Positions 1 to 59,195 of a stretch of DNA of 59,195 bases are shown here, in pieces. The translations under genes were made by a program, and so were the position numbers. The stretch spans positions 1 to 59,195 of IMG/VR virus record IMGVR_UViG_3300044825_002433. One strand, written 5' to 3'. How positions within the stretch are numbered: the stretch's first letter is position 1; the number at the start of each line of letters is the position of its first letter. The stretch comes from a virus (taxonomy: Duplodnaviria; Caudoviricetes). The notes beneath the pieces are model-generated. The model was not told the origin of the DNA and made no database searches. It saw only the letters and a program-made list of their open reading frames with translations.

Positions 1-37
1 ACCGTTAGTTCAGGTTCCTTCGTACGCGGCTCAAACT

Positions 38-721
38 ATGCCTGCTCCTGCCGTTGCTGCCGCTGCTGCTCCCGCTGCCGCTGCGGGAACAAATGCGGTT
101 TTGGAAGGAATCATTGCAAACTTAGTAGCGGGGATCGCTACTCAAGGTGCCGAGAAACTACTTTTTAAACCTGGCGGAGATGCTCTCGGGCCTTCTTCGT
201 ACGCCACGGCAGATCCTGCAGGGCGCAGCAAATACTTTACTAGCACTACAGAACAGCTTGCTGTAGAGCAATATTTAAACAACGAGCGTTTCCGTCGGGG
301 TCTGCTTTCGTTGATTCCCGGCGTGGAAGGTAATCTTCCTCCCCTTCCTACTCGGGAAGATATTGTCGGCGGTTTCGTTGACGGGCAGTTTACGGGGGGC
401 GCTGCTCTTCGGGAAGCTCAAGCCGAAAGCCTGACTCGTCGTGAAATTGAGCGTATTCGCGCTGAGAAAGAATACGACTACGCCGCACGTTTAGCTGAGG
501 CTCAGGCAAGCATCCAACGCGAGAAAGTTAAGTCCTTGGCGGAGGCTCAAGCCCGCGTGGAATCTCAGAAAGTTTCGTCTCTGGGTGACGTTCAGCGTCA
601 GCGTCTGCAATCTCAGTACGGAACGGCTGGAAATCTCTTAGATGCAGCCATTAAAAACATTGCTTTCCGAGATAAGATTGAGTCAGCCGATACTCTTACT
701 GAGTTAGCGAGGGCAGTCTAA
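38..721 (+). CDS. Hypothetical Ala-rich protein, possibly internal virion protein; may start upstream of the window
   Basis: 227-aa ORF; frame open back to the window edge; coiled-coil-like C-terminus. Confidence 0.55.
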   Translation: MPAPAVAAAAAPAAAAGTNAVLEGIIANLVAGIATQGAEKLLFKPGGDALGPSSYATADPAGRSKYFTSTTEQLAVEQYLNNERFRRGLLSLIPGVEGNLPPLPTREDIVGGFVDGQFTGGAALREAQAESLTRREIERIRAEKEYDYAARLAEAQASIQREKVKSLAEAQARVESQKVSSLGDVQRQRLQSQYGTAGNLLDAAIKNIAFRDKIESADTLTELARAV

Positions 722-722
722 G

Positions 723-1532
723 ATGGCGGACAACAACCTTGGACTGCGTCTAGCTGGAGCTTTTCTAGGTGCTCCCTTAGGTCCTCTCGGAATAGCTGCT
801 GGATATAACGCTGCTCCGTCTGTTGCTGGGTTTTTTGGTGGGGAGCAGAAAAAAGAACCAAAGATTGGTACTGTTCTTTCTTACCTAAACGGTAGACCTT
901 ACGAGGTTTATGCAGGTCCTTGGGGCAAACAAACTCTAGGATCTTACGAATCTTTGCGGGCCAAGGCTCCTGGGACTTTCCCAGCCGTGGGCGGAACCGC
1001 AGCTCCCGATAAAAAGCCTGCTCCTAAGGCTCCTTCAACTCCCGCCGCTCCCGTCACAACCCCGGATTGGGAGAGACCTCCAGAGGGTGCAGCTGCTGCT
1101 ATCGCAGAGCAGACAGAGGGGTGGGGAGGTCCTCAAAACATTGGCACCAAAGATTACCCAGCACAAGTTCAAACCACTGGGCAAGATCCTGTCCTAGAAC
1201 GTCTCTTAACTTTTTCCGAAAAAGCCCTCACCCCAGAGTTCTTAAAGCAGCGTACCGACGAAGCCATTCGGCAGTTCGTGGTTACATCCACGGTTGCTGA
1301 AGCTCTCGGGTCTGATAAAGCCGAACAACGTCGTCGCCGTGAAGTTGAATTAGAGAAGATTCGTCAGTGGACTGATCTCGCTAAGACGACTACTGCGGCC
1401 AACGTAATGTCTCAAGCTCTGTTGGGTCAGGCGATGATCGCGTCGCAACAACCTAGCGCTTCGATGGCTGAGGTTCTTGGTAAGGGGGCTTCCGCCGCCC
1501 AACAAGTTCTCGGTCCTCTTTCTTTGAGGTAA
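723..1532 (+). CDS. Hypothetical protein, possibly internal/ejection virion protein
   Basis: 269 aa, Gly/Ala/Pro-rich, tightly packed with neighbours. Confidence 0.55.
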   Translation: MADNNLGLRLAGAFLGAPLGPLGIAAGYNAAPSVAGFFGGEQKKEPKIGTVLSYLNGRPYEVYAGPWGKQTLGSYESLRAKAPGTFPAVGGTAAPDKKPAPKAPSTPAAPVTTPDWERPPEGAAAAIAEQTEGWGGPQNIGTKDYPAQVQTTGQDPVLERLLTFSEKALTPEFLKQRTDEAIRQFVVTSTVAEALGSDKAEQRRRREVELEKIRQWTDLAKTTTAANVMSQALLGQAMIASQQPSASMAEVLGKGASAAQQVLGPLSLR

Positions 1533-1536
1533 TAAG

Positions 1537-2238
1537 ATGGCTGCCAAGTACGAAGGTTTAGCTAACGTTGGAAGTTTTTTGGGTGGTGTCGGGAGTTTTT
1601 TACCCGGTGTTGGTAGTCTTATCGGATCTTTAACGGGTGCCAACCAGCAGCCCGATTACGCTTCTTTATACGCCCAACTAGCGCCCGGTCAATCGCAGAT
1701 CACAACTCAGCAGTACATGCTGGGTGCTGCAATGCAGCCTGTGAGCCAAGCTCAAGGGCTGTTGACGCAGATTTATGGGCAGTCTGCATACGATCAATTT
1801 AAAAATGCGCGAGATAAAGATCAAACCGCTGCCGGTATGCTTGCCGGTATTGCGTCTCAGTACTCGAATGCGGCTATTGGTGCGCAGGATTTAACCAATA
1901 AAGCCAAGATTGCTACAGAGACCTTAGGTCTCGAAACAGCAAGCAAGATGGCTAATACCTATGCCACCGCTGCTGCAAATCTTCAAAATCAAATTTTGAC
2001 CGGTGAGCAAGGAATGCTCCTGCCTACTGCAACCGCAACTGCAGCCGCAGGTCAAACAGCACAGCAGGCTAAGAATCAGTTAGCCGCCAATATTGGCGCA
2101 ACCAACTTAGACATCCGTAAGCAACAGGAAAATACACGAAATGCTATGGCGTTGCAGCGTGCACAAGTTGAGGGCCAACTCGCGCTCAAGCGTTACGGGG
2201 CAGGAATGGCTCTTGCCGGTCAGGCAGCCTTCGCATGA
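1537..2238 (+). CDS. Hypothetical Ala/Gln-rich protein (DNA pilot/ejection-like)
   Basis: Gly-rich hydrophobic N-terminus followed by Q/A-rich helical body. Confidence 0.55.
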   Translation: MAAKYEGLANVGSFLGGVGSFLPGVGSLIGSLTGANQQPDYASLYAQLAPGQSQITTQQYMLGAAMQPVSQAQGLLTQIYGQSAYDQFKNARDKDQTAAGMLAGIASQYSNAAIGAQDLTNKAKIATETLGLETASKMANTYATAAANLQNQILTGEQGMLLPTATATAAAGQTAQQAKNQLAANIGATNLDIRKQQENTRNAMALQRAQVEGQLALKRYGAGMALAGQAAFA

Positions 2239-2765
2239 TTAAGTCCGTAATCGGCGATTCCACCACGGTTGCCTCGTGGTTAGATTCGCTCGATAAAGCT
2301 CAAAAAGACGCGTTTGTCTTTTACGCAAAAAACTCCACCAGTGACATTGAAGCTTACCTCTACGCTCGGTTTCTCCAACCAGGCTATGCGGGTAGCATCT
2401 CAGATTTGACCGCGTGGGTCCAAGAGAAGTACCCCAAAGAAGACCTCCGCAAAGTCTTGCTTAGGGAAATCGACTCCCTGCAGCAAGATATTGCAGAAGT
2501 TAGAGATATGGTAGTGAAGGGTATGTTAGACCCTGCTACGTCTGCTACTAAAGTTTCGGCTCTTCAGAAAGAGCTTCGCAGCCACATTCAAGCTGTTCGA
2601 GCTATTTCGGATGGTGTCGATCGCCGAGGATTGTTACTGGCTGGCGCCGATAGATGTCTGCGAGAGTTGATGCAAACATTCGACGGCCAGCCTACGCTTC
2701 AGTCTTTACTCGAAGACTCCTCGTTGATTGTCTGGTCAACGATCGAACGAGAAGAAAAAAGCTAA
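2235..2765 (+). CDS. Hypothetical helical protein
   Basis: 176 aa, ATGA overlap with upstream stop. Confidence 0.6.
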   Translation: MIKSVIGDSTTVASWLDSLDKAQKDAFVFYAKNSTSDIEAYLYARFLQPGYAGSISDLTAWVQEKYPKEDLRKVLLREIDSLQQDIAEVRDMVVKGMLDPATSATKVSALQKELRSHIQAVRAISDGVDRRGLLLAGADRCLRELMQTFDGQPTLQSLLEDSSLIVWSTIEREEKS

Positions 2766-3847
2766 GTCACTCGTTCCAATCGCTTCATAATTTGCTCTAA
2801 CGGACAGCGGAAAACACCCATATAGGCGTCATTAACTCCTAGAGGCATGACTAACTGGTCGTTCTCCAAATGGGCGCTGAACGGAAGGATGACCGCAGGC
2901 TGCGTGGACATCGGAGATCCTTGGTAATTGGTCCAGCTAATAAGTTTGTCGTTCAGAGATCCGCTGAACAAAGGTTCTTTAATTGTATATAAGACTTTTT
3001 TAAAGTCTTTATCTACGATATATGCCCCTAAATGGTATTGCAGGTATTGCATACCATCTGGTTTATATTGCATATGCTTCCAGTGGTAGAAGATCAAATG
3101 CCCGTAACCAAGGTTGATGGGCGCTGTCGAGTTGAATGTTGGTGTCTTACCAGTAGTCTCATCTAAGACTGATGTGTCTACTGTAAGAGCCTCGCCGGAT
3201 TCTCTTTCGATTATCAGCGGTCTTGTGGCATACAGACAATGGAGTGAGTCCTTATGTGAGAAAAAGCACCAGTTTTTCTCTGTAGCTTTCTTATTCCAGT
3301 TGTTGCCTATTGGAGGGATTGTTGCTTGAACTGCGTTTAGGTGTTCATCGACGTAGCAAACAACAACCTTGGGTTGCTGGAAGATGAAATTTTGTTTGGT
3401 GTCGAAACGACTTGCGTACGTCGAGGCTACAAATTGAACGTATAAATTGTTGTCTGGTCCGATAAACAGTCTCGGATCTTCGTAGCTCAACCGGTGTTTT
3501 TTAGGTCTTAGCTTTTTGGCGCCTAATATTGTGTCGTCTTCAGCCAGTATACCAATATAAATATCCGTAGGTTGGTCATTTAAGTAGAAATACTTGGAGT
3601 CGTATCGGAATCCAAAGGGCTCTGTTTGTCCGCGCCACGCGATGTATGTCGTTCCTTCGTGCCGCACCAAACTGGGGCTGAAGTTGAACAGCGTGCCCCG
3701 TGGCAACCCTTTTTTGATTCGAGTGAAGGTTCCGCCAAGCTTCTCTGCTTGAGCGTAGATATTGGGCACCCCCTCTTCTTCTCTCTTGTTGGGATACAGG
3801 ACGTCGCTATATGCGTACCAATAGCGGTGTGTCGTTTGCGTGCTCAT
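2762..3847 (-). CDS. Beta-propeller glycosidase/glycoside phosphorylase-like protein (GH130-like)
   Basis: FNFSPS, YEDPRLF and EKNWCFF motifs; coupled to the GT4 gene. Confidence 0.6.
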   Translation of the reverse strand: MSTQTTHRYWYAYSDVLYPNKREEEGVPNIYAQAEKLGGTFTRIKKGLPRGTLFNFSPSLVRHEGTTYIAWRGQTEPFGFRYDSKYFYLNDQPTDIYIGILAEDDTILGAKKLRPKKHRLSYEDPRLFIGPDNNLYVQFVASTYASRFDTKQNFIFQQPKVVVCYVDEHLNAVQATIPPIGNNWNKKATEKNWCFFSHKDSLHCLYATRPLIIERESGEALTVDTSVLDETTGKTPTFNSTAPINLGYGHLIFYHWKHMQYKPDGMQYLQYHLGAYIVDKDFKKVLYTIKEPLFSGSLNDKLISWTNYQGSPMSTQPAVILPFSAHLENDQLVMPLGVNDAYMGVFRCPLEQIMKRLERVT

Positions 3848-5016
3848 TCTTGGAGGTCCGAAATGACTTGATTAAAACCGGCGGCCACGGATTCCCAACG
3901 ATATTCTGGCCGCTGGGTCACAGCGTAACATGCTGAAGCTACTTCATCATAGAGATTTTTGTTGTAGTACAGTCCGTTTAAAGCTTCTACAACTTTATCT
4001 ACGTCCACAAGTCCACGTTCAACGCCGAGGTCTTTTTCCACGATCCACGTGGACACATCGACGAGCTCAGCGGCGTCAGACCAAATGTCTCGACAGGCTG
4101 TGTGATTTGGAACCACTTGGGGTTTTCGGCAACTCGCGTGCTCAAAACTCACCAAGCCCCAACCTTCGCCATCAGCTGTGTTCAGACCTACGTCGGTCGC
4201 GTTATAGATCTTATTTAGGTATTCGTCTGGCGGTGCTGCCATGTAGTTCATGTGCTCATTCGTAATAATGAGCCTTTGTTGTTCTTTAATTCCGTTCAGC
4301 TCCATCTCGCGTTTAAACAGAGGGACGATGTCCCACCCCATATCTTTTGCACCCATGTGTGCGTAGAGCATCGCATCGGGTTTGTCTTTTGCGAACCTGG
4401 CAAATGCCTTAATGGTTAGATCGATTCGTTTGCGCGGCTGATTCCGATTTGCATTCAAGACTATGAATTTGTCTGTCGGGAGGCCGAGCTGTCGGCGGGC
4501 TTCGTCACGATCCATAGGCGTGAAGCGGCCCGTATCCACACCATGGGGGATGACCGCGAGTTTCGAAACCTCTGTTTTGTGCGCGAGGATTCGATTCGCA
4601 GACTCAGGTGTAAAAGTGATTGCTAAATCCCAGTATTTTAAGTTTTCAAACATGTCAGAAAAGTACATCTGACTGTCGATTGGGAAGTAGGCGACAAACT
4701 TAAATTTGTGCGTGTGCTTCTGGAATTGGCAGCGCTCCCAGAACTGGTTCACCATCCAGATGTCGTTTAGACAGAAAATAAAATCCGGGCGCTCTATATC
4801 GATAATCTCAGGCACACGTGGCAGACCGAATCGATCGGGGCAGTGCACTGTCCCTGCCGGATAGATCTTGTACGGATAATCGTGCGGGTCTCCTGCGTAG
4901 TTGATGCCTAAAACAACTACTTCGTGTTCTCGACTAAGATACTCCAGCACACTGTGTGTTACTCTTGCAAATCCTGTGTTGCTGCAGGCGTCTCCATACC
5001 AGAGAATTTTCGCCAT
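3844..5016 (-). CDS. GT-B fold glycosyltransferase (GT4-like)
   Basis: TGFARV, IPHGVD, NRNQPRKRID, EGWGLVSFE (E-x7-E). Confidence 0.85.
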   Translation of the reverse strand: MAKILWYGDACSNTGFARVTHSVLEYLSREHEVVVLGINYAGDPHDYPYKIYPAGTVHCPDRFGLPRVPEIIDIERPDFIFCLNDIWMVNQFWERCQFQKHTHKFKFVAYFPIDSQMYFSDMFENLKYWDLAITFTPESANRILAHKTEVSKLAVIPHGVDTGRFTPMDRDEARRQLGLPTDKFIVLNANRNQPRKRIDLTIKAFARFAKDKPDAMLYAHMGAKDMGWDIVPLFKREMELNGIKEQQRLIITNEHMNYMAAPPDEYLNKIYNATDVGLNTADGEGWGLVSFEHASCRKPQVVPNHTACRDIWSDAAELVDVSTWIVEKDLGVERGLVDVDKVVEALNGLYYNKNLYDEVASACYAVTQRPEYRWESVAAGFNQVISDLQE

Positions 5017-5070
5017 TCCTGAAGTAGCATTTAGGTACGGTCACTATAGCGACACTAGCAACTTACTAAC

Positions 5071-6591
5071 ATGCCAAGCCGGGAAACCTTTGCTTATCGC
5101 CGTAACGCCCAAATGAAGGCATTACGTGCTCAAGAGAGTACAGGTTTGGCTATTGAGACTATATACACTAAAGCTGCTGATGATTTCCATACTTTCTGTA
5201 CGTTGCTAGATAAACCCCCAGCGCCCCATATGCTGGAGTGGCACGATCACTTGATAACACATGAGAGTAATAAGTATCTATTAGATATTGCTGGACCAAA
5301 CCTTGATATTCTAGCGCCGAGAGGTTCGGCCAAGTCTACCGTACTTAATATGTTCACTGCATGGTGTATAGGACGTCATACTAGTGCAAAACGACCGTTG
5401 CAGATTATTTATGTCAGTTACAACATCGCCACGGCAATTCCAAAGTCTCGGATCATTCGGCAGATCGTGGATTCCCCAGATTTCCGGAAGATTTTCCCCA
5501 TGTGCCGACTAAAGCCTGGAATGCAGTCGGACATCGGTTGGTCTATTGATTATGAGTACGCAGGTATCCCAAGACTAGGTGATGAAGAATTTACTCTCCG
5601 TGCCGCAGGATTGCGCGGCAGTATCACGAGTAAACGTGCTCACTTGGTATTAGTCGATGACCCTGTTAAGAGTTCTGCCGACATCAAGAACCCCACGATT
5701 AGAGCCGAAATGGATACTAACTGGAGTAGTGTCATCTCTCCCATTATTTTTGAAGGGGGTCGCGCGGTGTGCCTCGGCACTCGCTTCCATCCTTTAGATA
5801 TCCACCGGTCGATGTTTATTCCGGAAAAGGGTTGGAAACAGGTTACGCAAGAAGCGCTTACTTATGACGACAACGGAAATCCAAAAAGTTACTGGCCTTC
5901 GCAGTGGTCAGTTGACTACTTGCTGCAGCAGAAGGAATTAGATCCCGTTGCTTTCTGTTTTCAGTATCAGCAACAGCCCGTGGCGACTTCCGATCTTGTT
6001 GTCTCGCCAGATTTGCTCGTAAAAGGAGAGGTCGTTACTGAATTCGATTCGTTGGCTGTCGGTATTGACTTATCTGCTAGTAAAAACGAAACAAGCGACT
6101 ACACGGCGTTTGTGTTAGGTGGAAGGCTTAAGGATAAATACTACATTATCGATGCGCATCAGTGTCGTTCAATCGGTAATTTGGAGAAGATCGATTTATT
6201 GTGCGATATGTTGTTGGAGTGGGGTATCCTTACGCAACATGACGGGCAGCTGATGCCTACATACTCCACGGTGACCCTTGTGGTTGAATCTGTTGCGTAC
6301 CAAGCTTCGTTGGCTGCGGATCTCAGACGAGTCTTGGTTAACGAACGGGAATTAGGCAACCTCCACATCCACGAGATCAAAGGTTTCCGGGGAGATAAGA
6401 TTGCACGATTCCGAGGCACTCTAGGTCTACTGGAAAATAAGAAGGTTACGTTTAACAAATACCGTAAGTTTGATGCGTTGTTTGATCAGCTAATTAATGT
6501 GGGCGCTACGGCGCACGATGACCTGTTGGATGCGTACGTTTGGCTGGTCACGTTCCTCCAACGTCGAGGGGAGTTTTCAATTGAATACTGA
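5071..6591 (+). CDS. terL: Terminase large subunit
   Basis: Walker A APRGSAKST, Walker B VLVDD, GTRFH coupling motif, nuclease GIDLS and HDDLLDA. Confidence 0.92.
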   Translation: MPSRETFAYRRNAQMKALRAQESTGLAIETIYTKAADDFHTFCTLLDKPPAPHMLEWHDHLITHESNKYLLDIAGPNLDILAPRGSAKSTVLNMFTAWCIGRHTSAKRPLQIIYVSYNIATAIPKSRIIRQIVDSPDFRKIFPMCRLKPGMQSDIGWSIDYEYAGIPRLGDEEFTLRAAGLRGSITSKRAHLVLVDDPVKSSADIKNPTIRAEMDTNWSSVISPIIFEGGRAVCLGTRFHPLDIHRSMFIPEKGWKQVTQEALTYDDNGNPKSYWPSQWSVDYLLQQKELDPVAFCFQYQQQPVATSDLVVSPDLLVKGEVVTEFDSLAVGIDLSASKNETSDYTAFVLGGRLKDKYYIIDAHQCRSIGNLEKIDLLCDMLLEWGILTQHDGQLMPTYSTVTLVVESVAYQASLAADLRRVLVNERELGNLHIHEIKGFRGDKIARFRGTLGLLENKKVTFNKYRKFDALFDQLINVGATAHDDLLDAYVWLVTFLQRRGEFSIEY

Positions 6592-6649
6592 TCTGTCCCA
6601 CGTGGGCGGCACTAGAGTGCAAGAACCTCTCGGCTTGGCCGAGCCCGAC

Positions 6650-7528
6650 ATGCAGGACAAAAAGATTTGGGTTGCGATAACAGCGCACAATCCTTTGGCG
6701 CGTTTGGATTGTTTAATCGGTGTTATTAAGGAGTACTCTAGGTATCCTTGTGAGGTCTCTATTTATGTTTATATTGATTTTGAGTCTCAAGGTGTTGCGG
6801 ATCGGTTAAGCGACATTCTCAATCGTGTCTCTTTTAAGACTGTTGAGATAAAAATCGCACCCCCGGAATTCGAAAACTGGTATTTGACTTGGGCGCACAA
6901 GACGGACCTCGCGCTTGCAATTTTTAACCGCGCTGCAGATATTTATATTTATCAAGAAAATGATATGCACTTAACTTTTGAGAATTTTAAATATTGGTTT
7001 AAGTGGCGCCCTCGACTAAAACCGTTAGGGCTTGAACCGGGGTTTGTTCGGTTTGAAAACTATAAAAATAAGAAAGTGCCCTTCGATAATTATTTTCCGT
7101 ATTCTTTGACGTACCCCACACCTAATGTCTGGGGCAACCGTGGGTTTGAAGTCACCAAAACTTTGGTTATTGATCGAGATGTGGACTTCTTTGTGCAGCT
7201 TGCTAATCCCTACTACGGGGCAATGATTCTTGATCAGAAAGGTGGGGAGCGGTATATCCGATCAGCTAGTTTTGATCCGGAGCGAAGTTATGACCGCGTT
7301 GGTATTCGAAACTGGCCTATTGCCGACAGAAGTTCAATGGGCCTAGCTTTTGAAGATGTTCCTGCAGGGTGTGAGCACTCCCGCTGTGTCCCTGTTTCCC
7401 GCGTGGGGGATCAATACGTTCTATTAGATTCCGGTTTGATTTGGCATGAGGACGATAAATACTCGAAGGAATTAGAGAAACTTCATGGAAATCTGCGAGA
7501 TTGTGCTAATATACTTACACTTAATTAA
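6650..7528 (+). CDS. Putative GT-A fold glycosyltransferase
   Basis: N-terminal VAITAHN strand, YIYQENDM (DxD-like); ATG 6650 preferred over the 6497 start inside terL. Confidence 0.5.
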   Translation: MQDKKIWVAITAHNPLARLDCLIGVIKEYSRYPCEVSIYVYIDFESQGVADRLSDILNRVSFKTVEIKIAPPEFENWYLTWAHKTDLALAIFNRAADIYIYQENDMHLTFENFKYWFKWRPRLKPLGLEPGFVRFENYKNKKVPFDNYFPYSLTYPTPNVWGNRGFEVTKTLVIDRDVDFFVQLANPYYGAMILDQKGGERYIRSASFDPERSYDRVGIRNWPIADRSSMGLAFEDVPAGCEHSRCVPVSRVGDQYVLLDSGLIWHEDDKYSKELEKLHGNLRDCANILTLN

Positions 7529-7534
7529 GGGTCT

Positions 7535-7798
7535 ATGACTGACGCAGTAAATCACCCAGCGCACTATACGCAGGGAGATATTGAGTGCATCGATGCTCTT
7601 AAGTCCGCTCTAGGTCATGAAGGTTTTAAGAGCTATTGCCGAGGTGCTTGTATCAAGTACTTATGGCGTACGGAACATAAAAATGGTTTGGAAGATCTTA
7701 AGAAGTGTGAGTGGTATTTGAGTCGGCTGATAAAAGAAATACAGTCTGAAGATTTGATAGAATATAAGCAGCTCGATCTTGGAATCTTATCTCGGTAA
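7535..7798 (+). CDS. DUF3310 family protein
   Basis: VNHPAHYTQGDIECIDA...KYLWR...KNGLEDLKK. Confidence 0.85.
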   Translation: MTDAVNHPAHYTQGDIECIDALKSALGHEGFKSYCRGACIKYLWRTEHKNGLEDLKKCEWYLSRLIKEIQSEDLIEYKQLDLGILSR

Positions 7799-7844
7799 GG
7801 TTTTAGGAAAATTACGTTAAGTACGGGCCTCTGAGGACTTTTTT

Positions 7845-8072
7845 ATGGCAGAGATCGCCAAAAAGCGGGATCCGGAGAAGTGGGCTCGCGCCAAAGCTAA
7901 GGCTCGCGCAAAGCTCGGTGGTCATTCTGCCCGTGCCATGCAGCTAGCAACTAAATACTATAAAGATGCTGGTGGCCGCTACGAAGGCGGTAAATCTTCT
8001 GAAAATCGCCTTCGGCGGTGGGGTAAAGAAGATTGGCAAACTCGCGAAGAATACGAAAAAGGTTCTAAGTAA
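7845..8072 (+). CDS. Basic protein, N-terminal half of a DUF5872-like domain
   Basis: HSARAMQLATKYYKDAGGRY...RRWGKEDWQT. Confidence 0.6.
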   Translation: MAEIAKKRDPEKWARAKAKARAKLGGHSARAMQLATKYYKDAGGRYEGGKSSENRLRRWGKEDWQTREEYEKGSK

Positions 8073-8299
8073 TGGCTTCTTACACCGCTTCGGATTTAGT
8101 TGCTGCTCTGACGGGGGAGTCCCCCTCTTTTCGGGATAGTCAACTTCTGACTTCTAAAGATTTGTTAAGTGAAATCTATAACCCTAAGTCTAAGGACGCA
8201 TTGCTTGAGCGTTTGATCAATCCGATGAAGGATGAACTCATTCAGCGAGCTTTAATTGATAAAGCTGTTATTTCTGGGCGAAATTCTGGATACGTCTGA
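8072..8299 (+). CDS. Hypothetical protein
   Basis: 75 aa, TAATG and TGATG one-base overlaps on both sides. Confidence 0.6.
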   Translation: MASYTASDLVAALTGESPSFRDSQLLTSKDLLSEIYNPKSKDALLERLINPMKDELIQRALIDKAVISGRNSGYV

Positions 8300-8526
8300 T
8301 GGCGGATTTGGCTCGCGAAAAAGGTCGAACAGAACGGTATCTACCACGTCGAGCGTGGGCGGCCCTCAGCCCTGAAGAACGGCGTGCGACAGATGAGCGT
8401 AAAAAGCAAGCGACGTCTGGTAACAAGCCTGTAAATACTCAGGTTCCAAACACAGAAAAAGCTAGGCGGGCGCGCCGTCTTGCTTCAGAATACTTAAAGC
8501 GTAAACGGGCTGAGTCTGATGGCTGA
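8299..8526 (+). CDS. Basic protein, C-terminal half of a DUF5872-like domain
   Basis: ERYLPRRAWAALSPEE...VPNTEKAR. Confidence 0.6.
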   Translation: MADLAREKGRTERYLPRRAWAALSPEERRATDERKKQATSGNKPVNTQVPNTEKARRARRLASEYLKRKRAESDG

Positions 8527-8836
8527 TTATTTCGGCGCTGCTGGTAACTACTTCGATAAGGCTTTTGCAGCTCAGACGCAGGCAGCTGCTATGCAGAAAG
8601 CTCGGACGTCGGGTCTGTCGGATGATGCTGAAATAAATCCGTATTCCACATCTTTAACTATTGGCGCTATTCCTCCTAACGTCAATCAGGCGGGTACGGA
8701 GCAGGGCGAGATCAACGATTACGTGTCGGACGTTAAAGAGGATTTGTTATCGCAAGCTAAGGAGAAGCGGCGTCCCGTCAATGGCGGTTTAACTGAACGG
8801 GCTTCTGGGGGTATCAATACCGCCGTAATGCGTTAA
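8519..8836 (+). CDS. Hypothetical protein
   Basis: 105 aa, overlaps upstream stop. Confidence 0.55.
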   Translation: MADYFGAAGNYFDKAFAAQTQAAAMQKARTSGLSDDAEINPYSTSLTIGAIPPNVNQAGTEQGEINDYVSDVKEDLLSQAKEKRRPVNGGLTERASGGINTAVMR

Positions 8837-8860
8837 TATGCTGGCAGCTTGTAAGCTGTC

Positions 8861-9697
8861 ATGCTTTTCGATTGCTTTTTATATTTTAACGAAAAAGAGC
8901 TTCTCGAACTTCGCATCGAGATGCTTAAAGATATTGTAGATGGTTTTATCATAACCGATGCTAACAGAACATTTAAGGGAGATCCCAAACCTTTTACGTG
9001 TGTAGATACCATTCGTGAGCTCGGCTTACCGGAGGACAAGATTCAAGTCCTTCACGTCGAGTTGCCTTCTGCTGAGGAAATCGCCAATCCGTGGGCACGA
9101 GAATACGCTCAGCGAGACGCCCTCGCCGTGGGTATGCGAATGACGCCACCCGATTCGGCGTTTTTCTTCAGCGACGTCGATGAGATTCCTAAACCTAGTG
9201 CGTTACTGCGGGCTGTAGATCTAGCTAAGGAAGATCCTGAACGCTGTGTTCGCCTCTCGATGCCCATGTTCTATGGACGCGGTGACCTTCGCGTGATTAA
9301 TCCTGATGGAAAACCTGACGAAGCTCCTAATAATTGGACCTGCGGGACGGTTGTTCTCCACGAGCACTTAACGAAAACTCTTTCCCAAATCCGGATGAAT
9401 CCGAATGATCTGGTTGTGGGAGATTGTGATGCTGGGTGGCACTTCAGCTGGATGGGTGATTCCGAACGTCTTAAGAAAAAAATAACATCGTTCTCTCACT
9501 GTTATGACGATATTCCTAATGCAGTAGCCCCAGCAAACAGTCATGAAATGATGGAGCACTTAGATAAATATGTTCCGGCTGAGGGTTCCACAGATCCCTT
9601 AGGACGTTCAGATCACATTTTGGTTTCTTACCCGCATGAGCTTTTGCCTGCGGAATTGTTTAAACTTGAGAGAGTTACGAAGTATTTGTTGCCGTGA
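8861..9697 (+). CDS. GT17-like beta-1,4-N-acetylglucosaminyltransferase
   Basis: DCFLYFNE, REYAQRD, FFSDVDEIP, AGWHFSW motifs. Confidence 0.8.
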   Translation: MLFDCFLYFNEKELLELRIEMLKDIVDGFIITDANRTFKGDPKPFTCVDTIRELGLPEDKIQVLHVELPSAEEIANPWAREYAQRDALAVGMRMTPPDSAFFFSDVDEIPKPSALLRAVDLAKEDPERCVRLSMPMFYGRGDLRVINPDGKPDEAPNNWTCGTVVLHEHLTKTLSQIRMNPNDLVVGDCDAGWHFSWMGDSERLKKKITSFSHCYDDIPNAVAPANSHEMMEHLDKYVPAEGSTDPLGRSDHILVSYPHELLPAELFKLERVTKYLLP

Positions 9698-10572
9698 AAA
9701 AAGCGCAGGCCGCTAAACGGAAAGCTCAAGTAGCTAAAGCTAAGATCTCGACGACTAAGCCTGCTGCAACTGCGCCTACTACGCAACAATCCCAGACTTC
9801 TGGCACCGTGACAACTGGCCCCCTCCCAACACAAGGCCAACGTGGGTACATGCCAGGTTTATTGCCGGGTACAGTAGCAAATTTTGACTCGCGACTGCCT
9901 GCAGGTGTTGCTTATAGCCGCCACAACCCTATGAGTCAAGGAGAGGCTAATTATATCGACGATTACATTAGCGGTAGAATAAGTGACGCTACATCTATAG
10001 GACAGTGGCGAGAAGGTGGCGGCTATCGCGGGCAGTCATCTATTGCAGCACAACCTTCTTCAATTACTGCAAAGCAGCCTCTTTCTGCACCTAAAAACGT
10101 TAAAAGTTTGAAAGGGGCGGGAGCTGTTGTGTCTAAGAAAGAGTTAGCAAATATTATGCGCGCACAGAATTTGACTGCACAACAAGTTCTGGAACGGGCC
10201 GGTCGGCGCGGCGTCTCTCTAGGAGCAGGTGTTGTAAACGCGGCCAATACAGGCAAACTCGATAGAAATCTTTTACTTTCGAATTTTGCAGGACAGACGA
10301 GTGACTTCGTTCAAGGCATGAAGGGTCTGACTCTCTCGCGAGGTCAGCAGTACTCTGGAACTTATGAGGCGGATGGTAAACAAGTTCCTATTGTTCAGGC
10401 CCGCCCCGGAGCTACCGGTCTGACTGGTTACAGTCGGCCCACGCAAGCCGGTACTGCTGGTGAATCTTCAGCGGTATCAGGAGGAAAAGTGCAGAAACTG
10501 CGCGCAAAACTTCAGAAAACAAAAGCACTGATAAAATCAAGTCAGTCGGAGCTCTCTGCTCGTGGCCTCTGA
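9694..10572 (+). CDS. Hypothetical basic low-complexity protein
   Basis: 292 aa, GTGA overlap with upstream stop. Confidence 0.5.
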   Translation: MKKAQAAKRKAQVAKAKISTTKPAATAPTTQQSQTSGTVTTGPLPTQGQRGYMPGLLPGTVANFDSRLPAGVAYSRHNPMSQGEANYIDDYISGRISDATSIGQWREGGGYRGQSSIAAQPSSITAKQPLSAPKNVKSLKGAGAVVSKKELANIMRAQNLTAQQVLERAGRRGVSLGAGVVNAANTGKLDRNLLLSNFAGQTSDFVQGMKGLTLSRGQQYSGTYEADGKQVPIVQARPGATGLTGYSRPTQAGTAGESSAVSGGKVQKLRAKLQKTKALIKSSQSELSARGL

Positions 10573-10591
10573 CGCTTAAATATCGGACATC

Positions 10592-12826
10592 ATGGCGGAT
10601 AACTACGGCGTTCGGCAACGATTCAGTGAGATTCTGGAAGCCTCCCGGAATCAAGACCGTTCGCGGCAATCCGCCACGATGGTAGTTCTAGGTCATTTGC
10701 AGCAGATGGTGCTGTTAATGATCAAGAAAGGTTTGTTTTTCTACTGTGAGCAAGACACTTATAGAGCTAGAACTAAGTTCATTCAGGATCTTTTAGACCT
10801 AAACAAACTTGATATTCGATTTCCGTCGATCATCCGAAACTTCCTCATCGACGGTTGCGGACTTTTTTACTTTCGTCCCGACCCTAAATTAAAGTATCAG
10901 ATTTATTTCTTTAATAAAGAGCAGTATCGTGTGTATCACGATATCAATGGAAATATAGAAGAAGTTGTAATTATTTACAGCTATAAGATCCGTAACAGCA
11001 ACATAGGTCTTCCTTCAGATACTTATGGAATGAACGAACGCTATGTTCGTATTTCCATAACTACAGATACTATTTCGGAGTACGAGGCCAATAGTGAGCT
11101 CAGTTTTGAGCTAGAGCCTGGTGCAATCATCGCACCTAAGAGCTCCCGGCCAAACACGCTCGGATTTATTCCCGCTGTGGAGGTCCTCAACAAACCCAAC
11201 AGCAGCGGAACAGAGGGTGAAGGGGAGTTCGAACCCTTCATGGAACAAATTGTTCTGCACGATCAAATGATGCGGAACATTGCCAAGAACATCGAGTTCT
11301 TCGGCAATCCCACGCTGATTAGCTCCCGTCCCCGTAGCGATCTGGTCGAAGCTTCGGATGCCGATCGCACTTTCCGTCCGACTATTAGTAGTCAGAGCGG
11401 ATTTGGAGGAAGGGACACACCTTCGACGCGTGTGTCCGAACCTTTTGGGGCTAACTCCTCTATTGGTGGTTTAAAGGTTCCCCGCATTATTGCGAACGTA
11501 GAACCCAACGACCGCGTGGGCTACATGACGCCCGACCCAGTTAATGGCGACATGAATCGCTACGCGCTTCTGCTGCGGGAAGAAATTCGCACAGCTTTAG
11601 GCGGCGTTGATGAAATTTCAATTTCGGCGGGTGCGACAGCTACCGAAATTAAGGGTCTGATGGGTCGTGCTCAAGCCACGGCGCTGCGTAAGAACAAGAG
11701 TTTCTTGACTTACGGTTTCTGCAAGTTGCTTGAGATGATTATTTACCATCAAGAGCAGATCTTCCGTGAGAGTTTTATTTCGGTCGTTGATCTGAAAGCT
11801 CCTAAGGAACCTAAAGAGCAGACGCAGGAGGCTTTGGAGAAATACCAAGCCGCAATGGCTAAGTTTGATAACAAAGTTGATGTAGCTATTAAAGAGGCGC
11901 TTGACGCTGTTGCCGTACCCCCTGGTGTCTACGGCCTTCCTCCTGACGGCGAACGTACCGTTTCGTACCGATTCCAAGGGGATGTTTATGAAGACACGGC
12001 GTACGATTTAAACCAGAAGTCTATTGTCGTCCGGAACTTGCAGGAACTCGGCGTGGATAGCGTCGAAGCCATCAAGTATCTCTTCCCAGACAAAACCGAT
12101 TCTGAAAGAGCGGAAATGTTGAAAGGATTTCCTTTCCGCATGATTCAGCAAACACAAAGCGCATTTCAGCAATTTTTAGTATTATTAAGTCAGATGTTGC
12201 AGACGCCACATCCTCTTGCGCCGAATCAACCCTTAGCGGCTGATCCTCGGCTAAACCTCACGCCCCTGTTCTACAGGACGTTTGATCACCTCGCGCAAGA
12301 ACTGACTTACTCGGGCAGCTATGAGCCAGCAGATCCCAGCTTCGATCCCGAGCCCGGTCTCCCCGGCGGTAGCGGCCCCTCAGGCAGCTCCCTCGGCGGA
12401 TATGGGCTCAACAGCCTACCCACAATGGGTGGCAACTACCCAGGGGGCGCCTTCGGCAACTATGCCCCAAGCGCCGTCGCCGGCAACACCGGTTACGGCC
12501 CCTTCTATCAACAGCCAGTCCAACCAGTTTCCGTCAACCTCCTCCCCGTCCAACCCGTGGGAAGCGGCCCTGACCAGCCTGGATCGGGTGGTTTCGCGGA
12601 TTACCCCGTCCCTCAACCAGGCACCACAGTATCCTCAGTACCAGACGGCGCCGCAGGATACTCAACAGCTCGCGCTGACTTCACAGGCCCAGCCTTGGCT
12701 GTACCAAGCCCCTACGGATCAGCAGATCTCGTACAACAGCGCGTCTACAACCCAGACTTCTTATCCGACTTCTACGGCGCAGCAACAGGTTCCTCAGCTA
12801 AGCGAGGAAACCGCCGCCGTCGTTAA
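10592..12826 (+). CDS. Portal protein with long Pro/Gly-rich C-terminal extension
   Basis: Size, position between terL and capsid, helical portal-like core (e.g. ISAGATATEIK). Confidence 0.7.
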   Translation: MADNYGVRQRFSEILEASRNQDRSRQSATMVVLGHLQQMVLLMIKKGLFFYCEQDTYRARTKFIQDLLDLNKLDIRFPSIIRNFLIDGCGLFYFRPDPKLKYQIYFFNKEQYRVYHDINGNIEEVVIIYSYKIRNSNIGLPSDTYGMNERYVRISITTDTISEYEANSELSFELEPGAIIAPKSSRPNTLGFIPAVEVLNKPNSSGTEGEGEFEPFMEQIVLHDQMMRNIAKNIEFFGNPTLISSRPRSDLVEASDADRTFRPTISSQSGFGGRDTPSTRVSEPFGANSSIGGLKVPRIIANVEPNDRVGYMTPDPVNGDMNRYALLLREEIRTALGGVDEISISAGATATEIKGLMGRAQATALRKNKSFLTYGFCKLLEMIIYHQEQIFRESFISVVDLKAPKEPKEQTQEALEKYQAAMAKFDNKVDVAIKEALDAVAVPPGVYGLPPDGERTVSYRFQGDVYEDTAYDLNQKSIVVRNLQELGVDSVEAIKYLFPDKTDSERAEMLKGFPFRMIQQTQSAFQQFLVLLSQMLQTPHPLAPNQPLAADPRLNLTPLFYRTFDHLAQELTYSGSYEPADPSFDPEPGLPGGSGPSGSSLGGYGLNSLPTMGGNYPGGAFGNYAPSAVAGNTGYGPFYQQPVQPVSVNLLPVQPVGSGPDQPGSGGFADYPVPQPGTTVSSVPDGAAGYSTARADFTGPALAVPSPYGSADLVQQRVYNPDFLSDFYGAATGSSAKRGNRRRR

Positions 12827-13241
12827 TCACTTCGGTCTGGAAGCTCCTGCTGTTCTGAACCAGTACGCCGTCACTTTAGAAGACGCACTGATTCAGCAGA
12901 ATGAGACCCTGGAAGCCCTCACCGCTCGTGCGGGTGCCATGGAGCACATTCTGACTGACCCTGAGCAGCTTGCTGATTACACCGATCGCTTCTTCACCGA
13001 AGTGTATCCCGTGGATGAGACTGAAGCTCTGGCCCCCAGCCAGACTTATCAGCCTCAGTATGACCAGATGCCCGCTGTTCCTGCTTCGGCTTCCACCGGC
13101 ACTCGTCCCGCGGATCCCGATTCCCAGTGGCAGGGTTTCTCTCAGACCATGGAACGCTCTCCTGAGCAGGCATGGCGCTATCTGAGCCAAATGGATCCCG
13201 GCGCTCTGCGTTCTAAGCTTCTCTTTATGGACAACGCCTGA
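12321..13241 (+). CDS. Putative capsid scaffolding protein
   Basis: P/Q/S/A-rich N-half, acidic coiled-coil C-half; between portal and capsid; followed by a terminator. Confidence 0.55.
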   Translation: MSQQIPASIPSPVSPAVAAPQAAPSADMGSTAYPQWVATTQGAPSATMPQAPSPATPVTAPSINSQSNQFPSTSSPSNPWEAALTSLDRVVSRITPSLNQAPQYPQYQTAPQDTQQLALTSQAQPWLYQAPTDQQISYNSASTTQTSYPTSTAQQQVPQLSEETAAVVNHFGLEAPAVLNQYAVTLEDALIQQNETLEALTARAGAMEHILTDPEQLADYTDRFFTEVYPVDETEALAPSQTYQPQYDQMPAVPASASTGTRPADPDSQWQGFSQTMERSPEQAWRYLSQMDPGALRSKLLFMDNA

Positions 13242-13275
13242 TTTCAGGCTAGTCTGTCCTAGTGAAGGTTCGCTT

Positions 13276-13302
13276 GTCCCCGTCTTCTAGGCGGGGATTT
13301 TT
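13276..13302 (+). terminator. Rho-independent terminator
   Basis: gtccccgtc-ttcta-ggcggggat then T run. Confidence 0.7.
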
Positions 13303-13349
13303 GTATCTAGAGTTATTTGCGTTAAACTGGATTCAGATTTGTCAAGTAC

Positions 13350-13553
13350 ATGCCGTTTAAATCAGAAAGTCAGCGGCGAAAGTTTTACGCCATGGCCGAA
13401 CGTGGTGAAATTTCTAAAGGAAAAGTGCGCGAATACGAGAAAGAGACAAAAGGAGACCTCCCTGAGAAGGTAGAGAAAGCTAAAGAGGCCAAAAGAAAAG
13501 CCAAGAAATACAAACTTGGCAAAAAAATGACCAAAAACACCAACGAGGGTTGA
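13350..13553 (+). CDS. Small basic phage protein
   Basis: MPFKSESQRRKFYAM type N-terminus; TAAACT 21 nt upstream. Confidence 0.7.
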   Translation: MPFKSESQRRKFYAMAERGEISKGKVREYEKETKGDLPEKVEKAKEAKRKAKKYKLGKKMTKNTNEG

Positions 13554-13556
13554 TCC

Positions 13557-13733
13557 GTGGGCAACTTAAACCGCCGCCGCAGCGTTCCAGCCGGATCCAC
13601 GGCTGAAATCGAAGCTCTTAAGCAGGAATTGGCTGAACTCCGTGCCGCGTATGCTCGCGATATGGAGAATATCAGCATCGATATGCAGACTTTGAACTCA
13701 AAAATTCAACCTCCGGCTGAATCGGATACCTGA
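13557..13733 (+). CDS. Small coiled-coil protein (58 aa, below ORF-track cutoff)
   Basis: GTG start, EIEALKQELAELRAAY heptads; fills the gap between genes. Confidence 0.6.
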   Translation: MGNLNRRRSVPAGSTAEIEALKQELAELRAAYARDMENISIDMQTLNSKIQPPAESDT

Positions 13734-13772
13734 GTTAAAGAGATTTATACTATTTTTAGTCGCCTAGCTTAA

Positions 13773-14765
13773 ATGTACGTACCTTTAAGCAATTGGCGAT
13801 ACGACACTAATCCCCATCGATTAGGTAGTGGACCTAATCACGAATCTTTTGTAGTTGTTACCTTTCCTGAGGAGGACCCCTCGGGTTTTGCTTACTTTAT
13901 TTCGGAAGACGACTCAAACGGTATTTTACTTTTTTCTTCCGAGTCTTCTAGTCCTTTTGTTTCCGAGACCGCGGGTATTGCAGAGGTCTACAGCCGTTGG
14001 GGGACGTCTCCATTAAACACATATAAAGGCCTGTACTTTGGTGTTAATGATGTCGGTTTGGATTCCGGGGTGAAGACTCCGGGTCCTCCGACTCTTTACG
14101 ACTATTTGGTCTTCGGTTTGGAGAATGGTGACATTCTCGGAACGGAAGATTTTAACGAGTTAGGGCTTTACCCTCTTTGGGGCATCACCACAGCGTGGCG
14201 GCAAGTCCCCCCTGCACCTGCTGGTTTTTGGACTAATTATCAGAATGTCGATTACGATCCCACGAATGCGTTAAGTAGTTACGAGGGGTACCGAGGGTTA
14301 ACAACTACCCGGATTAACAACGCCAAGGTTTCGACATCCTTTGGTCCGCAGTACGGTCTACGAACATCCGGAAAATATACCTATTTTAATGGGGTTGCGC
14401 CTTCGTCTCAGAATTACACACCGTATAACACGCCTGACAGCAACACAAGTGCTCAAGGGTACACCGGAGGTGGGGTTACTCATGGGCGCTTGGAAGGCGG
14501 CATCCTTACAAACCCCACTGGAGATACGTCAGGTTCCCGTGCTTCGTGGGTTTATAACCCGCCTGTGTACTGTAAAACCTTCACCGAGACCGTTCGAGCG
14601 GCTTCGCCTGGTGTGATGGGCCCTGCGCTCCGGTATATCTATCGAGGTAAAGCGGGTTCTTATGTATCTAACTTCGGTTCCATTTATCACCAAGCTCCTG
14701 AAGGTGTTCGCAGTATGGTTCGGACCTTTAGTGCGTCTGTTAATTCCAGTAATCAGAGAAGTTAA
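13773..14765 (+). CDS. Hypothetical virion structural protein
   Basis: 330 aa, G/S/T/Y-rich, directly upstream of capsid gene. Confidence 0.55.
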   Translation: MYVPLSNWRYDTNPHRLGSGPNHESFVVVTFPEEDPSGFAYFISEDDSNGILLFSSESSSPFVSETAGIAEVYSRWGTSPLNTYKGLYFGVNDVGLDSGVKTPGPPTLYDYLVFGLENGDILGTEDFNELGLYPLWGITTAWRQVPPAPAGFWTNYQNVDYDPTNALSSYEGYRGLTTTRINNAKVSTSFGPQYGLRTSGKYTYFNGVAPSSQNYTPYNTPDSNTSAQGYTGGGVTHGRLEGGILTNPTGDTSGSRASWVYNPPVYCKTFTETVRAASPGVMGPALRYIYRGKAGSYVSNFGSIYHQAPEGVRSMVRTFSASVNSSNQRS

Positions 14766-14856
14766 CAGTCTATTTATCGCTAAGAATGCGACAAGTTACT
14801 GTTCATTCTCTGTTTATCCAGTTAAATTAAGTATGTAGTTTTCGGAGGTTGGCGCT

Positions 14857-17800
14857 TTGTTCGTCGACAACGATTTTCCGAAGCTGCTCGGTGCAGAGCT
14901 CTATCGTCCGCATCAATAGGTGCCTAGATAATTAAAGTTATCTAGAAAACCTCGTGAATTGCTGGAACCCTTCTTCCAGTGCTCGCTAACCCTTCGGGGG
15001 AACCTTGAAAATTAGACCCAGTAACTTCTGGGCGTTATGTAAGACCTCTTCTGAGCACGCAGAGGTCGAGGGAATCAGCAGCGAAGCCGTGTGGGAACAT
15101 ACGGAACGTTCAGAGACTAGATGAAGTAATCCAGAACGGATGAAACATCCAAGAGCGCGAGGCTCCTAAACAGGTAATGCTGTAGGAGATGATATAGTCC
15201 GAGCTTACGCGATAGCAAAGCGTAAGAGCTGGAAGATAAAGAGCTTCCAGGATAACAAACTGCCTGCGTACGTTGTAGAGATGGCTGCTGAGCCTGTAGT
15301 TGTTCACGATTTTAGTAAACAACCAGGCCAAACTGTGCAGCTGGACAGATATCGCTTCTGGGGTAATCCCGGTAGCAAGGAGTCACGCGAGCGTACTGCT
15401 GAGCAGACCATTGGTACTGCAAACAGCAGGAACATCGTAAAGGATAAAGTTCTTGTGACTCTTCGTGAGTACACAGGTCCTGCAGATCCTAGTGATCCTA
15501 CACAGCCTAGTACTTTTAAGATTGCTAAAACCTTGGCCCTCGCTTGAGAAATCAGGTGATGCGCACTCCGTGAATTGCTGGAACCCCTCCTGACGTTTTA
15601 TTATGTCCGGGAAATCAGCAGCCGAGCTTGATGAGTAATCATCTTGAAGGTTCAACGACTAGGGTTGGCGGTTGTACGCTTGACCTGTTGCCTAGTGCGG
15701 ATCAGGCTTTTCTAAAAGCCTGTCTCTTTGGGGACGGTTGGTTAGGTCTTCAACGCAAAAAATACGTACACCTACGTATAGGTCACTCAGCTAAACAACT
15801 TAACTGGCTGACCTACAAAGCTAAGAAGATAAACCAAATACTAAATAAAGATAGAAAAATTTTAGGGCCTTATAAACAATCCGACGGTTCTAATAAAGAT
15901 AAGATTCACTACTCTTATCTCTATTGTGTTGATGACCACGAATTATTTTCACCGTGGTTTGATCGTTGGTATGAGGTTCCTTCAGTCGGGAAAGTAATAA
16001 AACACGTTACTCCCGATTTTCTATCTGGATTAGGTCTCCCAGAGTTAGCCGTCCTGTGGTGTGATGATGGCTCTGTCAGTTCATCTGATCGAGTTACAAA
16101 ACATTACCTTAAAGATGGAACTCTTAGAGAATATCCGTACGTAGAAGCGCAAGGTCAGATTGCCCTATGCTCTTTAGATTATGAAGAGCACCAGCTTGTA
16201 AGAGAGTGGCTTTATTCCATAACAGGCGTAAAGTGGCGCTACTCTCCTAGAAGCAAGGAAAATAGGGCTACCTTAAACATTGGAAAAAGGGCTTTACGCG
16301 AATTTCTACCGCTCATCGCCCCTCATATTCCTTCGTTTATGGCGTATAAAGTCGATTCCTCCCACTGCCGGATACGGTAAAGGAGGAGACCCCACGAGCG
16401 CGGAGCATCCAAACAGGTGAAGCTGTGGATGATGATATAGTCTGAACTTACGGGATGGTAAACCGTAAGATCTAGAGGATAAAGAGCCTCTAGGGTAACA
16501 ACTTGAGGGAAACTCTGATTACCGCCCAACGTTTACTGTTGGATACAGGTAATCTGACTGCTTTCCATCAATCCATCGGGTCTCTGACTCTTTTGGATGA
16601 CTACACACCTGTGGTCGCTTAGCTAGAAACAGTTAAGGCAATTTAGGGTGAATTGCTGGAAGCCCTTCCCCCTTCAGCAAGGGAAAAGGATTGTGCACCA
16701 CAACGTAATCGGTAACGATAGGCGTGACGGTTTAAAAAACACAACTCCGCATGGGTAATCAGCAGCCAAGCCGGAGAATATACGCTCTGGAAGGTTCAAC
16801 GACTAGATCCCGAGAGGAAACTCAGTAACGGATCCACGAGTGCCCTATACCTGACCTTCGACAACAAAAAAGAGATCCCTCTTTCGAAGTAAACAAGGAA
16901 CATCTTCACTGGCGTTAGCGTAAATAAGCTCACCGAAGTGTAAGGCGTTCTTAGAATACATTCGAAGGTTATACTCTTTATCTACTCCATCTAGAGTGGG
17001 GTAGATATGTTCCTTGTTTAAGAATTCTTTTAATTGTTCGGCTAACAGCTTGCTGCCTGTCGTTATTTTTGCTTCTATAGAGTTTTTCCTTTTGGAAATA
17101 GAACCGTTTCCATCGAAATACCCTCGAAGCCAAAAAATAAAAAGGCTGTGCGGCAGTTTAGGAGCTTCAACAATTAAAGATTTTTTCGGAGGAACTCCGG
17201 CTTTCATTAGATGAACTGCAGCATTTTTTGCTGTTAGTTTTATTTGCCATAAGTTATTTGTTTCGCGCTCTTTGCGGAGTAAACCAGGGTAACCTAAGTC
17301 TTCTGCAAAATGTTCAAGCAAGTAGCTGTCTGCTTCTTTTAAAGCTATGGCAAATCCTTTTGGCTCATTATGTTCCCGGACGATCCAACCGTCTGCGGCT
17401 ATCAGCCCCAACCAATAAGCTTTACGAGGACTGTCGATGTCCGAAAAAAAGTTTTCATTAGCTCCGCTCTTTCGGTAGCTAAAGACTCTTTTTGCTCCGG
17501 GCTTTGCCTCGTAAACATCGCTATACTTTCGTTCGCCTTTCTTCTGCGCGTATGAGAGTACTCCGTGCTTCTTACGAGCATGGGTGGCGGCTGTTCTGGA
17601 CAAGCCAAAAGATCTAGAAATTTCCGCGTCTGAATACAAAGAAGTCAACTCATCCAGTTCCTCTTTTGTCAGATCGGTTAGAGCCCGCTCAGTCACGTCG
17701 AAGAAGGTAAAGATATAGTCTAACACTGCTCGATGATAAAGAGCAGTCGATCGGATAAAGAGCCGATTGGTCTCTTATGAGATTTTTGAGACAGGCGCTG

Positions 17801-19607
17801 GCGTGATCGGGTGTTCATTAATGAACTCCTGAAAGCCGTATCTAAGGGTCAGTCTTCTGACTCTCAGGGTGGTTACTACTATCCTGGTGACCTCGCTGTT
17901 GGTGCTTTAACCTACAGCAACGCCGAACAAGCCAAGTTCGACGTCAAGGACGACCTGCTGCGTGTGGTCAAGAGCCTCCGCAAACGGAACGTCCCCACCT
18001 ACCAAGACGGGTTCTATCGCTGCGTTTGCGATCCAACCTTCTTGCTGCACCTGCGCCAAAACAGCGACTTCCGTGAAGTTGCTCGTTATCCCGGCAATGG
18101 GCAGATCAACCCGCTCATGTCTTCGATGCAGCCTAACGCTGCCATCTACATGGGCCAAGGTTTCGGCCAAGCCACTTTCGTGGCGGGCGAACCCATCATG
18201 CCTAAACAAACCTGGGCCTGCGCGGCGTGAGTCGCGTAGCAAACGGGGTGAATTCAGGGAACCCCTCCTTAAATAAAGGGGAATCCTGAGCCAAGCCGAC
18301 TGAGGAATCGGTCGGAAGGTGCAACGATCAGGAGTCGAGTCCAGACCGGACAGTAATACTCCCACGAGCGCCCCGCTACTCAGATGCGTTTAGCCACAGC
18401 AAAGCTTCTACTCGCTTTCTAGGGATACATACTTCTTGGTTAATCTCATACAACCAAGATAGTACTTCTTTCGGTTTTTTCCCGAAAGTGATTGTATAAA
18501 AAGGTTTCTGAGATTTCAGAAGTTTTTCTGTAATCGAGCAAGAAACTTTAAACTCTTCGGATACCCAGCTATTCCAGATAGCTATAAGGTCCATTGAGCA
18601 AGAACCAAAATTTAATGTTTTGGTTTGGTTTTTTATACAACCATCTCCATCTAAAAGTCCTCTCAAATAATGAGGACGCAATTCCTTGGAAAGACCAGTG
18701 TAAGCTTTATTTTTTGTTGTGTCTTCTGTTATTCCAAAACGTCTTAAACAATCTACTAATACACGGTTGTATACTCTCAACCGTCCGTAACTGGTGTTGT
18801 TTTTGTCTCCTCTGGAATATATAGCTACTTTAGAAGCACTTTTGAGTTCCACAGCTAGTGTTTCGAGGACACAATAATCAGGTTCTTTAAGTTCTATGCT
18901 CAAAAATTTATTTTTGTCATAGCTCAAACAACCGTCTGTGGCTATTAATCCAAGGAAATATGCTTTTCTTGGTGTATCTATCTCGGCAAAATACAAACTT
19001 TCGGGTGAATCTAAATTTTTGTGAGGAGTTCCTTCTCCTGGCAGTAGTATCTCGCCCGTAAGCCGACCTTGACGACTTTCTGTTTTTTCGGTAAAGGACC
19101 GTATCCCGTATTTTTTCCTTAGAGAAAAAACCGTGGATACAGCCAAATTTAGTTGTTTGGCAATCTGAGTATCTGAAAATTGGAAAGTTAAAGTTTCTAA
19201 AACTTTTGGGTCGACTGTAACTTTTTTGCCTTGAGCCATGTGAGTAGATGAGATGATCTGAGCTGCATCAATGGGAAAGATGCAGATCTAGGGGATAAAG
19301 AGCCCCTAGGATAACACACCTGACGGGTTTCGTGTTCGAAGGAGTGCGCTTTTTCGAGTCCACCAACATGCCTTCGCAGTCTCAGACTGCAACTATCGGT
19401 GGTTCTGCCGCTTCTTACGAAGCTGCAATTGGTATGTTCTTCGGTCCTCAGAGTGTTGGCGTCGGCATCGGCGGTAACAACGCTCAGGTTCTTTTGAACA
19501 ACAATGACGACTTCAGCCGTTTCATCATGATGATTTGGAGCCTGTACGCAGGTTTCGAACTTCTGAACGCTGATTTCGCCACCATCGCTTACTCCTTTAA
19601 CGCTTGA
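14857..19607 (+). CDS. Major capsid protein, five exons: join(14857..14913,15263..15526,16506..16602,17791..18203,19323..19607), 371 aa
   Basis: GGAGG RBS then TTG; spliced frame is uninterrupted: MFVDNDFPKLLGAELYRPH|PAYVVEM...TFKIA|RETLITAQ...LDDY|RRWRDRVF...EPIMP|TGFVFEGVRFFEST; HK97/N4-gp56-like features (PGQTVQLDRY, FEGVRFFES). Confidence 0.85.
14914..15262 (+). ncRNA. Group I intron 1 (349 nt, no ORF)
   Basis: P GAATTGCTGGAA, Q AATCAGCAG, R TTCAGAGACTA, S GATATAGTC; P1 GCAU/GUGC with U-G; P10 CCU/AGG; terminal G 15262. Confidence 0.92.
15527..16505 (+). ncRNA. Group I intron 2 (979 nt) with sense-strand endonuclease
   Basis: P/Q/R/S present; P1 GCU/GGC; P10 AGG/CCU; terminal G 16505. 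Confidence 0.9.
15628..16380 (+). CDS. LAGLIDADG homing endonuclease (intron 2)
   Basis: ACLFGDGWL and AVLWCDDGSV motifs; start codon uncertain. Confidence 0.85.
   Translation: MMSNHLEGSTTRVGGCTLDLLPSADQAFLKACLFGDGWLGLQRKKYVHLRIGHSAKQLNWLTYKAKKINQILNKDRKILGPYKQSDGSNKDKIHYSYLYCVDDHELFSPWFDRWYEVPSVGKVIKHVTPDFLSGLGLPELAVLWCDDGSVSSSDRVTKHYLKDGTLREYPYVEAQGQIALCSLDYEEHQLVREWLYSITGVKWRYSPRSKENRATLNIGKRALREFLPLIAPHIPSFMAYKVDSSHCRIR
16603..17790 (+). ncRNA. Group I intron 3 (1188 nt, phase 1) with antisense endonuclease
   Basis: P/Q/R/S present; P1 GACU/GGUC; P10 ACAGG/CCUGU; terminal G 17790. Confidence 0.92.
16845..17726 (-). CDS. LAGLIDADG homing endonuclease with N-terminal HTH (antisense in intron 3)
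   Basis: AYWLGLIAADGWI and WLRGYFDGNGSI; true start may be GTG 17696. Confidence 0.88.
   Translation of the reverse strand: MLDYIFTFFDVTERALTDLTKEELDELTSLYSDAEISRSFGLSRTAATHARKKHGVLSYAQKKGERKYSDVYEAKPGAKRVFSYRKSGANENFFSDIDSPRKAYWLGLIAADGWIVREHNEPKGFAIALKEADSYLLEHFAEDLGYPGLLRKERETNNLWQIKLTAKNAAVHLMKAGVPPKKSLIVEAPKLPHSLFIFWLRGYFDGNGSISKRKNSIEAKITTGSKLLAEQLKEFLNKEHIYPTLDGVDKEYNLRMYSKNALHFGELIYANASEDVPCLLRKRDLFFVVEGQV
18204..19322 (+). ncRNA. Group I intron 4 (1119 nt) with antisense endonuclease
   Basis: P GAATTCAGGGAA, Q AATCCTGAG, covaried P7 GATCA/TGATC; P1 GCCU/GGGC; terminal G 19322. Confidence 0.9.
18376..19239 (-). CDS. LAGLIDADG homing endonuclease with N-terminal HTH (antisense in intron 4)
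   Basis: AYFLGLIATDGCL and HYLRGLLDGDGCI. Confidence 0.88.
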   Translation of the reverse strand: MAQGKKVTVDPKVLETLTFQFSDTQIAKQLNLAVSTVFSLRKKYGIRSFTEKTESRQGRLTGEILLPGEGTPHKNLDSPESLYFAEIDTPRKAYFLGLIATDGCLSYDKNKFLSIELKEPDYCVLETLAVELKSASKVAIYSRGDKNNTSYGRLRVYNRVLVDCLRRFGITEDTTKNKAYTGLSKELRPHYLRGLLDGDGCIKNQTKTLNFGSCSMDLIAIWNSWVSEEFKVSCSITEKLLKSQKPFYTITFGKKPKEVLSWLYEINQEVCIPRKRVEALLWLNASE

Positions 19608-19621
19608 GGAGATAACTAACG

Positions 19622-20494
19622 ATGGCTATCAACCCTAATCAGATTTCGGTTGCCAAGATTTATCCTGGTAACTACACCAACGTCCTGCGTTATTGGCACG
19701 ACCCTAAGTCCGTTACTTATCTCAATGAGAACGGGACTAGCGAAACGCTGATCAACCAGCCCGTTGGCGGCCCCGTGGGCGCAGTTGTTCGCCCCGGTTG
19801 GATTGCTCAACAAGCCATTGGGTATGTTGATCTGTCTTACCAAGCTCTGGGCACCAGCAACCAGCTGGATTACTACGCCACGCCTTACGGCTCTGGCCTG
19901 AACAACGATAACGTTGCGTTCACCAACGCCAACGTCATCATCCCTTCGCCCGACGCCTACAAGGATGTTCGTGCTGACATCACCAACGGTATCACCGTGC
20001 CTTCGGGTGCTTTTGTGTACCGTCTGAGCCTCCGTGTTGACGGCGGTGATGTGGTGTCTAGCGGTGTTGGCGGCGGTTCTGCCACTCCGACTCTGGGTCT
20101 CGGCCCTGCTGTCGGCGTGGGTCTGAACACCACCCCCACCCCCAGCGGTTTCTTTGCAACCGTTGTTGGCGCAAGCAGCCGCATCGAGAACGGTTCGTTC
20201 AATTCCAGCAATGCCTGGAACATGGCGAACGCACATCGTGTGACTGCCGACACCACCTACAGGCTTTTCGCTGTGGGTAATCTTGGCGGTGCTGCCGCTT
20301 CCGGCCTCGCTCAGGCTTCTGGTGTGTACGATCCTCGTGCTCGTGCCGGTCGTCTTAGCGGTAAGGACAAGGCACTCGCTATTTGCGAAGTGTGTTGGCT
20401 GGTTCCCGACGAAGCTCCTACTCGTTCCGATCTGGCTCTGCAGCCTGCCGGCATCATCGAGTCCAACGTGTACACCTCGACCAGTCCTTCCTGA
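19622..20494 (+). CDS. Putative minor capsid/decoration protein
   Basis: GAGGAG RBS, directly after capsid gene, strongly biased codons, beta-rich. Confidence 0.6.
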   Translation: MAINPNQISVAKIYPGNYTNVLRYWHDPKSVTYLNENGTSETLINQPVGGPVGAVVRPGWIAQQAIGYVDLSYQALGTSNQLDYYATPYGSGLNNDNVAFTNANVIIPSPDAYKDVRADITNGITVPSGAFVYRLSLRVDGGDVVSSGVGGGSATPTLGLGPAVGVGLNTTPTPSGFFATVVGASSRIENGSFNSSNAWNMANAHRVTADTTYRLFAVGNLGGAAASGLAQASGVYDPRARAGRLSGKDKALAICEVCWLVPDEAPTRSDLALQPAGIIESNVYTSTSPS

Positions 20495-20512
20495 CGGTTG
20501 GGATACACAACT

Positions 20513-20540
20513 AAGCCCCTCTTCGGAGGGGCTTTTTTTT
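20513..20540 (+). terminator. Rho-independent terminator with cUUCGg tetraloop
   Basis: aagcccctc-ttcg-gaggggctt plus T run. Confidence 0.9.
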
Positions 20541-20551
20541 ATGGGGTTATG

Positions 20552-21052
20552 TTATTTTTTTAGAGTTTCCTGAATTTTATCTTCAAGTAGTTTCAGTTTT
20601 ATTTGAGTTAATCTTTCGTCAGGATCTAAACTGAACGCTCTGTTTCCTGTTTGTGGATCTAATATGTCCACAGCGCGGCGTGCCCAAGCTTCTGGGTTTA
20701 TTTGATCTAACATTTTTGCTGTTCGTCCCAGAGCTCCCACCGTGGGAGGAGCCGCCACTCCCAAGCCCCGCATCAACTCATACGACCGGCGGACATCAGG
20801 AGATCCAGTCTGAGTTGCTGCAGATGCTCGAATAACTCCGGGAGCGTAGGTAGCTACATCAGCCGGAAATAACGCAGACGCTGCAACACCAGCTCCTCCC
20901 ACGGCTGCGGCTCGGCGTGCAGCTGCTTCCCTCTCTAACCCCGCTTTTCTATTAGCTGCGTATTCCCCAACCATGTTGAGAACATCTCCCAGGAAAGGAA
21001 CGGCTCGCGCTCCTTTCTGCAGGAACCTGGGGACTCGGAAGGGAAAATCCAT
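20552..21052 (-). CDS. Hypothetical protein
   Basis: Ala/Arg-rich ORF, likely ATG at 21052. Confidence 0.5.
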   Translation of the reverse strand: MDFPFRVPRFLQKGARAVPFLGDVLNMVGEYAANRKAGLEREAAARRAAAVGGAGVAASALFPADVATYAPGVIRASAATQTGSPDVRRSYELMRGLGVAAPPTVGALGRTAKMLDQINPEAWARRAVDILDPQTGNRAFSLDPDERLTQIKLKLLEDKIQETLKK

Positions 21053-21113
21053 CAGCGTGGGTTGACACACCCTATTGACATCCTACTGTAATATACACAC
21101 AGATCCTGTTCAC

Positions 21114-21551
21114 ATGATGACTGCGACTCAGATCAAAGAGTTCACTTTTAAACCCAATGGCGTAAAGATTGAAGTTTTAAATAGTCACGACGAAGGTGAA
21201 TATTTTATGGTTCGGTCTTACACGACCGGTAAGGTTTTCTTCGCGCACAAGAGTCAGATTCTCGAAGAGCTTAAAGAGAAAGAAGAAACAGGAGACAAAC
21301 CCAAACAGCGCCGTGGGCGGCAGATCGTTAAGCCCGAAGTTCAGGCGTTTAATCGAATTAACTTGAATTCTGCTACGCCCGAGTTACTTACTCAAATTCT
21401 TAAAGGTGTTGGTCTTAAAACTGCGATTCAAATTAAGGAACTTCAGCAGAGCCTTCCTGGTGAACGTTTCAGCAAATTGGATCAACTGAAAGCTATTACT
21501 CAAGTTGATTGGGATTCCGTTCTGGAAAACGGAAATGTGTATGTTGAATGA
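21114..21551 (+). CDS. Helix-hairpin-helix (ComEA-like) DNA-binding protein
   Basis: RINLNSATPELL...LKGVGLKTA...FSKLDQL. Confidence 0.75.
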   Translation: MMTATQIKEFTFKPNGVKIEVLNSHDEGEYFMVRSYTTGKVFFAHKSQILEELKEKEETGDKPKQRRGRQIVKPEVQAFNRINLNSATPELLTQILKGVGLKTAIQIKELQQSLPGERFSKLDQLKAITQVDWDSVLENGNVYVE

Positions 21552-22053
21552 CGTTTAAATTAGCAAATTCTCCGAAATATTTTTTGGCCGCTTCGTTATA
21601 TGCGTTAGCGGCCTCTTCTTTTTTGTTGTAATACCCTAAAGACACTTGTTTTTCATTTATTTTTATGTAGGCGTGCCATTTTCCTTTTGTGTGTCTGCGA
21701 ACTCCTTTATATCCTGATTTGTTATTTCTTTTTTTACTGCTATTTTGATTTTGCTGTGTTTGCGTAGCCTTTCTGAGATTTTTTATATCGTTATTAGTTC
21801 TGTTTCTATCTACGTGATCTATTTGAAGTTCTCCAGGATCCTCGCCGTAAAAAATATACCAGATTAATCTGTGAGCTAAATACAGTTTATTATCTATTCT
21901 TACGTAATAATATCCAGTTTTCTTATTCAAACATCCTGCTCGACTTCCTTTTTGTGCACGTGGACCTTTATCCACCCTCCACACCAGGTTGCTTGGGGAT
22001 CTGCCATCAATAGTTAGTTCTTCTTTTACGATGCTAGGAATTGTTAATTTCAC
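21496..22053 (-). CDS. Free-standing HNH-AP2 homing endonuclease
   Basis: AHRLIW, IDHVDRNRTNN...NLR, AP2 domain SGYKGV...LGYY...AANAYN; AT-rich, antisense to neighbours. Confidence 0.9.
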   Translation of the reverse strand: MKLTIPSIVKEELTIDGRSPSNLVWRVDKGPRAQKGSRAGCLNKKTGYYYVRIDNKLYLAHRLIWYIFYGEDPGELQIDHVDRNRTNNDIKNLRKATQTQQNQNSSKKRNNKSGYKGVRRHTKGKWHAYIKINEKQVSLGYYNKKEEAANAYNEAAKKYFGEFANLNVIQHTHFRFPERNPNQLE

Positions 22054-22090
22054 GTAAACTAGGTTTAATAAGATTCGAGGACTCTAGCAC

Positions 22091-22711
22091 GTGGCTCAGC
22101 TCACACAACAAGAGCTAGAACAAATTCAGAGTTATTTAGCTCAACAGGGTGTTGTATTTCAAGCTACAACAACAGATGCAACTAAAAGAGAAGTAATTTA
22201 CGCAGCGATAAATCAGATAACCAGAAACCCTGCGCAGGTTTTTGGGTATCGTCTTGACGACTTTAACTTCAGTAGGGTTTCATATTTCCTTGGATATAAT
22301 ATAGCAACTGTACCTGCTGGAGACTACGCCAGATTAGTTGAAGCGTGTAACAGCGTTCCTAGTGAATTTTACTACGATAAAATTATTGCACAAATCGAAC
22401 GGTGTGAAGAAGCAGAGCGTTTAACTGAATTAGCTACTGGAAGAGCTACGAGCCGTCAGGAGACGATTTTAGGGGACGTCAGTCGTTCTATTAATATTCA
22501 AGATAAAAAAGAAACGGCTAAGATCTGGAGAGATAATTTTTTATATGAGTGCGATCGTTTAGCGCACATGCTTTACATACCCAACTACAGGGACCCCGTG
22601 GCAGCTCGGTACAGGTTCGAACGTAGCGGAGGCGAGTTTATTCAAGCTCTACCTGGGCCTCCTGACGTTTCTCGTGCTGACAGGTTGTATTTTTACGCAA
22701 ACTGGCGATAA
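22091..22711 (+). CDS. Hypothetical virion protein (head-tail adaptor candidate)
   Basis: 206-aa helical protein downstream of the capsid module. Confidence 0.5.
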   Translation: MAQLTQQELEQIQSYLAQQGVVFQATTTDATKREVIYAAINQITRNPAQVFGYRLDDFNFSRVSYFLGYNIATVPAGDYARLVEACNSVPSEFYYDKIIAQIERCEEAERLTELATGRATSRQETILGDVSRSINIQDKKETAKIWRDNFLYECDRLAHMLYIPNYRDPVAARYRFERSGGEFIQALPGPPDVSRADRLYFYANWR

Positions 22712-22743
22712 ACGCTATATTTATTAAAGACTGGTATAACTTC

Positions 22744-24492
22744 ATGGGCCTATCCAACTACGGCGAAGGGCTTAAAGCAGTATTAAATCTGATCAATAAT
22801 CCTGCAGCTGTTCGTCAAATCCAGGCCCTTCCAGAATCCGTTGCTGGTAGCGTCGGAGATCTGTTACGTACGTTCGAACAAGCAGGTAAATCTGGACTTT
22901 TAGGTGATGCTGCTAAGCAGAAACTCCTGTATGGTGGGCAACCCCCTAAAGCTGGCCCTATTCCGACGAAGGCTCTGGAGGCCACGCAACTTCCCCTCCC
23001 CCTAAAATCTCGGACCGGTCGCCCCGTTACAAGTTCGGTCCCACGACCGACGGCACGTAACACAGAGACTCTTCAAAACCTTTCGCGTACCCGCGTGGCT
23101 GATATGCCGCGTGTGCCTCGTTTCGGAGAGGTTCCCGGTCAGCTTCCCTTGAATGCTGCTCCTATTCCTGAGTTTAGTTACTCTGGACCTTATGTTTCCC
23201 CGCGTCCTGAATGGGGTCCTTCGGCTCTTCCCCTCTCCGTTCGGGAAGCTGATCCTGAAACTTTAGGTCTTTTGAAGTCTCTTGAACCCGGAACTGTCGA
23301 CAGTCTTGCTCGTTTAGCTGACGACCTTGCCAACGAGTATGGAGTCTCTGCCGGCGAAGCTCTCAAAAACATTACCGGCCCCGGCGGTACTGATTACTTA
23401 GCTTATTTAAATACATCCCGTAAGCTTGCGGCAGTTCCCGAAGCTCGTTCGGGTGCGACTGTCGTCGGTGATTCCGGAGTTATTCCTCCGGCAACTCCAG
23501 CCGGCGCTATTCCGAGTGGCCCTGGCGGAGCTCTTGTTCCGTCTCCCGCAGGTGGTGTCTCTATGCGCACGGAGCGTCTCGTAGGTCCTGAGACAATCGA
23601 TGCAGAGTTTCGTATTATCCGAGACCTTCCGTCTGGCAGTCAGCGAGGCGCCGTTCCTTCGGCGACTCAAGATTTGAATGCTGCGGCTGCGCGTGCCGGT
23701 TTAAGCCGTGGGCAGTTGGCGGCAATTGTCGGAGGAGCCGGCGCTGTCGGTCTAGCTGCCGGTATGCCTCTTTTCCGCGAGCGCGAACCAGATCCCTCCT
23801 TGCGTTTAACGGATGAGCAGCTTTATCCCCCAGGTCAAGTCCCCTCCGCCATTACGTCGGTTCCTTCTAGAGGCGCAGAAAGATCTGATTCTCCTGTATT
23901 ACCTGGGCGTAGTGTTTCTTCTCCCATGGGTGCTGCTGGTCGCGGCCGCTCCGTGGTTGGCCAAACAGGCAGCGGACAAGTGGTGGTCGCTCAAGATGAT
24001 CAAGACAGCAACTATCGTCAAGCCCGAGCCAACGCTTTAGCTGGTATTCCTAAAACTCCTGGTGAGTTCTCGAAGATCGCTGATTATTACAAAGCTCGGG
24101 AAGCTTACGCAGCCCAGCCCGAAGTTCGCGCTCAATTAGCTCGTGAAGCTTCGATGCTCCCAGGTGCGGCTCCTCAAACTCCAACTTGGGCTGCCTCTAA
24201 CCCCACGCTGGCTTATGAGATGATCCAGCGAGCTAAAGCCCGCCCCGATCTGTCCCAACAGACACCCCAAGCACAGGGGATGACCATGGGTGCTCAGATG
24301 GGTGATAACTCGAACAACAACTTCATCGGTAATGTTGAGTCAGCCGGTAGCGCGGTCATCGATCGTAGTTCGGGTGCTGCGGATCTCGAGGATGCCACAC
24401 GTCCTCTGATTCGTCCGACCTTGAACCGGATTCCTCTTGGTGGTCGGATGATTCCTCTGGGCGGCGGGTATCCCACCGTTCCTATGGGCTGA
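22744..24492 (+). CDS. Hypothetical Pro/Ala-rich protein
   Basis: 582 aa, low complexity, one Gly/Ala hydrophobic stretch. Confidence 0.55.
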   Translation: MGLSNYGEGLKAVLNLINNPAAVRQIQALPESVAGSVGDLLRTFEQAGKSGLLGDAAKQKLLYGGQPPKAGPIPTKALEATQLPLPLKSRTGRPVTSSVPRPTARNTETLQNLSRTRVADMPRVPRFGEVPGQLPLNAAPIPEFSYSGPYVSPRPEWGPSALPLSVREADPETLGLLKSLEPGTVDSLARLADDLANEYGVSAGEALKNITGPGGTDYLAYLNTSRKLAAVPEARSGATVVGDSGVIPPATPAGAIPSGPGGALVPSPAGGVSMRTERLVGPETIDAEFRIIRDLPSGSQRGAVPSATQDLNAAAARAGLSRGQLAAIVGGAGAVGLAAGMPLFREREPDPSLRLTDEQLYPPGQVPSAITSVPSRGAERSDSPVLPGRSVSSPMGAAGRGRSVVGQTGSGQVVVAQDDQDSNYRQARANALAGIPKTPGEFSKIADYYKAREAYAAQPEVRAQLAREASMLPGAAPQTPTWAASNPTLAYEMIQRAKARPDLSQQTPQAQGMTMGAQMGDNSNNNFIGNVESAGSAVIDRSSGAADLEDATRPLIRPTLNRIPLGGRMIPLGGGYPTVPMG

Positions 24493-24514
24493 TCGCTAAC
24501 TCAGGAGAACCCCC

Positions 24515-25033
24515 GTGGCTAATTACTTCACCGGCGCAACCTCGATCAAGCAACCCTATCCGATGACTTCAGTTCCTGAAGGTCAGTTTGGATCAACGGG
24601 TTCCTTGGAATCTCCCCTATATCTCTCCGGTAATAGAGCTCTTTTTGAGCCTCTGCCGGGTTTGAGCGGTATATCCGGCCCTCGTGGAGCTAGCCCCGTT
24701 ATGGCTGGTTCTGAACCTCCCACTAAGTCTGTCGGTTGGGGTGAGCAAGTCGGCTCTCTTTTACAAGGTATTGGAAAACTAGGTGCTGGGTTGGGGGCCG
24801 GTATTGCCGCGGCACGTGGGCTTCCTATGGCGGGGCAGATGCTCTCTGGTTACTACGAGGAAAAAACCGGAGATCGCGACCAAAGCGAAGAAAGTTCTTT
24901 GGAGAAGGCTTTAAAAGCCCTTCGTGAGGCTGGTCTTATTTCAGCACTTAGCCTGGATACTGGAGACTCTGCTCCTATAGGTAGCGGAGCCGGTTTCGAG
25001 GTTCCGTCCTATGAAGGCCTGAAACTCAGCTGA
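24515..25033 (+). CDS. Hypothetical protein
   Basis: AGGAG RBS, GTG start, glycine-zipper segment. Confidence 0.55.
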   Translation: MANYFTGATSIKQPYPMTSVPEGQFGSTGSLESPLYLSGNRALFEPLPGLSGISGPRGASPVMAGSEPPTKSVGWGEQVGSLLQGIGKLGAGLGAGIAAARGLPMAGQMLSGYYEEKTGDRDQSEESSLEKALKALREAGLISALSLDTGDSAPIGSGAGFEVPSYEGLKLS

Positions 25034-25075
25034 TTCCCTCAGCTAACTCCACCCCTATCGCTCTGGTGTGCACTT

Positions 25076-25630
25076 ATGGCATCTACTTCAACTAACAAGT
25101 CTCCGTGTCTGATCGACCGCCCTTTTTTACGAGGCGCCCGCATCACCAGCGCATCAACGACTTGCGATCCAACTAATCCGAACCTTACGGATCTCATCCA
25201 GTTGGTCCGCGTGGGTGACCTCCCGTCCGAAGATGCTGCCCTTGTCGAAGATCTTACGATTGTTAGCAACGAAGGTTTTCCTGATACCAGCGGTCGGCGT
25301 ACTTGTGAGTTAGGGTTCTACGTATACGCTCCTAACCAATCAGCCCCATCTACGTCTTCGGCGCTGATGGTCAGTCGAGTGGAGGTTGGTCTTAGCGGGT
25401 CCACCCGCGGTATTCCGCAAAGCGTGCAGCTATTTGCTGTAAACGCTCCGGTCCCCCAAGCCGGCGACACCAACCTGGTTGCTCCGATTCAAATTGGTAA
25501 GGGTGAAGGTTTGTACCTTGAGAAAGGGTACATCCTCGCCGTGGGCTATCTCGGTACAGGCGGTGCTGCTGTGTCCGGCGGCCTAAGTCCCTCCGGTATC
25601 ACTGTATTCGCTCAGGGCGGGTTCTATTAA
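25076..25630 (+). CDS. Hypothetical virion structural protein
   Basis: 184 aa, beta-rich. Confidence 0.55.
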   Translation: MASTSTNKSPCLIDRPFLRGARITSASTTCDPTNPNLTDLIQLVRVGDLPSEDAALVEDLTIVSNEGFPDTSGRRTCELGFYVYAPNQSAPSTSSALMVSRVEVGLSGSTRGIPQSVQLFAVNAPVPQAGDTNLVAPIQIGKGEGLYLEKGYILAVGYLGTGGAAVSGGLSPSGITVFAQGGFY

Positions 25631-25633
25631 TCA

Positions 25634-27166
25634 GTGGCCCGCAGAAAAGGCTCTGATAACTTCGGGTTCAGGTCTTTAAAAGGTGCTAAAGGCGTTGAAC
25701 TTCCGAAAACAATTAAGGGTGCGGATAACACAAACGAGTTGTCCTCACCTTTATCTTTCGATCGCCGTTTTAGACCGGCGCTAAACACAAAAGATTTTAG
25801 TTTAGTTAGCGATTACGACTACGCTTCTCTCTGGGCTCGTTGGCGCCGCGGCTACGAACTCAGTATGTATTCGCAAGAAGCATACGGCGGCCTAACGTAT
25901 TCTTTTAAATATTATGTTTCCGGCACTCCTGGATTTGGAGTTTTTCTGCCGGGAATGTGCTTCATGTATCCGACTACGCGTACGGATATGCGGATGCACA
26001 TGGTGGGCATTAGACCTAGGGATTCTTTTAATTTTTTGAATTTTGGATACTCCATCACGTCTGTAACTGATTACGACGCAAATACTTATGCTGTTCGATT
26101 GAACTCCAACTTCGGAGCTCCTATTTCTTTTTTCGCCGGTGAGGTTTTATCTAACCGATTTAATGCAGACGGAACAGCAAAGACTTACGGATTTAACAAC
26201 TACACAGTTACCGCTGTGGGGATAAACGGAGTTCCAGCAAATCCGTCATATCTTCCGATTTTTAATACGTTATTTTTATCTCATAGTGCTCAAACGAGCT
26301 GGTCTGTCGTAGACGCTAATACATTAGCTGTGCCTGCCACGGGGCCTCCGGCTGTTGGAGAATATCTAACAACCGAAATGCGATCTCAGTGCACGTGTCC
26401 TGACTTTTTGGCACGTGAGAATTTTAATCTTTACGACGTTTCTCTTCGGCGTAGATATCCATACACGAAGACTCAAAATATAGATCCTGGTTTTTATGAC
26501 GCGGGTCCTGATGGAAGCACTCGACGCGTTCCCGCCATGGACAATCCAGGCTTTGCTAGGACCTTCGGTTTTATATATTTAAATGAGATTTATAACATTC
26601 CTAGAATTACGGAGAGCGTTTATTCTGATCCAAACCTTTATTACTACCAACCACGCTGGTGTAAGCACATTTACGCAGCTATGTGGGATTTACAGCGTAA
26701 ATACAATCAAGAATCAGTAACTAGCTCGTGGCTTCCGCAACCTAACGACGAACCGCTAAATGAATACTACCGAGAATATTTTGATAAAAATTTAGCTAAG
26801 CAAACTGACTTCTTGAAACGGGAGAAAGATCTTGTGTGGTGGGAGCGTTACAGCCCGAAGAAAGACGACATGCCGACACACATGATGTATCCGGATATGT
26901 ACAACATGATGACAAAAACATTAAACGCAGGTGGATTGTCTAGTTTCGCAACGTTACAAGCTCCAAGCTTCGAGATGTTCACTACGGCGGAGTTTGATCC
27001 GTTCGACCCCGCTTCCTTTGTAGTAAATACCTATGACGGCGGTACGTACCAGAATGGTATCTTAGTAACACAACCGACTAACATACTCGATGGAGGTTCC
27101 TACCTAAATGGTGCGCTGATACCTCCAACTGGTTTCCCTTCCTTGATAAACGGCGGTGTGTACTAA
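25634..27166 (+). CDS. Hypothetical protein with SWIM-like zinc finger
   Basis: CTCPDF ... WCKHIYAA. Confidence 0.55.
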   Translation: MARRKGSDNFGFRSLKGAKGVELPKTIKGADNTNELSSPLSFDRRFRPALNTKDFSLVSDYDYASLWARWRRGYELSMYSQEAYGGLTYSFKYYVSGTPGFGVFLPGMCFMYPTTRTDMRMHMVGIRPRDSFNFLNFGYSITSVTDYDANTYAVRLNSNFGAPISFFAGEVLSNRFNADGTAKTYGFNNYTVTAVGINGVPANPSYLPIFNTLFLSHSAQTSWSVVDANTLAVPATGPPAVGEYLTTEMRSQCTCPDFLARENFNLYDVSLRRRYPYTKTQNIDPGFYDAGPDGSTRRVPAMDNPGFARTFGFIYLNEIYNIPRITESVYSDPNLYYYQPRWCKHIYAAMWDLQRKYNQESVTSSWLPQPNDEPLNEYYREYFDKNLAKQTDFLKREKDLVWWERYSPKKDDMPTHMMYPDMYNMMTKTLNAGGLSSFATLQAPSFEMFTTAEFDPFDPASFVVNTYDGGTYQNGILVTQPTNILDGGSYLNGALIPPTGFPSLINGGVY

Positions 27167-27777
27167 TGACATCTACTCCTAGTATTCTCCTTTTAAAACG
27201 GAGTGGTCAAGCCTCTGATCGTCCGAATACATCCGTCGTACAGAACGGTGAGTTGGCTTTGGCCGTGGGCGCAGCGGATCCGGGGCTATATTTTGAAGAT
27301 TCGGCTGGCGCTGTTCGGAAGATCGGGCCTTCCGCATACGGAACCACGGCTCCTAACGCAACGCCTGTAGGTCTTGCTGGAAATTCTGTTGGGGAAACCT
27401 GGACTGACAGCTCGACCGGGAATTACTTCTTTAAAGTTTGGACTGGGGCATCTTGGCAGACGATTGGATCTGCTTACGCTACAGTTGCGGGTACTGCCAC
27501 AACGGCGACTACAGCAACCACTGCGCTTAGTGCGTCAACAGCAGTTTTAGCCTCTGGAGCTGTTTTAGCTTCGGGAGCTGTTCAAGCACAAACAGCAGTT
27601 TTAGCTTCTGGAGCTGTTTTAGCTTCGGGAGCTGTTCAATCCGCCACCGTGGTTCTTAGTGGCCTGCCTGCCGCTTCTACCAGTTTGTCAGGAACCCTAG
27701 TTTATCAAGTGCAGACGTCGGGTTCCTTTAGTGCTGGATTGTATGTTCGAGCGACTAATACTTGGTTGCTTGTTTAA
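27166..27777 (+). CDS. Tail fibre-like protein
   Basis: ILLKRS...GELA N-terminus, GETWTDS...KVWTGASW, Ala/Thr repeats. Confidence 0.6.
   Translation: MTSTPSILLLKRSGQASDRPNTSVVQNGELALAVGAADPGLYFEDSAGAVRKIGPSAYGTTAPNATPVGLAGNSVGETWTDSSTGNYFFKVWTGASWQTIGSAYATVAGTATTATTATTALSASTAVLASGAVLASGAVQAQTAVLASGAVLASGAVQSATVVLSGLPAASTSLSGTLVYQVQTSGSFSAGLYVRATNTWLLV
27538..27639 (+). repeat. 54-nt in-frame tandem duplication (TAVLASGAVLASGAVQ x2)
   Basis: Near-identical copies at 27538 and 27592, each with an internal 18-nt repeat. Confidence 0.9.
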
Positions 27778-28307
27778 GGGCGAAGCGTGCTCTTCAAGAA
27801 CCAAGAAGCTTTAAACATCGCTTTCACCAGATCGGCTGCATAGTTCTCCACATCCGGAGCCCCAACTTCGTCGGCAAGTTTTCCTAAATCCTTAGCCATA
27901 AAGCCGCAGGTTTCTAAGTTTTTTAAATATACAGTCAGCGATTCCCGAGTTTCGTAAGATTTAGTGTGTTTGAAACCTTTGTATGCGTTTAAAAGACCTC
28001 GCTGACACATCGGCAGCAAGAAATCCATAGTCCGAACAAACTCAGCCAGCGTGTCGAACTGATCGATGTGGGACTCGTACTGCTCTTTGAGGAACTCGTG
28101 GATGGGCAAAAACAAAGGCCCTTCGATATTTAGATGAATTAAGTGACTCTGAACGTACAGCTGATGTACATACGAAGACAGGGACACCAGTCCAGAAATT
28201 AAATCCTGGATTGACGCCCCCGTAGCTTCCTGTTCCAACTCTTCTAACGGATTCTCGGACTCCTCGGAGGGAATCGACGCAGTGTTAAAAGAGCCGGAGA
28301 AAGTCAC
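27774..28307 (-). CDS. dps: Dps/ferritin-like protein
   Basis: HLNIEGPLFLPIHEFL...DTLAE ferroxidase pattern. Confidence 0.8.
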   Translation of the reverse strand: MTFSGSFNTASIPSEESENPLEELEQEATGASIQDLISGLVSLSSYVHQLYVQSHLIHLNIEGPLFLPIHEFLKEQYESHIDQFDTLAEFVRTMDFLLPMCQRGLLNAYKGFKHTKSYETRESLTVYLKNLETCGFMAKDLGKLADEVGAPDVENYAADLVKAMFKASWFLKSTLRP

Positions 28308-28325
28308 TTTCTTAGTTTCGATAGA

Positions 28326-28577
28326 TCACACCGCACAAGCGGCTTCACTTTCCACTTTAGCGTTAGAGGAGGTTTTCAGATATTCCTGCAGCGCGGCTTT
28401 ATCCACGCGATACAGAGATTTAGCGCCATTCGGCTGAAGATTCAGGTACACAGTCTTAGGCCAACCGCCGGGTTGGTTGGATTCAGAGAGCGCGATACGC
28501 TTGCGGACAAAACCAGAGCTGCAGTTGAGCAGTTCTGCGGTTTCAGCAATCGTGAGCAGGGTTTTACCGTCCGACAT
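28326..28577 (-). CDS. Excisionase-like HTH DNA-binding protein
   Basis: LLTIAETAELLNCSSGFVRKRI...YRVDK. Confidence 0.7.
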   Translation of the reverse strand: MSDGKTLLTIAETAELLNCSSGFVRKRIALSESNQPGGWPKTVYLNLQPNGAKSLYRVDKAALQEYLKTSSNAKVESEAACAV

Positions 28578-28705
28578 CAGGTATGCGAGGAGAGGGTGGC
28601 GGCTACATATTACCTTTATTTCTTCTGTGAGCGTGACCTACTTGTGTTCCCTAATGTGTTTTTAAGATTTTGCTTGGTAACATTAAGGGGTGCTGTAGGA
28701 CTCAA

Positions 28706-28951
28706 ATGATCCGGATTGCAGGAGAGATTTTTAAAAACTATAACTCTCCGAAACGGGACGTTCAGGGAGGCAAGGAATTTTCCGTGGCGGCTAAGGAAAA
28801 CGGGAGAGTCCGCCTAGTGCGTTTTGGAGATCCCAATATGGAAAACCGTAGCGACGATCCCAAACGTCGTGCCGCATTTAGATCCAGACATAGCTGTGAC
28901 GAGAAGAAAAGTAAGTTAACTCCAGGGTATTGGAGCTGCCGAGCTTGGTGA
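28706..28951 (+). CDS. Small basic phage protein
   Basis: VRFGDPNM...RRAAFRSRHSC...GYWSCRAW; AGGA RBS before ATG 28706. Confidence 0.7.
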   Translation: MIRIAGEIFKNYNSPKRDVQGGKEFSVAAKENGRVRLVRFGDPNMENRSDDPKRRAAFRSRHSCDEKKSKLTPGYWSCRAW

Positions 28952-29058
28952 TTCTATGCTCTCTGTGCGTTCCTAGCTAATTATTAAAACTATCTCGGAA
29001 CGTTGCTCGTTACGGTTAGGTGTAGTAAAGCTAGACTTTAGTTAGTCGACTCACTGAC

Positions 29059-29316
29059 ATGGGATCTCGCAAATCACGGGGTGATTACAGTAACATTCAG
29101 TGCGGCTTAACGCTAGAGGATGAGTTTGTTCTGACTAGGATCCGAGCCAAAGCTCATTCTCTCCACAACAAGGAACGGGACGCCTACTTGTGGCAAACAG
29201 TGTTAAAACTCGTATGCCGCGAGCGTGCGTATAAAACAGTGATGAGTGAAATCGGGGTTGTTGTAGATACAAATCTGAGTTTATTTGATGAAGAGGAGCC
29301 GAAAACTGACGATTGA
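29059..29316 (+). CDS. Hypothetical protein
   Basis: 85 aa, TAGACT 21 nt upstream. Confidence 0.55.
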   Translation: MGSRKSRGDYSNIQCGLTLEDEFVLTRIRAKAHSLHNKERDAYLWQTVLKLVCRERAYKTVMSEIGVVVDTNLSLFDEEEPKTDD

Positions 29317-29342
29317 TTGTTTACAATTGAGAAAAAGACACC

Positions 29343-30710
29343 GTGGCTCCTCTAACTCCGCAAGAAAAACAATGGTTATCGGCCATTAGTTTTGCGGAAG
29401 GAACTTACCGTAAAGGTTTAGGGCCGCAGTACAACATTATGTTTGGAGGCGGCACTTTTTCGGATCTGTCGCGCCATCCAGACACCGTAGTTAAAAAACC
29501 AGGTATAGCCAGTGCAGCAGCGGGCGCGTATCAGTTTATGCCCGGAACTTGGTCTGCTGTTTCCAAGAAGCTTGGCTTAAAGGGATTTGGTCCGGCTGAG
29601 CAAAACCAGGCTGCTCTCGAACTAATCCGTCAGCGTGGAGTAGATCCTCGTAAAGATCCCATAACTCCAGAGACGATTTCAAAACTTGCTCCTGAGTGGG
29701 CTGGGTTGCCCACGTTGCAAGGTAAAAGCTACTACGCGAACCAGTCTGTTAAGAGATTCGCGGATATTCAAAACTTTTTAAAAACTACAGGCGGCGCCAT
29801 CCCTTCGGGATCTTCTGTTCAAAATCCCGCGAGTCCAGCGGCCGCTCGGGTATCCCTTCCTCGATTCGATTTCAAAGATGCGGTCAAGAAATTATTGCTT
29901 AGATCATCCTTAGAAAATGTTGGAGCACCTGTTGCTGTAGGCGGTCAAGCCTTAGCTATCCAACAGCAAGCCAACGCTTTACGAGAGGAAGGGAAAGACG
30001 ACGAGGCTGAGATTCTTGAATCTCAAATGACTGCCAGTCTGGCTGCAGACGCCCAAACACCAGCCGCAGATCCAACTAGTCTGGTTCGAAACATCTTGGA
30101 AATTCGAAAGCAGGCTGCTGATTACGACGCTCAAGTATCTCAAATTGAGAAATCTGTAAATGACGTTGCAATAAATCAAACCGCACAAGAGGTTGGAACT
30201 AATCTGCGTACCGCGGCTCGTCCTGCTCAGGGGTTTGCGCGGACGGCTAGCGGGGGGATCGCTTATCCCAATGCCGTAGTTACGTCAGCGGTAGACGCCT
30301 CGGGTGAACCCGGTCTCGATTTTGCTTTGGCTGGCGGACGCGGTGCGGCTTTTGCTCTCCCTTTTAAAGCTCAGGTTTTAAAAGTCGTTAAAGAACCGAA
30401 TGCTGGTAATCGCGGCCCTGGCGGCCGTGGTTATGGTAATTATGTTGAGCTTCGCGGTGTTTCTCCCGAAGGTAAGCAATTTGATGCTCTAGTCGCTCAC
30501 TTCGATGCGGTTAATCCGAATTTGAAGCCAGGGATGGTATTGAATCCTGGAGCAATTATCGGTAAACAAGGTGAAACCGGCCGAGCTACGGGTCCTCATA
30601 TTTCGTTAGACTTTTTCGATCCAGGTAAAACGACAGCCAGTCGGGATATATTACGTATAAGGGACATAGTTGCTAGTAGAATAGCCAAAGGACTGCCTCC
30701 GTTTGGATAG
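29343..30710 (+). CDS. Lambda-type (GH104-like) lysozyme fused to an M23-like domain, probably virion-associated
   Basis: ISFAEGT, AAGAYQF; C-terminal GYGNYV, AHFD, GETGRATGPH. Confidence 0.8.
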   Translation: MAPLTPQEKQWLSAISFAEGTYRKGLGPQYNIMFGGGTFSDLSRHPDTVVKKPGIASAAAGAYQFMPGTWSAVSKKLGLKGFGPAEQNQAALELIRQRGVDPRKDPITPETISKLAPEWAGLPTLQGKSYYANQSVKRFADIQNFLKTTGGAIPSGSSVQNPASPAAARVSLPRFDFKDAVKKLLLRSSLENVGAPVAVGGQALAIQQQANALREEGKDDEAEILESQMTASLAADAQTPAADPTSLVRNILEIRKQAADYDAQVSQIEKSVNDVAINQTAQEVGTNLRTAARPAQGFARTASGGIAYPNAVVTSAVDASGEPGLDFALAGGRGAAFALPFKAQVLKVVKEPNAGNRGPGGRGYGNYVELRGVSPEGKQFDALVAHFDAVNPNLKPGMVLNPGAIIGKQGETGRATGPHISLDFFDPGKTTASRDILRIRDIVASRIAKGLPPFG

Positions 30711-30715
30711 AAAAA

Positions 30716-31243
30716 ATGTTCGGACCGTCTCCTCAACAGGTTGCTAACCGAGCTGTATCTTCTGCTAAGAAATCTCAACAGCAGACTATCCGAGCTCTGC
30801 GTCGGCAGGTTCAGAATCAGCGTCAGAAGTTAGGTCGTGTACAAGATAAGTTGTCCACGCTGACTGGTTCCACCCCTCAGCAAGCGACTCAAAGCTATTC
30901 TCAGGACTTTTACGGCACCGTAGGTAACATCGGACAACAATATGCCAAACAACTAGCTTCTTTTGATCCGAACATTATTGCTTCGCAGTCTGCCAAAAGG
31001 TTTGCTGGTGTTCTGTCGGCAAGCATGAAAGACTACACGAATCGTTTAAATGCTTTGAGTCAGCAAGGCAGCGCTCGTATGTATCAAGCTTTGGCTGCTC
31101 CAATCACACAGTTCCGTCAGATCTCGGAAGATCCCGCTTTCAACAACTTAGTGAACTCCACCTTTATGGAGTACGCTACCAATCCTCCCACGGTTCGTAG
31201 CGACGTTGAATCGATGAAGCAGTTGTATACGTACAATGTCTGA
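30716..31243 (+). CDS. Hypothetical Gln-rich helical protein
   Basis: 175 aa. Confidence 0.55.
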   Translation: MFGPSPQQVANRAVSSAKKSQQQTIRALRRQVQNQRQKLGRVQDKLSTLTGSTPQQATQSYSQDFYGTVGNIGQQYAKQLASFDPNIIASQSAKRFAGVLSASMKDYTNRLNALSQQGSARMYQALAAPITQFRQISEDPAFNNLVNSTFMEYATNPPTVRSDVESMKQLYTYNV

Positions 31244-31529
31244 GGAAATAAAAGAATCTAAACACGAACGAAAAGTACGGTTTCACACCGACGCTCCGGC
31301 CGCTAAACACGACTATCGCTATCGAACTAGGCCGAACATACGTATGGCCGGTAAAGTTTGGAGCGAGAGTCCTCGGGAGCGTCAGCAACGACTAGCTCGT
31401 GAGCGCTTGTCTGGCAAATCGAAGTCAATTCCCGTCGGCGTGGGCTTCGGCGAAAGAGACTCCTTTGGCCCAGATAACGATTATTACACCGTAGAATCAC
31501 TCAATAATATACGCGGCCCAATTCGCTAA
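31236..31529 (+). CDS. Hypothetical basic protein
   Basis: 97 aa, overlaps upstream stop. Confidence 0.5.
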   Translation: MSEEIKESKHERKVRFHTDAPAAKHDYRYRTRPNIRMAGKVWSESPRERQQRLARERLSGKSKSIPVGVGFGERDSFGPDNDYYTVESLNNIRGPIR

Positions 31530-32079
31530 AACTTTCATTAAATTTATAAACTCTCTCATTCATGTTATTATAGTCTGGAAAGTAGTATATAAAACCATAA
31601 CATCTGGAGTTTTTTACTTTGTTTAAGTCGGGCTCGTCTATTAGGAGCGCGGGCCTAGTTTTAAGAATACACAAGGGAAAATCTATCTTAAGCGCCTGCG
31701 TGGTGAGCAAAGCAACTTCAGAAGAAGTCAAAAATACGATGGCTTCATTAAATTCTTTCCGTATGTACCGCCTATAGCATTCTTCTAGCCAAACTCGTTG
31801 TGCTGACTTCTGAAATCGTCTTTTTCGCCTAAATAATATCGGATCTTCCGGTTGTTCCCCGTGCGTTAAAAATTCTCTGGGAGGGTATAGATAAACGTTA
31901 TTAGCTTTCCACTTTTGTTTGAGTCCGTTTTCGGCTGGAGTGAAATACTTATAAGCGTTTACGAGAGTATTTGCAGCGTGGCTTGATGCGGGATCTAGTT
32001 CTATCTGTCCACCGAAAAATGAAGTTACCGTCCCTATAACTTCTGGAGGGGATACAAAGTCGAAATCAGCTTGCGGCAT
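31501..32079 (-). CDS. Phage DNA N6-adenine methyltransferase-like protein with atypical motif IV
   Basis: IELDPAS, NGLKQKW, VYLYPP. Confidence 0.65.
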   Translation of the reverse strand: MPQADFDFVSPPEVIGTVTSFFGGQIELDPASSHAANTLVNAYKYFTPAENGLKQKWKANNVYLYPPREFLTHGEQPEDPILFRRKRRFQKSAQRVWLEECYRRYIRKEFNEAIVFLTSSEVALLTTQALKIDFPLCILKTRPALLIDEPDLNKVKNSRCYGFIYYFPDYNNMNERVYKFNESFSELGRVYY

Positions 32080-32473
32080 CCGATATCTCGTTAATCCGAT
32101 CTTCGATCTGATTTAGATCTAAAACGTGCACGGACATTCCTTTGTCACTCAGCATCACCACGATCGGTTTATTATCCTCGCTGTTTTTACCGATAAGGTT
32201 TATTAGTTTATTTAGGAAATCTGCCGTAGGCTCGTCGCACATTTCTTCAGCTACAGCTTTATCGCTACTCAGGTCTTTTACAGTCATGTATGAGCTTTGA
32301 TCCGGCTTAACCGGATTGAAAAACAAAGCTCCGAGACCCTTATATTTATAAAATTCCTCATACAGAGTTACTACATCCCCCGCAATCATTTTGACTGTAT
32401 TTTTAGCCATTCGGCGCTGTGCTTCTGATTTGCCGAACAGAGTTGCACTCATTTTCTTTATTTTGTTGTTCAT
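32066..32473 (-). CDS. Hypothetical protein
   Basis: ATG 32473 directly after upstream stop; the longer track ORF overlaps the neighbour. Confidence 0.55.
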   Translation of the reverse strand: MNNKIKKMSATLFGKSEAQRRMAKNTVKMIAGDVVTLYEEFYKYKGLGALFFNPVKPDQSSYMTVKDLSSDKAVAEEMCDEPTADFLNKLINLIGKNSEDNKPIVVMLSDKGMSVHVLDLNQIEDRINEISDAAS

Positions 32474-32474
32474 A

Positions 32475-32807
32475 CTAGTCATTAGCGTAACCTGTGAAGT
32501 TTGACCAAGCTGCCTGAAGTACTTTAGTCGAGTCGAATAGAAATCGACTTGTGTTGGTTTCCGAAGGATCCAGCTTCGCGTAATGGATTCCCTCAACCAA
32601 ACCAGAAGTGCCACCAGATGCAACACCAGTATGAATGAGTTTATCGATGACCACAGGAGCCACGCCGAGGCGCGCCGCCATAGCTTTACGACTAATGAAG
32701 GCCGTGGCGACGTTGTGTGACTTCGCATTTGCAAGAATTTGTAAACTAGTGTCGATACGTTCTAAGACTTCTGTAAGTTTTCTCAAATCTCTGGTGTAAT
32801 CGATCAT
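32475..32807 (-). CDS. HTH DNA-binding protein (excisionase-like)
   Basis: ISRKAMAARLGVAPVVI...LVEGIHY. Confidence 0.55.
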   Translation of the reverse strand: MIDYTRDLRKLTEVLERIDTSLQILANAKSHNVATAFISRKAMAARLGVAPVVIDKLIHTGVASGGTSGLVEGIHYAKLDPSETNTSRFLFDSTKVLQAAWSNFTGYAND

Positions 32808-32951
32808 GTGTTTTGTTTTGAAGTGGGAGGCCGCCCCATCACCCGGATCCAGGCAATGGGGGTCGCTTGCGGCACCGAGGAAAAGGCTAAAACTCGGAGC
32901 ACCTCACCTTACTACGCGACGGCCTTTCTTACGTCGCCTAGCTCCTCGATT

Positions 32952-33377
32952 TTAGGTATATCTACACCATTGATCATCGGTCAATTCGTCTAAGTTTTTA
33001 AATTTCCTGTTGAATCCCGTCCGAACCCGTTTTGTTATCGCAGGTGTCTCAAAACGAGACACAAGATGATTCGGATTTACGCAGGCGGGGATTCCGCAAG
33101 TTCGTTTCAATCTGAAATTTCCGATATCAGCTTTGAAGAAGGCGTAATAAACGTTTTCTATTTTCAGACGTTTGCCGTAAATCGTGAGTGTGGTGTAAGA
33201 AGACTTCCAGCACTCACACAGATTCGTATTTTGAACCGTAAGCTGCGTCAGTAAAGGCCGCAGCTCTGGATCGATCTTATTTAAGTCTGGAAAAAGAACT
33301 TCGTCATCTATGTTTTTTAAACACTCCTCACATACAGTGTTAGTTTTTATGTGATTTTCGTTATGTATGCACTTCAC
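32952..33377 (-). CDS. Protein with His-Me endonuclease-type Zn loop
   Basis: CW...RTCGIPACVNPNHL. Confidence 0.6.
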   Translation of the reverse strand: MKCIHNENHIKTNTVCEECLKNIDDEVLFPDLNKIDPELRPLLTQLTVQNTNLCECWKSSYTTLTIYGKRLKIENVYYAFFKADIGNFRLKRTCGIPACVNPNHLVSRFETPAITKRVRTGFNRKFKNLDELTDDQWCRYT

Positions 33378-33793
33378 AGGAGTTTTTCTAAATCTGAAAC
33401 AAATGTATCTGGTTCTTCGATAAGGAGATTGATAACTTTGTTTAGTTTTTCGTTTAAGTTTGTCGGATTTTTTTCCCGAGTGTTGAAGATCAGCCAGTAC
33501 TTATAGGCATTGAGTAGATATAGGTGTGTTTGTTTTGCCCTAAGTGCCTGAACTTTCCATTTTTCGTACTCAAAGTTACTTGTGTGTCTAGAACTTCCTG
33601 TTTTTAACTCAAGTTCACGGATTTCGATCTGCATATCGATGTCACGCAGGGTGTATTCGATAGACGAAATCTTTGCTTCACATTCGGCTGTATCTTTCGG
33701 CTGCGGTGAATCTGTATAAATCCAGCTAGGCAGGTTTTCGATTACGTATTCGGCGTCCCAAAGGACAGGTTTCGAAATAGGAAGCGTGGTCAT
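33374..33793 (-). CDS. Hypothetical coiled-coil protein
   Basis: 139 aa, coupled to neighbours. Confidence 0.55.
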   Translation of the reverse strand: MTTLPISKPVLWDAEYVIENLPSWIYTDSPQPKDTAECEAKISSIEYTLRDIDMQIEIRELELKTGSSRHTSNFEYEKWKVQALRAKQTHLYLLNAYKYWLIFNTREKNPTNLNEKLNKVINLLIEEPDTFVSDLEKLL

Positions 33794-34203
33794 AAATCTA
33801 AAATCTCAAAAATTAGAGAATTGAATTCCCCGTTTATGCAGTACAGAACGTGATGCTCAAAAGAAACTCGCTTAACTAAGTTGTACCTCATTAAGCGTGT
33901 TAAATCTTTTAAGATTCTGGGCTTGGAGAATCCTAAAAGAGGAACCAGTTCTTGTGCAGAAATAGGTTGCTCAGATATTAGCAAATTCAAGATATCTGAA
34001 AAGTGTGCTACACAGGCACAGAGTTTTTTATGTTCGTAATCGTTCGTAGAGACAGTTTGCGGTTGTATTTGGTCTCCACTAGTTCTTGAATCCGACGGCG
34101 TGATACGTGTCTGGCTATCCAAGTTTTTACATCCTCCCGAATGGCTGGTGTGACTTTTGTAGCTGGGCTTGCGGCCAGCATCATGTGATGGGGGTTGACG
34201 CAC
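33790..34203 (-). CDS. Winged-HTH protein (true start probably near 34010)
   Basis: QPISAQELVPLLGFSKPRILKDLTRL...VKRV. Confidence 0.55.
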   Translation of the reverse strand: MRQPPSHDAGRKPSYKSHTSHSGGCKNLDSQTRITPSDSRTSGDQIQPQTVSTNDYEHKKLCACVAHFSDILNLLISEQPISAQELVPLLGFSKPRILKDLTRLMRYNLVKRVSFEHHVLYCINGEFNSLIFEILDL

Positions 34204-34709
34204 TCGGCGTCGCCACAGATTGTAAGGATTTTGTCCTTATCTGACAAAGTTAAATTGTTGAACTTGGCGAATACGAAGCGGCGTGGCCGCATCACAGTTT
34301 TTTCAGTGGCGTCAATAAGGCGGGCGAAAGAACAAGGAAGATAAATGTGCTGATCTGGGGTTAGGCATGGGCGGTTCTGTCGGAACCACACCGCGACTTT
34401 ATCCGATGGGCTGCGGGCTTGCTTGAGCTCCTCCAAGCAGAGGGGGCAGGCATACAGCCCTTGGACCCTGTGAGCTCGCTCCAGGTCCGCCACGGCGAGG
34501 TGGAAGGGCCGAGAGCGCCCGCACTTGCAGACCAGCGTGGCGACGTCTCCGCGTTCCTCGACAGAAAATGAGTCTAGTGAGTATCGGTTTGAGATTGGGC
34601 CATCTGGCTTGGTTATAGAGGTCTGGTTCAAGAGCCCAAAGACCGAAATCAGCGCAGGATCCATTGCGAAAGCTCCTCCAGTGTCATGGTGCTCACCTAA
34701 GGATAGCAC
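34008..34709 (-). CDS. Zn-ribbon + His-Me Zn loop + HTH protein, putative regulator
   Basis: CKC...CPLC; ICGDAECVNPHH; C-terminal SRRRIQE...SLRTITNI. Confidence 0.55.
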   Translation of the reverse strand: MLSLGEHHDTGGAFAMDPALISVFGLLNQTSITKPDGPISNRYSLDSFSVEERGDVATLVCKCGRSRPFHLAVADLERAHRVQGLYACPLCLEELKQARSPSDKVAVWFRQNRPCLTPDQHIYLPCSFARLIDATEKTVMRPRRFVFAKFNNLTLSDKDKILTICGDAECVNPHHMMLAASPATKVTPAIREDVKTWIARHVSRRRIQELVETKYNRKLSLRTITNIKNSVPV

Positions 34710-35036
34710 GGTAAACCCTGTCTATTGAAACAACTTTTTCTCTTAAGAGGTTTACTTAACGTAATTTTCCCTACTCATTTGAGTCTCAGGGTGAGACTGG
34801 CCCTTGGCGGCGTCCCTATTCGCAGCGCAATTCGCGACAAGGTCCAGTTTATTATAATTTAATTTTAAATTAGTTATCTAGCACGATTTAATAGGCAAAT
34901 CACGTTAAGTACAGGCCCGGAGAAAACTTTTTTCTCGAAATTTCGTGCGAGAGTGCAGGCGTGGGTTCTCCGGGACAACCACATAATTTAAGAATCCGTG
35001 TTACCTTTGGGTTATTAGATATTTTCCTGAAGTCAA

Positions 35037-35201
35037 ATGGCTGTAGTACAACCTGTAACCCTTAAAACCGAATCACCTGATACTGACTTCTGGCAAGAGT
35101 GTCGTCGTCTTGCTGCGATCTTAAATATCCCAGCTTGGCAACTCGCTGAAGAGGGTTTTAAACACGAGGACAAAAGTTCGGTTTCGAATAAAACCTCTTA
35201 A
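35037..35201 (+). CDS. Small hypothetical protein (54 aa)
   Basis: MAVVQPVTLK...FWQECRRLAAILNIPAWQLAEEG; below track cutoff. Confidence 0.5.
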   Translation: MAVVQPVTLKTESPDTDFWQECRRLAAILNIPAWQLAEEGFKHEDKSSVSNKTS

Positions 35202-35227
35202 AATTAAGTGAGTGTAGTGCTCGTTTG

Positions 35228-36064
35228 ATGACGTATACCAAGTTTTCAAGTTTGCCGCTGGAGGTAGCTCCTAGCGGCTACATGTATGTTCCTATTGTTG
35301 ATCCTAATGAAGCTTCTGTAACTAATAGAAATAAACGTGTTTTATTATCGTCTTTATCCGCTGTTCCGGCTAGTGTAAATTACGTAAATACTTTATATCT
35401 AGGATCTACAGCGTCCGCACCTAATATTCAATCTGGAAATGGAAATCCGGACGGTAGCGTTTCGGCCGCTGTTGGTTCGGTTTATTTAAGGACTGATGGC
35501 GGTCCTTTAACATCTATATATTTTAAGGAAACTGGTACTGGTAATACGGGTTGGGTTGCTAACGCCGCTGTGAGTTCTGGCGTTTTTTACTCACCCCTCA
35601 CGTACGTTGGCAATAACTCGACTTCACCTAGTATTACGGCAGGTTCCGGAGTACCGGAAGGTTCCGTCAGCGCCTCCGTGGGATCTATTTATCTCCGGTC
35701 GGATGGTGGCGCTACGACCTCTATTTATTACAAAGAAACTGGTTCGAGTAATACTGGATGGGTTTCTAATTCTGCTATTAGTTCCGGTGAGCTATATACT
35801 TATACGGTTATTTCTGGCAATAAGACACTAACCAACCGGGAACGCACAACAGTTATTTCCTCTGGTATTATTGTTACGTTACCTTCTGGACCTACCTCGG
35901 GTTTTGAGGTGAGCGTAATGACGGCCTCTGGTGTTACGGATGCTGTTGTTTCGGGCAATGGACAACGCATCATGAGTCTTGCCGAAAATCTAAGTTTAGA
36001 TTTTGAAAATAACGGCACGACACTTGTTTATGTAAATTCTTCTTTAGGTTGGAGGGTTTTATAA
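35228..36064 (+). CDS. Tail fibre protein, cassette A (two GxGxPEG..YLRxDGG..GNTGW repeats)
   Basis: Repeat motif plus C-terminal TLP..P..G domain typical of cyanophage fibres. Confidence 0.7.
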   Translation: MTYTKFSSLPLEVAPSGYMYVPIVDPNEASVTNRNKRVLLSSLSAVPASVNYVNTLYLGSTASAPNIQSGNGNPDGSVSAAVGSVYLRTDGGPLTSIYFKETGTGNTGWVANAAVSSGVFYSPLTYVGNNSTSPSITAGSGVPEGSVSASVGSIYLRSDGGATTSIYYKETGSSNTGWVSNSAISSGELYTYTVISGNKTLTNRERTTVISSGIIVTLPSGPTSGFEVSVMTASGVTDAVVSGNGQRIMSLAENLSLDFENNGTTLVYVNSSLGWRVL

Positions 36065-36942
36065 TGAGTCGGTTATCTCAATTTATTCCCAATGTTACTA
36101 ATGTCGCTTTAACAACATTTAGTGGCACTGGCACTTTTACTAAAAATTCCTCAGATTTAGCTTACGTTGTTCAAGTTTGGGGCGGCGGCGGCAGCGGATC
36201 GGCAGGCTCAGGTAATGCATTTCGCTCAAGCTCTGGTGGAGGCGGCGGCGCATATAACGAAGTTTTTCTATACGCATCTGGAGTGCCTACAACCGTTTCC
36301 GTAGTTGTTGGGGCTGGCGGTTTGCCCGTTTCGGGAGCCATTACCCCTGGTAATTCCGGAGGCACATCTTCTTTCGGTTCTTATGTAACAGCGTATGGAG
36401 GAGCCGGAGGGGGTCCAATAGTATCAAACCAATACGCTCTCGGGGGAGGTGGCGGCGGGACTCTTAGCGGACCTTCCGCAAATACTGGTGGTTCTCCTAA
36501 AAGTATATATAATGGTGTTACCGTAAATAGTACTGTCTCAAGTAGTGATAATTCTATGGGAGGGGGTTCATCCTATATTCCTACTTTTACTTATCCAAAT
36601 AGTGGAATCACAGGATCTTCATATTTTGGCGGAGGCGCCGGCGGTTCAAGCACTATATCATCTGCATCAACTCCTACTGCTGTATGTAGTGGAGGCTTCT
36701 CTATTTATGGAGGTGGAGGAGGAGGCTCTTCCTATAACGGCTCAGGTGCGATAGCTCCTAGTGGTACTAGTTTTTACGGCGGCGCTGGCGGTGCTGGTTC
36801 TATAACTTTGAGTGGGAATCCGGGTTCTGTGCCTGCCGGAGGGGGAGGTGGTGTATCTGAAACATTAAATGTTGACGCGTTTTCTGGCGCAGGCGCCCGC
36901 GGAGAGGTTCGCATTTATGCTTTCCGAGGTAAGCCCCAATGA
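36064..36942 (+). CDS. Glycine-rich tail fibre tip/adhesin, cassette A
   Basis: VWGGGGSG ... GARGEVRI glycine-rich domain. Confidence 0.7.
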   Translation: MSRLSQFIPNVTNVALTTFSGTGTFTKNSSDLAYVVQVWGGGGSGSAGSGNAFRSSSGGGGGAYNEVFLYASGVPTTVSVVVGAGGLPVSGAITPGNSGGTSSFGSYVTAYGGAGGGPIVSNQYALGGGGGGTLSGPSANTGGSPKSIYNGVTVNSTVSSSDNSMGGGSSYIPTFTYPNSGITGSSYFGGGAGGSSTISSASTPTAVCSGGFSIYGGGGGGSSYNGSGAIAPSGTSFYGGAGGAGSITLSGNPGSVPAGGGGGVSETLNVDAFSGAGARGEVRIYAFRGKPQ

Positions 36943-37289
36943 TTTACGCTGTTATAGATCACGAACGTGTCGTTAATGTTGTCGAAGCAGACGCTGCTTT
37001 TGCTGAATCACAAGGATGGCCTCTTTTAACCGGTAGTGCCGGAATTGGTTGGGGGTATGTAAACAACCAGTTCATCCCTCCGCCTAGAAACATTGAAGCC
37101 GAATGGGCTCGGGTTCGACAGTTGCGAGATCAGAAACTAAGCGCATCTGATATTTATACCCTATCTGATCGTTGGGAGACCCTAACCCCAGAACAACAAT
37201 CAGCGTGGGCCACATACCGCCAAGAGCTCCGCGATATCCCGCAAACCTACTCGGATCCAGCCGATGTAATTTGGCCAACGGAGCCTTGA
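36939..37289 (+). CDS. Tail fibre assembly chaperone
   Basis: RDQKLSASD...WATYRQELRDIPQ...WPTEP. Confidence 0.8.
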   Translation: MIYAVIDHERVVNVVEADAAFAESQGWPLLTGSAGIGWGYVNNQFIPPPRNIEAEWARVRQLRDQKLSASDIYTLSDRWETLTPEQQSAWATYRQELRDIPQTYSDPADVIWPTEP

Positions 37290-37344
37290 CTCTTTATCTT
37301 TCCTAACAACTCTTGTTTAGACTTAACTAAACCCACAACCACCG

Positions 37345-38391
37345 ATGGCTGAAGTTCGACGGATTTCGGAATTAACACCCATAACCGTCGTGACCAGCGG
37401 TGCATATATGCCCGTTGTCGATCCAACAGAAGCGTCCGTACAAAACCAGAACAAACGGATTCAAATATCTGATTTAGACAATAGAGCTTCTAATCTTCGT
37501 TACATTACCACTAATTATTTTGGTAGTAACACCAGCGCTCCTAAAGTAACGGCGGGAACCGGATCTCCCGAAGGCGTCGTGGATGGGGCTATCGGCTCCA
37601 TGTACTTGCGCAGCGATGGAGGCTCTACCACATCCGTATATTTTAAAGAATCAGGAACTGGTAACACCGGCTGGATTTCCAACACCCCGGTTCGGGCTAG
37701 CGGTCTTCCCATCCCAATTGTTTACGTCGGTCCCACGACATCGGATCCCAGCCTTCGTTCTGGTTCCGGCACCCCAGAGGGATCCATCACGGCCCCCGTG
37801 GGCTCCGTCTACCTCCGGACGGATGGCGCATCGACTACTTCTATTTACTTTAAAGAAGCTGGCGTCGGCAACACTGGTTGGGTTTCAAACGCGGCTGTTA
37901 GTTCTGGCGTCTTCTATTCCCCGTTAACTTACGTTGGGTCTAACAATAATGCGCCGAAAATACTCGCTGGATCCGGTGTTCCAGAGGGTGTTATTTCGGG
38001 TGTTGTCGGTTCTGTTTATTTAAGGACTGATGGCGGCGCTACCACTTCTATTTATTTCAAAGAGTCTGGTTCTCTAAGTACGGGTTGGGTTTCTAACTCG
38101 GCGGTTAGTTCTGGTGATTTGTTTACGTATACCGTTATTTCAGGTAATAAGACGTTAAGTAATCGTGAGCGGACTACGGTCATTAATTCGGGTTTGATTC
38201 TGACACTCCCCGCGTCTCCTTCGGCTGGATTTGAAGTGGGAATTTCTGTTAGTAGCGGTATTGTGGATACTGTTGTTTCGGGTGCCGGTCAGCCTATAAT
38301 GGGTTATGCTCAAAACCTTACTTTAAATCTCCAGAACGTTGCTACGACTCTGGCTTATGTTAACGCTACGCAAGGTTGGAGGTTATTCTAA
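37345..38391 (+). CDS. Tail fibre protein, cassette B (three repeats), paralog of 35228..36064
   Basis: Same N-terminal YxPxVDPxEA..NxNKR, same repeats, same C-domain. Confidence 0.7.
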   Translation: MAEVRRISELTPITVVTSGAYMPVVDPTEASVQNQNKRIQISDLDNRASNLRYITTNYFGSNTSAPKVTAGTGSPEGVVDGAIGSMYLRSDGGSTTSVYFKESGTGNTGWISNTPVRASGLPIPIVYVGPTTSDPSLRSGSGTPEGSITAPVGSVYLRTDGASTTSIYFKEAGVGNTGWVSNAAVSSGVFYSPLTYVGSNNNAPKILAGSGVPEGVISGVVGSVYLRTDGGATTSIYFKESGSLSTGWVSNSAVSSGDLFTYTVISGNKTLSNRERTTVINSGLILTLPASPSAGFEVGISVSSGIVDTVVSGAGQPIMGYAQNLTLNLQNVATTLAYVNATQGWRLF

Positions 38392-38663
38392 TGAGCTCTT
38401 TAACTGATTTCGTTGGTGGCGGGATTAAGAGTGTTCAGAGAGGAACTATTACCGTTTTAACTACCGCTACCGCTACTGTTTCAGCAGTAAACACAGCTAA
38501 ATCCGTCTTGCACTATTTAGGCATTACTGGAATATACGTTTCAGCTAGCTGGGATGGTCCAGCTAACGCCAGAATTGCATTGACGAATTCTACAACCATC
38601 ACCGCAACTGGACTTGGTTATACCAATGTTGACGTATCTTACGAACTAGTGGAGTATTATTAA
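38391..38663 (+). CDS. Tail fibre tip protein, cassette B
   Basis: GGIKSVQRG...SAVNTAKS...VEYY. Confidence 0.6.
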   Translation: MSSLTDFVGGGIKSVQRGTITVLTTATATVSAVNTAKSVLHYLGITGIYVSASWDGPANARIALTNSTTITATGLGYTNVDVSYELVEYY

Positions 38664-38664
38664 G

Positions 38665-38844
38665 ATGATTTACTACTACGCTCAAGTAAATTCTGATGCT
38701 ATCTGCTACGCTGTGCTACAAACGTATGCAGAAATTGTTCAAACAAATATGATTTCTATCCCAGCCTACGATGAGTCTTATTTAGGCATGGAGTGGACTG
38801 GTTCTGAGTGGATTACACCACCTCCCCCGGAACCCCCAGCCTAA
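38665..38844 (+). CDS. Small tail fibre-associated protein (59 aa)
   Basis: MIYYYAQV...YLGMEWTGSEW; same position as the chaperone in cassette A. Confidence 0.55.
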   Translation: MIYYYAQVNSDAICYAVLQTYAEIVQTNMISIPAYDESYLGMEWTGSEWITPPPPEPPA

Positions 38845-38881
38845 ATCCTGCTATCCTCCACACGCCTGACATCACACCCAA

Positions 38882-39010
38882 ATGGCTAAACCCAAATCCA
38901 ACATCGATAAAATTGAGTCCAAACCTAAGACAACCTCAATCGGCCATGGCCTGAGGTCGCGCCCCGAGCGGCGTGGCAAGAAGCGCTACCGAGGACAGGG
39001 TAAGGGTTGA
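38882..39010 (+). CDS. Small basic protein ending KRYRGQGKG (42 aa)
   Basis: KKxYRGQG C-terminus typical of small cyanophage proteins. Confidence 0.65.
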   Translation: MAKPKSNIDKIESKPKTTSIGHGLRSRPERRGKKRYRGQGKG

Positions 39011-39416
39011 GTTATTGACAACCGCACCGAGGTTCCTTAGTATCTCGGTGCATCACTTGAATTTTGTGCCTCCTCACCTCTCCTCCACGCAACGCCGCGA
39101 GCGATTTGAAAAGATCTACAAACTGTATCTTGAAGGCTACAGTTATCGTGCTTTAGGGCGACAGTTCGGGATTTCGGCTGAACGCATCAGCCAAATCCTT
39201 CGTCAAAACGCCACACCAGAGGAACTTAAGATTCTCGACGAGGCGATCCTTAGTCGCTGCACACCCTCTTACATATTTACAAAGATCGACGAAATGTTGG
39301 AAGCGGGTGCCCAACATAAGGTTATTGCTGAATCGCTTAAAGTTTCCATCAACACCGTCAAGAAAGCCAGCGCTCGCCGTAACCGCCTCTTAACAAAATC
39401 CTGTAAAGCCGCGTAA
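38973..39416 (+). CDS. Sigma-70 region 4-like tandem HTH protein (true start probably ~39050)
   Basis: YSYRALGRQFGISAERISQI and a second HTH IAESLKVSINTV. Confidence 0.6.
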   Translation: MARSATEDRVRVELLTTAPRFLSISVHHLNFVPPHLSSTQRRERFEKIYKLYLEGYSYRALGRQFGISAERISQILRQNATPEELKILDEAILSRCTPSYIFTKIDEMLEAGAQHKVIAESLKVSINTVKKASARRNRLLTKSCKAA

Positions 39417-39425
39417 ACTTAGGGC

Positions 39426-39665
39426 ATGAACAAAGTCGTTCAATTCTTAGCTGCGGCCCTGGGCGTTGTAATTACAGTTGTCGGAACCACCGTGGCTGTA
39501 GATAATCGCTATGCGAAAAGCCAGGAAGTTCAGCAGCAATTGAACGACTTTTACGACAAACAACTCAAACTTAAGATTCTGGAAATCGATTTAAAGCCCA
39601 ATCCGACTCCTGCGGATCAGGCTATGAAGCAGTATTTGCTGCAGGAACTCAATCGAAAGAATTAG
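39426..39665 (+). CDS. Small membrane-anchored protein
   Basis: N-terminal hydrophobic helix. Confidence 0.55.
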   Translation: MNKVVQFLAAALGVVITVVGTTVAVDNRYAKSQEVQQQLNDFYDKQLKLKILEIDLKPNPTPADQAMKQYLLQELNRKN

Positions 39666-40507
39666 AGAACCGGCATCTCATATTCTTTCGTCACGTTTAC
39701 GTAGTGTTTCCAAATAACTTCTGAGGAATTCCCTGCCCAGTTGGCAATCTGTGCCACGGGAATACCAGCTTCGACCCAGCGACTCAGAGCTGTGTGCCTG
39801 AAGTCGTAGGGTCTATATCTGTAACTAATTAGATCCGCCTCTTTCAGTTTTTTCATCCGTTTGTACACGAAACTCTGGTAGGAATTCCTGTTTCCTGTGA
39901 AGATAAATTCTCCAGTTTGCGGGGTCTCGTTCAGGATGTCCAGACAGCGCTTGTTAAGAGGAACCCAGCGCTTCTTGTTTGTTTTTGTTGAATTTTTAAG
40001 CCCGTGGGTGAGGGTGAAATTGCTGTGAACCAGCACTTTTTCACCTTTTATGTCGTCCCATTTGAGTGCGCGCACTTCGCCCGTCCTCATTCCGGTCTGG
40101 AGCATGAACTCTGAGTAGTTCGCCCAGTTTGTCCCTTTAAGGTTGCTCTCTAACCCAACTAAAACCAAGGCTGTCTCAACCCTGGGAATCACGATAATGT
40201 CCTCATCCTCTTGAGGCGCCTTAGGCATCCTGTATGTAGCTACAGGGTTTTTATCTAGCAGGCCAATATCCTCACTTGATGCCCATCTGTACAGCGATTT
40301 GACGTACATCGCCATCCGTCGACTCGCTTTGACGGGTTTCTGCTGCAGGACCCAGGTTAATACCAATCTGCCGTCTTTAAAATCCTGAATTGGGCACCGG
40401 GCTAGCCATTTGTCGGCCTGGGCGTAATCCGTAACGACACTCGTGGGCGACAAAGAGATCTCCCTTTCGGCCTTGAACTGGTGCCAAGCCTCGATCAGTT
40501 TGAGCAC
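39662..40507 (-). CDS. Tyrosine recombinase, short (281 aa, no arm-binding domain evident)
   Basis: TGMRTGE (R), KNSTK (K), YDFRH, AGNS, KHY (Y). Confidence 0.88.
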   Translation of the reverse strand: MLKLIEAWHQFKAEREISLSPTSVVTDYAQADKWLARCPIQDFKDGRLVLTWVLQQKPVKASRRMAMYVKSLYRWASSEDIGLLDKNPVATYRMPKAPQEDEDIIVIPRVETALVLVGLESNLKGTNWANYSEFMLQTGMRTGEVRALKWDDIKGEKVLVHSNFTLTHGLKNSTKTNKKRWVPLNKRCLDILNETPQTGEFIFTGNRNSYQSFVYKRMKKLKEADLISYRYRPYDFRHTALSRWVEAGIPVAQIANWAGNSSEVIWKHYVNVTKEYEMPVL

Positions 40508-40512
40508 GGTCT

Positions 40513-40527
40513 TAGTCTGATTGACTA
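40513..40527. promoter_or_regulatory. Inverted repeat TAGTC-tgatt-GACTA, candidate recombinase binding site/operator
   Basis: Lies between the minus-strand TATACT (40530-40535) and the recombinase GTG (40507). Confidence 0.5.
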
Positions 40528-40695
40528 CGAGTATATCACTAACTACTGTCTGCCGCTTATTGTTTTTTAGGTTTTTGTATCTTTCTTAGTTTTACATTTT
40601 GTTTTATGTGTTTTCAGTTCTGGGTCTAGTGTTCCTATAAGCTTGGTTTTGATCTAAAGTGCTTTTAGAATAGTCTTACGCTGAAGGGTTTTTCG

Positions 40696-40929
40696 ATGCC
40701 TCTCACTAAAATCGATAACCAGTTGTATGAGGAATATGCTATTGCGGGTAACGTTAATGTACTTGCCGGCCTGAGTGTTCCCGAGCACGATTATATCTCG
40801 CTGAGTTATACCGGGGCTAACCTTACCGGCGTTGTTTATAAGACTGGCGGCTCTGGCGGCACCACGGTTGCGACCTTGACACTCGCTTACGACGGCAGCA
40901 GCAATCTGATTTCCGTTACCAAGAGCTGA
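40696..40929 (+). CDS. Small tail-associated protein
   Basis: HDYISLSY...VATLTLAYD..NLISVTKS. Confidence 0.6.
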   Translation: MPLTKIDNQLYEEYAIAGNVNVLAGLSVPEHDYISLSYTGANLTGVVYKTGGSGGTTVATLTLAYDGSSNLISVTKS

Positions 40930-40932
40930 ATC

Positions 40933-42087
40933 ATGGGGTACAAGTTTAATCCCTTTACTGGGACTCTCGACGAAGTCAGCGCAGGCGGTGGGGGCGGCAC
41001 TCCTGGTGGTTCTACTACACAAGTTCAGTTCAACGACGGCGGCGCATTTGGCGGCGACGCTGACCTTACCTGGGATAAGACTACTAACGTCCTCACCAAC
41101 CGAGGGGACATCAACCTTGATGACGGCGGTAGTTTTACTACTACCGTTCAGTGCGTCACTCCAACCCAAAATCGCACTATCAGCTTCCCAGATGCAACTG
41201 GTACGGTCGCATTAGTTGCTGGGTCTAGTGGGCAACTTGTTTATAACAATGCTGGTGCTCAAGCTGGTGCTACTGGTAGCGTCGTTGATTCCAGCGGTAA
41301 TGTCACTATTGGTGGACTGACTACGCTTGCTGGTTCACCTAGTGCAAATAACACAAGCGGTGTACTAATTAACGGTACGTGGCGAACTGGAGCTAGTAGC
41401 AACAACCCTCAGCTACTTCTGAATCCGACTGGTACTACGCTTTCAACCACTTGGAGCCCGAGTGGTACAGGCATTGGTGTTAATGCACCGAGTACGTTTG
41501 GTGGGAACCTGCTGGATCTGCAGGTGAATGGGACGAGTCAGCTTAGTGCTAGCAACGCAGGCGCCTTAAGGTTTACAACTGGATCAAAAACCTCGACAAG
41601 GGTTCAGTTACTAACAGGTAGCGCAGCTGGAATATACGCAAGGGCAGGTACTCTTTTCTGCGCATCGGATGGCAACACGGAGGGCTTCCAGGCATCTTTA
41701 TCTGGGGTGATTATTCGTTCTGTCGCTGAATTCAGTTGGTCAGCTGGTGATCCAGATGTTTTCACTGGAGATGTTCGTCTGTTCCGCGATGCCGCAGGCA
41801 TTCTCGCCCAACGCAACGGCACCAACGCCCAAACCTTCCGCCTCTACAACACCTTCACCGACGCATCCAACTACGAGCGTGGCTTCCTCCGCTGGAGTAG
41901 CAACGTCTTTGAAGTTGGCCCCGAAGCTGCTGGTACGGGCACTGCTCGCCCCATGCGGATCACTGCAGCAACCCTGAAGCTGCCCAACTTGCCCACTTAC
42001 GCCGACAACGCTGCTGCTACCACTGGCGGCTTGGTTGCCGGTGACGTTTACAAAACCGCCACTGGCGAACTCCGTATCACCGTCTAA
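40933..42087 (+). CDS. Mosaic tail fibre protein
   Basis: KFNPFTG start, QVQFNDGG, RTISFPDATGT, RDAAGILAQRNG, YADNAAA..GG..GDVY modules. Confidence 0.75.
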   Translation: MGYKFNPFTGTLDEVSAGGGGGTPGGSTTQVQFNDGGAFGGDADLTWDKTTNVLTNRGDINLDDGGSFTTTVQCVTPTQNRTISFPDATGTVALVAGSSGQLVYNNAGAQAGATGSVVDSSGNVTIGGLTTLAGSPSANNTSGVLINGTWRTGASSNNPQLLLNPTGTTLSTTWSPSGTGIGVNAPSTFGGNLLDLQVNGTSQLSASNAGALRFTTGSKTSTRVQLLTGSAAGIYARAGTLFCASDGNTEGFQASLSGVIIRSVAEFSWSAGDPDVFTGDVRLFRDAAGILAQRNGTNAQTFRLYNTFTDASNYERGFLRWSSNVFEVGPEAAGTGTARPMRITAATLKLPNLPTYADNAAATTGGLVAGDVYKTATGELRITV

Positions 42088-42092
42088 CCATC

Positions 42093-42344
42093 ATGGCTTC
42101 TTTCACTATTGACATCGACGATTCTCTCGTCCCCGGCATCATCGCTATCGGCTATGCCGAATCTAAAACCCCAGAAGAGGTGGTTTCCTCTTACGCCGTG
42201 GCAGCAGCTACTAAGGCGTGTCAAGACCTCAAAGTAGGACCGTTTTATGTTGGTCCTATCCCTCCTGAGTTCAACGCTGACGGTACACCCTACGTAGCCC
42301 CAGTAGTCAACGACACTACTCAGCCAGTTGAGGAGGGCGTATGA
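42093..42344 (+). CDS. Small tail fibre-associated protein
   Basis: 83 aa, follows fibre gene. Confidence 0.55.
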   Translation: MASFTIDIDDSLVPGIIAIGYAESKTPEEVVSSYAVAAATKACQDLKVGPFYVGPIPPEFNADGTPYVAPVVNDTTQPVEEGV

Positions 42345-43132
42345 CGCTTGTCATCCAGAAGCCGACAGGGGCGAAGCTTAACCTGCGTAAAACCTGGCAG
42401 CCGATGGATGCTGACGCTGCTGCTTACATCACTGCTGTAGAAACGGCAGACGGTCAAGCACTGGAGGAGAAGGTCAAGATTGCCATTGATAACTTCGTCC
42501 TTGGTTGTAAGGCGGATGGTATCTGGTCTGCGATTAAAGCGAGTTGCATCCTCGCTGGTGCCCGGACGTTGGCTGGAGCGCTGGTTCCGTTGGTGGGAAC
42601 TGCGCCAACAAACGTTGGCAGTTTATTTGGGTCTGGAGACTACAACAGAAAAACCGGCCTAGCGGGAAACGGAAGTAATAAATATTTAGACGCAAATAGG
42701 GCTAGCAATGCAGACCCCCAGAATAATCATCATTTATCTGCTTTTGTAACCAGCCAAGGAGTTAATCTTATTATTGGCTCATTGGGCGGTTTGGACTATA
42801 CGGAGCTTTTGGTGGCGGGCGGAAATGCAAATGGACGCTCTAGAAATGCTGCTAACAATCAAGTTGCTTCGCAGTCAATTGCTTCATTTCATGGCGTTGC
42901 AAGATCAGCGAGCACCAATTACACAGCCCGAAAATATGGCTTAAACCAGATAGTGTCTGCAACAAGTCAAACACCAACAAGCACTTCTTTCAAAGTGTTT
43001 GCTCGTGGTGATGGCACTCTGCTAGGTACTCACCGAATTGCCTTCTACTCCATCGGTGAATCCCTAGATCTTGCCCTCCTCGACGCCCGAGTAACCGACC
43101 TTATCAACGCCTTCGGAGTGGCAATCCCATGA
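42341..43132 (+). CDS. Tail fibre/receptor-binding-like protein
   Basis: DADAAAYITAVE...GCKADGIW, lectin-like beta region. Confidence 0.6.
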   Translation: MTLVIQKPTGAKLNLRKTWQPMDADAAAYITAVETADGQALEEKVKIAIDNFVLGCKADGIWSAIKASCILAGARTLAGALVPLVGTAPTNVGSLFGSGDYNRKTGLAGNGSNKYLDANRASNADPQNNHHLSAFVTSQGVNLIIGSLGGLDYTELLVAGGNANGRSRNAANNQVASQSIASFHGVARSASTNYTARKYGLNQIVSATSQTPTSTSFKVFARGDGTLLGTHRIAFYSIGESLDLALLDARVTDLINAFGVAIP

Positions 43133-43178
43133 AACACCTACTAGACACTGCCACTACTAACCACGGGAGGATGATGCG

Positions 43179-44012
43179 ATGAGTTGGGTCGTTTCTGCCA
43201 AATCAAGCACCTGGGCCGAAGGCGGCGATCTGGTCTACACCATTGTTGTTGGCGGCACCACTTATCGCGTCCACGAATTTAAGACTGTTGGCACGTCATC
43301 GCTAAATGTGATGAAGGGTGGCAACGTTGAGTATCTCGTTGTTGCTGGTGGCGGCGGTGGTGGAGGTGGTATGCAAAACCAACGAGGCGGCGGCGGTGGT
43401 GCCGGCGGGCTTCTGTCTGGTTCAACTACCTTTACATCCGGATTGCTATCCATTGCTGTTGGATCTGGCGGCGCTGGTGGCACTGGAATTCCCACCGTGG
43501 GCCCTGGAGGCGACGGATCCTCCGGCGGTAATAGTTCCATTTCTGGATTAACCGCAGCGATTGGTGGCGGACGTGGTGGCGGGGCGGGGGGATCTATAGG
43601 ATCTACGCTTAATGGAGGCTCCGGGGGAGGTTGTGGAAGCCGAACCAATACGCCAGGGGTTGGTGGTGCAGCTACTGCTGGACAAGGAAATAAAGGAGGC
43701 GACAGATCAGTCGTAACAACTAGCAGTCCTATTTTTGGCCCTGGTGCTGGTGGCGGCGGTGCTGGTGGGGCGGGCCAAGACATCACAGCGGAAGGCGTAA
43801 TCGGAAGAGCTGGCGGGGCTGGTTTGTCTTTGTTAATAACAGGCACGTCTGTTACTTATGCAGCAGGGGGTAACGGCGGTTCAGATTCAACTACCGGGGC
43901 AACAGCAGGATCGAGCACTGGATCCGGTGGAGTTGGTGGAGGCTTCACCGCAAACGGCGGCTCCGGCGGCTCCGGTATCGTCATCGTGAGGTACGCGCTT
44001 ACTCTGCCCTGA
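43179..44012 (+). CDS. Glycine-rich tail fibre/adhesin protein
   Basis: YRVHEF, VEYLVVAGGGGGG, GGSGIVIVRY. Confidence 0.75.
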   Translation: MSWVVSAKSSTWAEGGDLVYTIVVGGTTYRVHEFKTVGTSSLNVMKGGNVEYLVVAGGGGGGGGMQNQRGGGGGAGGLLSGSTTFTSGLLSIAVGSGGAGGTGIPTVGPGGDGSSGGNSSISGLTAAIGGGRGGGAGGSIGSTLNGGSGGGCGSRTNTPGVGGAATAGQGNKGGDRSVVTTSSPIFGPGAGGGGAGGAGQDITAEGVIGRAGGAGLSLLITGTSVTYAAGGNGGSDSTTGATAGSSTGSGGVGGGFTANGGSGGSGIVIVRYALTLP

Positions 44013-44056
44013 GCCCTCGTAGTGTCCCCGGTTAATTACTCAGGCATAATTGTTGC

Positions 44057-44641
44057 ATGACAGCTCAGACCTCTGTTACTTACATAAGCGAGCTTGGACG
44101 CCGATCCCGTTCGCTGGAGTTTGCAGAATGGCAGCCTACCGCTTGCATGCCTTGCCCAATTATCAATAAATGTGCCCGCTGTAAAGAGTTTAAAAGCATT
44201 TTTGATTTTTACTTTCTTAAAACACAAGGCAGATCAGGCAGGCGGACAACAAATGGTAAACGCGTTGGCATTTATTGCAAACAATGCCAATCAAATCAAT
44301 ACAAGGAAAGCTCTACTGAATCTAAAATTTTTCATGCGTGCAAAAAGCGCGCCAAGGAAAAGGGGCTTGAGTTTACCCTAGAGCTTGCTGACATTAAGAT
44401 TCCTTCCCACTGCCCAATGCTTGGAATACCGCTGTACCCCACTAGCGGCCAAGCTGCTCATGCTAACTCCCCTAGTCTTGATCGCCTAGATCCGCGCAAA
44501 GGCTATACACCTGAAAATACGGCAATCATTTCTCATAGGGCAAACACCATCAAAAACAATGCCACTCCAGAAGAGCTGCGACTGATAGCGGACTATACAG
44601 AACGCGCGCTTGAAGAGCGGAGCAATGCAGAAGCTGCATAG
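44057..44641 (+). CDS. HNH-like endonuclease with N-terminal Zn finger
   Basis: CARC...CKQC; CPMLGIPL, SPSLDRLDPRKGY...IISHRANTIK. Confidence 0.8.
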   Translation: MTAQTSVTYISELGRRSRSLEFAEWQPTACMPCPIINKCARCKEFKSIFDFYFLKTQGRSGRRTTNGKRVGIYCKQCQSNQYKESSTESKIFHACKKRAKEKGLEFTLELADIKIPSHCPMLGIPLYPTSGQAAHANSPSLDRLDPRKGYTPENTAIISHRANTIKNNATPEELRLIADYTERALEERSNAEAA

Positions 44642-44751
44642 CTATTCCCCGACTAGGATGGGTGTGTTCCCGCTCTGCTTCGGCATCGGGCTGCAACATC
44701 CCCTATGCCTAGCTCCGGGACGCCGGATGACGCACAAACCTGGGGGTCACT

Positions 44752-44821
44752 GGGTTGAAAGCCAAAGGGAAAGGCACGCGGATAACGCACTCAGTAGCTG
44801 GTTCGAGTCCAGCTCAACCCC
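44752..44821 (+). pseudogene. tRNA-like element with disrupted anticodon arm
   Basis: Acceptor GGGTTGA/TCAACCC, D-stem GCC/GGC, T-arm GCTGG-TTCGAGT-CCAGC; no 5-bp anticodon stem. Confidence 0.6.
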
Positions 44822-44914
44822 TGAACGACACAGCGGGCGCCGCGTGGTATAAGGTGGTGGAGCAGCGCAGTCTCACCTGCCTGCCCCGTGACCAATCCGT
44901 TGGAGGACGGACTG

Positions 44915-45274
44915 ATGACCCAAGATTACAGGCATCCCGCTACCCCACCGCCGGAGCTGGTGCAGCAGTGGATCAACGAAGAGCCAGGCATCTTTGCTGA
45001 GCACATCGCCACCCGCGCCGCCCAGTGGGGCGCAGACCAGGAGCTGGAGGCGTGTTGTAAAGTTATTTGGAATAGTGCAGCTAACTTTTCAGCAACCGCT
45101 CATCTTGCAGCACAACGCAGGAGCGATAAACTCCGCGCCACCCGCCGCCCCAAGCCGTTGAGCTTGAAGGAGCAGGCGCTTGCTGTGCTGACGCAGTACA
45201 TGACTGGTGAGACAATCCTCACCAACGACTCTGTTGACACCATCCGCCGCGCCCTGGAGGCTCTCAATGACTGA
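44915..45274 (+). CDS. PPPELVQQW/AAQWGADQEL family protein, paralog 1
   Basis: GGAGG RBS before ATG 44915; conserved blocks shared with 45964 and 47219 ORFs. Confidence 0.7.
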   Translation: MTQDYRHPATPPPELVQQWINEEPGIFAEHIATRAAQWGADQELEACCKVIWNSAANFSATAHLAAQRRSDKLRATRRPKPLSLKEQALAVLTQYMTGETILTNDSVDTIRRALEALND

Positions 45275-45755
45275 TTACAAAGCAACGTCCGATCAATGGA
45301 ATCAAGTTCAGAAATGCGCCGATGTAGTTGGCAGCTCTGATTGCTCTGCAATTCTTGAACTCCGCGCCAGGATTGAAACACTAGAGAATGCTGCTCACAA
45401 GCATATCGTTGAAACCAATTCCAACATCGTGGCTTTGGCAAGCCGAGTCGAGTCGCTGGAAGCTGCTGAACGTCAAGCCTCAAAGGTTTACGAAATCAGC
45501 AAACCGCTAAAACTCACAGCAATACAACAGGAACAGTTGAACGCATTGCTACGACCTGGCTCCAGGCCATCTCCTAATTCCTCCCAAATTAGGAGTTCGC
45601 TGGTGGAGCGGGTAAGAAAAGCCATCTTTAACAATGGCGATGACGATGATTACAACGACGAAGCCCGTGCTGCAATCCGCGAGGTGGCCTTGTGGCTTGA
45701 CGAAAACACTGGTGGTGACGCCGCTTGGATGCTTAACCAGGAGGCCGAGCGATGA
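45267..45755 (+). CDS. Hypothetical protein
   Basis: ATGACTGA start overlapping upstream stop. Confidence 0.65.
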   Translation: MTDYKATSDQWNQVQKCADVVGSSDCSAILELRARIETLENAAHKHIVETNSNIVALASRVESLEAAERQASKVYEISKPLKLTAIQQEQLNALLRPGSRPSPNSSQIRSSLVERVRKAIFNNGDDDDYNDEARAAIREVALWLDENTGGDAAWMLNQEAER

Positions 45756-45967
45756 CTGAAATCACCCGCTACAAACTCGACGCTGCATTTGCACAGTTGC
45801 GCACGTTTGACCACCTTGCCAAGCCCGATGACTTCATCGAAGTGTCCCTATGGCACAACGGCGAAGGCTTCGATGCTCACCTGAGCACCCACGCCGAACA
45901 AAGCATCAAGCTGTCGTGGGGAGAGTTCAAGGCCCTAAAGAAACTTGTTAAGGAGCTGGATCAATGA
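45752..45967 (+). CDS. Hypothetical protein
   Basis: ATGA overlap, GGAGG RBS. Confidence 0.65.
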   Translation: MTEITRYKLDAAFAQLRTFDHLAKPDDFIEVSLWHNGEGFDAHLSTHAEQSIKLSWGEFKALKKLVKELDQ

Positions 45968-46326
45968 CTAACCCGATCACCCCACCGCCGGAGCTGGTAC
46001 AGCAGTGGGGGCACGATGCAAACCTGTTAGGCGTGCCACACAACGATGAAAACTGGGCGTACGAACAGCACATCGCCAACCGCGCCGCCCAATGGGGCGC
46101 CGACCAGGAGCTGGAGGCGATTCAAAAAGAGATCATTACGCAAGCCTGGTTTGCAGATCCAAGGCATCGCCTTGCTCAGCTCCGCGCCGCCCGACGCCCT
46201 AAGCCACCGAGCTTGAAGGAGCAGGCGTTAGCAGCGCTTAGAAGGTACGAAGCAGAAGAGTGGTGTGAAGAGATGACATTTGATAGCAGCATTATCCGCC
46301 GCGCACTGGAGGTGCTTCCCGAATGA
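45964..46326 (+). CDS. PPPELVQQW family protein, paralog 2
   Basis: Shared conserved blocks. Confidence 0.7.
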   Translation: MTNPITPPPELVQQWGHDANLLGVPHNDENWAYEQHIANRAAQWGADQELEAIQKEIITQAWFADPRHRLAQLRAARRPKPPSLKEQALAALRRYEAEEWCEEMTFDSSIIRRALEVLPE

Positions 46327-46502
46327 TCAACATCGACTCCAATCAAGGCCGCATCGGTGAACTGTGGTGGATCAACTCTGAGCAATCAAGGAAGATCTAC
46401 GGCGGCAACATCGTCCAAGGCTTACGGCAAACATTCGTCCTGTGGGGCACCTGCGGCTATGGCCGCGACATCAAAATTTCAATGGAGCCCATCAATGACT
46501 GA
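46323..46502 (+). CDS. Hypothetical protein (59 aa)
   Basis: MINIDSNQGRIGELWW...; coupled at both ends. Confidence 0.6.
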   Translation: MINIDSNQGRIGELWWINSEQSRKIYGGNIVQGLRQTFVLWGTCGYGRDIKISMEPIND

Positions 46503-46683
46503 TTTTTCTTTCTGGGCCGGCCCCGGTGTGATCTGCCCTAAGCATGGAACACACCCGCACACCATTGCAAGCAACATCAAAGGTCACGAAGGGCACTGGT
46601 GCATGATCTGCGCCCTTGAAGCACTTGGTGATCCACTGCCAACGATTTCACAAGAGGAGTATCTCAATGGCGTCAATGACTGA
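46495..46683 (+). CDS. Small Zn-binding protein
   Basis: CPKH ... CMIC. Confidence 0.6.
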   Translation: MTDFSFWAGPGVICPKHGTHPHTIASNIKGHEGHWCMICALEALGDPLPTISQEEYLNGVND

Positions 46684-46837
46684 CTTTCGAGAGCTGTGTG
46701 CCGAGCTGCTAGAAATTGCCGAGTTGTATTCCGACGGTGGCCCAGTTTACGAGCCCTTCGAGCAAATCTTAAATAAAGCCCGCGCCGTCCTTGCTCGCTG
46801 GGGCACATCCAATAACACTATTAACCAGGAGGACTAA
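46676..46837 (+). CDS. Hypothetical protein (MTDFRELCAEL type)
   Basis: ATGACTGA start. Confidence 0.6.
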   Translation: MTDFRELCAELLEIAELYSDGGPVYEPFEQILNKARAVLARWGTSNNTINQED

Positions 46838-46842
46838 TCACC

Positions 46843-47004
46843 ATGAAAAGCCTTGACGACTACACAGCACTTGGCGCCATCGTCCTAGTGCTTTTACTGA
46901 TGACTGCAACAGCCTGGTGGTGGTTCCCCCAAAAGTGGCAGGCATGTGAACGGCTTTATGACAACAAGCCAGCGCAGGTCTTCTGCCTGCTGGCATCGAA
47001 GTGA
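46843..47004 (+). CDS. Small membrane protein (53 aa)
   Basis: AGGAGG RBS; TM helix LGAIVLVLLLMTATAWWWF. Confidence 0.55.
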   Translation: MKSLDDYTALGAIVLVLLLMTATAWWWFPQKWQACERLYDNKPAQVFCLLASK

Positions 47005-47013
47005 GGAGAGCTA

Positions 47014-47226
47014 ATGACTAACCTCTCCCCCGCCGCACAAGCGGTGCTGGATGCGTTTCTCAAAGCGCCCATGGGGCAAAGCCATGTGGACGATGACCTA
47101 ATTGCCATTGCCGCCGCCCTGCGAGCTGTAGCTGAACACTGTAAATGTGACGATGGCGAAGGTTATTGGATCTACCGACCAAACATTCTTGCCATCGCCG
47201 CCGAGCTGGAGGGCAGCAATGACTGA
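47014..47226 (+). CDS. Hypothetical protein (LSPAAQAVLDA type)
   Basis: GAGGAG RBS, ATGACTAA start. Confidence 0.65.
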   Translation: MTNLSPAAQAVLDAFLKAPMGQSHVDDDLIAIAAALRAVAEHCKCDDGEGYWIYRPNILAIAAELEGSND

Positions 47227-47548
47227 ATTATCACCACAAGCCCCGGCGGTGCTGGTGCAGCAGTGGATCCAACAATCAACCACTACTGAATGCACCGCTT
47301 CTCAAGTGGCCACCCTTGCCGCCCAATGGGGCGCAGACGCTGAGCTGGAGGCGTGCTGTGAGTGGGTTGACTCATTCCAAAACAAATTTGTTCATGCCCA
47401 TGATCTTCGTCTTGTCCGCCGCCCCAAGCCGCCGAGCTTGAAGGAGCAGGCGCTAGAGGCGTTAGCTCACATTCTCAATAACAGCTCTACTCAACTTGGT
47501 GCAGACACCATCCGCCGCGCCCTTGAACAACTCCCTGACAACGAGTAG
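47219..47548 (+). CDS. PPPELVQQW family protein, paralog 3
   Basis: LVQQW, AAQWGADAELEAC, RRPKPPSLKEQAL, TIRRALE. Confidence 0.7.
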   Translation: MTELSPQAPAVLVQQWIQQSTTTECTASQVATLAAQWGADAELEACCEWVDSFQNKFVHAHDLRLVRRPKPPSLKEQALEALAHILNNSSTQLGADTIRRALEQLPDNE

Positions 47549-47561
47549 TCGCTTCCCCTAA

Positions 47562-47666
47562 ATGTTCTGCCCCTCTTACTGCTGCCAGGATTGCGGTGAA
47601 CAGATCGGGTGGCTCGGTCGGTTCTTTCAACTGATCCGCCTTCCATTGCATCGCTGCCAGGCATAG
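47562..47666 (+). CDS. Tiny Cys-rich peptide (34 aa)
   Basis: MFCPSYCCQDCGEQIGWLGRFF...; bounded by two candidate recombination sites. Confidence 0.4.
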   Translation: MFCPSYCCQDCGEQIGWLGRFFQLIRLPLHRCQA

Positions 47667-47761
47667 AAGACACCTCAACTAAAAGCCCCCCGCGTGGCAT
47701 CTAAGACGTAAACCCCCATACGGCCAAGCACGGTGTAGTATGGTTTGGTTTTTAATTCACC

Positions 47762-47989
47762 TTGAACATGCTAGACCCCTCTTTGGAATCCAGTCTTATG
47801 GAATCTTACATTACCAGACGAGAGGAGAGACTCAAAGAAGCAATTAACGACTATCTAGATGAGGATTTAAACGAGGAGTTCATAGAGGTTATTTTGAACC
47901 ATCTTAAGAATGAGTATGAGTTTCACTCTAGGAAATGCGGGATGTTGAAAAAGACCCTAGAACTTATTCAAAAAGGGAACATTCAGTAG
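47762..47989 (+). CDS. Hypothetical acidic protein
   Basis: 75 aa. Confidence 0.55.
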   Translation: MNMLDPSLESSLMESYITRREERLKEAINDYLDEDLNEEFIEVILNHLKNEYEFHSRKCGMLKKTLELIQKGNIQ

Positions 47990-48004
47990 AGGCACACAAG
48001 TGAC

Positions 48005-48169
48005 TTAAACTTGTGACTCCGCTATTTTCTTAGAGTTTGCTGCTTTTAACTGTTTTTCTTTTTCAGCAACTAAATGATGACTAGATACAAAACAGCAAGA
48101 AGTTACTTCTCCTTCTGTTAAACAGACTCGAATCGTTTCGGCTTCAAGGCATTCTACTGAGAGTGCCAT
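48005..48169 (-). CDS. Small hypothetical protein (54 aa)
   Basis: MALSVECLEAETIRVCLTE...SCCFVSSHHLV; TAAACT 24 nt upstream. Confidence 0.55.
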   Translation of the reverse strand: MALSVECLEAETIRVCLTEGEVTSCCFVSSHHLVAEKEKQLKAANSKKIAESQV

Positions 48170-48362
48170 TTTTTTTGTCTTTAATTCTGCGCTAGTTTAA
48201 AGCAGCAGCTGTATAAAAAGCTGCGATTATTACGGCCCCTAAGACACAAAATGTGACGGCGATAGCGTCGTCGGTCATAGCAAAAAAAAATTTCAGCGTG
48301 GGCACCCAAATAAAAAAGTAGCCAGCATGTTACTGCCGACTACTTCTCTGTTTTTAAATATT

Positions 48363-48674
48363 TCAGTTTGCCCAAGGCACACCGGCAGCCTTAGTTGGAT
48401 TTCTTTGTTCGTCAATTTGGGTTTGCAAGGCAGCCTCAATTTCAGCTACTTTTTCGGGACCGAAGTGCTCTTTAACCCACCCAACAACAATTTCTTCTGT
48501 CAGTTCGGCGTATGGAACTAAATTATCCGGGCGTTCGAACCCAAGACTGCCATACGCTCCCGAGGAGTAGGTGCCATCGTTAGCGGTTACAGTATAGTGT
48601 GCTGTGTATACGAATCCATCTGCAGTTTCTCTCTCGAGATTTACAATAGCCCAAACGAAAGTGGTGTCGGCCAT
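48363..48674 (-). CDS. Tail fibre-associated protein
   Basis: WAIVNLERE..DGFVYTAHY...GAYGS...GVPW. Confidence 0.7.
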   Translation of the reverse strand: MADTTFVWAIVNLERETADGFVYTAHYTVTANDGTYSSGAYGSLGFERPDNLVPYAELTEEIVVGWVKEHFGPEKVAEIEAALQTQIDEQRNPTKAAGVPWAN

Positions 48675-48749
48675 TAGAAAGTAAGCAATAGTTGAATTTT
48701 AAGCTTGATTTAGCTTGTTGAGTAGGCGGTTACCCACCTCCGTACGAAT

Positions 48750-48780
48750 AAAAAAAAGCCTGCCGGGAGCGTGGCAGGCT
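48750..48780 (-). terminator. Rho-independent terminator
   Basis: agcctgcc/ggcaggct stem preceded by A8 on + strand. Confidence 0.8.
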
Positions 48781-48803
48781 GAAGAGCGTATTAGAGAGTA
48801 GGG

Positions 48804-49286
48804 TTATTGGCTCTGGCTCGATTCAATGTAAGCGACAATCGCTTTTAGTTCATCAAGCGTTGCGTTGTTTTTGATCATGTTGGCTCGCATTGAGATAACG
48901 GCAATGTTGCCAGGCACATAACCTTTGCTGTTGTCGATACGATCCAAGCTGGGCGAGTTCTCTACTTGATCACGGTTTGACCTGCCAGCACCAACACGAG
49001 CAAACAATGGGATTCCCAGCACCGGGCAAGTTTCGGGAATTTCAATGTCATCTTTAGTGATGGTGCATTCCAATTCGGCAATACGAGCGCGGTTGCGAGC
49101 CGCGTAGACCATTTTCTGTCGCGGATCAAGCTCCATGTATTTTTGCATTTCACACTGGCGGCAACGGGAAATACGAGGCACGCCAAGAATGTCTCTCTTT
49201 GCTCGCTTGACCTTGTAAAAGTCAGTCTGCGGTTTGTGCTCCTTGCAGATATTGCACTGACGGAGCGCGGGGCAGGTCAAGGCCAT
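48804..49286 (-). CDS. HNH-like endonuclease, paralog of 44057..44641
   Basis: CNIC...CRQC; CPVLGIPL, SPSLDRIDNSKGY...VISMRANMIK; ATG 49286 overlaps the fibre stop. Confidence 0.8.
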   Translation of the reverse strand: MALTCPALRQCNICKEHKPQTDFYKVKRAKRDILGVPRISRCRQCEMQKYMELDPRQKMVYAARNRARIAELECTITKDDIEIPETCPVLGIPLFARVGAGRSNRDQVENSPSLDRIDNSKGYVPGNIAVISMRANMIKNNATLDELKAIVAYIESSQSQ

Positions 49287-50452
49287 GTGCTGATTGCGGT
49301 GCGCTTCCAAGTGTTCGTTGCAGTGCAAACGTAGATGTAGTTGGCATCCCAGCAGATCTCGCCAGCCACGCCAGTATCGGTAGCCGATGCCGGTGTTTTT
49401 GCAGTCGCAATTCTAATACGATTACCGTTCACCTGTAAGAGTGCGCCACCAGAGTCTGAAGCCGTGCCAACTAAAAGGCGTCGGCTGGAGTCAATGGTTA
49501 CGGCAGGAGAGCCTGCCGTTCCAATGCCGAGGGAATCATTTGCGTGATAATACTCAATGTAGCCGCGATAAGCCTCATTTCCCGATGTGCCATCTGCGAA
49601 ATAAATAGAGCCTACGCGATCCGCTACTCCTGTGGCACCTGATCTAATTGAGATGCCAGAATTTGCAGTTGTCGATCCGACGACAAGATTTGCTGCAGCC
49701 GAGCTATACGAGCCAGGGTCAGTAACGCCAATCCCTACGTTGCCTGTAGAAGTAATGTGCAGTTTATCGTCATTCGACGCTCCTGCACTAATTGCAAAAC
49801 TGGTGCCGTTATTACCACTAAGTCCTACTTTCCATTTAACTGCAGTTAAAGCGCTGCTATCGAAGCATACTGCAGGCGCAGCGTTGCCGTTGACAAGAAT
49901 CCCTTGGTAAGTTGTAGATGAGCTCACGTGAAGAGTTTGTCCAGGGCTACTAATCCCCAGACCTACTCTGTTATTGGTGGCATCGACGTAGAGCGTATTG
50001 CTATCGATGTTGACGTTGCCACTTGCGTCAATCAGTAGGCGCTGAACCCCACTAGACGAGATGGCTACGTTGTTTGCAGATGGCAGATAAACACCATTTG
50101 TCGGCACCGCGGAAGAACTCGGTATAAAACTTCCAGCAGTTAAGGCATCCGTTGTTTTATTAAAAGTTAAACCGGCATCACCTCCGAGATATCCGCCGTC
50201 GTTAAATTGAATCTGGGTGTTGGATCCAGCTGCGGCGATGCTTGCTGGCGGCAGTAAAGGAGCCACCACATTGGCCACTCCTTGCAAAGTTATCTTTTTA
50301 GGTTGAGCGTCTGCTTGTACTTCGTTTACATCTAATATCGCAAATGTACTCTGACCATCAGCAGCTCCGGCCTCCGCTTGCAGATCGTGCGTGGGCTGGA
50401 GACTCCGCCCAAATTGCCGCGCTTCGTCAAGACTACGCTTAGTCACAATCAA
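49277..50452 (-). CDS. Mosaic tail fibre protein
   Basis: QIQFNDGG, VAISS, RVGLG, GNVGIG, RLLVGT repeats; GEICWDANYIYVC tip. Confidence 0.8.
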   Translation of the reverse strand: MIVTKRSLDEARQFGRSLQPTHDLQAEAGAADGQSTFAILDVNEVQADAQPKKITLQGVANVVAPLLPPASIAAAGSNTQIQFNDGGYLGGDAGLTFNKTTDALTAGSFIPSSSAVPTNGVYLPSANNVAISSSGVQRLLIDASGNVNIDSNTLYVDATNNRVGLGISSPGQTLHVSSSTTYQGILVNGNAAPAVCFDSSALTAVKWKVGLSGNNGTSFAISAGASNDDKLHITSTGNVGIGVTDPGSYSSAAANLVVGSTTANSGISIRSGATGVADRVGSIYFADGTSGNEAYRGYIEYYHANDSLGIGTAGSPAVTIDSSRRLLVGTASDSGGALLQVNGNRIRIATAKTPASATDTGVAGEICWDANYIYVCTATNTWKRTAISTWP

Positions 50453-50556
50453 TCCGAGGAAGTATTTTTATTATAAAGTCTTTTTCTGTTGGTAAATCTA
50501 GAGCACAGCGCAACACTATCTTGCGTACTAAACTGAACCGTTAGTGGGATTTTTTA

Positions 50557-51267
50557 GTGTCTCGTAAAAACTGGGTCAAGGCCCTTGAATTTAACCGTTT
50601 AGTCTCTTCTTTAACGTATTTACAAAAAACTACGCGTGTTACGGATAACGATGCTTTTTTGGTTCTTGATTTAGAGGAAAAAGACGCAGACGCTCAGCCT
50701 AAACAAATCACCCTTAGTGGAATTCAGAATTCATTAAATCAAAGTGTCGGATTTACGACGGCTGTTAGCGGTATCGCCACCGCTGTAGTTAACACTATCG
50801 GTAGTGGTGTAACCCCGTACTACGGAAGCTTTTACGATACAACTATACAAACTAATCCGAGTGGGAACGGTTATTACAACCTCATGCGTTTAAATTCCAC
50901 AGCGGAGTCGCGTGGAGTCAGTGTGGTGTCTGGCGGCTTACTTCAAGTAGCTAATTCCGGTGTTTATAACGTCCAGTTTTCCGCTCAGATCGACAAAACA
51001 GATGCCGGCACCGATGACGCTGAGATTTGGATCGCTAAAAACGGTCAGAACGTCCCTTGGTCGGCGACACAGCTGACCTTAGATAAAAACAATGCTCGTG
51101 TCGTCGCTGCTTGGAATTGGGTTTTGACTATGGATACTGAAGAGTACGCAGAAATTCGGTGGCACGCCTTGGATACTAGTATTCGTCTGTACGCCACTGG
51201 CGTCGCCACTTCTCCTGACCGCCCCGGCGTACCTTCCGTTATTGTTACCGTAAATCGTGTAGCTTAG
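50557..51267 (+). CDS. Fibre/collar protein with C1q/BclA-like C-domain
   Basis: N-terminus shared with the 49277 gene (ADAQPK.ITL.G); YGSFYDT, GVYNVQFSAQ. Confidence 0.6.
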   Translation: MSRKNWVKALEFNRLVSSLTYLQKTTRVTDNDAFLVLDLEEKDADAQPKQITLSGIQNSLNQSVGFTTAVSGIATAVVNTIGSGVTPYYGSFYDTTIQTNPSGNGYYNLMRLNSTAESRGVSVVSGGLLQVANSGVYNVQFSAQIDKTDAGTDDAEIWIAKNGQNVPWSATQLTLDKNNARVVAAWNWVLTMDTEEYAEIRWHALDTSIRLYATGVATSPDRPGVPSVIVTVNRVA

Positions 51268-51309
51268 GTTTGTAATGGATATAAAATAGATCTTGTTTGG
51301 GCGCTTTCG

Positions 51310-51666
51310 TTGGCTGGAAAACACTGCGTCCAAGAATTGTACAAAGCAGATTCCTATCTTTTAAACGATGAGGCTTTCGTACGGGAAGCCCTCGTGGGGG
51401 CCGCTTCCGTTGCAAACGCAACCCTCTTGGACGTTAGTACACACCTTTTCGAACCTCAAGGAGTTACGGGGTTTGTGTTACTGGCTGAGAGTCACATCTC
51501 TATCCACACTTGGCCCGAATTAGGGTATGCCGCTGTGGATGTGTATACCTGCGGAACATCCACCGTGCCTGAGAAAGCTTGTGAGTATTTATATGAGCGG
51601 TTTAATGCTAAGAAACAACAAATACAAACTATACTTCGACCTGTTCCAAAGTTTACTTGTGTTTAA
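51310..51666 (+). CDS. speD: S-adenosylmethionine decarboxylase proenzyme
   Basis: FEPQGVT, LAESHISIHTWPE (E-S self-cleavage), DVYTCG. Confidence 0.93.
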   Translation: MAGKHCVQELYKADSYLLNDEAFVREALVGAASVANATLLDVSTHLFEPQGVTGFVLLAESHISIHTWPELGYAAVDVYTCGTSTVPEKACEYLYERFNAKKQQIQTILRPVPKFTCV

Positions 51667-51717
51667 AGATTCCCGTTTTTGCCCTAGTTAGAATATTTTC
51701 AAGCCGCTCCACTTCTT

Positions 51718-52104
51718 GTGGTCGAGGGTGATCTCCTTTTTGAGCTCCATTGTTTACAGAAAGGTACAGCCCGTAAGCGATTCAGAAAAGATATTCTCGA
51801 GGCGTGGGGACATCGATGCGCCTATTGCCATCGAGAGCGGGCTACTACATTAGATCATGTAGTCCCTAAGTCCCGCGGAGGTCCGACAACTAAAGCTAAT
51901 CTTGTTGCTTGTTGCGGTGATTGCAACATCAGCAAAAACCATGAAAATGTTCTCGCTTGGTGGAGAGCCCAGACGTTTTGGACGTTAGAGCGAGAGCGCG
52001 GGTTGTTTCTTTGGTTATCTAAATACCATCCTGCGACTGTCAGCAGAGCCCAGGAGTTAAACAAATTAATGAGTTATAAGGGTCTGCCCCCAGCCGCAGC
52101 TTGA
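51718..52104 (+). CDS. HNH endonuclease
   Basis: CAYC, TLDHVVPKSRGG, NLVACC..CN. Confidence 0.85.
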   Translation: MVEGDLLFELHCLQKGTARKRFRKDILEAWGHRCAYCHRERATTLDHVVPKSRGGPTTKANLVACCGDCNISKNHENVLAWWRAQTFWTLERERGLFLWLSKYHPATVSRAQELNKLMSYKGLPPAAA

Positions 52105-52124
52105 GGACAGACCCCATCCAGGAA

Positions 52125-52301
52125 TCACTTCTTGGCAAGTTTGCTTACGATGCCAGCCAGGATTTCAATAATTCGGTAGTACTTAGCGAGGGCTGCATCA
52201 TCTTTTGGCGTCGGGGTCATGTTTACGATCAACAAAGCCACCGCGTGGATGGCGATGAGGATCTCGATGATGTTTTTGGCGTTGTCCAAAAGGTTGTCCA
52301 T
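52125..52301 (-). CDS. Putative holin-like membrane protein (58 aa)
   Basis: IIEILIAIHAVALLIVNMTPTPKDD; TAAACT 21 nt upstream; near endolysin. Confidence 0.65.
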   Translation of the reverse strand: MDNLLDNAKNIIEILIAIHAVALLIVNMTPTPKDDAALAKYYRIIEILAGIVSKLAKK

Positions 52302-52329
52302 GGTTCGATTAACTCTATCTCTAGTTTAC

Positions 52330-52644
52330 CTATTTTGTTTCGAAGTTACCGCGGATGCGCATTTCGCCTCCTAATAAGTCTTGAGCTTTGGATCCGTCGG
52401 GCGGCAGTTCTGAATATATAGTTTTAGGCTTTTCTTGTTTGTCCCACTCTTTGGTTATTCTCTCAACGTCTTTATCGACGGAGATAAGGGTGGATTCGAT
52501 TTTCCACAGAACCCAATCGTGTTTACAGTAATGTAAAATTAATTTTACTATTTTGTATTTTCTTATACTTTTGTAGTTTTCTGCTATAGCTTTAACTACT
52601 TCGTAAAGCAGAGCTAACCATATGTTGTATTTATTGTTTTTCAT
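52330..52644 (-). CDS. Hypothetical protein
   Basis: 104 aa. Confidence 0.55.
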   Translation of the reverse strand: MKNNKYNIWLALLYEVVKAIAENYKSIRKYKIVKLILHYCKHDWVLWKIESTLISVDKDVERITKEWDKQEKPKTIYSELPPDGSKAQDLLGGEMRIRGNFETK

Positions 52645-52906
52645 CTGCTCTGCTCATAATTAGACGATCTAGTTTATCGTTTATACTTCGTAACCAAATT
52701 CGAATGTCTCCTAATTCTGTATTAAGATCTGATTTTAAGACGTACTTTATCGGTAATTCTTCAATCTTATCTTCCACAATTTCTACTCTCTTTTTTATAG
52801 ATTCAAAACGGGAGTTTATTACAGACTGCCGCTGTTGGTGCGACCAGGTGAACAGCCCTAGCACCGTGGCTAAACCAGCAATTAGAGCTTCCAAACCCAC
52901 GACCAA
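52631..52906 (-). CDS. Membrane-anchored coiled-coil protein
   Basis: N-terminal TM, YVLKSD...INDKLDRLI. Confidence 0.6.
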   Translation of the reverse strand: MVVGLEALIAGLATVLGLFTWSHQQRQSVINSRFESIKKRVEIVEDKIEELPIKYVLKSDLNTELGDIRIWLRSINDKLDRLIMSRADEKQ

Positions 52907-52992
52907 CTTTTTACCTAGTTAAATTTTACTGTTTCTCGCGCTGTTAAAGGATAAATTTATCGTTTAAACTAAAGCTACTTGGACCGCTAGCT

Positions 52993-53430
52993 GTGAGCCA
53001 ATTCACCAAAAATTTAGAGTTAAACAACATTTTGGCTAGTGGAGTTTCTACCACTAATCAGCGCTCCACGTCGACTCATTTTGATCAGCGTCGTCAGCTG
53101 AATGCCAGCGGAGTAGTGGTTAATACCGCTCAGTCTCGCACTTACGCCGCTGATGGTCTTTACGGCATTGCTGACTATTATCCATTAGCCGTTAATGGTA
53201 CTGGTATTCTTCAGGTTGATATTCGCGATCACAATAATTGCGGTGATGTAATCATTCTTAACGCCTCTGGAGTTGAGGTCATGACTGCATCGCCTTCTAA
53301 ATTAAGCAGCCGTAAGACCACCATTACGCAACAGCGCATCTCCGCCAGCGGCACGCACTATGCGTACATCCAGGTTAAAGGTCGTTCCGGTTGCGAGTAT
53401 CGTGTGGGCATCGATTTGCAAGTTCGGTGA
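52993..53430 (+). CDS. Hypothetical beta-rich protein
   Basis: 145 aa, TAAACT 22 nt upstream. Confidence 0.55.
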   Translation: MSQFTKNLELNNILASGVSTTNQRSTSTHFDQRRQLNASGVVVNTAQSRTYAADGLYGIADYYPLAVNGTGILQVDIRDHNNCGDVIILNASGVEVMTASPSKLSSRKTTITQQRISASGTHYAYIQVKGRSGCEYRVGIDLQVR

Positions 53431-54653
53431 AACTTTCGGAAAACGGTCTCAACCTTCTTAAACGGTTTGAAGGCTGTCGGTTACGCGCGTATCGAGATAT
53501 TGCAAATGTTCTTACGATCGGATACGGGCACACTGGTCCTGATGTAGTCGAGAACCTTTTAATTACATCCGAGGAGGCTGAGAATCTCCTTCGCTCGGAT
53601 GTTCAGAGATTTGAGTTTGGTGTAAGTAATTCTTTAAAAGTTAAAGTAAATCAAAACGAGTTTGATGCTTTAGTTAGCTTTTCGTTCAATATTGGATTAG
53701 GGGCTTTCAGTTCGTCCACTCTTTTGAAGCTTCTTAACGACAACACAGATCGAACCATCGTCGCATCTGAATTCTTAAAGTGGTGTAAAGCAGATGGTGT
53801 TGTTGTAGAAGGTTTAAAAAGACGCCGGGAAGCCGAGAAAGGGTTATTCTTAGCCAAAGTCTTACACCCTCTCTTGACGACCTCCATTCTGGCTAAGAAG
53901 GACACGTGGCTGAAGCGAGAGCCCAAGCAATCGTCAGAGCTACCTGCTGAGCGGAAACTGTTTGTTCCTAAGGGGTCTGCCCATGAGTGGGCTGAGATCA
54001 CCATGCTTTCTGGGGAGCCCCATTATCGGGTAACTCTGAAAGCTCAACCCTCACAGCCTTGGTGGATTTGGCCCGCCGATTTCAAAATAATTAACGATAT
54101 AGAATCCACTGAGTCTCCCGCTGTTCCTCGTGTTTTAAACGTTCCTTATTATTCTCAGCGGGATAACTATGTGAACGCGCTGTCTACTTGCTACAGCAGT
54201 GCCAATGCGATGTTAGTTAAATATTTAAAACCCGATGCCATAGCGTCTGACGACCAGTATTTAAGAACTGTTTATAAATACGGAGAATCTGAGGAAGCTT
54301 CCGCCCAGCTGAGCGCCCTTCGAGAATACGGAATCCCTGCCACGTTCCAACAAAATGGCTCGTGGAGCTCCTTAGATGCGCAACTTGCTGCTGGTATCCC
54401 TGTTCCTATCGGTATTCTCCACAAAGGTCCTGTGTCGTCTCCTACTGGAAACGGGCATTGGATCGTTGTGATTGGTAAGTCGCAAGACGGTAAAGGATAT
54501 GTAGTGAATGATCCCTTCGGTGATCTAGACCTAGTCTCCGGCACTTACATTAGTACAAACGGCAAAGGGCTTACCTACTCCAAAAAGAACCTAGGACCTC
54601 GCTGGCTGGTTGAAGGCCCCAACAGCGGCTGGTACATAAAGGCATCTAAATGA
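53427..54653 (+). CDS. Endolysin: GH24 lysozyme + C39-like cysteine peptidase
   Basis: LKRFEG, TIGYGH, GLKRRREAE; VPYYSQRDN, CYSS, GHWIVVIG, VNDP. Confidence 0.88.
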   Translation: MKLSENGLNLLKRFEGCRLRAYRDIANVLTIGYGHTGPDVVENLLITSEEAENLLRSDVQRFEFGVSNSLKVKVNQNEFDALVSFSFNIGLGAFSSSTLLKLLNDNTDRTIVASEFLKWCKADGVVVEGLKRRREAEKGLFLAKVLHPLLTTSILAKKDTWLKREPKQSSELPAERKLFVPKGSAHEWAEITMLSGEPHYRVTLKAQPSQPWWIWPADFKIINDIESTESPAVPRVLNVPYYSQRDNYVNALSTCYSSANAMLVKYLKPDAIASDDQYLRTVYKYGESEEASAQLSALREYGIPATFQQNGSWSSLDAQLAAGIPVPIGILHKGPVSSPTGNGHWIVVIGKSQDGKGYVVNDPFGDLDLVSGTYISTNGKGLTYSKKNLGPRWLVEGPNSGWYIKASK

Positions 54654-54871
54654 AGAACACTTCCATCAACCTGCCCCCTGCAGCGTGGCTCAATATTGCG
54701 CGTTGCGCTGACGAAAGAGCCAATTCGAAAACCTTTAATTGGGATGAAGATGACAGTCCTCTCGGAGATTTGATAACCCGAGAAATGGCTCGCATGTTAG
54801 CCTACCGCTGCGCTTTGATTCAAAATCTCTTACAAGATGTCCGCTGTGAAAAGTGTCAAGGATTTCAGTGA
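54650..54871 (+). CDS. Hypothetical protein
   Basis: ATGA overlap. Confidence 0.45.
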   Translation: MKNTSINLPPAAWLNIARCADERANSKTFNWDEDDSPLGDLITREMARMLAYRCALIQNLLQDVRCEKCQGFQ

Positions 54872-55127
54872 AGCTGAGCTTCAAGCAGTCCTTCTTAATT
54901 GGGACGTCAAAGCTGAACAGGACAAGGCAGATTTTATAGAGGCTCTTTATCAGTTTTATTTGCCTTCTAACCACTCATATACTGGGCTGTATCAGCAGTT
55001 TGCTCAAGATCTCTTATTATCTTTTAAGTCTATGATTTTGTCTGGTGAATTTAAACTAAAACCCGCGTCAGCAGAAGATGATTCCACCAAGATCGATAAC
55101 TCTAATGCTCCTTTATGCGACATCTAG
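54837..55127 (+). CDS. Hypothetical protein
   Basis: 96 aa. Confidence 0.5.
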   Translation: MSAVKSVKDFSEAELQAVLLNWDVKAEQDKADFIEALYQFYLPSNHSYTGLYQQFAQDLLLSFKSMILSGEFKLKPASAEDDSTKIDNSNAPLCDI

Positions 55128-55174
55128 ATCTTTTCTTTTATCTTTTCTAGACTGGGATAAGTTCTTAATTCGTC

Positions 55175-55396
55175 ATGTCTCGAGATTACGACAGAGAATA
55201 TAAGACGTACCACGGTAAACCAGAACAGATAAAAAGGCGTGCTGCTCGTAACAAAGCGCGCGCTTATATGGTCAAAAACGGTAAAACTCATAAGGGAGAT
55301 CCGCGCGAAGTGGATCACAAAAACAAGAATCCCTTAGATAATTCACCGGATAATATTAGAATGAGGGACAAGAGTGCAAACAGGCGGGATCAGTAG
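55175..55396 (+). CDS. Small HNH-like protein
   Basis: RDYDREY...EVDHKNKNPLDNSPDNIR...NR. Confidence 0.7.
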   Translation: MSRDYDREYKTYHGKPEQIKRRAARNKARAYMVKNGKTHKGDPREVDHKNKNPLDNSPDNIRMRDKSANRRDQ

Positions 55397-55890
55397 TGGC
55401 CGTTATTCCAGGCGCAGCCAGCCCCAACAACCCTGATGCTGCCGGGCAGCCCCGGTTTATGCCGGGTTTTATGGGTTACAACCGTGAGCCCGAGCTGTCT
55501 CTCCGGCGAACGTTCACTCTCGATGGATCCAACCGGATTGCTTCGCAACTCGAACACAACCGTGGGACTTACTCCCGCCCTCCGGTTCAGCCCGTCGAGT
55601 ACGCTCCCGGGAACATCAAAACCAGTCATTATGTGACTGGTGCTGTCGGCTATAACCAGCGGTCTATTGCCGCTCCTGACAGCGCTGACGACATGAGTCA
55701 GGCCCAATACATGATGTCGTTAGCTCAGGATAAACCTGAACAGCGCCTTCGAATGCAGGAAGAACTGCTGCTCAACGCTAAGCAGAATTTCTTGAATACT
55801 CGCGTAATCCCTACGGATTATGCAGCCATGACGCACAACACCGTCAACAACCTTATGTCCTTAGCTAAAGCTAAGAAGGAGGCCAAATGA
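55396..55890 (+). CDS. Hypothetical protein
   Basis: 164 aa. Confidence 0.55.
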   Translation: MAVIPGAASPNNPDAAGQPRFMPGFMGYNREPELSLRRTFTLDGSNRIASQLEHNRGTYSRPPVQPVEYAPGNIKTSHYVTGAVGYNQRSIAAPDSADDMSQAQYMMSLAQDKPEQRLRMQEELLLNAKQNFLNTRVIPTDYAAMTHNTVNNLMSLAKAKKEAK

Positions 55891-56021
55891 TGCGCGATTC
55901 GGATTTCCCCATCCGCATGGCGGGCGCTCGTCTTAATTTCGATTCCACCCGGTTAGCTGGCATTACACCTTCAGAGGTGACTCGGCGTTTACGTTATCAG
56001 GCGGCAAATCCTGCCACTTGA
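55887..56021 (+). CDS. Small peptide (44 aa)
   Basis: AAGGAGG RBS, ATGA overlap; MMRDSDFPIRMAGARL... Confidence 0.55.
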   Translation: MMRDSDFPIRMAGARLNFDSTRLAGITPSEVTRRLRYQAANPAT

Positions 56022-56051
56022 AGTAATATCAAGGGCAATTGAACTGCCCCC

Positions 56052-56762
56052 GTGGCTGAGTACACCCTTCCCGAAGTTCAGCTTGATTGGATTACTCCGT
56101 CGGCTGAGCAGGTTATGGCCCGTCATGCTCGTGTGTCTACGAGTAATCCGGATCGAGATGACTTCGAGAAGTTGCTGGCGTATTGCATAAAGCACTCACA
56201 CTGGAGTGTTTTTGAGCAAGCTTGTGCTTCTTTTGAGATCACGACGACCCGAGCTATCTCGCAGCAAATAATTCGCCATAAATCATTTAATTTTCAAGAA
56301 CTTAGTCAGCGTTATTCGGATCCTACGGACGTTTTAAAACAACACACGGAGTTCGCAGCTAACTTTGAACTACGAGCTCAAGATCATAAGAACCGTCAGA
56401 ACAGCATCGAATACGCCAACTCCGACATTGAAGAACGGTTTCGGCCTCGTATTAACCAACTGTTTTCGGATATTCAAGAGCTATACGCTGACATGCTCTC
56501 AGCCTCCGTGGCTAAGGAGTGCGCTCGCAATATTCTCCCTGTCGCAATGCCCACGCGGCTTCATATGACCGGCAGTATCCGCAGTTGGGTGTTTTACGTT
56601 GGGCTGCGTTCTGCTCCTGGAACTCAGAAAGAGCACAAACTTGTATCAGATTCTATCGGGAGATCTCTAGTCGAGCTGCTCCCTGTAACTATTTCTGCGG
56701 TGTTATCGCAAGCCAAATCAGGTTCTAACCAAGGGTTGACTGGTTGGAATTTCATCCAATAA
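56052..56762 (+). CDS. thyX: FAD-dependent thymidylate synthase
   Basis: HWSVFE, RHKSFNFQELSQRY, KECARNILP. Confidence 0.93.
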   Translation: MAEYTLPEVQLDWITPSAEQVMARHARVSTSNPDRDDFEKLLAYCIKHSHWSVFEQACASFEITTTRAISQQIIRHKSFNFQELSQRYSDPTDVLKQHTEFAANFELRAQDHKNRQNSIEYANSDIEERFRPRINQLFSDIQELYADMLSASVAKECARNILPVAMPTRLHMTGSIRSWVFYVGLRSAPGTQKEHKLVSDSIGRSLVELLPVTISAVLSQAKSGSNQGLTGWNFIQ

Positions 56763-56789
56763 AAAAGGGGCCTCAGGCCCCTCTTCTTT
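56761..56789. terminator. Bidirectional terminator between convergent genes
   Basis: A run, aggggcc-tca-ggcccct, T-rich tail. Confidence 0.75.
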
Positions 56790-57370
56790 CAGCGAATAAG
56801 GTTTTGCCAAGGGTCTTCGTTGGACCCACCTGCGGGCGCCGCCATTGCCGGAGTTGGTGTAGCAGCTTTGACAGCCGCCGATTGAATCATTAACAGTTGT
56901 TGCTTTAAAGCACTATTTTCTTTGATGATTGGTTCGACCCGGCTGTCAGCCCAAGCAGCGGCGTTTGCCGTTAAGCGATCGAGAATGTGATCTGTGTGGG
57001 GGAAGCGGAAGAACACGCCTTCTTGGAGCTCAATCCGTTGACCGTTTTGATTTGCTGCCAAAGCTTCTAAGAACATCAGACCCTTAGAGAGATCTATGTT
57101 GCTTCGCACGCACAGCTGCTCCGGATTTATTACGCCTTTATATTGTTCGTAAAGCTCAGAAAAAACGGCGGATACCCGTGCGGCCTCGGCTACTTCTTGC
57201 TCCTTCTTAGAAGATGCTTCCTTCGCAATAGATGCACCGGCCAGAAGGGATCCAGCGCCAGCGAGCGCCACAGGAAGAGTACTAGGGTTCGCGACCGCAG
57301 AAGAAATGACGACAAGAGCACTGACTCCAGTAAGGGAACTAATTAGATGGTGTTTCAGCAGGTTTGTCAT
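56789..57370 (-). CDS. Hypothetical membrane protein
   Basis: Two N-terminal hydrophobic helices from ATG 57370. Confidence 0.55.
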   Translation of the reverse strand: MTNLLKHHLISSLTGVSALVVISSAVANPSTLPVALAGAGSLLAGASIAKEASSKKEQEVAEAARVSAVFSELYEQYKGVINPEQLCVRSNIDLSKGLMFLEALAANQNGQRIELQEGVFFRFPHTDHILDRLTANAAAWADSRVEPIIKENSALKQQLLMIQSAAVKAATPTPAMAAPAGGSNEDPWQNLIR

Positions 57371-59195
57371 GAGTGTCGAAAGCTGTTTTCCAAACAAGAG
57401 GGTCTGGGTTGGATGCCCACTCCACAGGAGAAGGCAGTCTGGTATCCCCGTGGGAGGCTCGATCCGTAGTCGGATCATAAGGCTTCAAGCGTAGACCAGT
57501 GAACACGGATTTGCCTTGAACAAATTTGGGTCCCACACCTTCGATTTTCAATACGTTGCGGGTTGTTTCCCTGAGTCGATCGACGAATCGAGGTTTGGCT
57601 GAGTGCTTGTACCCGTTCGATTTGCAGAAGTTTACATAGCTCGCATAGAGCTCGCTGTGTGCGTTTTTGACGAACAACCCGCGCTCGCTCTCATCTGTGT
57701 TGGGCCTGAAAGCGCCCCCACCGATAATGTTGTAGCTGTTTGGAGCATACAGAGTGCACTCAGCCAGCCAAGCGACGTATGGGTTGTTGAAGATGAGAGC
57801 TTCGAGGTTCGTTGCGTTGAGCGTGGGAACATGCTTAACCGGGTTCGCCAGCACGTCACGCATTTCCTCAAAAGGCATATCGAGAGCCCAGGTGACCACT
57901 CCGCTGAGTTCCGGGACAAGCTCCCCTTCGACTCGATCTTGGTAGATGTTTAGGAGATCGCGGCGCTGAGATGGAGGCACAACGCGGTCCATGATGATTG
58001 TTAGGCGGCGGCGCTCAAGACCGCTGCTGATGTCTGAGCTTGTGATGTGCTCGTTCGACGCAATACAAACCAGAACCTCAGGCTTAAAGCTGATGACCTC
58101 TTTTCCGTACTTTCGCTCAGCCCGCAGTGTGTCTGAGGCTGATGTGATTTTCTTTAGAACGTCGAGTCGCTTATTGAAGTTTGCTTCGTCTGTCAGCAAC
58201 AGAAGTCGCTTACCGATGAGGTTATGGCACTCGAACTTATTTGTCTCGATGATTTCAAGGTTGCTAGTGTGCGTCGCGGCGAATCCAGCCAAGGCGATCA
58301 GCAGTTGCTGCAGCGTGGATTTGCCGGTACCTCCCGGTCCTACCAAATGCAAGAAGCGCTCCCCGGTTGTGTATCCCGTGAGCAATGCCCGGCAGAATGC
58401 TCGAATGATGATGACTCGCTCTGTGCCTACACAAGAGTCAATCCACTGCAGAAACTTCGGACACTTCGCCGTTTTGTCGTAGGGATACGCGAGGCGGCTA
58501 CGCAGATACAGTTCTTTTTGATTGGCTTCGTCAAACTCGAAAGTCTCTGCGTCCAGCACCCCGTTGGTGAAAGCGATTTTCCCTCGGTTCTTACTCCAGA
58601 TCGACGTGCGTCCGCCGTCGATGGATTTAAGCAGCTTCGCTTTCAGGATGTGGTAGACCGAGCTCACCGTGGATGAGTTGTACCTCGGCAGCACGCCTGC
58701 TGTTACAAACGTATCTAGTGTTTTTACAATCCTACGCTTGATGTGTTGTTCGTCTTGCAGATACCATATTTTCTTATCGGAGTCGTATGTAAAGAACTCA
58801 TCTAGAGACGAATCGAATAAAAATTCTCCTCCGTAGTTATTTACGATAATGTCTGCTACATCGTTCTCTGAGAACTGTCTGTTGTTTTGCTGGATTTGAA
58901 CTAGCTGAGCCGGTGTGTTCGGCACTTCTTTTTCCTCGGTTGCTGTTGTTGATGTTGGTGTTGATGTTGTGTTGCCCGAGTTTGAGATATCAAACTCTGA
59001 AAGCTCTTCGAAAGACAAAACCGAATTAGTCGGTTTGGGCTTCGTGGTCTTGATCTGATCCTTGATTTCCTCAGAGCACAAAGCGTCGAAAGCACGACGG
59101 TTCGTTTTTTTGATTCGTTTCCAACCGGCCAGGTCGCCGTCTTCCGAGGCGATGGCGATGGCTGGCTTTAATTGGCTTGGATCAGTGATGCTGTT
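57339..59195 (-). CDS. D5/P4-family primase-helicase (SF3 helicase part), 5'-truncated by the window
   Basis: Walker A GPGGTGKST, Walker B LLLLTDE, IASN motif C; frame open to 59195. Confidence 0.88.
   Translation of the reverse strand, partial: NSITDPSQLKPAIAIASEDGDLAGWKRIKKTNRRAFDALCSEEIKDQIKTTKPKPTNSVLSFEELSEFDISNSGNTTSTPTSTTATEEKEVPNTPAQLVQIQQNNRQFSENDVADIIVNNYGGEFLFDSSLDEFFTYDSDKKIWYLQDEQHIKRRIVKTLDTFVTAGVLPRYNSSTVSSVYHILKAKLLKSIDGGRTSIWSKNRGKIAFTNGVLDAETFEFDEANQKELYLRSRLAYPYDKTAKCPKFLQWIDSCVGTERVIIIRAFCRALLTGYTTGERFLHLVGPGGTGKSTLQQLLIALAGFAATHTSNLEIIETNKFECHNLIGKRLLLLTDEANFNKRLDVLKKITSASDTLRAERKYGKEVISFKPEVLVCIASNEHITSSDISSGLERRRLTIIMDRVVPPSQRRDLLNIYQDRVEGELVPELSGVVTWALDMPFEEMRDVLANPVKHVPTLNATNLEALIFNNPYVAWLAECTLYAPNSYNIIGGGAFRPNTDESERGLFVKNAHSELYASYVNFCKSNGYKHSAKPRFVDRLRETTRNVLKIEGVGPKFVQGKSVFTGLRLKPYDPTTDRASHGDTRLPSPVEWASNPDPLVWKTAFDTHDKPAETPSN

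Follow-up and report, generated by a model that had tools for sequence, protein, structure and literature searches.

Group I introns in phage genes

Subgroup IA2 introns are found in the td, nrdB and nrdD genes of phage T4, all genes of nucleotide metabolism, and carry sense-strand genes for GIY-YIG or HNH enzymes. Among cyanophages, the psbA gene of S-PM2 reportedly contains a group I intron, and a single gene of Staphylococcus phage Twort, orf142, is said to have been described by Landthaler and Shub in 1999 as holding three. The DNA polymerase gene of cyanophage Pf-WMP3 is reported to contain an IA2 intron with I-PfoP3I (PMC3428280). The closest precedents lie in capsid genes themselves: passages of Pope et al. 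(2013, PMC3706429) describe a spliced intron with a bottom-strand LAGLIDADG open reading frame (ORF) in the capsid gene of mycobacteriophage LittleE, with splicing demonstrated by RT-PCR and N-terminal sequencing, while in a crAss-like phage of the Zeta group the major capsid protein (MCP) ORF is broken into five fragments, and three of the four intervening segments code for domains that are characteristic of group I introns (sections of Yutin et al. 2021, PMC7886860). Introns in phage capsid genes are thus already known, and the locus described here is a further real case. The first-pass annotation had called four introns in a capsid gene exceptional, which was overstated given these published precedents and a sister contig with five. 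On capsid-gene introns in the S-EIV1 lineage, no paper was found in the main texts of the literature searched; the papers on PA-SR01, S-SRP01, CL131, Mic1, an OM43-phage and a Lactobacillus-phage held nothing on capsid-gene introns, and the word capsid is absent from the sections seen of the Hausner 2014 review and of the intron database paper.

A major capsid gene in five exons

The window analysed here is a 59,195-nt stretch covering IMG/VR record IMGVR_UViG_3300044825_002433, in which gene callers show the capsid gene only as fragments, and recognition of the introns restores the main structural gene. The removal of four segments from positions 14857-19607, as proposed in the first-pass annotation, was borne out at every coordinate. 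Joining the five remaining exons gives an open frame of 1116 nt (371 codons plus TGA), and the introns (349 + 979 + 1188 + 1119 nt) account for 3635 of the 4751 nt, confirming the earlier arithmetic. The start signal and the exons are as follows.

14844..14848, + strand: Shine-Dalgarno-like GGAGG read in the sequence, 8 nt 5′ of the TTG start
14857..14913, + strand: MCP exon 1, 19 codons with TTG start, colinear with the beginning of the S-EIVl ORF
15263..15526, + strand: MCP exon 2, 88 codons, phrog_1357 positions 58-118, colinear with the S-EIVl ORF
16506..16602, + strand: MCP exon 3, 97 nt, colinear with the S-EIVl ORF
17791..18203, + strand: MCP exon 4, 413 nt, phrog_1357 positions 175-241, colinear with the S-EIVl ORF
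19323..19607, + strand: MCP exon 5, 94 codons plus TGA, phrog_1357 positions 249-344, colinear with the S-EIVl ORF

Alignment with intron-less homologs had been suggested as a check on the spliced protein. In a global alignment with an uninterrupted 383-aa ORF of Synechococcus phage S-EIVl, which starts with GTG, the spliced frame was colinear and identical in 256 of 383 columns (67%), without a gap at any of the four junctions. It could also be aligned base for base to 45 uninterrupted full-length alleles from the 80 closest IMG/VR loci among the matches listed. The record of the isolate S-EIVl leaves its own uninterrupted capsid ORF unannotated.

The capsid protein had no match in Pfam and no sequence match in the PDB. 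An uninterrupted near-twin (L088) matched phrog_1357, annotated as major head protein (E 1.3e-22), and its AlphaFold model (pLDDT 83.5, pTM 0.82) had HK97-fold phage capsids as top PDB fold matches, among them those of cyanophage P-SCSP1u (E 1e-13) and of HK97 (E 2.4e-9). By profile match and fold, 14857-19607 is an HK97-fold major capsid gene. No other capsid gene was found in the record, and the phage carrying it is an S-EIVl-like freshwater phage, probably of cyanobacteria.

Ribozyme features of the four introns

Searching the 59-kb record with the Rfam group I model RF00028 (gathering score 50 bits) returned the four inserts and nothing else, with introns 1 and 3 above the gathering score, introns 2 and 4 below it, and the match to intron 4 being partial; the group I model search proposed at first pass gave a match to each of them.

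14914..15262, + strand: intron 1, 349 nt, without an ORF, after codon 19, RF00028 56.5 bits
15527..16505, + strand: intron 2, 979 nt, after codon 107, RF00028 25.2 bits, P3, P4 and P7 fully paired
16603..17790, + strand: intron 3, 1188 nt, within codon 140 (phase 1), RF00028 50.2 bits
18204..19322, + strand: intron 4, 1119 nt, after codon 277, RF00028 33.2 bits (partial)

The match to intron 2 had an E-value of 0.0023 when positions 14500-20000 were searched and of 4.4e-4 when the search covered 15480-16560. A natural form of intron 4 that lacks the endonuclease gene (265 nt, in sister contig L166) matched the whole model at 46.8 bits, which is still below the gathering score, and the low scores of introns 2 and 4 are thus at least partly due to their large ORF inserts.

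Every 5′ exon ends in U and every intron in G (four of four in both cases, the terminal G as first claimed), and the boundary defined by U(-1) and G(omega) was unique among one to four colinear solutions in all 35 interruptions, comprising the four of the window and 31 of relatives. The P/Q/R/S core elements reported earlier were recovered, as all four introns show complete pairing of P3, P4 (P/Q) and P7 (R/S). Across variants, P3 occurs in five different fully paired combinations, and P4 and P7 show compensatory variants, with the P3′ and P7 of the introns at site 30.67 being missed by the core-helix search patterns. For P9 and P9.1, 83.4% of cells were paired across 21 distinct variants and 13 of the 14 pairs had changed on both sides; none of 500 shuffles scored as high, and sliding the partner strand left at most 52.6% paired. 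A MAFFT alignment of whole ORF-less introns was discarded, as it misaligned the variable P5 region.

The P1 helices, read by eye, include one of 8 bp in intron 3, and the guide sequences fit their own exon better than permuted exons, the observed total being matched by 1 of 20,000 permutations. The U-G splice pair proposed for each P1 agrees with this reading, with the qualification that in introns 2 and 4 the longest guide match found by a simple script lies farther downstream than the match proximal to the splice site, so that the exact P1 of these two is ambiguous. Of the P10 matches to the next exon claimed for all four introns, those of intron 3 (five contiguous pairs, by eye) and intron 2 (four) are clear, while introns 1 and 4 have at most one pair. 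Intron 1 has a fold z of -5.79, with P1, P2, P3, P6, P8, P9 and P9.1 present. Extra P7.1/P7.2 hairpins between P7 and P3′ are the mark of subgroup IA (IA2-like) introns; hairpins are found at this position in introns 1, 3 and 4, and intron 2 has its ORF there. The four introns are homologous and probably subgroup-IA-like. The pairing of the exon-end U in P1, the terminal G, the compensated core helices and the colinear ligated frame place all four inserts among group I introns, and the structural reading of an HK97-fold capsid gene with four such introns is supported at exactly the coordinates first given.

Predicted LAGLIDADG endonuclease genes in introns 2 to 4

Three ORFs with LAGLIDADG domains lie within the introns, two of them antisense; the first-pass annotation of the capsid gene had omitted all three.

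15628..16380, + strand (sense): LAGLIDADG_2 ORF of intron 2, 250 codons from TTG, PF03161 43 bits, phrog_11023
16845..17726, - strand (antisense): LAGLIDADG_3 ORF of intron 3, 293 codons, in the P8 loop, PF14528 50.6 bits, phrog_4645 E 2.9e-32
18376..19239, - strand (antisense): LAGLIDADG_3 ORF of intron 4, 287 codons, in the P8 loop, PF14528 36.7 bits, phrog_4645 E 1.6e-32

All three Pfam domains scored above their cut-offs (25 bits for PF03161), and two LAGLIDADG motifs could be seen by eye in each translation, those of the intron 2 ORF being LAGLIDADG-like. On domain and motif content, introns 2 to 4 are predicted to carry three intact LAGLIDADG homing endonuclease genes. The ORF of intron 2, which has an in-frame ATG at 15631, is located between P7 and P3′, with its frame running through P6/P7. 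No close relative of the intron 3 endonuclease was found in IMG/VR, and a promoter scan for the antisense genes gave 3 sites against 6.4 expected by chance, none of which stands out.

LAGLIDADG proteins of organelle introns can serve as maturases, and with such genes in three of the four introns splicing might depend on a protein helper, either one of these proteins or a host factor. We regard this as unlikely, since intron 1 has no ORF and intron 4 naturally lacks its own in strains with an identical capsid protein, so that neither can depend on a protein of its own; furthermore, the two antisense ORFs cannot be translated from the precursor RNA.

Distribution and mobility of the introns

The lineage consists of widespread freshwater phages, with at least 597 related stretches confirmed in IMG/VR by pattern scan. 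The 80 closest IMG/VR relatives among the matches listed held 31 further introns, giving a total of nine insertion sites including those of the window, a count biased by the use of exon 4 as the query with which relatives were gathered, and 45 of the 72 full-length relatives had an intron-less capsid allele. The capsid gene is thus an intron hotspot. The insertion sites were not significantly enriched in the most conserved blocks of the wider protein family, as 2219 of 20,000 random sets scored as high. Many truncated fragments belonging to this capsid family also occur in the protein library, at least some of which are assembly or adapter artefacts. Such truncated proteins were considered as signs of more sites, and since several proved to be adapter or frameshift artefacts, none was counted as an insertion site.

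Intron 1 was present at the identical site in contigs L100, L102 and L166, intron 2 in L102 and L166, and intron 3 in L166, L167 and the independent DNA run X4; when the window's own record was left out, IMG/VR contained neither the exact 5′ end of intron 3 nor that of intron 4. Most of the intron 4 ORF (18382-19236) was missing from X4, L166 and L167, which share the joint 18381->19237. The sister contig L166 is 99.6-99.8% identical to the window and encodes an identical capsid protein, and has five introns, with the extra one at codon 51 and with intron 4 lacking its endonuclease gene. Between 15184 and 18381, all eight differences between the two lie from 5 nt before to 20 nt after the site of the fifth intron, forming a 25-nt co-conversion-like tract (15355-15379), and are synonymous since the proteins are identical. 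Another relative, L086, retains intron 1 and is without introns 2-4; its exon 2, 4 and 5 segments are 95-98.5% identical to those of the window, and its 95-nt exon 3 segment 89.5%. Presence and absence at the same site among close genomes, together with flanking co-conversion, characterise mobile introns, and judged by these comparisons the introns appear to be mobile group I elements of the known selfish kind, invading one gene at at least nine sites in related phages.

DNA and RNA contigs across the junctions

Because the window is a metagenome-assembled record, its interrupted gene could be an assembly chimera, or its pieces could be translated separately without splicing. The probability of this is close to nil, as each exon-intron junction was spanned by contigs of DNA run X4 that differ at no more than two positions (0-2 mismatches) and the junctions were also reproduced in L166 and L167; moreover, exon 1 has just 19 codons and exon 3 just 32, neither with a start signal of its own, and the frames are closed by in-frame stops, which introns 1 to 4 reach after 1, 6, 6 and 8 codons, respectively.

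Ligated-exon RNA, the absence of which had been named beforehand as grounds for rejecting the reading, may be represented by exon-exon joints in RNA-library contigs. One contig of library X18 joins 16602->17791 without mismatch in 88+220 nt, and in library X20 one contig joins 18203->19323 with 13 mismatches in 435 nt and another runs from 15263, with the final 9 nt of exon 1 in front of it, without mismatch in 152 nt. An X18 contig joins 15526->16515 and differs at the 9 nt after junction 2, which suggests that it is probably derived from an allele without intron 2. DNA run X4 contained no exon-exon joint at these four sites, and compared with the IMG/VR alleles the junction-1 segment reached at most 87% identity and the junction-3 segment at most 95.1%. 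RNA library X17 showed mainly intron sequence and two unspliced junctions, with no exon-exon joint. The metagenomes behind these RNA-library contigs are not paired with DNA of the same sample and do not represent a defined infection, and such libraries can contain DNA; as intron-less alleles are common, the joints could stem from intron-less relatives, and cannot be fully separated from transcripts of these.

Could one or more of the introns be real and no longer splice, so that the genome would be defective and its capsid gene dead or decaying? Introns 2 and 4 are the weakest model matches, with scores short of the Rfam gathering score, introns 1 and 4 have a weak P10, and the exon-exon joints come from metagenomes rather than from a defined infection. 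We nevertheless consider such decay very unlikely, since P3, P4 and P7 are fully paired with compensatory changes in all four introns and the low scores are at least partly explained by ORF inserts, as the ORF-less intron 4 indicates. Independent data sets again contain this allele or the sister with five introns, the encoded protein being identical across strains, the exon 4 protein is 96-100% identical to that of relatives of which the full-length DNA is only ~85% identical, and the record has yielded no other capsid gene.

Proposed expression and spread of the interrupted gene

We therefore consider it highly probable that the locus is a single HK97-fold capsid gene with four subgroup-IA-like group I introns, expressed from a spliced precursor and with homing endonucleases encoded in introns 2-4. 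The gene would be transcribed as a precursor of ~4.75 kb, on which ribosomes would be halted by the in-frame stop 1-8 codons beyond each 5′ splice site. Each intron would then fold, with P1 holding the U.G pair at the splice site followed by P3-P9, and would be removed by two guanosine-initiated transesterifications, and the five ligated exons would be translated into the 371-aa capsid protein. In mixed infections the endonucleases may cut intron-less alleles, with repair copying the intron in (homing), which would account for the presence/absence polymorphism among near-identical strains.

On this reading, the gene needed at the highest copy number must be spliced four or five times, which the phage tolerates, and its relatives form a natural population data set in which the gain and loss of introns and of endonuclease genes can be tracked among near-identical strains. 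The nine introns and two endonuclease families would represent a set of related enzymes, presumably with different targets on the scale of 20 bp within one gene. A more speculative extension, which we hold to be possible and rather doubtful, is that the capsid gene is a battleground, where one intron family, together with two families of LAGLIDADG endonucleases, has spread and diversified across nine or more target sites, stacked alleles of four or five introns act as weapons in mixed infections, and the antisense genes are expressed from early promoters of their own. If so, each endonuclease would cut the only capsid gene of a rival and drag flanking markers along, early antisense expression would keep cutting temporally apart from the transcription and splicing of the capsid gene, which are late events, and capsid-gene introns would influence how freshwater phages recombine and how their strains replace one another in natural populations.

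Comparison with known systems

The introns described here share with those of T4 the hairpins between P7 and P3′ (in introns 1, 3 and 4), in-frame stops past the 5′ splice site and a peripheral-loop position of the endonuclease ORFs, and differ in residing in a capsid gene rather than in nucleotide-metabolism genes and in carrying LAGLIDADG genes, two of them antisense, instead of sense-strand GIY-YIG or HNH genes. In Twort, too, a single gene, orf142, is reported to contain multiple group I introns, three compared to four or five here. Over 82 nt, part of the intron 4 core shares 82% identity with the psbA intron annotated in S-CBWM1. This intron and those of S-PM2 and Pf-WMP3 are cyanophage group I introns as well, but are single introns in a photosynthesis or replication gene, with HNH or free-standing nucleases and not LAGLIDADG enzymes.

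Set beside the passages on LittleE cited above, the likeness extends to the major capsid gene as location, the exon-end U, the intron-end G and a bottom-strand LAGLIDADG-like ORF. LittleE has one intron and belongs to a phage group of actinobacterial hosts, whereas the gene described here has four, or five in the sister strain, with two endonuclease families and nine insertion sites across relatives; LittleE splicing was shown in the wet lab, whereas here it is read from sequences and RNA-library contigs. The Delta and Zeta crAss-like phages, in the sections of PMC7886860 that describe them, also have group I introns in core genes including the MCP gene, but there a genome can carry as many as 14 introns, distributed across numerous genes, and alternative codes are often used, whereas all introns of the 59-kb record lie in the capsid gene and the code is standard. 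Finally, the crAss-like introns were recognised there by protein domains, whereas the present analysis covers ribozyme cores, exact boundaries and covariation.

Structure of the major capsid protein gene

Positions 14857–19607 of the linear IMG/VR virus record (59,195 b, CheckV completeness 73%) form one gene that is seen as mere fragments in the ORF list, and which the first-pass annotation had read as a major capsid protein (MCP) gene with four group I introns. Its coordinates were borne out, with ligation of the five exons yielding an open frame of 1116 nt (371 codons plus TGA), and the four inserts indeed sum to 3635 of the 4751 nt. The TTG start is preceded by GGAGG at 8 nt, and an in-frame stop lies 1, 6, 6 and 8 codons past the 5′ splice site of introns 1 to 4, respectively; Hausner et al. 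(2014, PMC3984707) connect such stops with allowing the ribozyme to fold.

Exons, introns and intron ORFs of the MCP gene (sites are MCP codon positions)
14857–14913, +, exon 1
14914–15262, intron 1, site 19
15263–15526, +, exon 2
15527–16505, intron 2, site 107
15628–16380, sense, LAGLIDADG_2 ORF of intron 2, between P7 and P3′, reading through P6/P7
16506–16602, +, exon 3
16603–17790, intron 3, site 139.33
16845–17726, antisense, LAGLIDADG_3 ORF of intron 3, in the P8 loop (phrog_4645, ~1e-32)
17791–18203, +, exon 4
18204–19322, intron 4, site 277
18376–19239, antisense, LAGLIDADG_3 ORF of intron 4, in the P8 loop (phrog_4645, ~1e-32)
19323–19607, +, exon 5

Exons 2, 4 and 5 matched phrog_1357 ('major head protein') colinearly, at profile positions 58–118, 175–241 and 249–344. 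The nearest annotated phage is Synechococcus phage S-EIVl, with which the genes around the window MCP are syntenic, and the syntenic place holds an uninterrupted 383-codon ORF (3929–5080 of locus L001, from KJ410740.1) that is unannotated in GenBank, which has a minus-strand CDS (locus 3854–4615) and a short plus-strand CDS (locus 4610–5080) there. Global alignment of the ligated protein with this intron-less homologue, a check proposed in the first-pass annotation, was colinear, with 256 of 383 columns identical and all four junctions free of gaps (YRPH/PAYV, FKIA/RETL, LLDDY/RRW and IMP/TGF). In profile and structure work the joined sequence was represented by L088, a naturally occurring near-twin that has no interruption and whose exon 4 is 99% identical to that of the window. 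The L088 protein had no Pfam match and no PDB sequence match, and matched phrog_1357 over nearly the full length (E 1.3e-22). The best PDB structure matches of its AlphaFold model (32 aligned relatives, pLDDT 83.5, pTM 0.82) were HK97-fold phage capsids, led by cyanophage P-SCSP1u (E 1e-13) and followed by Pan3, N4, GP4, T7 and then HK97 (E 2.4e-9).

Elsewhere in the window, two minus-strand ORFs at 2762–5016, one glycoside hydrolase 130-like and the other a group 1 glycosyltransferase, adjoin the large terminase gene (5071–6591), and a D5-like primase-helicase is located at 57339–59081.

Group I intron features of the inserts

The Rfam group I model RF00028 matched all four inserts and nothing in the rest of the record, with introns 1 (56.5 bits) and 3 (50.2 bits) above the gathering score of 50, and introns 4 (33.2 bits, partial) and 2 (25.2 bits, E 0.0023) below it. 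Low scores accompany large ORF inserts, and a natural ORF-less intron 4 from metagenome contig L166 matched the whole model with 46.8 bits. U is the last base of every upstream exon and G that of every intron, and each intron opens with a short P1 hairpin, read from the sequence, whose U.G pair lies at the splice site, as the first-pass annotation had described. The P/Q/R/S core it had reported was likewise found, with P3, P4 and P7 completely paired in 4/4 introns and showing compensatory differences. Core elements common to the introns are CCGUGAAUUGCUGGAA (P3-J3/4-P4), AAUCAGCAGC (P4′-P6), GGUUCAACGACUA (J6/7-P7), CACGAGCGCGGAG (P3′) and GAUGAUAUAGUC (J8/7-P7′), and additional hairpins, of a kind typical of subgroup IA, can be read between P7 and P3′ in introns 1, 3 and 4. 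There are five distinct 7-bp combinations of P3, while P4 is UGCUGG/UCAGCA in most introns versus UCAGGG/UCCUGA in intron 4, and the usual P7, GACUA/UAGUC, is replaced by GAUCA/UGAUC in intron 4 and by GCAUA/UAUGC in one relative.

Among 21 distinct intron variants, 83.4% of P9 and P9.1 cells were paired versus 64.6% in shuffles, both sides changed in 13 of 14 pairs, and the covariation score was reached by none of 500 shuffles; sliding the 3′ partner by 1–3 columns left ≤52.6% paired. Each guide sequence was a better fit to its cognate exon than to those at the eight remaining sites (observed total reached by 1 of 20,000 permutations), with the exact P1 being ambiguous in introns 2 and 4, where the longest guide match by a simple script falls further downstream. 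The minimum-energy fold of intron 1 (−122 kcal/mol, z = −5.79) contains P1, P2, P3, P6, P8, P9 and P9.1. The P10 match to the next exon, claimed for each intron, was clear in introns 3 (5 pairs) and 2 (4 pairs, by eye) only and weak in introns 1 and 4. The observation of a capsid gene with four inserts is confirmed, and its reading as group I introns is very likely right.

Each of the three intron ORF proteins has two LAGLIDADG motifs, and no sigma-70-like promoter stood out in a scan for the antisense genes of introns 3 and 4. The endonuclease ORFs of the window and its relatives form two families (27–35% identity between sites), with the sense family (LAGLIDADG_2) at sites 35.67, 36.33, 48, 51.33 and 107, and the antisense family (LAGLIDADG_3) at sites 30.67, 139.33 and 277. 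The endonucleases of the site-35.67 and site-36.33 introns are 86% identical (L087:2922–3916 and L097:4697–5689), with insertion points 2 nt apart and differing termini and guide sequences; the nuclease gene may have moved between introns, or the insertion site may have shifted.

Insertion sites among relatives

The S-EIVl protein gave at least 597 confirmed related stretches in IMG/VR, and the best 80 were all uninterrupted. Window exon 4 as query, which is biased against detecting introns within exon 4, gave 80 closer relatives (96–100% identical over exon 4), with the full-length uninterrupted alleles ~85% identical to the window in DNA (best 87.6%). The full gene was covered in 72 of these 80, with 45 uninterrupted and 27 interrupted; two interrupted partial loci bring this to 29 interrupted loci with 31 introns, and a further locus tallied as partial and uninterrupted (L086) actually starts within intron 1. 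Including the window, nine insertion sites were found.

Insertion sites in the window and the 80 exon-4 relatives
Site 19: window, L100, L102
Site 30.67: 8 loci
Site 35.67: 12 loci
Site 36.33: 3 loci
Site 48: 3 loci
Site 51.33: 2 loci
Site 107: window, L102
Site 139.33: window only
Site 277: window only

All 35 interruptions have a single colinear boundary solution with U(−1) and G(omega), and RF00028 matched every insertion in 7 sampled of the 29 interrupted loci (34 to 78.5 bits). In insert-less alleles, U at −1 is common at three window sites (48/73, 72/79 and 80/80) and a minority synonymous choice at site 277 (6/80). Within codons 30–52, 28 loci (among relatives L087–L156) have an intron at one of five packed sites, none has two at once and the window has none, which would fit overlapping, mutually exclusive endonuclease target sites.

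In one relative the capsid match is broken 5′ of the site-48 intron (L107:2947, −1 overlap near codon 29–32), perhaps reflecting a frameshift or faulty sequencing of this contig. Many capsid-family library proteins (P0003, P0023 and others) are truncated, some with non-homologous tails, such as the 117 additional residues of P0003 past ~residue 205; adapter or frameshift artefacts account for some, and others might represent further insertion sites.

Recent gain and loss

Contig L166, from a sister strain, is 99.6–99.8% identical to the window and carries a five-intron MCP allele (1083–5950; sites 19, 51.33, 107, 139.33 and 277; 3752 of 4868 nt intron), with RF00028 matching introns 1–4 and the additional intron at site 51.33, which is 971 nt long and contains a LAGLIDADG_2 ORF, so the window is not the most interrupted allele. 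The ligated proteins are identical (371/371 residues), and the 8 differences between the two over 15184–18381, all at −5 to +20 nt around the site-51.33 insertion point, are therefore synonymous. Intron 4 of L166 is 265 nt, and the endonuclease gene (window 18382–19236) is precisely absent from L166, L167 and DNA run X4 of another study, in which contigs span every exon-intron junction with 0–2 mismatches. Directly past this indel, window and L166 drop from 99.8% to ~96% identity (19237–20485, divergence ~4%), as if the nuclease gene marked a recombination boundary. In L086, intron 1 is kept and introns 2–4 are missing; its exon 3 segment (95 nt) is 89.5% identical to the window, and those of exons 2, 4 and 5 are 95–98.5% identical.

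Exon-exon joints in RNA libraries

Part of the stretch was present in 20 of 23 runs listed, including four RNA libraries, and contigs from three RNA runs (X17, X18, X20) and from X4 were compared at the junctions. A contig of X18 joins 15526 to 16515, with 9 variant letters between the sides, and also 16602 to 17791, with 0 mismatches in 88+220 nt; another passes from exon 4 to exon-5-like sequence. In X20, one contig joins 18203 to 19323 (13 mismatches in 435 nt) and one starting at 15263 (0 mismatches in 152 nt) carries the terminal 9 nt of exon 1 in front. None of those four exon-exon joints was found in DNA run X4. Of the 74–80 IMG/VR alleles compared, none comes as close to the window as the zero-mismatch contigs (best identity 87% over the segment at junction 1, 95.1% over that at junction 3), which favours spliced RNA of window-like strains as their origin. 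The joints in X18 and X20 are suggestive, not decisive, of splicing, because the libraries lack same-sample DNA and such libraries can contain DNA, alleles without introns occur frequently, the source of the X18 contig is evidently an allele devoid of intron 2, and X17 gave mostly intron sequence and unspliced junctions.

Contigs of X17, a wastewater library, match introns 2 and 4 and then run into unrelated flanks (loose ends 15567 and 19316), probably reflecting related introns in other genes or genomes there; one X17 joint connects 15133 to 19274.

Comparison with known phage introns

The first-pass annotation had called the arrangement exceptional, and it is not the first case, as capsid-gene introns appear in published text on both LittleE and crAss-like phages. 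Splicing was shown for the mycobacteriophage LittleE intron, whose bottom strand carries a LAGLIDADG-like ORF (within Pope et al. 2013, PMC3706429), and crAss-like phages have group I introns in core genes that include MCP, with one Zeta-group MCP ORF in five fragments (within Yutin et al. 2021, PMC7886860). Text of the Jug-phage paper gives 136 genomes with 2513 group I introns (PMC12880540). In cyanophages, a psbA intron is annotated in the S-CBWM1 record, and an intron in the Pf-WMP3 DNA polymerase gene is mentioned in text of PMC3428280. A literature search of main texts gave nothing on introns in the capsid gene of the S-EIV1 lineage. What our analysis contributes beyond the known capsid-gene introns is a new phage lineage, an MCP gene that holds four to five introns while the rest of the record has none, nine insertion sites, two endonuclease families of which one is consistently antisense, and unusually clean population evidence for recent intron gain and loss.

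Follow-up and report, generated by a model that had tools for sequence, protein, structure and literature searches.

Mosaic tail-fibre gene of an uncultured phage with exchange edges at conserved motifs in ordinary coding DNA

The tail-fibre gene described here lies in a 59,195-nt stretch of viral DNA that was analyzed in full and is referred to as the window; its source is a metagenomic virus record, with no isolate. Translation of the gene begins at a TTG (Table 1), but a GTG at 50446, aligned with Met1 of its divergently transcribed neighbor, may be the true start. The product matched phrog_9942, annotated "tail fiber protein" (E 9.4e-35), and tblastn returned annotated fibres of cyanophages and pelagiphages. 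A Pfam search of the encoded proteins assigned it to no family, megablast of positions 36000-56000 found nothing matching among isolate phages, and a PDB sequence search with the fibre gave nothing usable. The monomer model was of low confidence (pLDDT 59, pTM 0.34) and was used for strand positions only. An Rfam scan found nothing inside the fibre gene; two sub-threshold matches lie at 48750-48804. In our reading the fibre is a modular, all-beta protein of the cyanophage/pelagiphage type.

Upstream, the divergent gene shares its N-terminal part with the fibre, and an inverted repeat, I1 (50289-50332 and 50668-50711), links the two genes. On the downstream side the fibre 3′ end overlaps an endonuclease-like gene, beyond which comes a DUF7936 gene. 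A tyrosine recombinase is also encoded in the window. We found no tRNA gene, so there is no attP clue of the tRNA type.

Table 1. Features of the fibre locus and the recombinase gene (window coordinates).
Feature	Position	Strand	Basis or remark
Tyrosine recombinase (phage integrase)	39662-40507	(-)	PF00589 E 9.2e-19; phrog_1; about 9 kb from the fibre
DUF7936 gene	48363-48674	(-)	PF25590 E 1.3e-36; usual downstream partner of fibres with this C-terminal cassette
Endonuclease-like gene, 174 aa	48804-49328	(-)	phrog_3322 and phrog_1035; overlaps the fibre 3′ end by 52 nt
Tail-fibre gene	49277-50452	(-)	ORF and translation; 391 aa from TTG at 50452
C-terminal cassette, aa 327-391	49280-49474	(-)	Includes GEICWDANYIYVCTATNTWKR; attached in other phages to fibre bodies that differ greatly
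Site 4, LLVGTAS (LVGTA)	49459-49474	(-)	Conserved 3′ block has its upstream edge here
Site 3, NVGIGVT (VGIGV)	49723-49737	(-)	20-nt island of similarity only
Site 2, RVGLGIS (VGLGI)	49951-49965	(-)	Near the distal end of the DNA-similarity island
Site 1, NNVAISS (VAISS)	50053-50067	(-)	Sole string with complementary TAG/CTA ends; contigs diverge at 50057 and 50060
"Collar" island, aa ~116-173	49935-50107	(-)	72-86% nt identity with 15 otherwise unalignable fibres
Divergently transcribed gene, 236 aa	50557-51267	(+)	N-terminal ~60 aa in common with the fibre, 36% identity, BLASTP E 2e-9

Comparison with relatives, 80 of the 412 detected having been retrieved, revealed a mosaic fibre pieced together from four parts: the N-terminal anchor and the middle are private, the collar that lies between them is shared, and the C-terminal cassette is widely shared. 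The first 130 residues had no close relative in a metagenome scan, the best match being 40% identical over residues 2-97, and the remaining matches covered only the widespread motif at residues ~70-129. The collar region (residues 104-176) recurs at 74% amino acid identity in two loci, L053 and L055. The cassette occurs at 62-90% amino acid identity in eight loci and at 55% in L065, in each case behind an unrelated N-terminal part, and at a threshold of at least 85% nucleotide identity it is common to 132 cluster pairs. Throughout the relatives, short conserved motifs stand between variable segments, with a consensus of the form ...SxGxVGIGTTSP...ERARIDSSGRLLVGT....

Within these motifs, the sequence-only reading had described four in-frame dyads in a single codon phase, each at the start of a new shaft module, and proposed that they were recombination sites permitting frame-preserving swaps of fibre segments. 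The four strings do occur on the coding (-) strand of the ORF at 49277-50452, in each the TAG begins at codon position 2, and their 7-bp cores all differ; strings at 41213 and 42304 are likewise TAG-N9-CTA with TAG in the codon position 2 phase. Their symmetry did not hold up. Only site 1 has complementary 3-bp ends, 4-bp arms match at 3/4, 2/4, 2/4, and 2/4 positions for sites 1 to 4, complementarity is no better with longer arms, and single-strand folding energies, in the same order, are -1.1, -1.4, -1.9, and 0 kcal/mol. Nor are such strings enriched in the window. We counted 16 exact TAG-N9-CTA strings versus 11.7 expected, a number reached by 14 of 100 shuffles, and 246 with one mismatch versus 243.4 expected, reached by 47 of 100. 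The stricter TAGT-N7-ACTA was found three times versus 0.66 expected (4 of 100 shuffles reach 3), with one copy abutting the integrase start, one at 42304, and none in the fibre gene. A repeat search over 38000-53000 gave no inverted or direct pair of at least 14 nt joining any of the four sites to another. We also rejected shufflon-like or DGR-like repeats, since only 14-17-nt matches of chance size touch the four sites or the 3′ part of the fibre in that interval.

The common phase proved equally unremarkable. Of 19 off-frame TAGs in the fibre gene, 8 fall in the phase of the four strings and 11 in the other, and a perfect TAG-N9-CTA at 49989-50003, absent from the earlier list, is in that other phase. 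Since shuffling the fibre's synonymous codons yields 8.0 and 8.8 off-frame TAGs in the two phases, the observed counts are as expected. In 41 relatives the corresponding totals are 321 versus 305 ± 12 expected for the phase of the strings and 359 versus 396 expected for the other. Selection for hidden stops or for TAG itself was rejected, because off-frame TAG counts in the fibre equal the synonymous-shuffle expectation. As for the start of new shaft modules, sites 2 and 3 occupy homologous positions of one repeat motif and site 4 lies in the same motif shifted by one codon; site 1 belongs to a different conserved motif, the NNVAIS of the collar. All four encode predicted beta-strands (E129-133, E162-165, E239-241, and E326-328) in the low-confidence model.

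All four strings consist of ordinary codons belonging to conserved strand motifs, and they occur no more often than chance allows. The peptide motifs beneath them are NVAIS, [NR]VG[IL]G, and LLVGT, the repeat core being (I-D-S-S-G)-[NR]-[VL]-[GL]-[IV]-G-T, and TAG appears at codon position 2 because Val is encoded by GTA, or Leu by TTA, ahead of a codon starting with G. Among 63 VG[ILV]G instances in 41 clusters of relatives, Val is GTA in 31 (background 0.20) and GTG in 20 (background 0.16), while the following Gly is GGG in 34 (background 0.09). ATT is used in 38/50 (background 0.49) and AGT in 17/27 (background 0.16) at other motif positions, and the second Leu of LLVG is TTA in 22/33 versus a background of 0.18. 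The codon bias whose absence at these motifs would have refuted the sequence-only reading is present, but it is neither specific to TAG nor tied to a recombinase: GTR accounts for 8 of the 9 motif Val codons in records at least 70% complete that lack a PF00589 match. Codons of the C-terminal module are conserved as well (ATC 23/25, AAG 32/34, and ACA 26/36). Against an expectation of 0.29-0.34, the rate at which identical residues share the same codon is 0.45-0.53 in the motifs, 0.50-0.55 for the C-terminal module, and 0.38-0.48 in the remainder. Because codon conservation is just as strong in the C-terminal module, the bias reflects shared DNA ancestry and not selection for TAG. Counting against this reading, the preferred motif codons GTA, GGG, and AGT are rare ones, whereas the C-terminal control prefers C-ending codons. 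Conservation of motif nucleotides beyond what the peptide needs is confined to closer relatives; in distant isolates the peptide motif is retained and its codons are not, the seven V-type instances being GTT (three), GTA (two), GTC, and GTG. In the fibre itself, GTA is used in 4 of 6 Val-Gly dipeptides (P = 0.016 versus window usage and 0.11 versus the gene's own), a mild, post hoc excess that likewise counts against our reading and is not fully explained.

To what extent do exchange edges coincide with the four sites? In 34 of 69 related loci, a block of ~685 nt that is about 85% identical at the nucleotide level begins abruptly at 49471-49483. Edges of the 69 HSPs fall at 49474 in 21 cases, 49477 in 4, 49480 in 3, and 49483 in 4, where 49474 is the first base of the TTA of site 4. 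Identity steps there from about 40% to 85-95% against L034, L003, and L031, and the match to a Logan contig of run X4 also stops at 49474. Among the contigs listed, none from an independent sample bridges this junction, the one piece across it being a 34-nt match with 5 differences. The 21 loci reflect a single event in the window's lineage, and neither loci nor cluster pairs are independent of one another. A second abrupt edge lies inside site 1. Contigs of 562 and 576 nt from runs X5 and X6, both belonging to one other study, agree with the window from 50057 to 50267/50281 with 8 differences and continue into unlike sequence at 50057/50060; contigs of these runs also diverge at 48802. The edge inside site 1 is known from Logan contigs of two runs in a single study. 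A 304-nt contig of run X4, from another study, covers 49970-50272 with 0 differences, and the window's arrangement is thus present in an independent sample. The lower edges of the collar island fall at 49942-49949 in 10 of 15 HSPs, IMG/VR gave no HSP between 49497 and 49926, and the area of site 3 is represented by short pieces (49727-49746) in Logan contigs. Sites 2 and 3 are short islands of similarity and not demonstrated junctions. For rearranged (inverted or deleted) forms the analysis covered assembled contigs; the two joints listed there have 20-nt sides, below the trust limit, and resemble motif cross-matches. Neither these joints nor stretches lacking contig cover were counted as evidence.

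Within the wider family, the cassette edge takes 35 distinct positions among the 132 cluster pairs and coincides with the position proposed earlier in 3, and there is therefore no fixed crossover; 100 of the 132 edges fall within a 60-nt band over DNA coding for ERARIDSSGRLLVGT. HSP ends are approximate, and edge clustering at motifs is partly built in because alignments extend through any conserved motif. A histogram of all HSP edges mainly re-detects the motif islands, and analyses of long HSPs were used in its place. At the upstream motif, the window's "IDSSRRL" uses codons unlike those of the cassette family's "IDSSGRL", and identity begins inside the motif at TTAGTTGGCAC, which fits a crossover within shared DNA.

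The endonuclease-like gene belongs to the same conserved ~685-nt block as the fibre cassette. Its product had no Pfam, NCBIfam, or PDB sequence match, and its model (pLDDT 87.5) found Hpy99I and PacI, beta-beta-alpha-Me nucleases, as the best PDB folds, although these matches are weak (E about 2-3e-3, TM 0.26-0.41). Four Cys, D129, R130, Y137, N141, and N150 are invariant. Across 69 loci with the fibre C-terminus, the gene is present in 22 (84-94% amino acid identity), divergent or partial in 7, and absent from 38 in which 600 nt or more would be available for it, with 2 offering no room; wherever it occurs, it separates the end of the fibre from the DUF7936 gene or region. In 19 loci, similarity to the window ends at 48790-48796, which is 12-16 nt from the endonuclease-like stop codon. 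The DUF7936 gene follows the fibre in most loci; in roughly 20 that lack the endonuclease-like gene it begins about 15-110 nt beyond the point where the fibre match ends, and where that gene is present it comes after it. In L003, L008, and L037, which lack it, the fibre cassette has the same ~85% nucleotide identity to the window, and cassette conservation is therefore independent of the endonuclease-like gene.

Our preferred explanation, which we consider likely, is that general recombination at conserved motifs exchanges the segments of a mosaic fibre, that the four strings are ordinary coding DNA, and that the integrase is uninvolved. The conserved motifs are islands of nucleotide similarity among otherwise unalignable fibres, and exchange would either start in motif DNA or yield products that survive only if joined at these structural boundaries. 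The C-terminal cassette and the overlapping endonuclease-like gene form one conserved block in this phage. The mosaic, its abrupt edges at 49474 and at 50057/50060, the conservation of motif DNA, and the scatter of edges across the family are observed; the step carried out by general (homologous or homeologous) recombination is one that we infer. The same picture would result, without any contribution from DNA homology, if selection favored foldable chimeras at domain boundaries. Under that alternative, which we regard as having a modest chance of being correct, breakpoints arise anywhere, by illegitimate or homologous events, only those chimeras whose joints lie at strand-motif boundaries are able to fold and assemble, and the similarity of motif DNA is a by-product of peptide conservation and recent shared ancestry. 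The predicted strands at all four sites, the equally strong codon conservation of a C-terminal control that is not a repeat, and the retention of peptide but not codons in distant relatives speak for it, whereas the differing codons of "IDSSRRL" and "IDSSGRL", with identity starting inside the motif, fit a crossover in shared DNA. The present data cannot separate this alternative from the preferred explanation. The idea that the strings are core sites at which the tyrosine recombinase swaps or inverts modules, in the manner of a shufflon, draws on that gene's location about 9 kb away, on the coincidence of two of the four strings with exchange edges, and on the surplus of TAGT-N7-ACTA with a copy by the integrase start. 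It is nonetheless highly improbable and already contradicted on several defining features. Tyrosine recombinases require identical overlap regions in partner sites, and here the four cores differ, the arms are poorly complementary, the strings are not enriched over shuffles, no repeat pair links the sites, cassette edges are spread over many positions, and a perfect string in the other phase had been passed over. Moreover, a PF00589 gene is found in the records of 1 of the 41 relatives and in 0 of the 3 that are at least 90% complete, and motif codons there are equally biased; for many records this absence is weak evidence because the records are fragments. In-frame swaps of fibre segments, with two edges at sites 4 and 1, are what survives of that proposal.

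A different driver has also been considered, namely that the endonuclease-like product cuts alleles lacking its gene and that repair co-converts the adjoining fibre C-terminal DNA or the whole distal fibre. This would account for the sharp limits of the ~685-nt block and for how closely the cassettes agree at the DNA level, and it is consistent with the presence/absence polymorphism at one site between conserved neighbors, with the bounds of similarity at 48790-48796 and 49474-49483, with the divergence of contigs of runs X5 and X6 at 48802 and 50057, and with the Hpy99I/PacI-like model and its invariant residues. The canonical HNH motif contains D-H. In the endonuclease-like protein the invariant stretch is D-R and the usual HNH His is apparently missing, the Pfam, NCBIfam, and PDB sequence searches gave no match, the fold matches are weak, and loci without the gene carry the cassette at the same identity, all of which makes us doubt this mechanism. 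Homing by free-standing HNH genes is itself established in phages, as described for Skunavirus (PMC12724721). Resemblances to the free-standing homing endonucleases (T4 seg/mob and the I-HmuI-like HNH genes of Skunavirus in that account) are a small nuclease-like gene between two conserved genes, presence that varies among relatives at one place, and a sharply bounded block of high identity that includes neighboring coding sequence. Unlike theirs, the nuclease assignment here comes from PHROG names and weak fold matches, with no canonical HNH motif detected by Pfam. A more elaborate and still more doubtful combination would have the motif-DNA islands act as recombination linkers while the endonuclease-like gene makes the breaks, so that the distal fibre and the endonuclease together form a homing-driven host-range cassette among freshwater phages, joined to a constant N-terminal anchor at NNVAIS.

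The preferred explanation, exchange by general recombination at conserved motifs, has its closest counterpart in the long-tail-fibre and adhesin genes g37/g38 of T-even phages, where exchanges of specificity result from recombination between conserved motifs (Tetart et al. 1996, 1998, cited in Trojet et al. 2011, PMC3157838). As presented in that source, variable segments there also lie between short, highly conserved glycine-containing motifs with junctions in or near the motifs, general recombination performs the exchange with no dedicated recombinase, a step we consider probable for this fibre as well, and the outcome is host-range mosaicism; the sequence mosaicism of this fibre may likewise bear on host range. 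Unlike the T-even proteins, this fibre belongs to an unrelated family (no Pfam match; cyanophage/pelagiphage type), and conservation and sharing among phages are greatest in its C-terminal 65 residues. The idea underlying the earlier model has its own precedents. In the shufflon (Rci/sfx of IncI plasmids) and the Gin/Cin fibre segments of Mu and P1, recombinase sites inside adhesin or fibre coding DNA allow in-frame C-terminal exchange; these systems have repeated inverted sites with a common core, alternative promoterless C-terminal segments beside the gene, and an adjacent dedicated recombinase. This fibre, in contrast, has differing cores, no repeat pair linking them, no alternative segments seen, and relatives without the recombinase.

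Recombinase sites hidden in phase within a fibre gene would, if real, constitute a new kind of programmed host-range switch, and the evidence does not support them. The findings that stand illustrate clearly, in environmental phages, a principle already known: fibres evolve by module exchange at conserved motifs. The analysis provides nucleotide-resolution exchange edges in this fibre gene, a pairing of C-terminal cassette and DUF7936 gene that is common to many uncultured phages, and an endonuclease-like insertion as a candidate driver of cassette spread. These results are of help in annotating fibres from uncultured phages of freshwater and marine habitats and, for laboratory phage-host work, in deciding where chimeric fibres should be joined.

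The window is a linear metagenomic virus record of 59,195 bases with an estimated completeness of 73%. Besides a terminase, lysins, a primase, and a portal-like protein, it encodes a SAM decarboxylase, several fibre-like proteins, and three proteins of HNH/endonuclease-like type; no tRNA genes were found in it. The tail-fibre ORF that carries the four sites under study matched no Pfam family, and by tblastn it matched, always piecewise, fibres annotated in phages of Synechococcus, Prochlorococcus, and Pelagibacter, with 0 of the 114 matched records reaching 80% query coverage. All four sites fall on β-strands predicted by a monomer model of the fibre that has low confidence. The fibre and the divergent gene at 50557-51267 share their N-terminal ~60 aa (36% identity), which accounts for a 44-nt inverted repeat (75%) at 50289-50332/50668-50711; the shared stretch is possibly a common virion-attachment domain. 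Fibre residues 73-106 (window ~50135-50236) hold the motif ...NTQIQFNDGG...LTFNKTT..., a widespread fibre collar element that we found at 65 to 82% identity in many metagenome contigs, some of them >300 kb. Elsewhere in the window, three tandem paralogous units of ~1.05-1.25 kb each (repeat families D1-D3 and D6) occupy 44930-47540 (+) and include two phrog_32006 genes (45964-46326 and 47147-47548).

Positions of the fibre sites and associated features in the window
Feature	Position	Strand	Remarks
Tail-fibre ORF carrying the four sites	49277-50452	-	391 aa; P0001; phrog_9942 'tail fiber protein', E 9.4e-35
Site 1	50053-50067	-	VAISS
Site 2	49951-49965	-	VGLGI
Site 3	49723-49737	-	VGIGV
Site 4	49459-49473	-	LVGTA
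Fibre C-terminal cassette	49280-49474	-	fibre aa 327-391
Endonuclease-like gene	48804-49328	-	174 aa; overlaps fibre 3' end by 52 nt
DUF7936 gene	48363-48674	-	partner of the fibre C-terminal cassette
Tyrosine recombinase gene	39662-40507	-	PF00589
TAGT-N7-ACTA copy	40513-40527
TAGT-N7-ACTA copy	42304-42318
TAGT-N7-ACTA copy	22360-22374

The sequence-only reading had described the sites as dyads in one codon phase and inferred that they are recombination sites. They are placed exactly as claimed on the coding strand, and TAG begins at codon position 2 in each. As dyads they did not hold up: complementary ends (TAG/CTA) occur in site 1 alone, the 4-bp arms match at 3/4 positions in site 1 and at 2/4 in each of the others, and the best folding among the four is -1.9 kcal/mol. 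Exact TAG-N9-CTA was observed 16 times in the window versus 11.7 expected (at least 16 in 14 of 100 shuffles), and with one mismatch allowed, the form that three of the four sites require, 246 times versus 243.4. A perfect copy at 49989-50003, missing from the earlier list, is in the other phase. The stricter palindrome TAGT-N7-ACTA occurs three times in the window versus 0.66 expected (at least three in 4 of 100 shuffles), with one copy 6 nt from the integrase ORF start and none of the three inside the fibre gene. Nor is the shared phase special. Of the 19 TAGs on the gene's coding strand, 8 share the phase of the sites (codon position 2) and the other 11 begin at position 3; since an in-frame TAG is impossible, either phase is about equally likely per TAG. 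Synonymous-codon shuffles yielded 8.0 and 8.8 TAGs, so there is no selection for TAG in this gene, and the far end was at least 2/3 complementary for 6/19 TAGs, the perfect copy at 49989-50003 among them, versus 3.0 expected (P = 0.06).

The sites have a common phase because each belongs to a conserved peptide motif. One repeat core, (N/R)-V-G-(I/L)-G, encoded GTA GGN, underlies both site 2 and site 3. Site 4 is an L-L-V-G-T variant of this core; its TAG comes from TTA GTT and lies one codon further downstream than the homologous position, while the motif at site 1, N-N-V-A-I-S, is unlike the core of sites 2 to 4. Full motif units in relatives read ...GADQVAISTNG..., ...ER.RIDSSGNVGIGTTSP...L.V, and ...ERARIDSSGRLLVGTSS.SGGALLQV. 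The strings at the four positions are codons of conserved motifs in a mosaic tail fibre.

Codon usage was compared in 80 of 412 detected relatives, fetched from IMG/VR; at 80% nt identity, their 67 distinct fibre ORFs formed 41 clusters. As the earlier reading anticipated, codon choice at the motifs is biased, but the bias is neither TAG-specific nor tied to the recombinase. The Val of VG[ILV]G was GTA in 31/63 and GTG in 20/63 instances (background 0.20 and 0.16), GTA was used at 29/231 other Val-Gly dipeptides, and the second Leu of LLVG was TTA in 22/33 (background 0.18). Because all motif codons are biased, TAG is not the cause: the codon consensus was GGC AAC GTA GGG ATT GGG ACT AGT AGC CCT, with GGG at 34/63 versus a background of 0.09 and AGT at 17/27 versus 0.16. 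The non-repeated C-terminal module, our control, was biased likewise (ATC 23/25, AAG 32/34, ACA 26/36). At identical residues, the same-codon fraction was 0.45 to 0.53 for motif pairs, 0.50 to 0.55 for the C-terminal module, and 0.38 to 0.48 for the remainder (expected 0.29-0.34). Distant isolates (two cyanomyoviruses, S-CBP4, and two pelagiphages) kept the peptide motif with mixed codons, the seven V-type instances being GTT three times, GTA twice, and GTC and GTG once each; motif DNA is conserved at the nucleotide level in close relatives only. A PF00589 gene was found in 1/41 relatives' records and in 0/3 of those at least 90% complete, and motif Val codons were GTR in 8/9 instances from seven records at least 70% complete without a PF00589 match. 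The codon bias is independent of the recombinase, and we read it as shared DNA ancestry of modules exchanged inside one gene pool.

The idea that the sites mark exchange boundaries fared better, as sites 1 and 4 coincide with edges. Only two islands of the window are similar to the 80 loci at the DNA level. Island (a), ~685 nt at roughly 85% identity, runs from 48790-48809 to 49474-49483 and comprises the fibre's last 65 codons and the entire overlapping endonuclease-like gene. Among 69 HSPs over the fibre 3' end, fibre-internal edges lay at 49474 (21), 49477 (4), 49480 (3), 49483 (4), and 49471/49473 (2), and the remainder further in, at 49450/49451 (9), 49396 (15), and other positions. In pairwise alignments, identity leaps from about 40% to 85-95% at ...TTAGTTGGCACG, the first base of site 4, and upstream of this jump the peptide IDSS.RL is unchanged while its codons differ. 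The 21 loci with an edge at 49474 are one event sampled repeatedly rather than 21 events. Island (b), the collar, covers 49935/49949-50107 at 72-86% nt in 15 HSPs; 10 of these have the distal edge 2 to 9 nt past site 2, and the proximal edges, at 50107, 50076, 50041, and 50031/50032, are never inside site 1. No locus among the 80 aligned with 49497-49926, and site 3 therefore has no junction evidence from them.

Logan contigs of four runs, mapped onto window 48700-50600, supplied edges from independent samples. Contigs of 562 and 576 nt from X5 and X6, two runs of one study, match 50057-50267/50281 with 8 differences and continue into 255 unlike letters, and a second variant departs at 50060; both divergence points are within site 1. 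Longer contigs (1326 and 1839 nt) follow 48700-48802 with 0 substitutions and diverge shortly before the stop codon (48804-48806) of the endonuclease-like gene. Replacement, in close relatives, of the whole segment of endonuclease plus fibre aa 133-391 would fit these edges, the evidence for each end coming from separate contigs. Since a 304-nt contig from X4, a run of another study, covers 49970-50272 with 0 differences, the window's arrangement at site 1 is no assembly artefact; the match of a 75-nt X4 contig ends at 49474. Sites 2 and 3 had only 20- to 34-nt contig matches, and two listed joints had 20-nt sides; we took these as cross-matches of conserved motif DNA. In the X5 and X6 freshwater samples, inward-diverging contigs carry the flanks (48700-48802 and 50057-50600) at high depth and window-identical inner pieces are found at low depth (about 2-3x), which suggests that fibre alleles co-exist on one backbone.

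Among 132 cluster pairs with ≥85% nt identity over the shared 3' cassette, the upstream edges, approximate as HSP ends and set by alignments that by construction traverse conserved motifs, took 35 distinct positions. One hundred of the 132 fell inside a 60-nt band over the DNA that encodes ERARIDSSGRLLVGT. Counted from the Cys codon of CWD, the modes lay at -153 (16 edges) and -138 (12), and only three edges lay at -120, the position proposed earlier. Such scatter is unlike crossover in a recombinase core and looks like homologous/homeologous exchange in a conserved stretch, or like selection that favours joints falling on a structural boundary. The putative endonuclease could help move the cassette. 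In the 69 loci with the fibre C-terminus, its gene was present in 22 (84-94% aa, same position) and partial or divergent in another 7, and 38 lacked it despite room, a presence/absence pattern like that of a free-standing homing endonuclease gene (compare PMC12724721); however, the cassette stands at equal identity in endonuclease-less loci. In about half of these 38, a DUF7936 gene begins some 15 to 110 nt past the fibre match end, and in the others it is further downstream or did not turn up in the locus; in loci with the endonuclease-like gene, DUF7936 is beyond it. DUF7936 lies downstream of the cassette in 57/69 loci, the pair being present in most, and the two could be a fibre tip with an assembly or adhesin partner.

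The endonuclease-like family numbers 1978 proteins at E ≤ 1e-5, none with a name or Pfam domain. A confident model of the window's protein (pLDDT 87.5) has as its nearest folds the ββα-Me nucleases Hpy99I and PacI, both HNH restriction enzymes, with weak likeness (E about 2-3e-3, TM 0.26-0.41). A paralogue (43% aa identity) at 44057-44641 (+) is downstream of a glycine-rich fibre-like gene (43179-44012), and a canonical HNH gene (PF01844, 51718-52104, +) recurs near relatives' fibres at 30 to 49% identity.

Shufflons and Gin/Cin systems need several copies of a site with one shared core, alternative segments, and a recombinase encoded next to them; none of these was seen here. The four strings are unsupported as sites of the recombinase: dyad symmetry, enrichment, and recombinase linkage are all absent, and the 'dyads' are no real sequence feature. 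In-frame exchange of fibre segments at the sites survives in part, in that two of the four coincide with real exchange edges, but not with a role for the recombinase. Instead, fibre segments are probably exchanged by general recombination that is either seeded within the conserved motifs or filtered to them. The fibre is a modular mosaic with abrupt edges at two of the proposed sites, and as such is a further example of already known biology.
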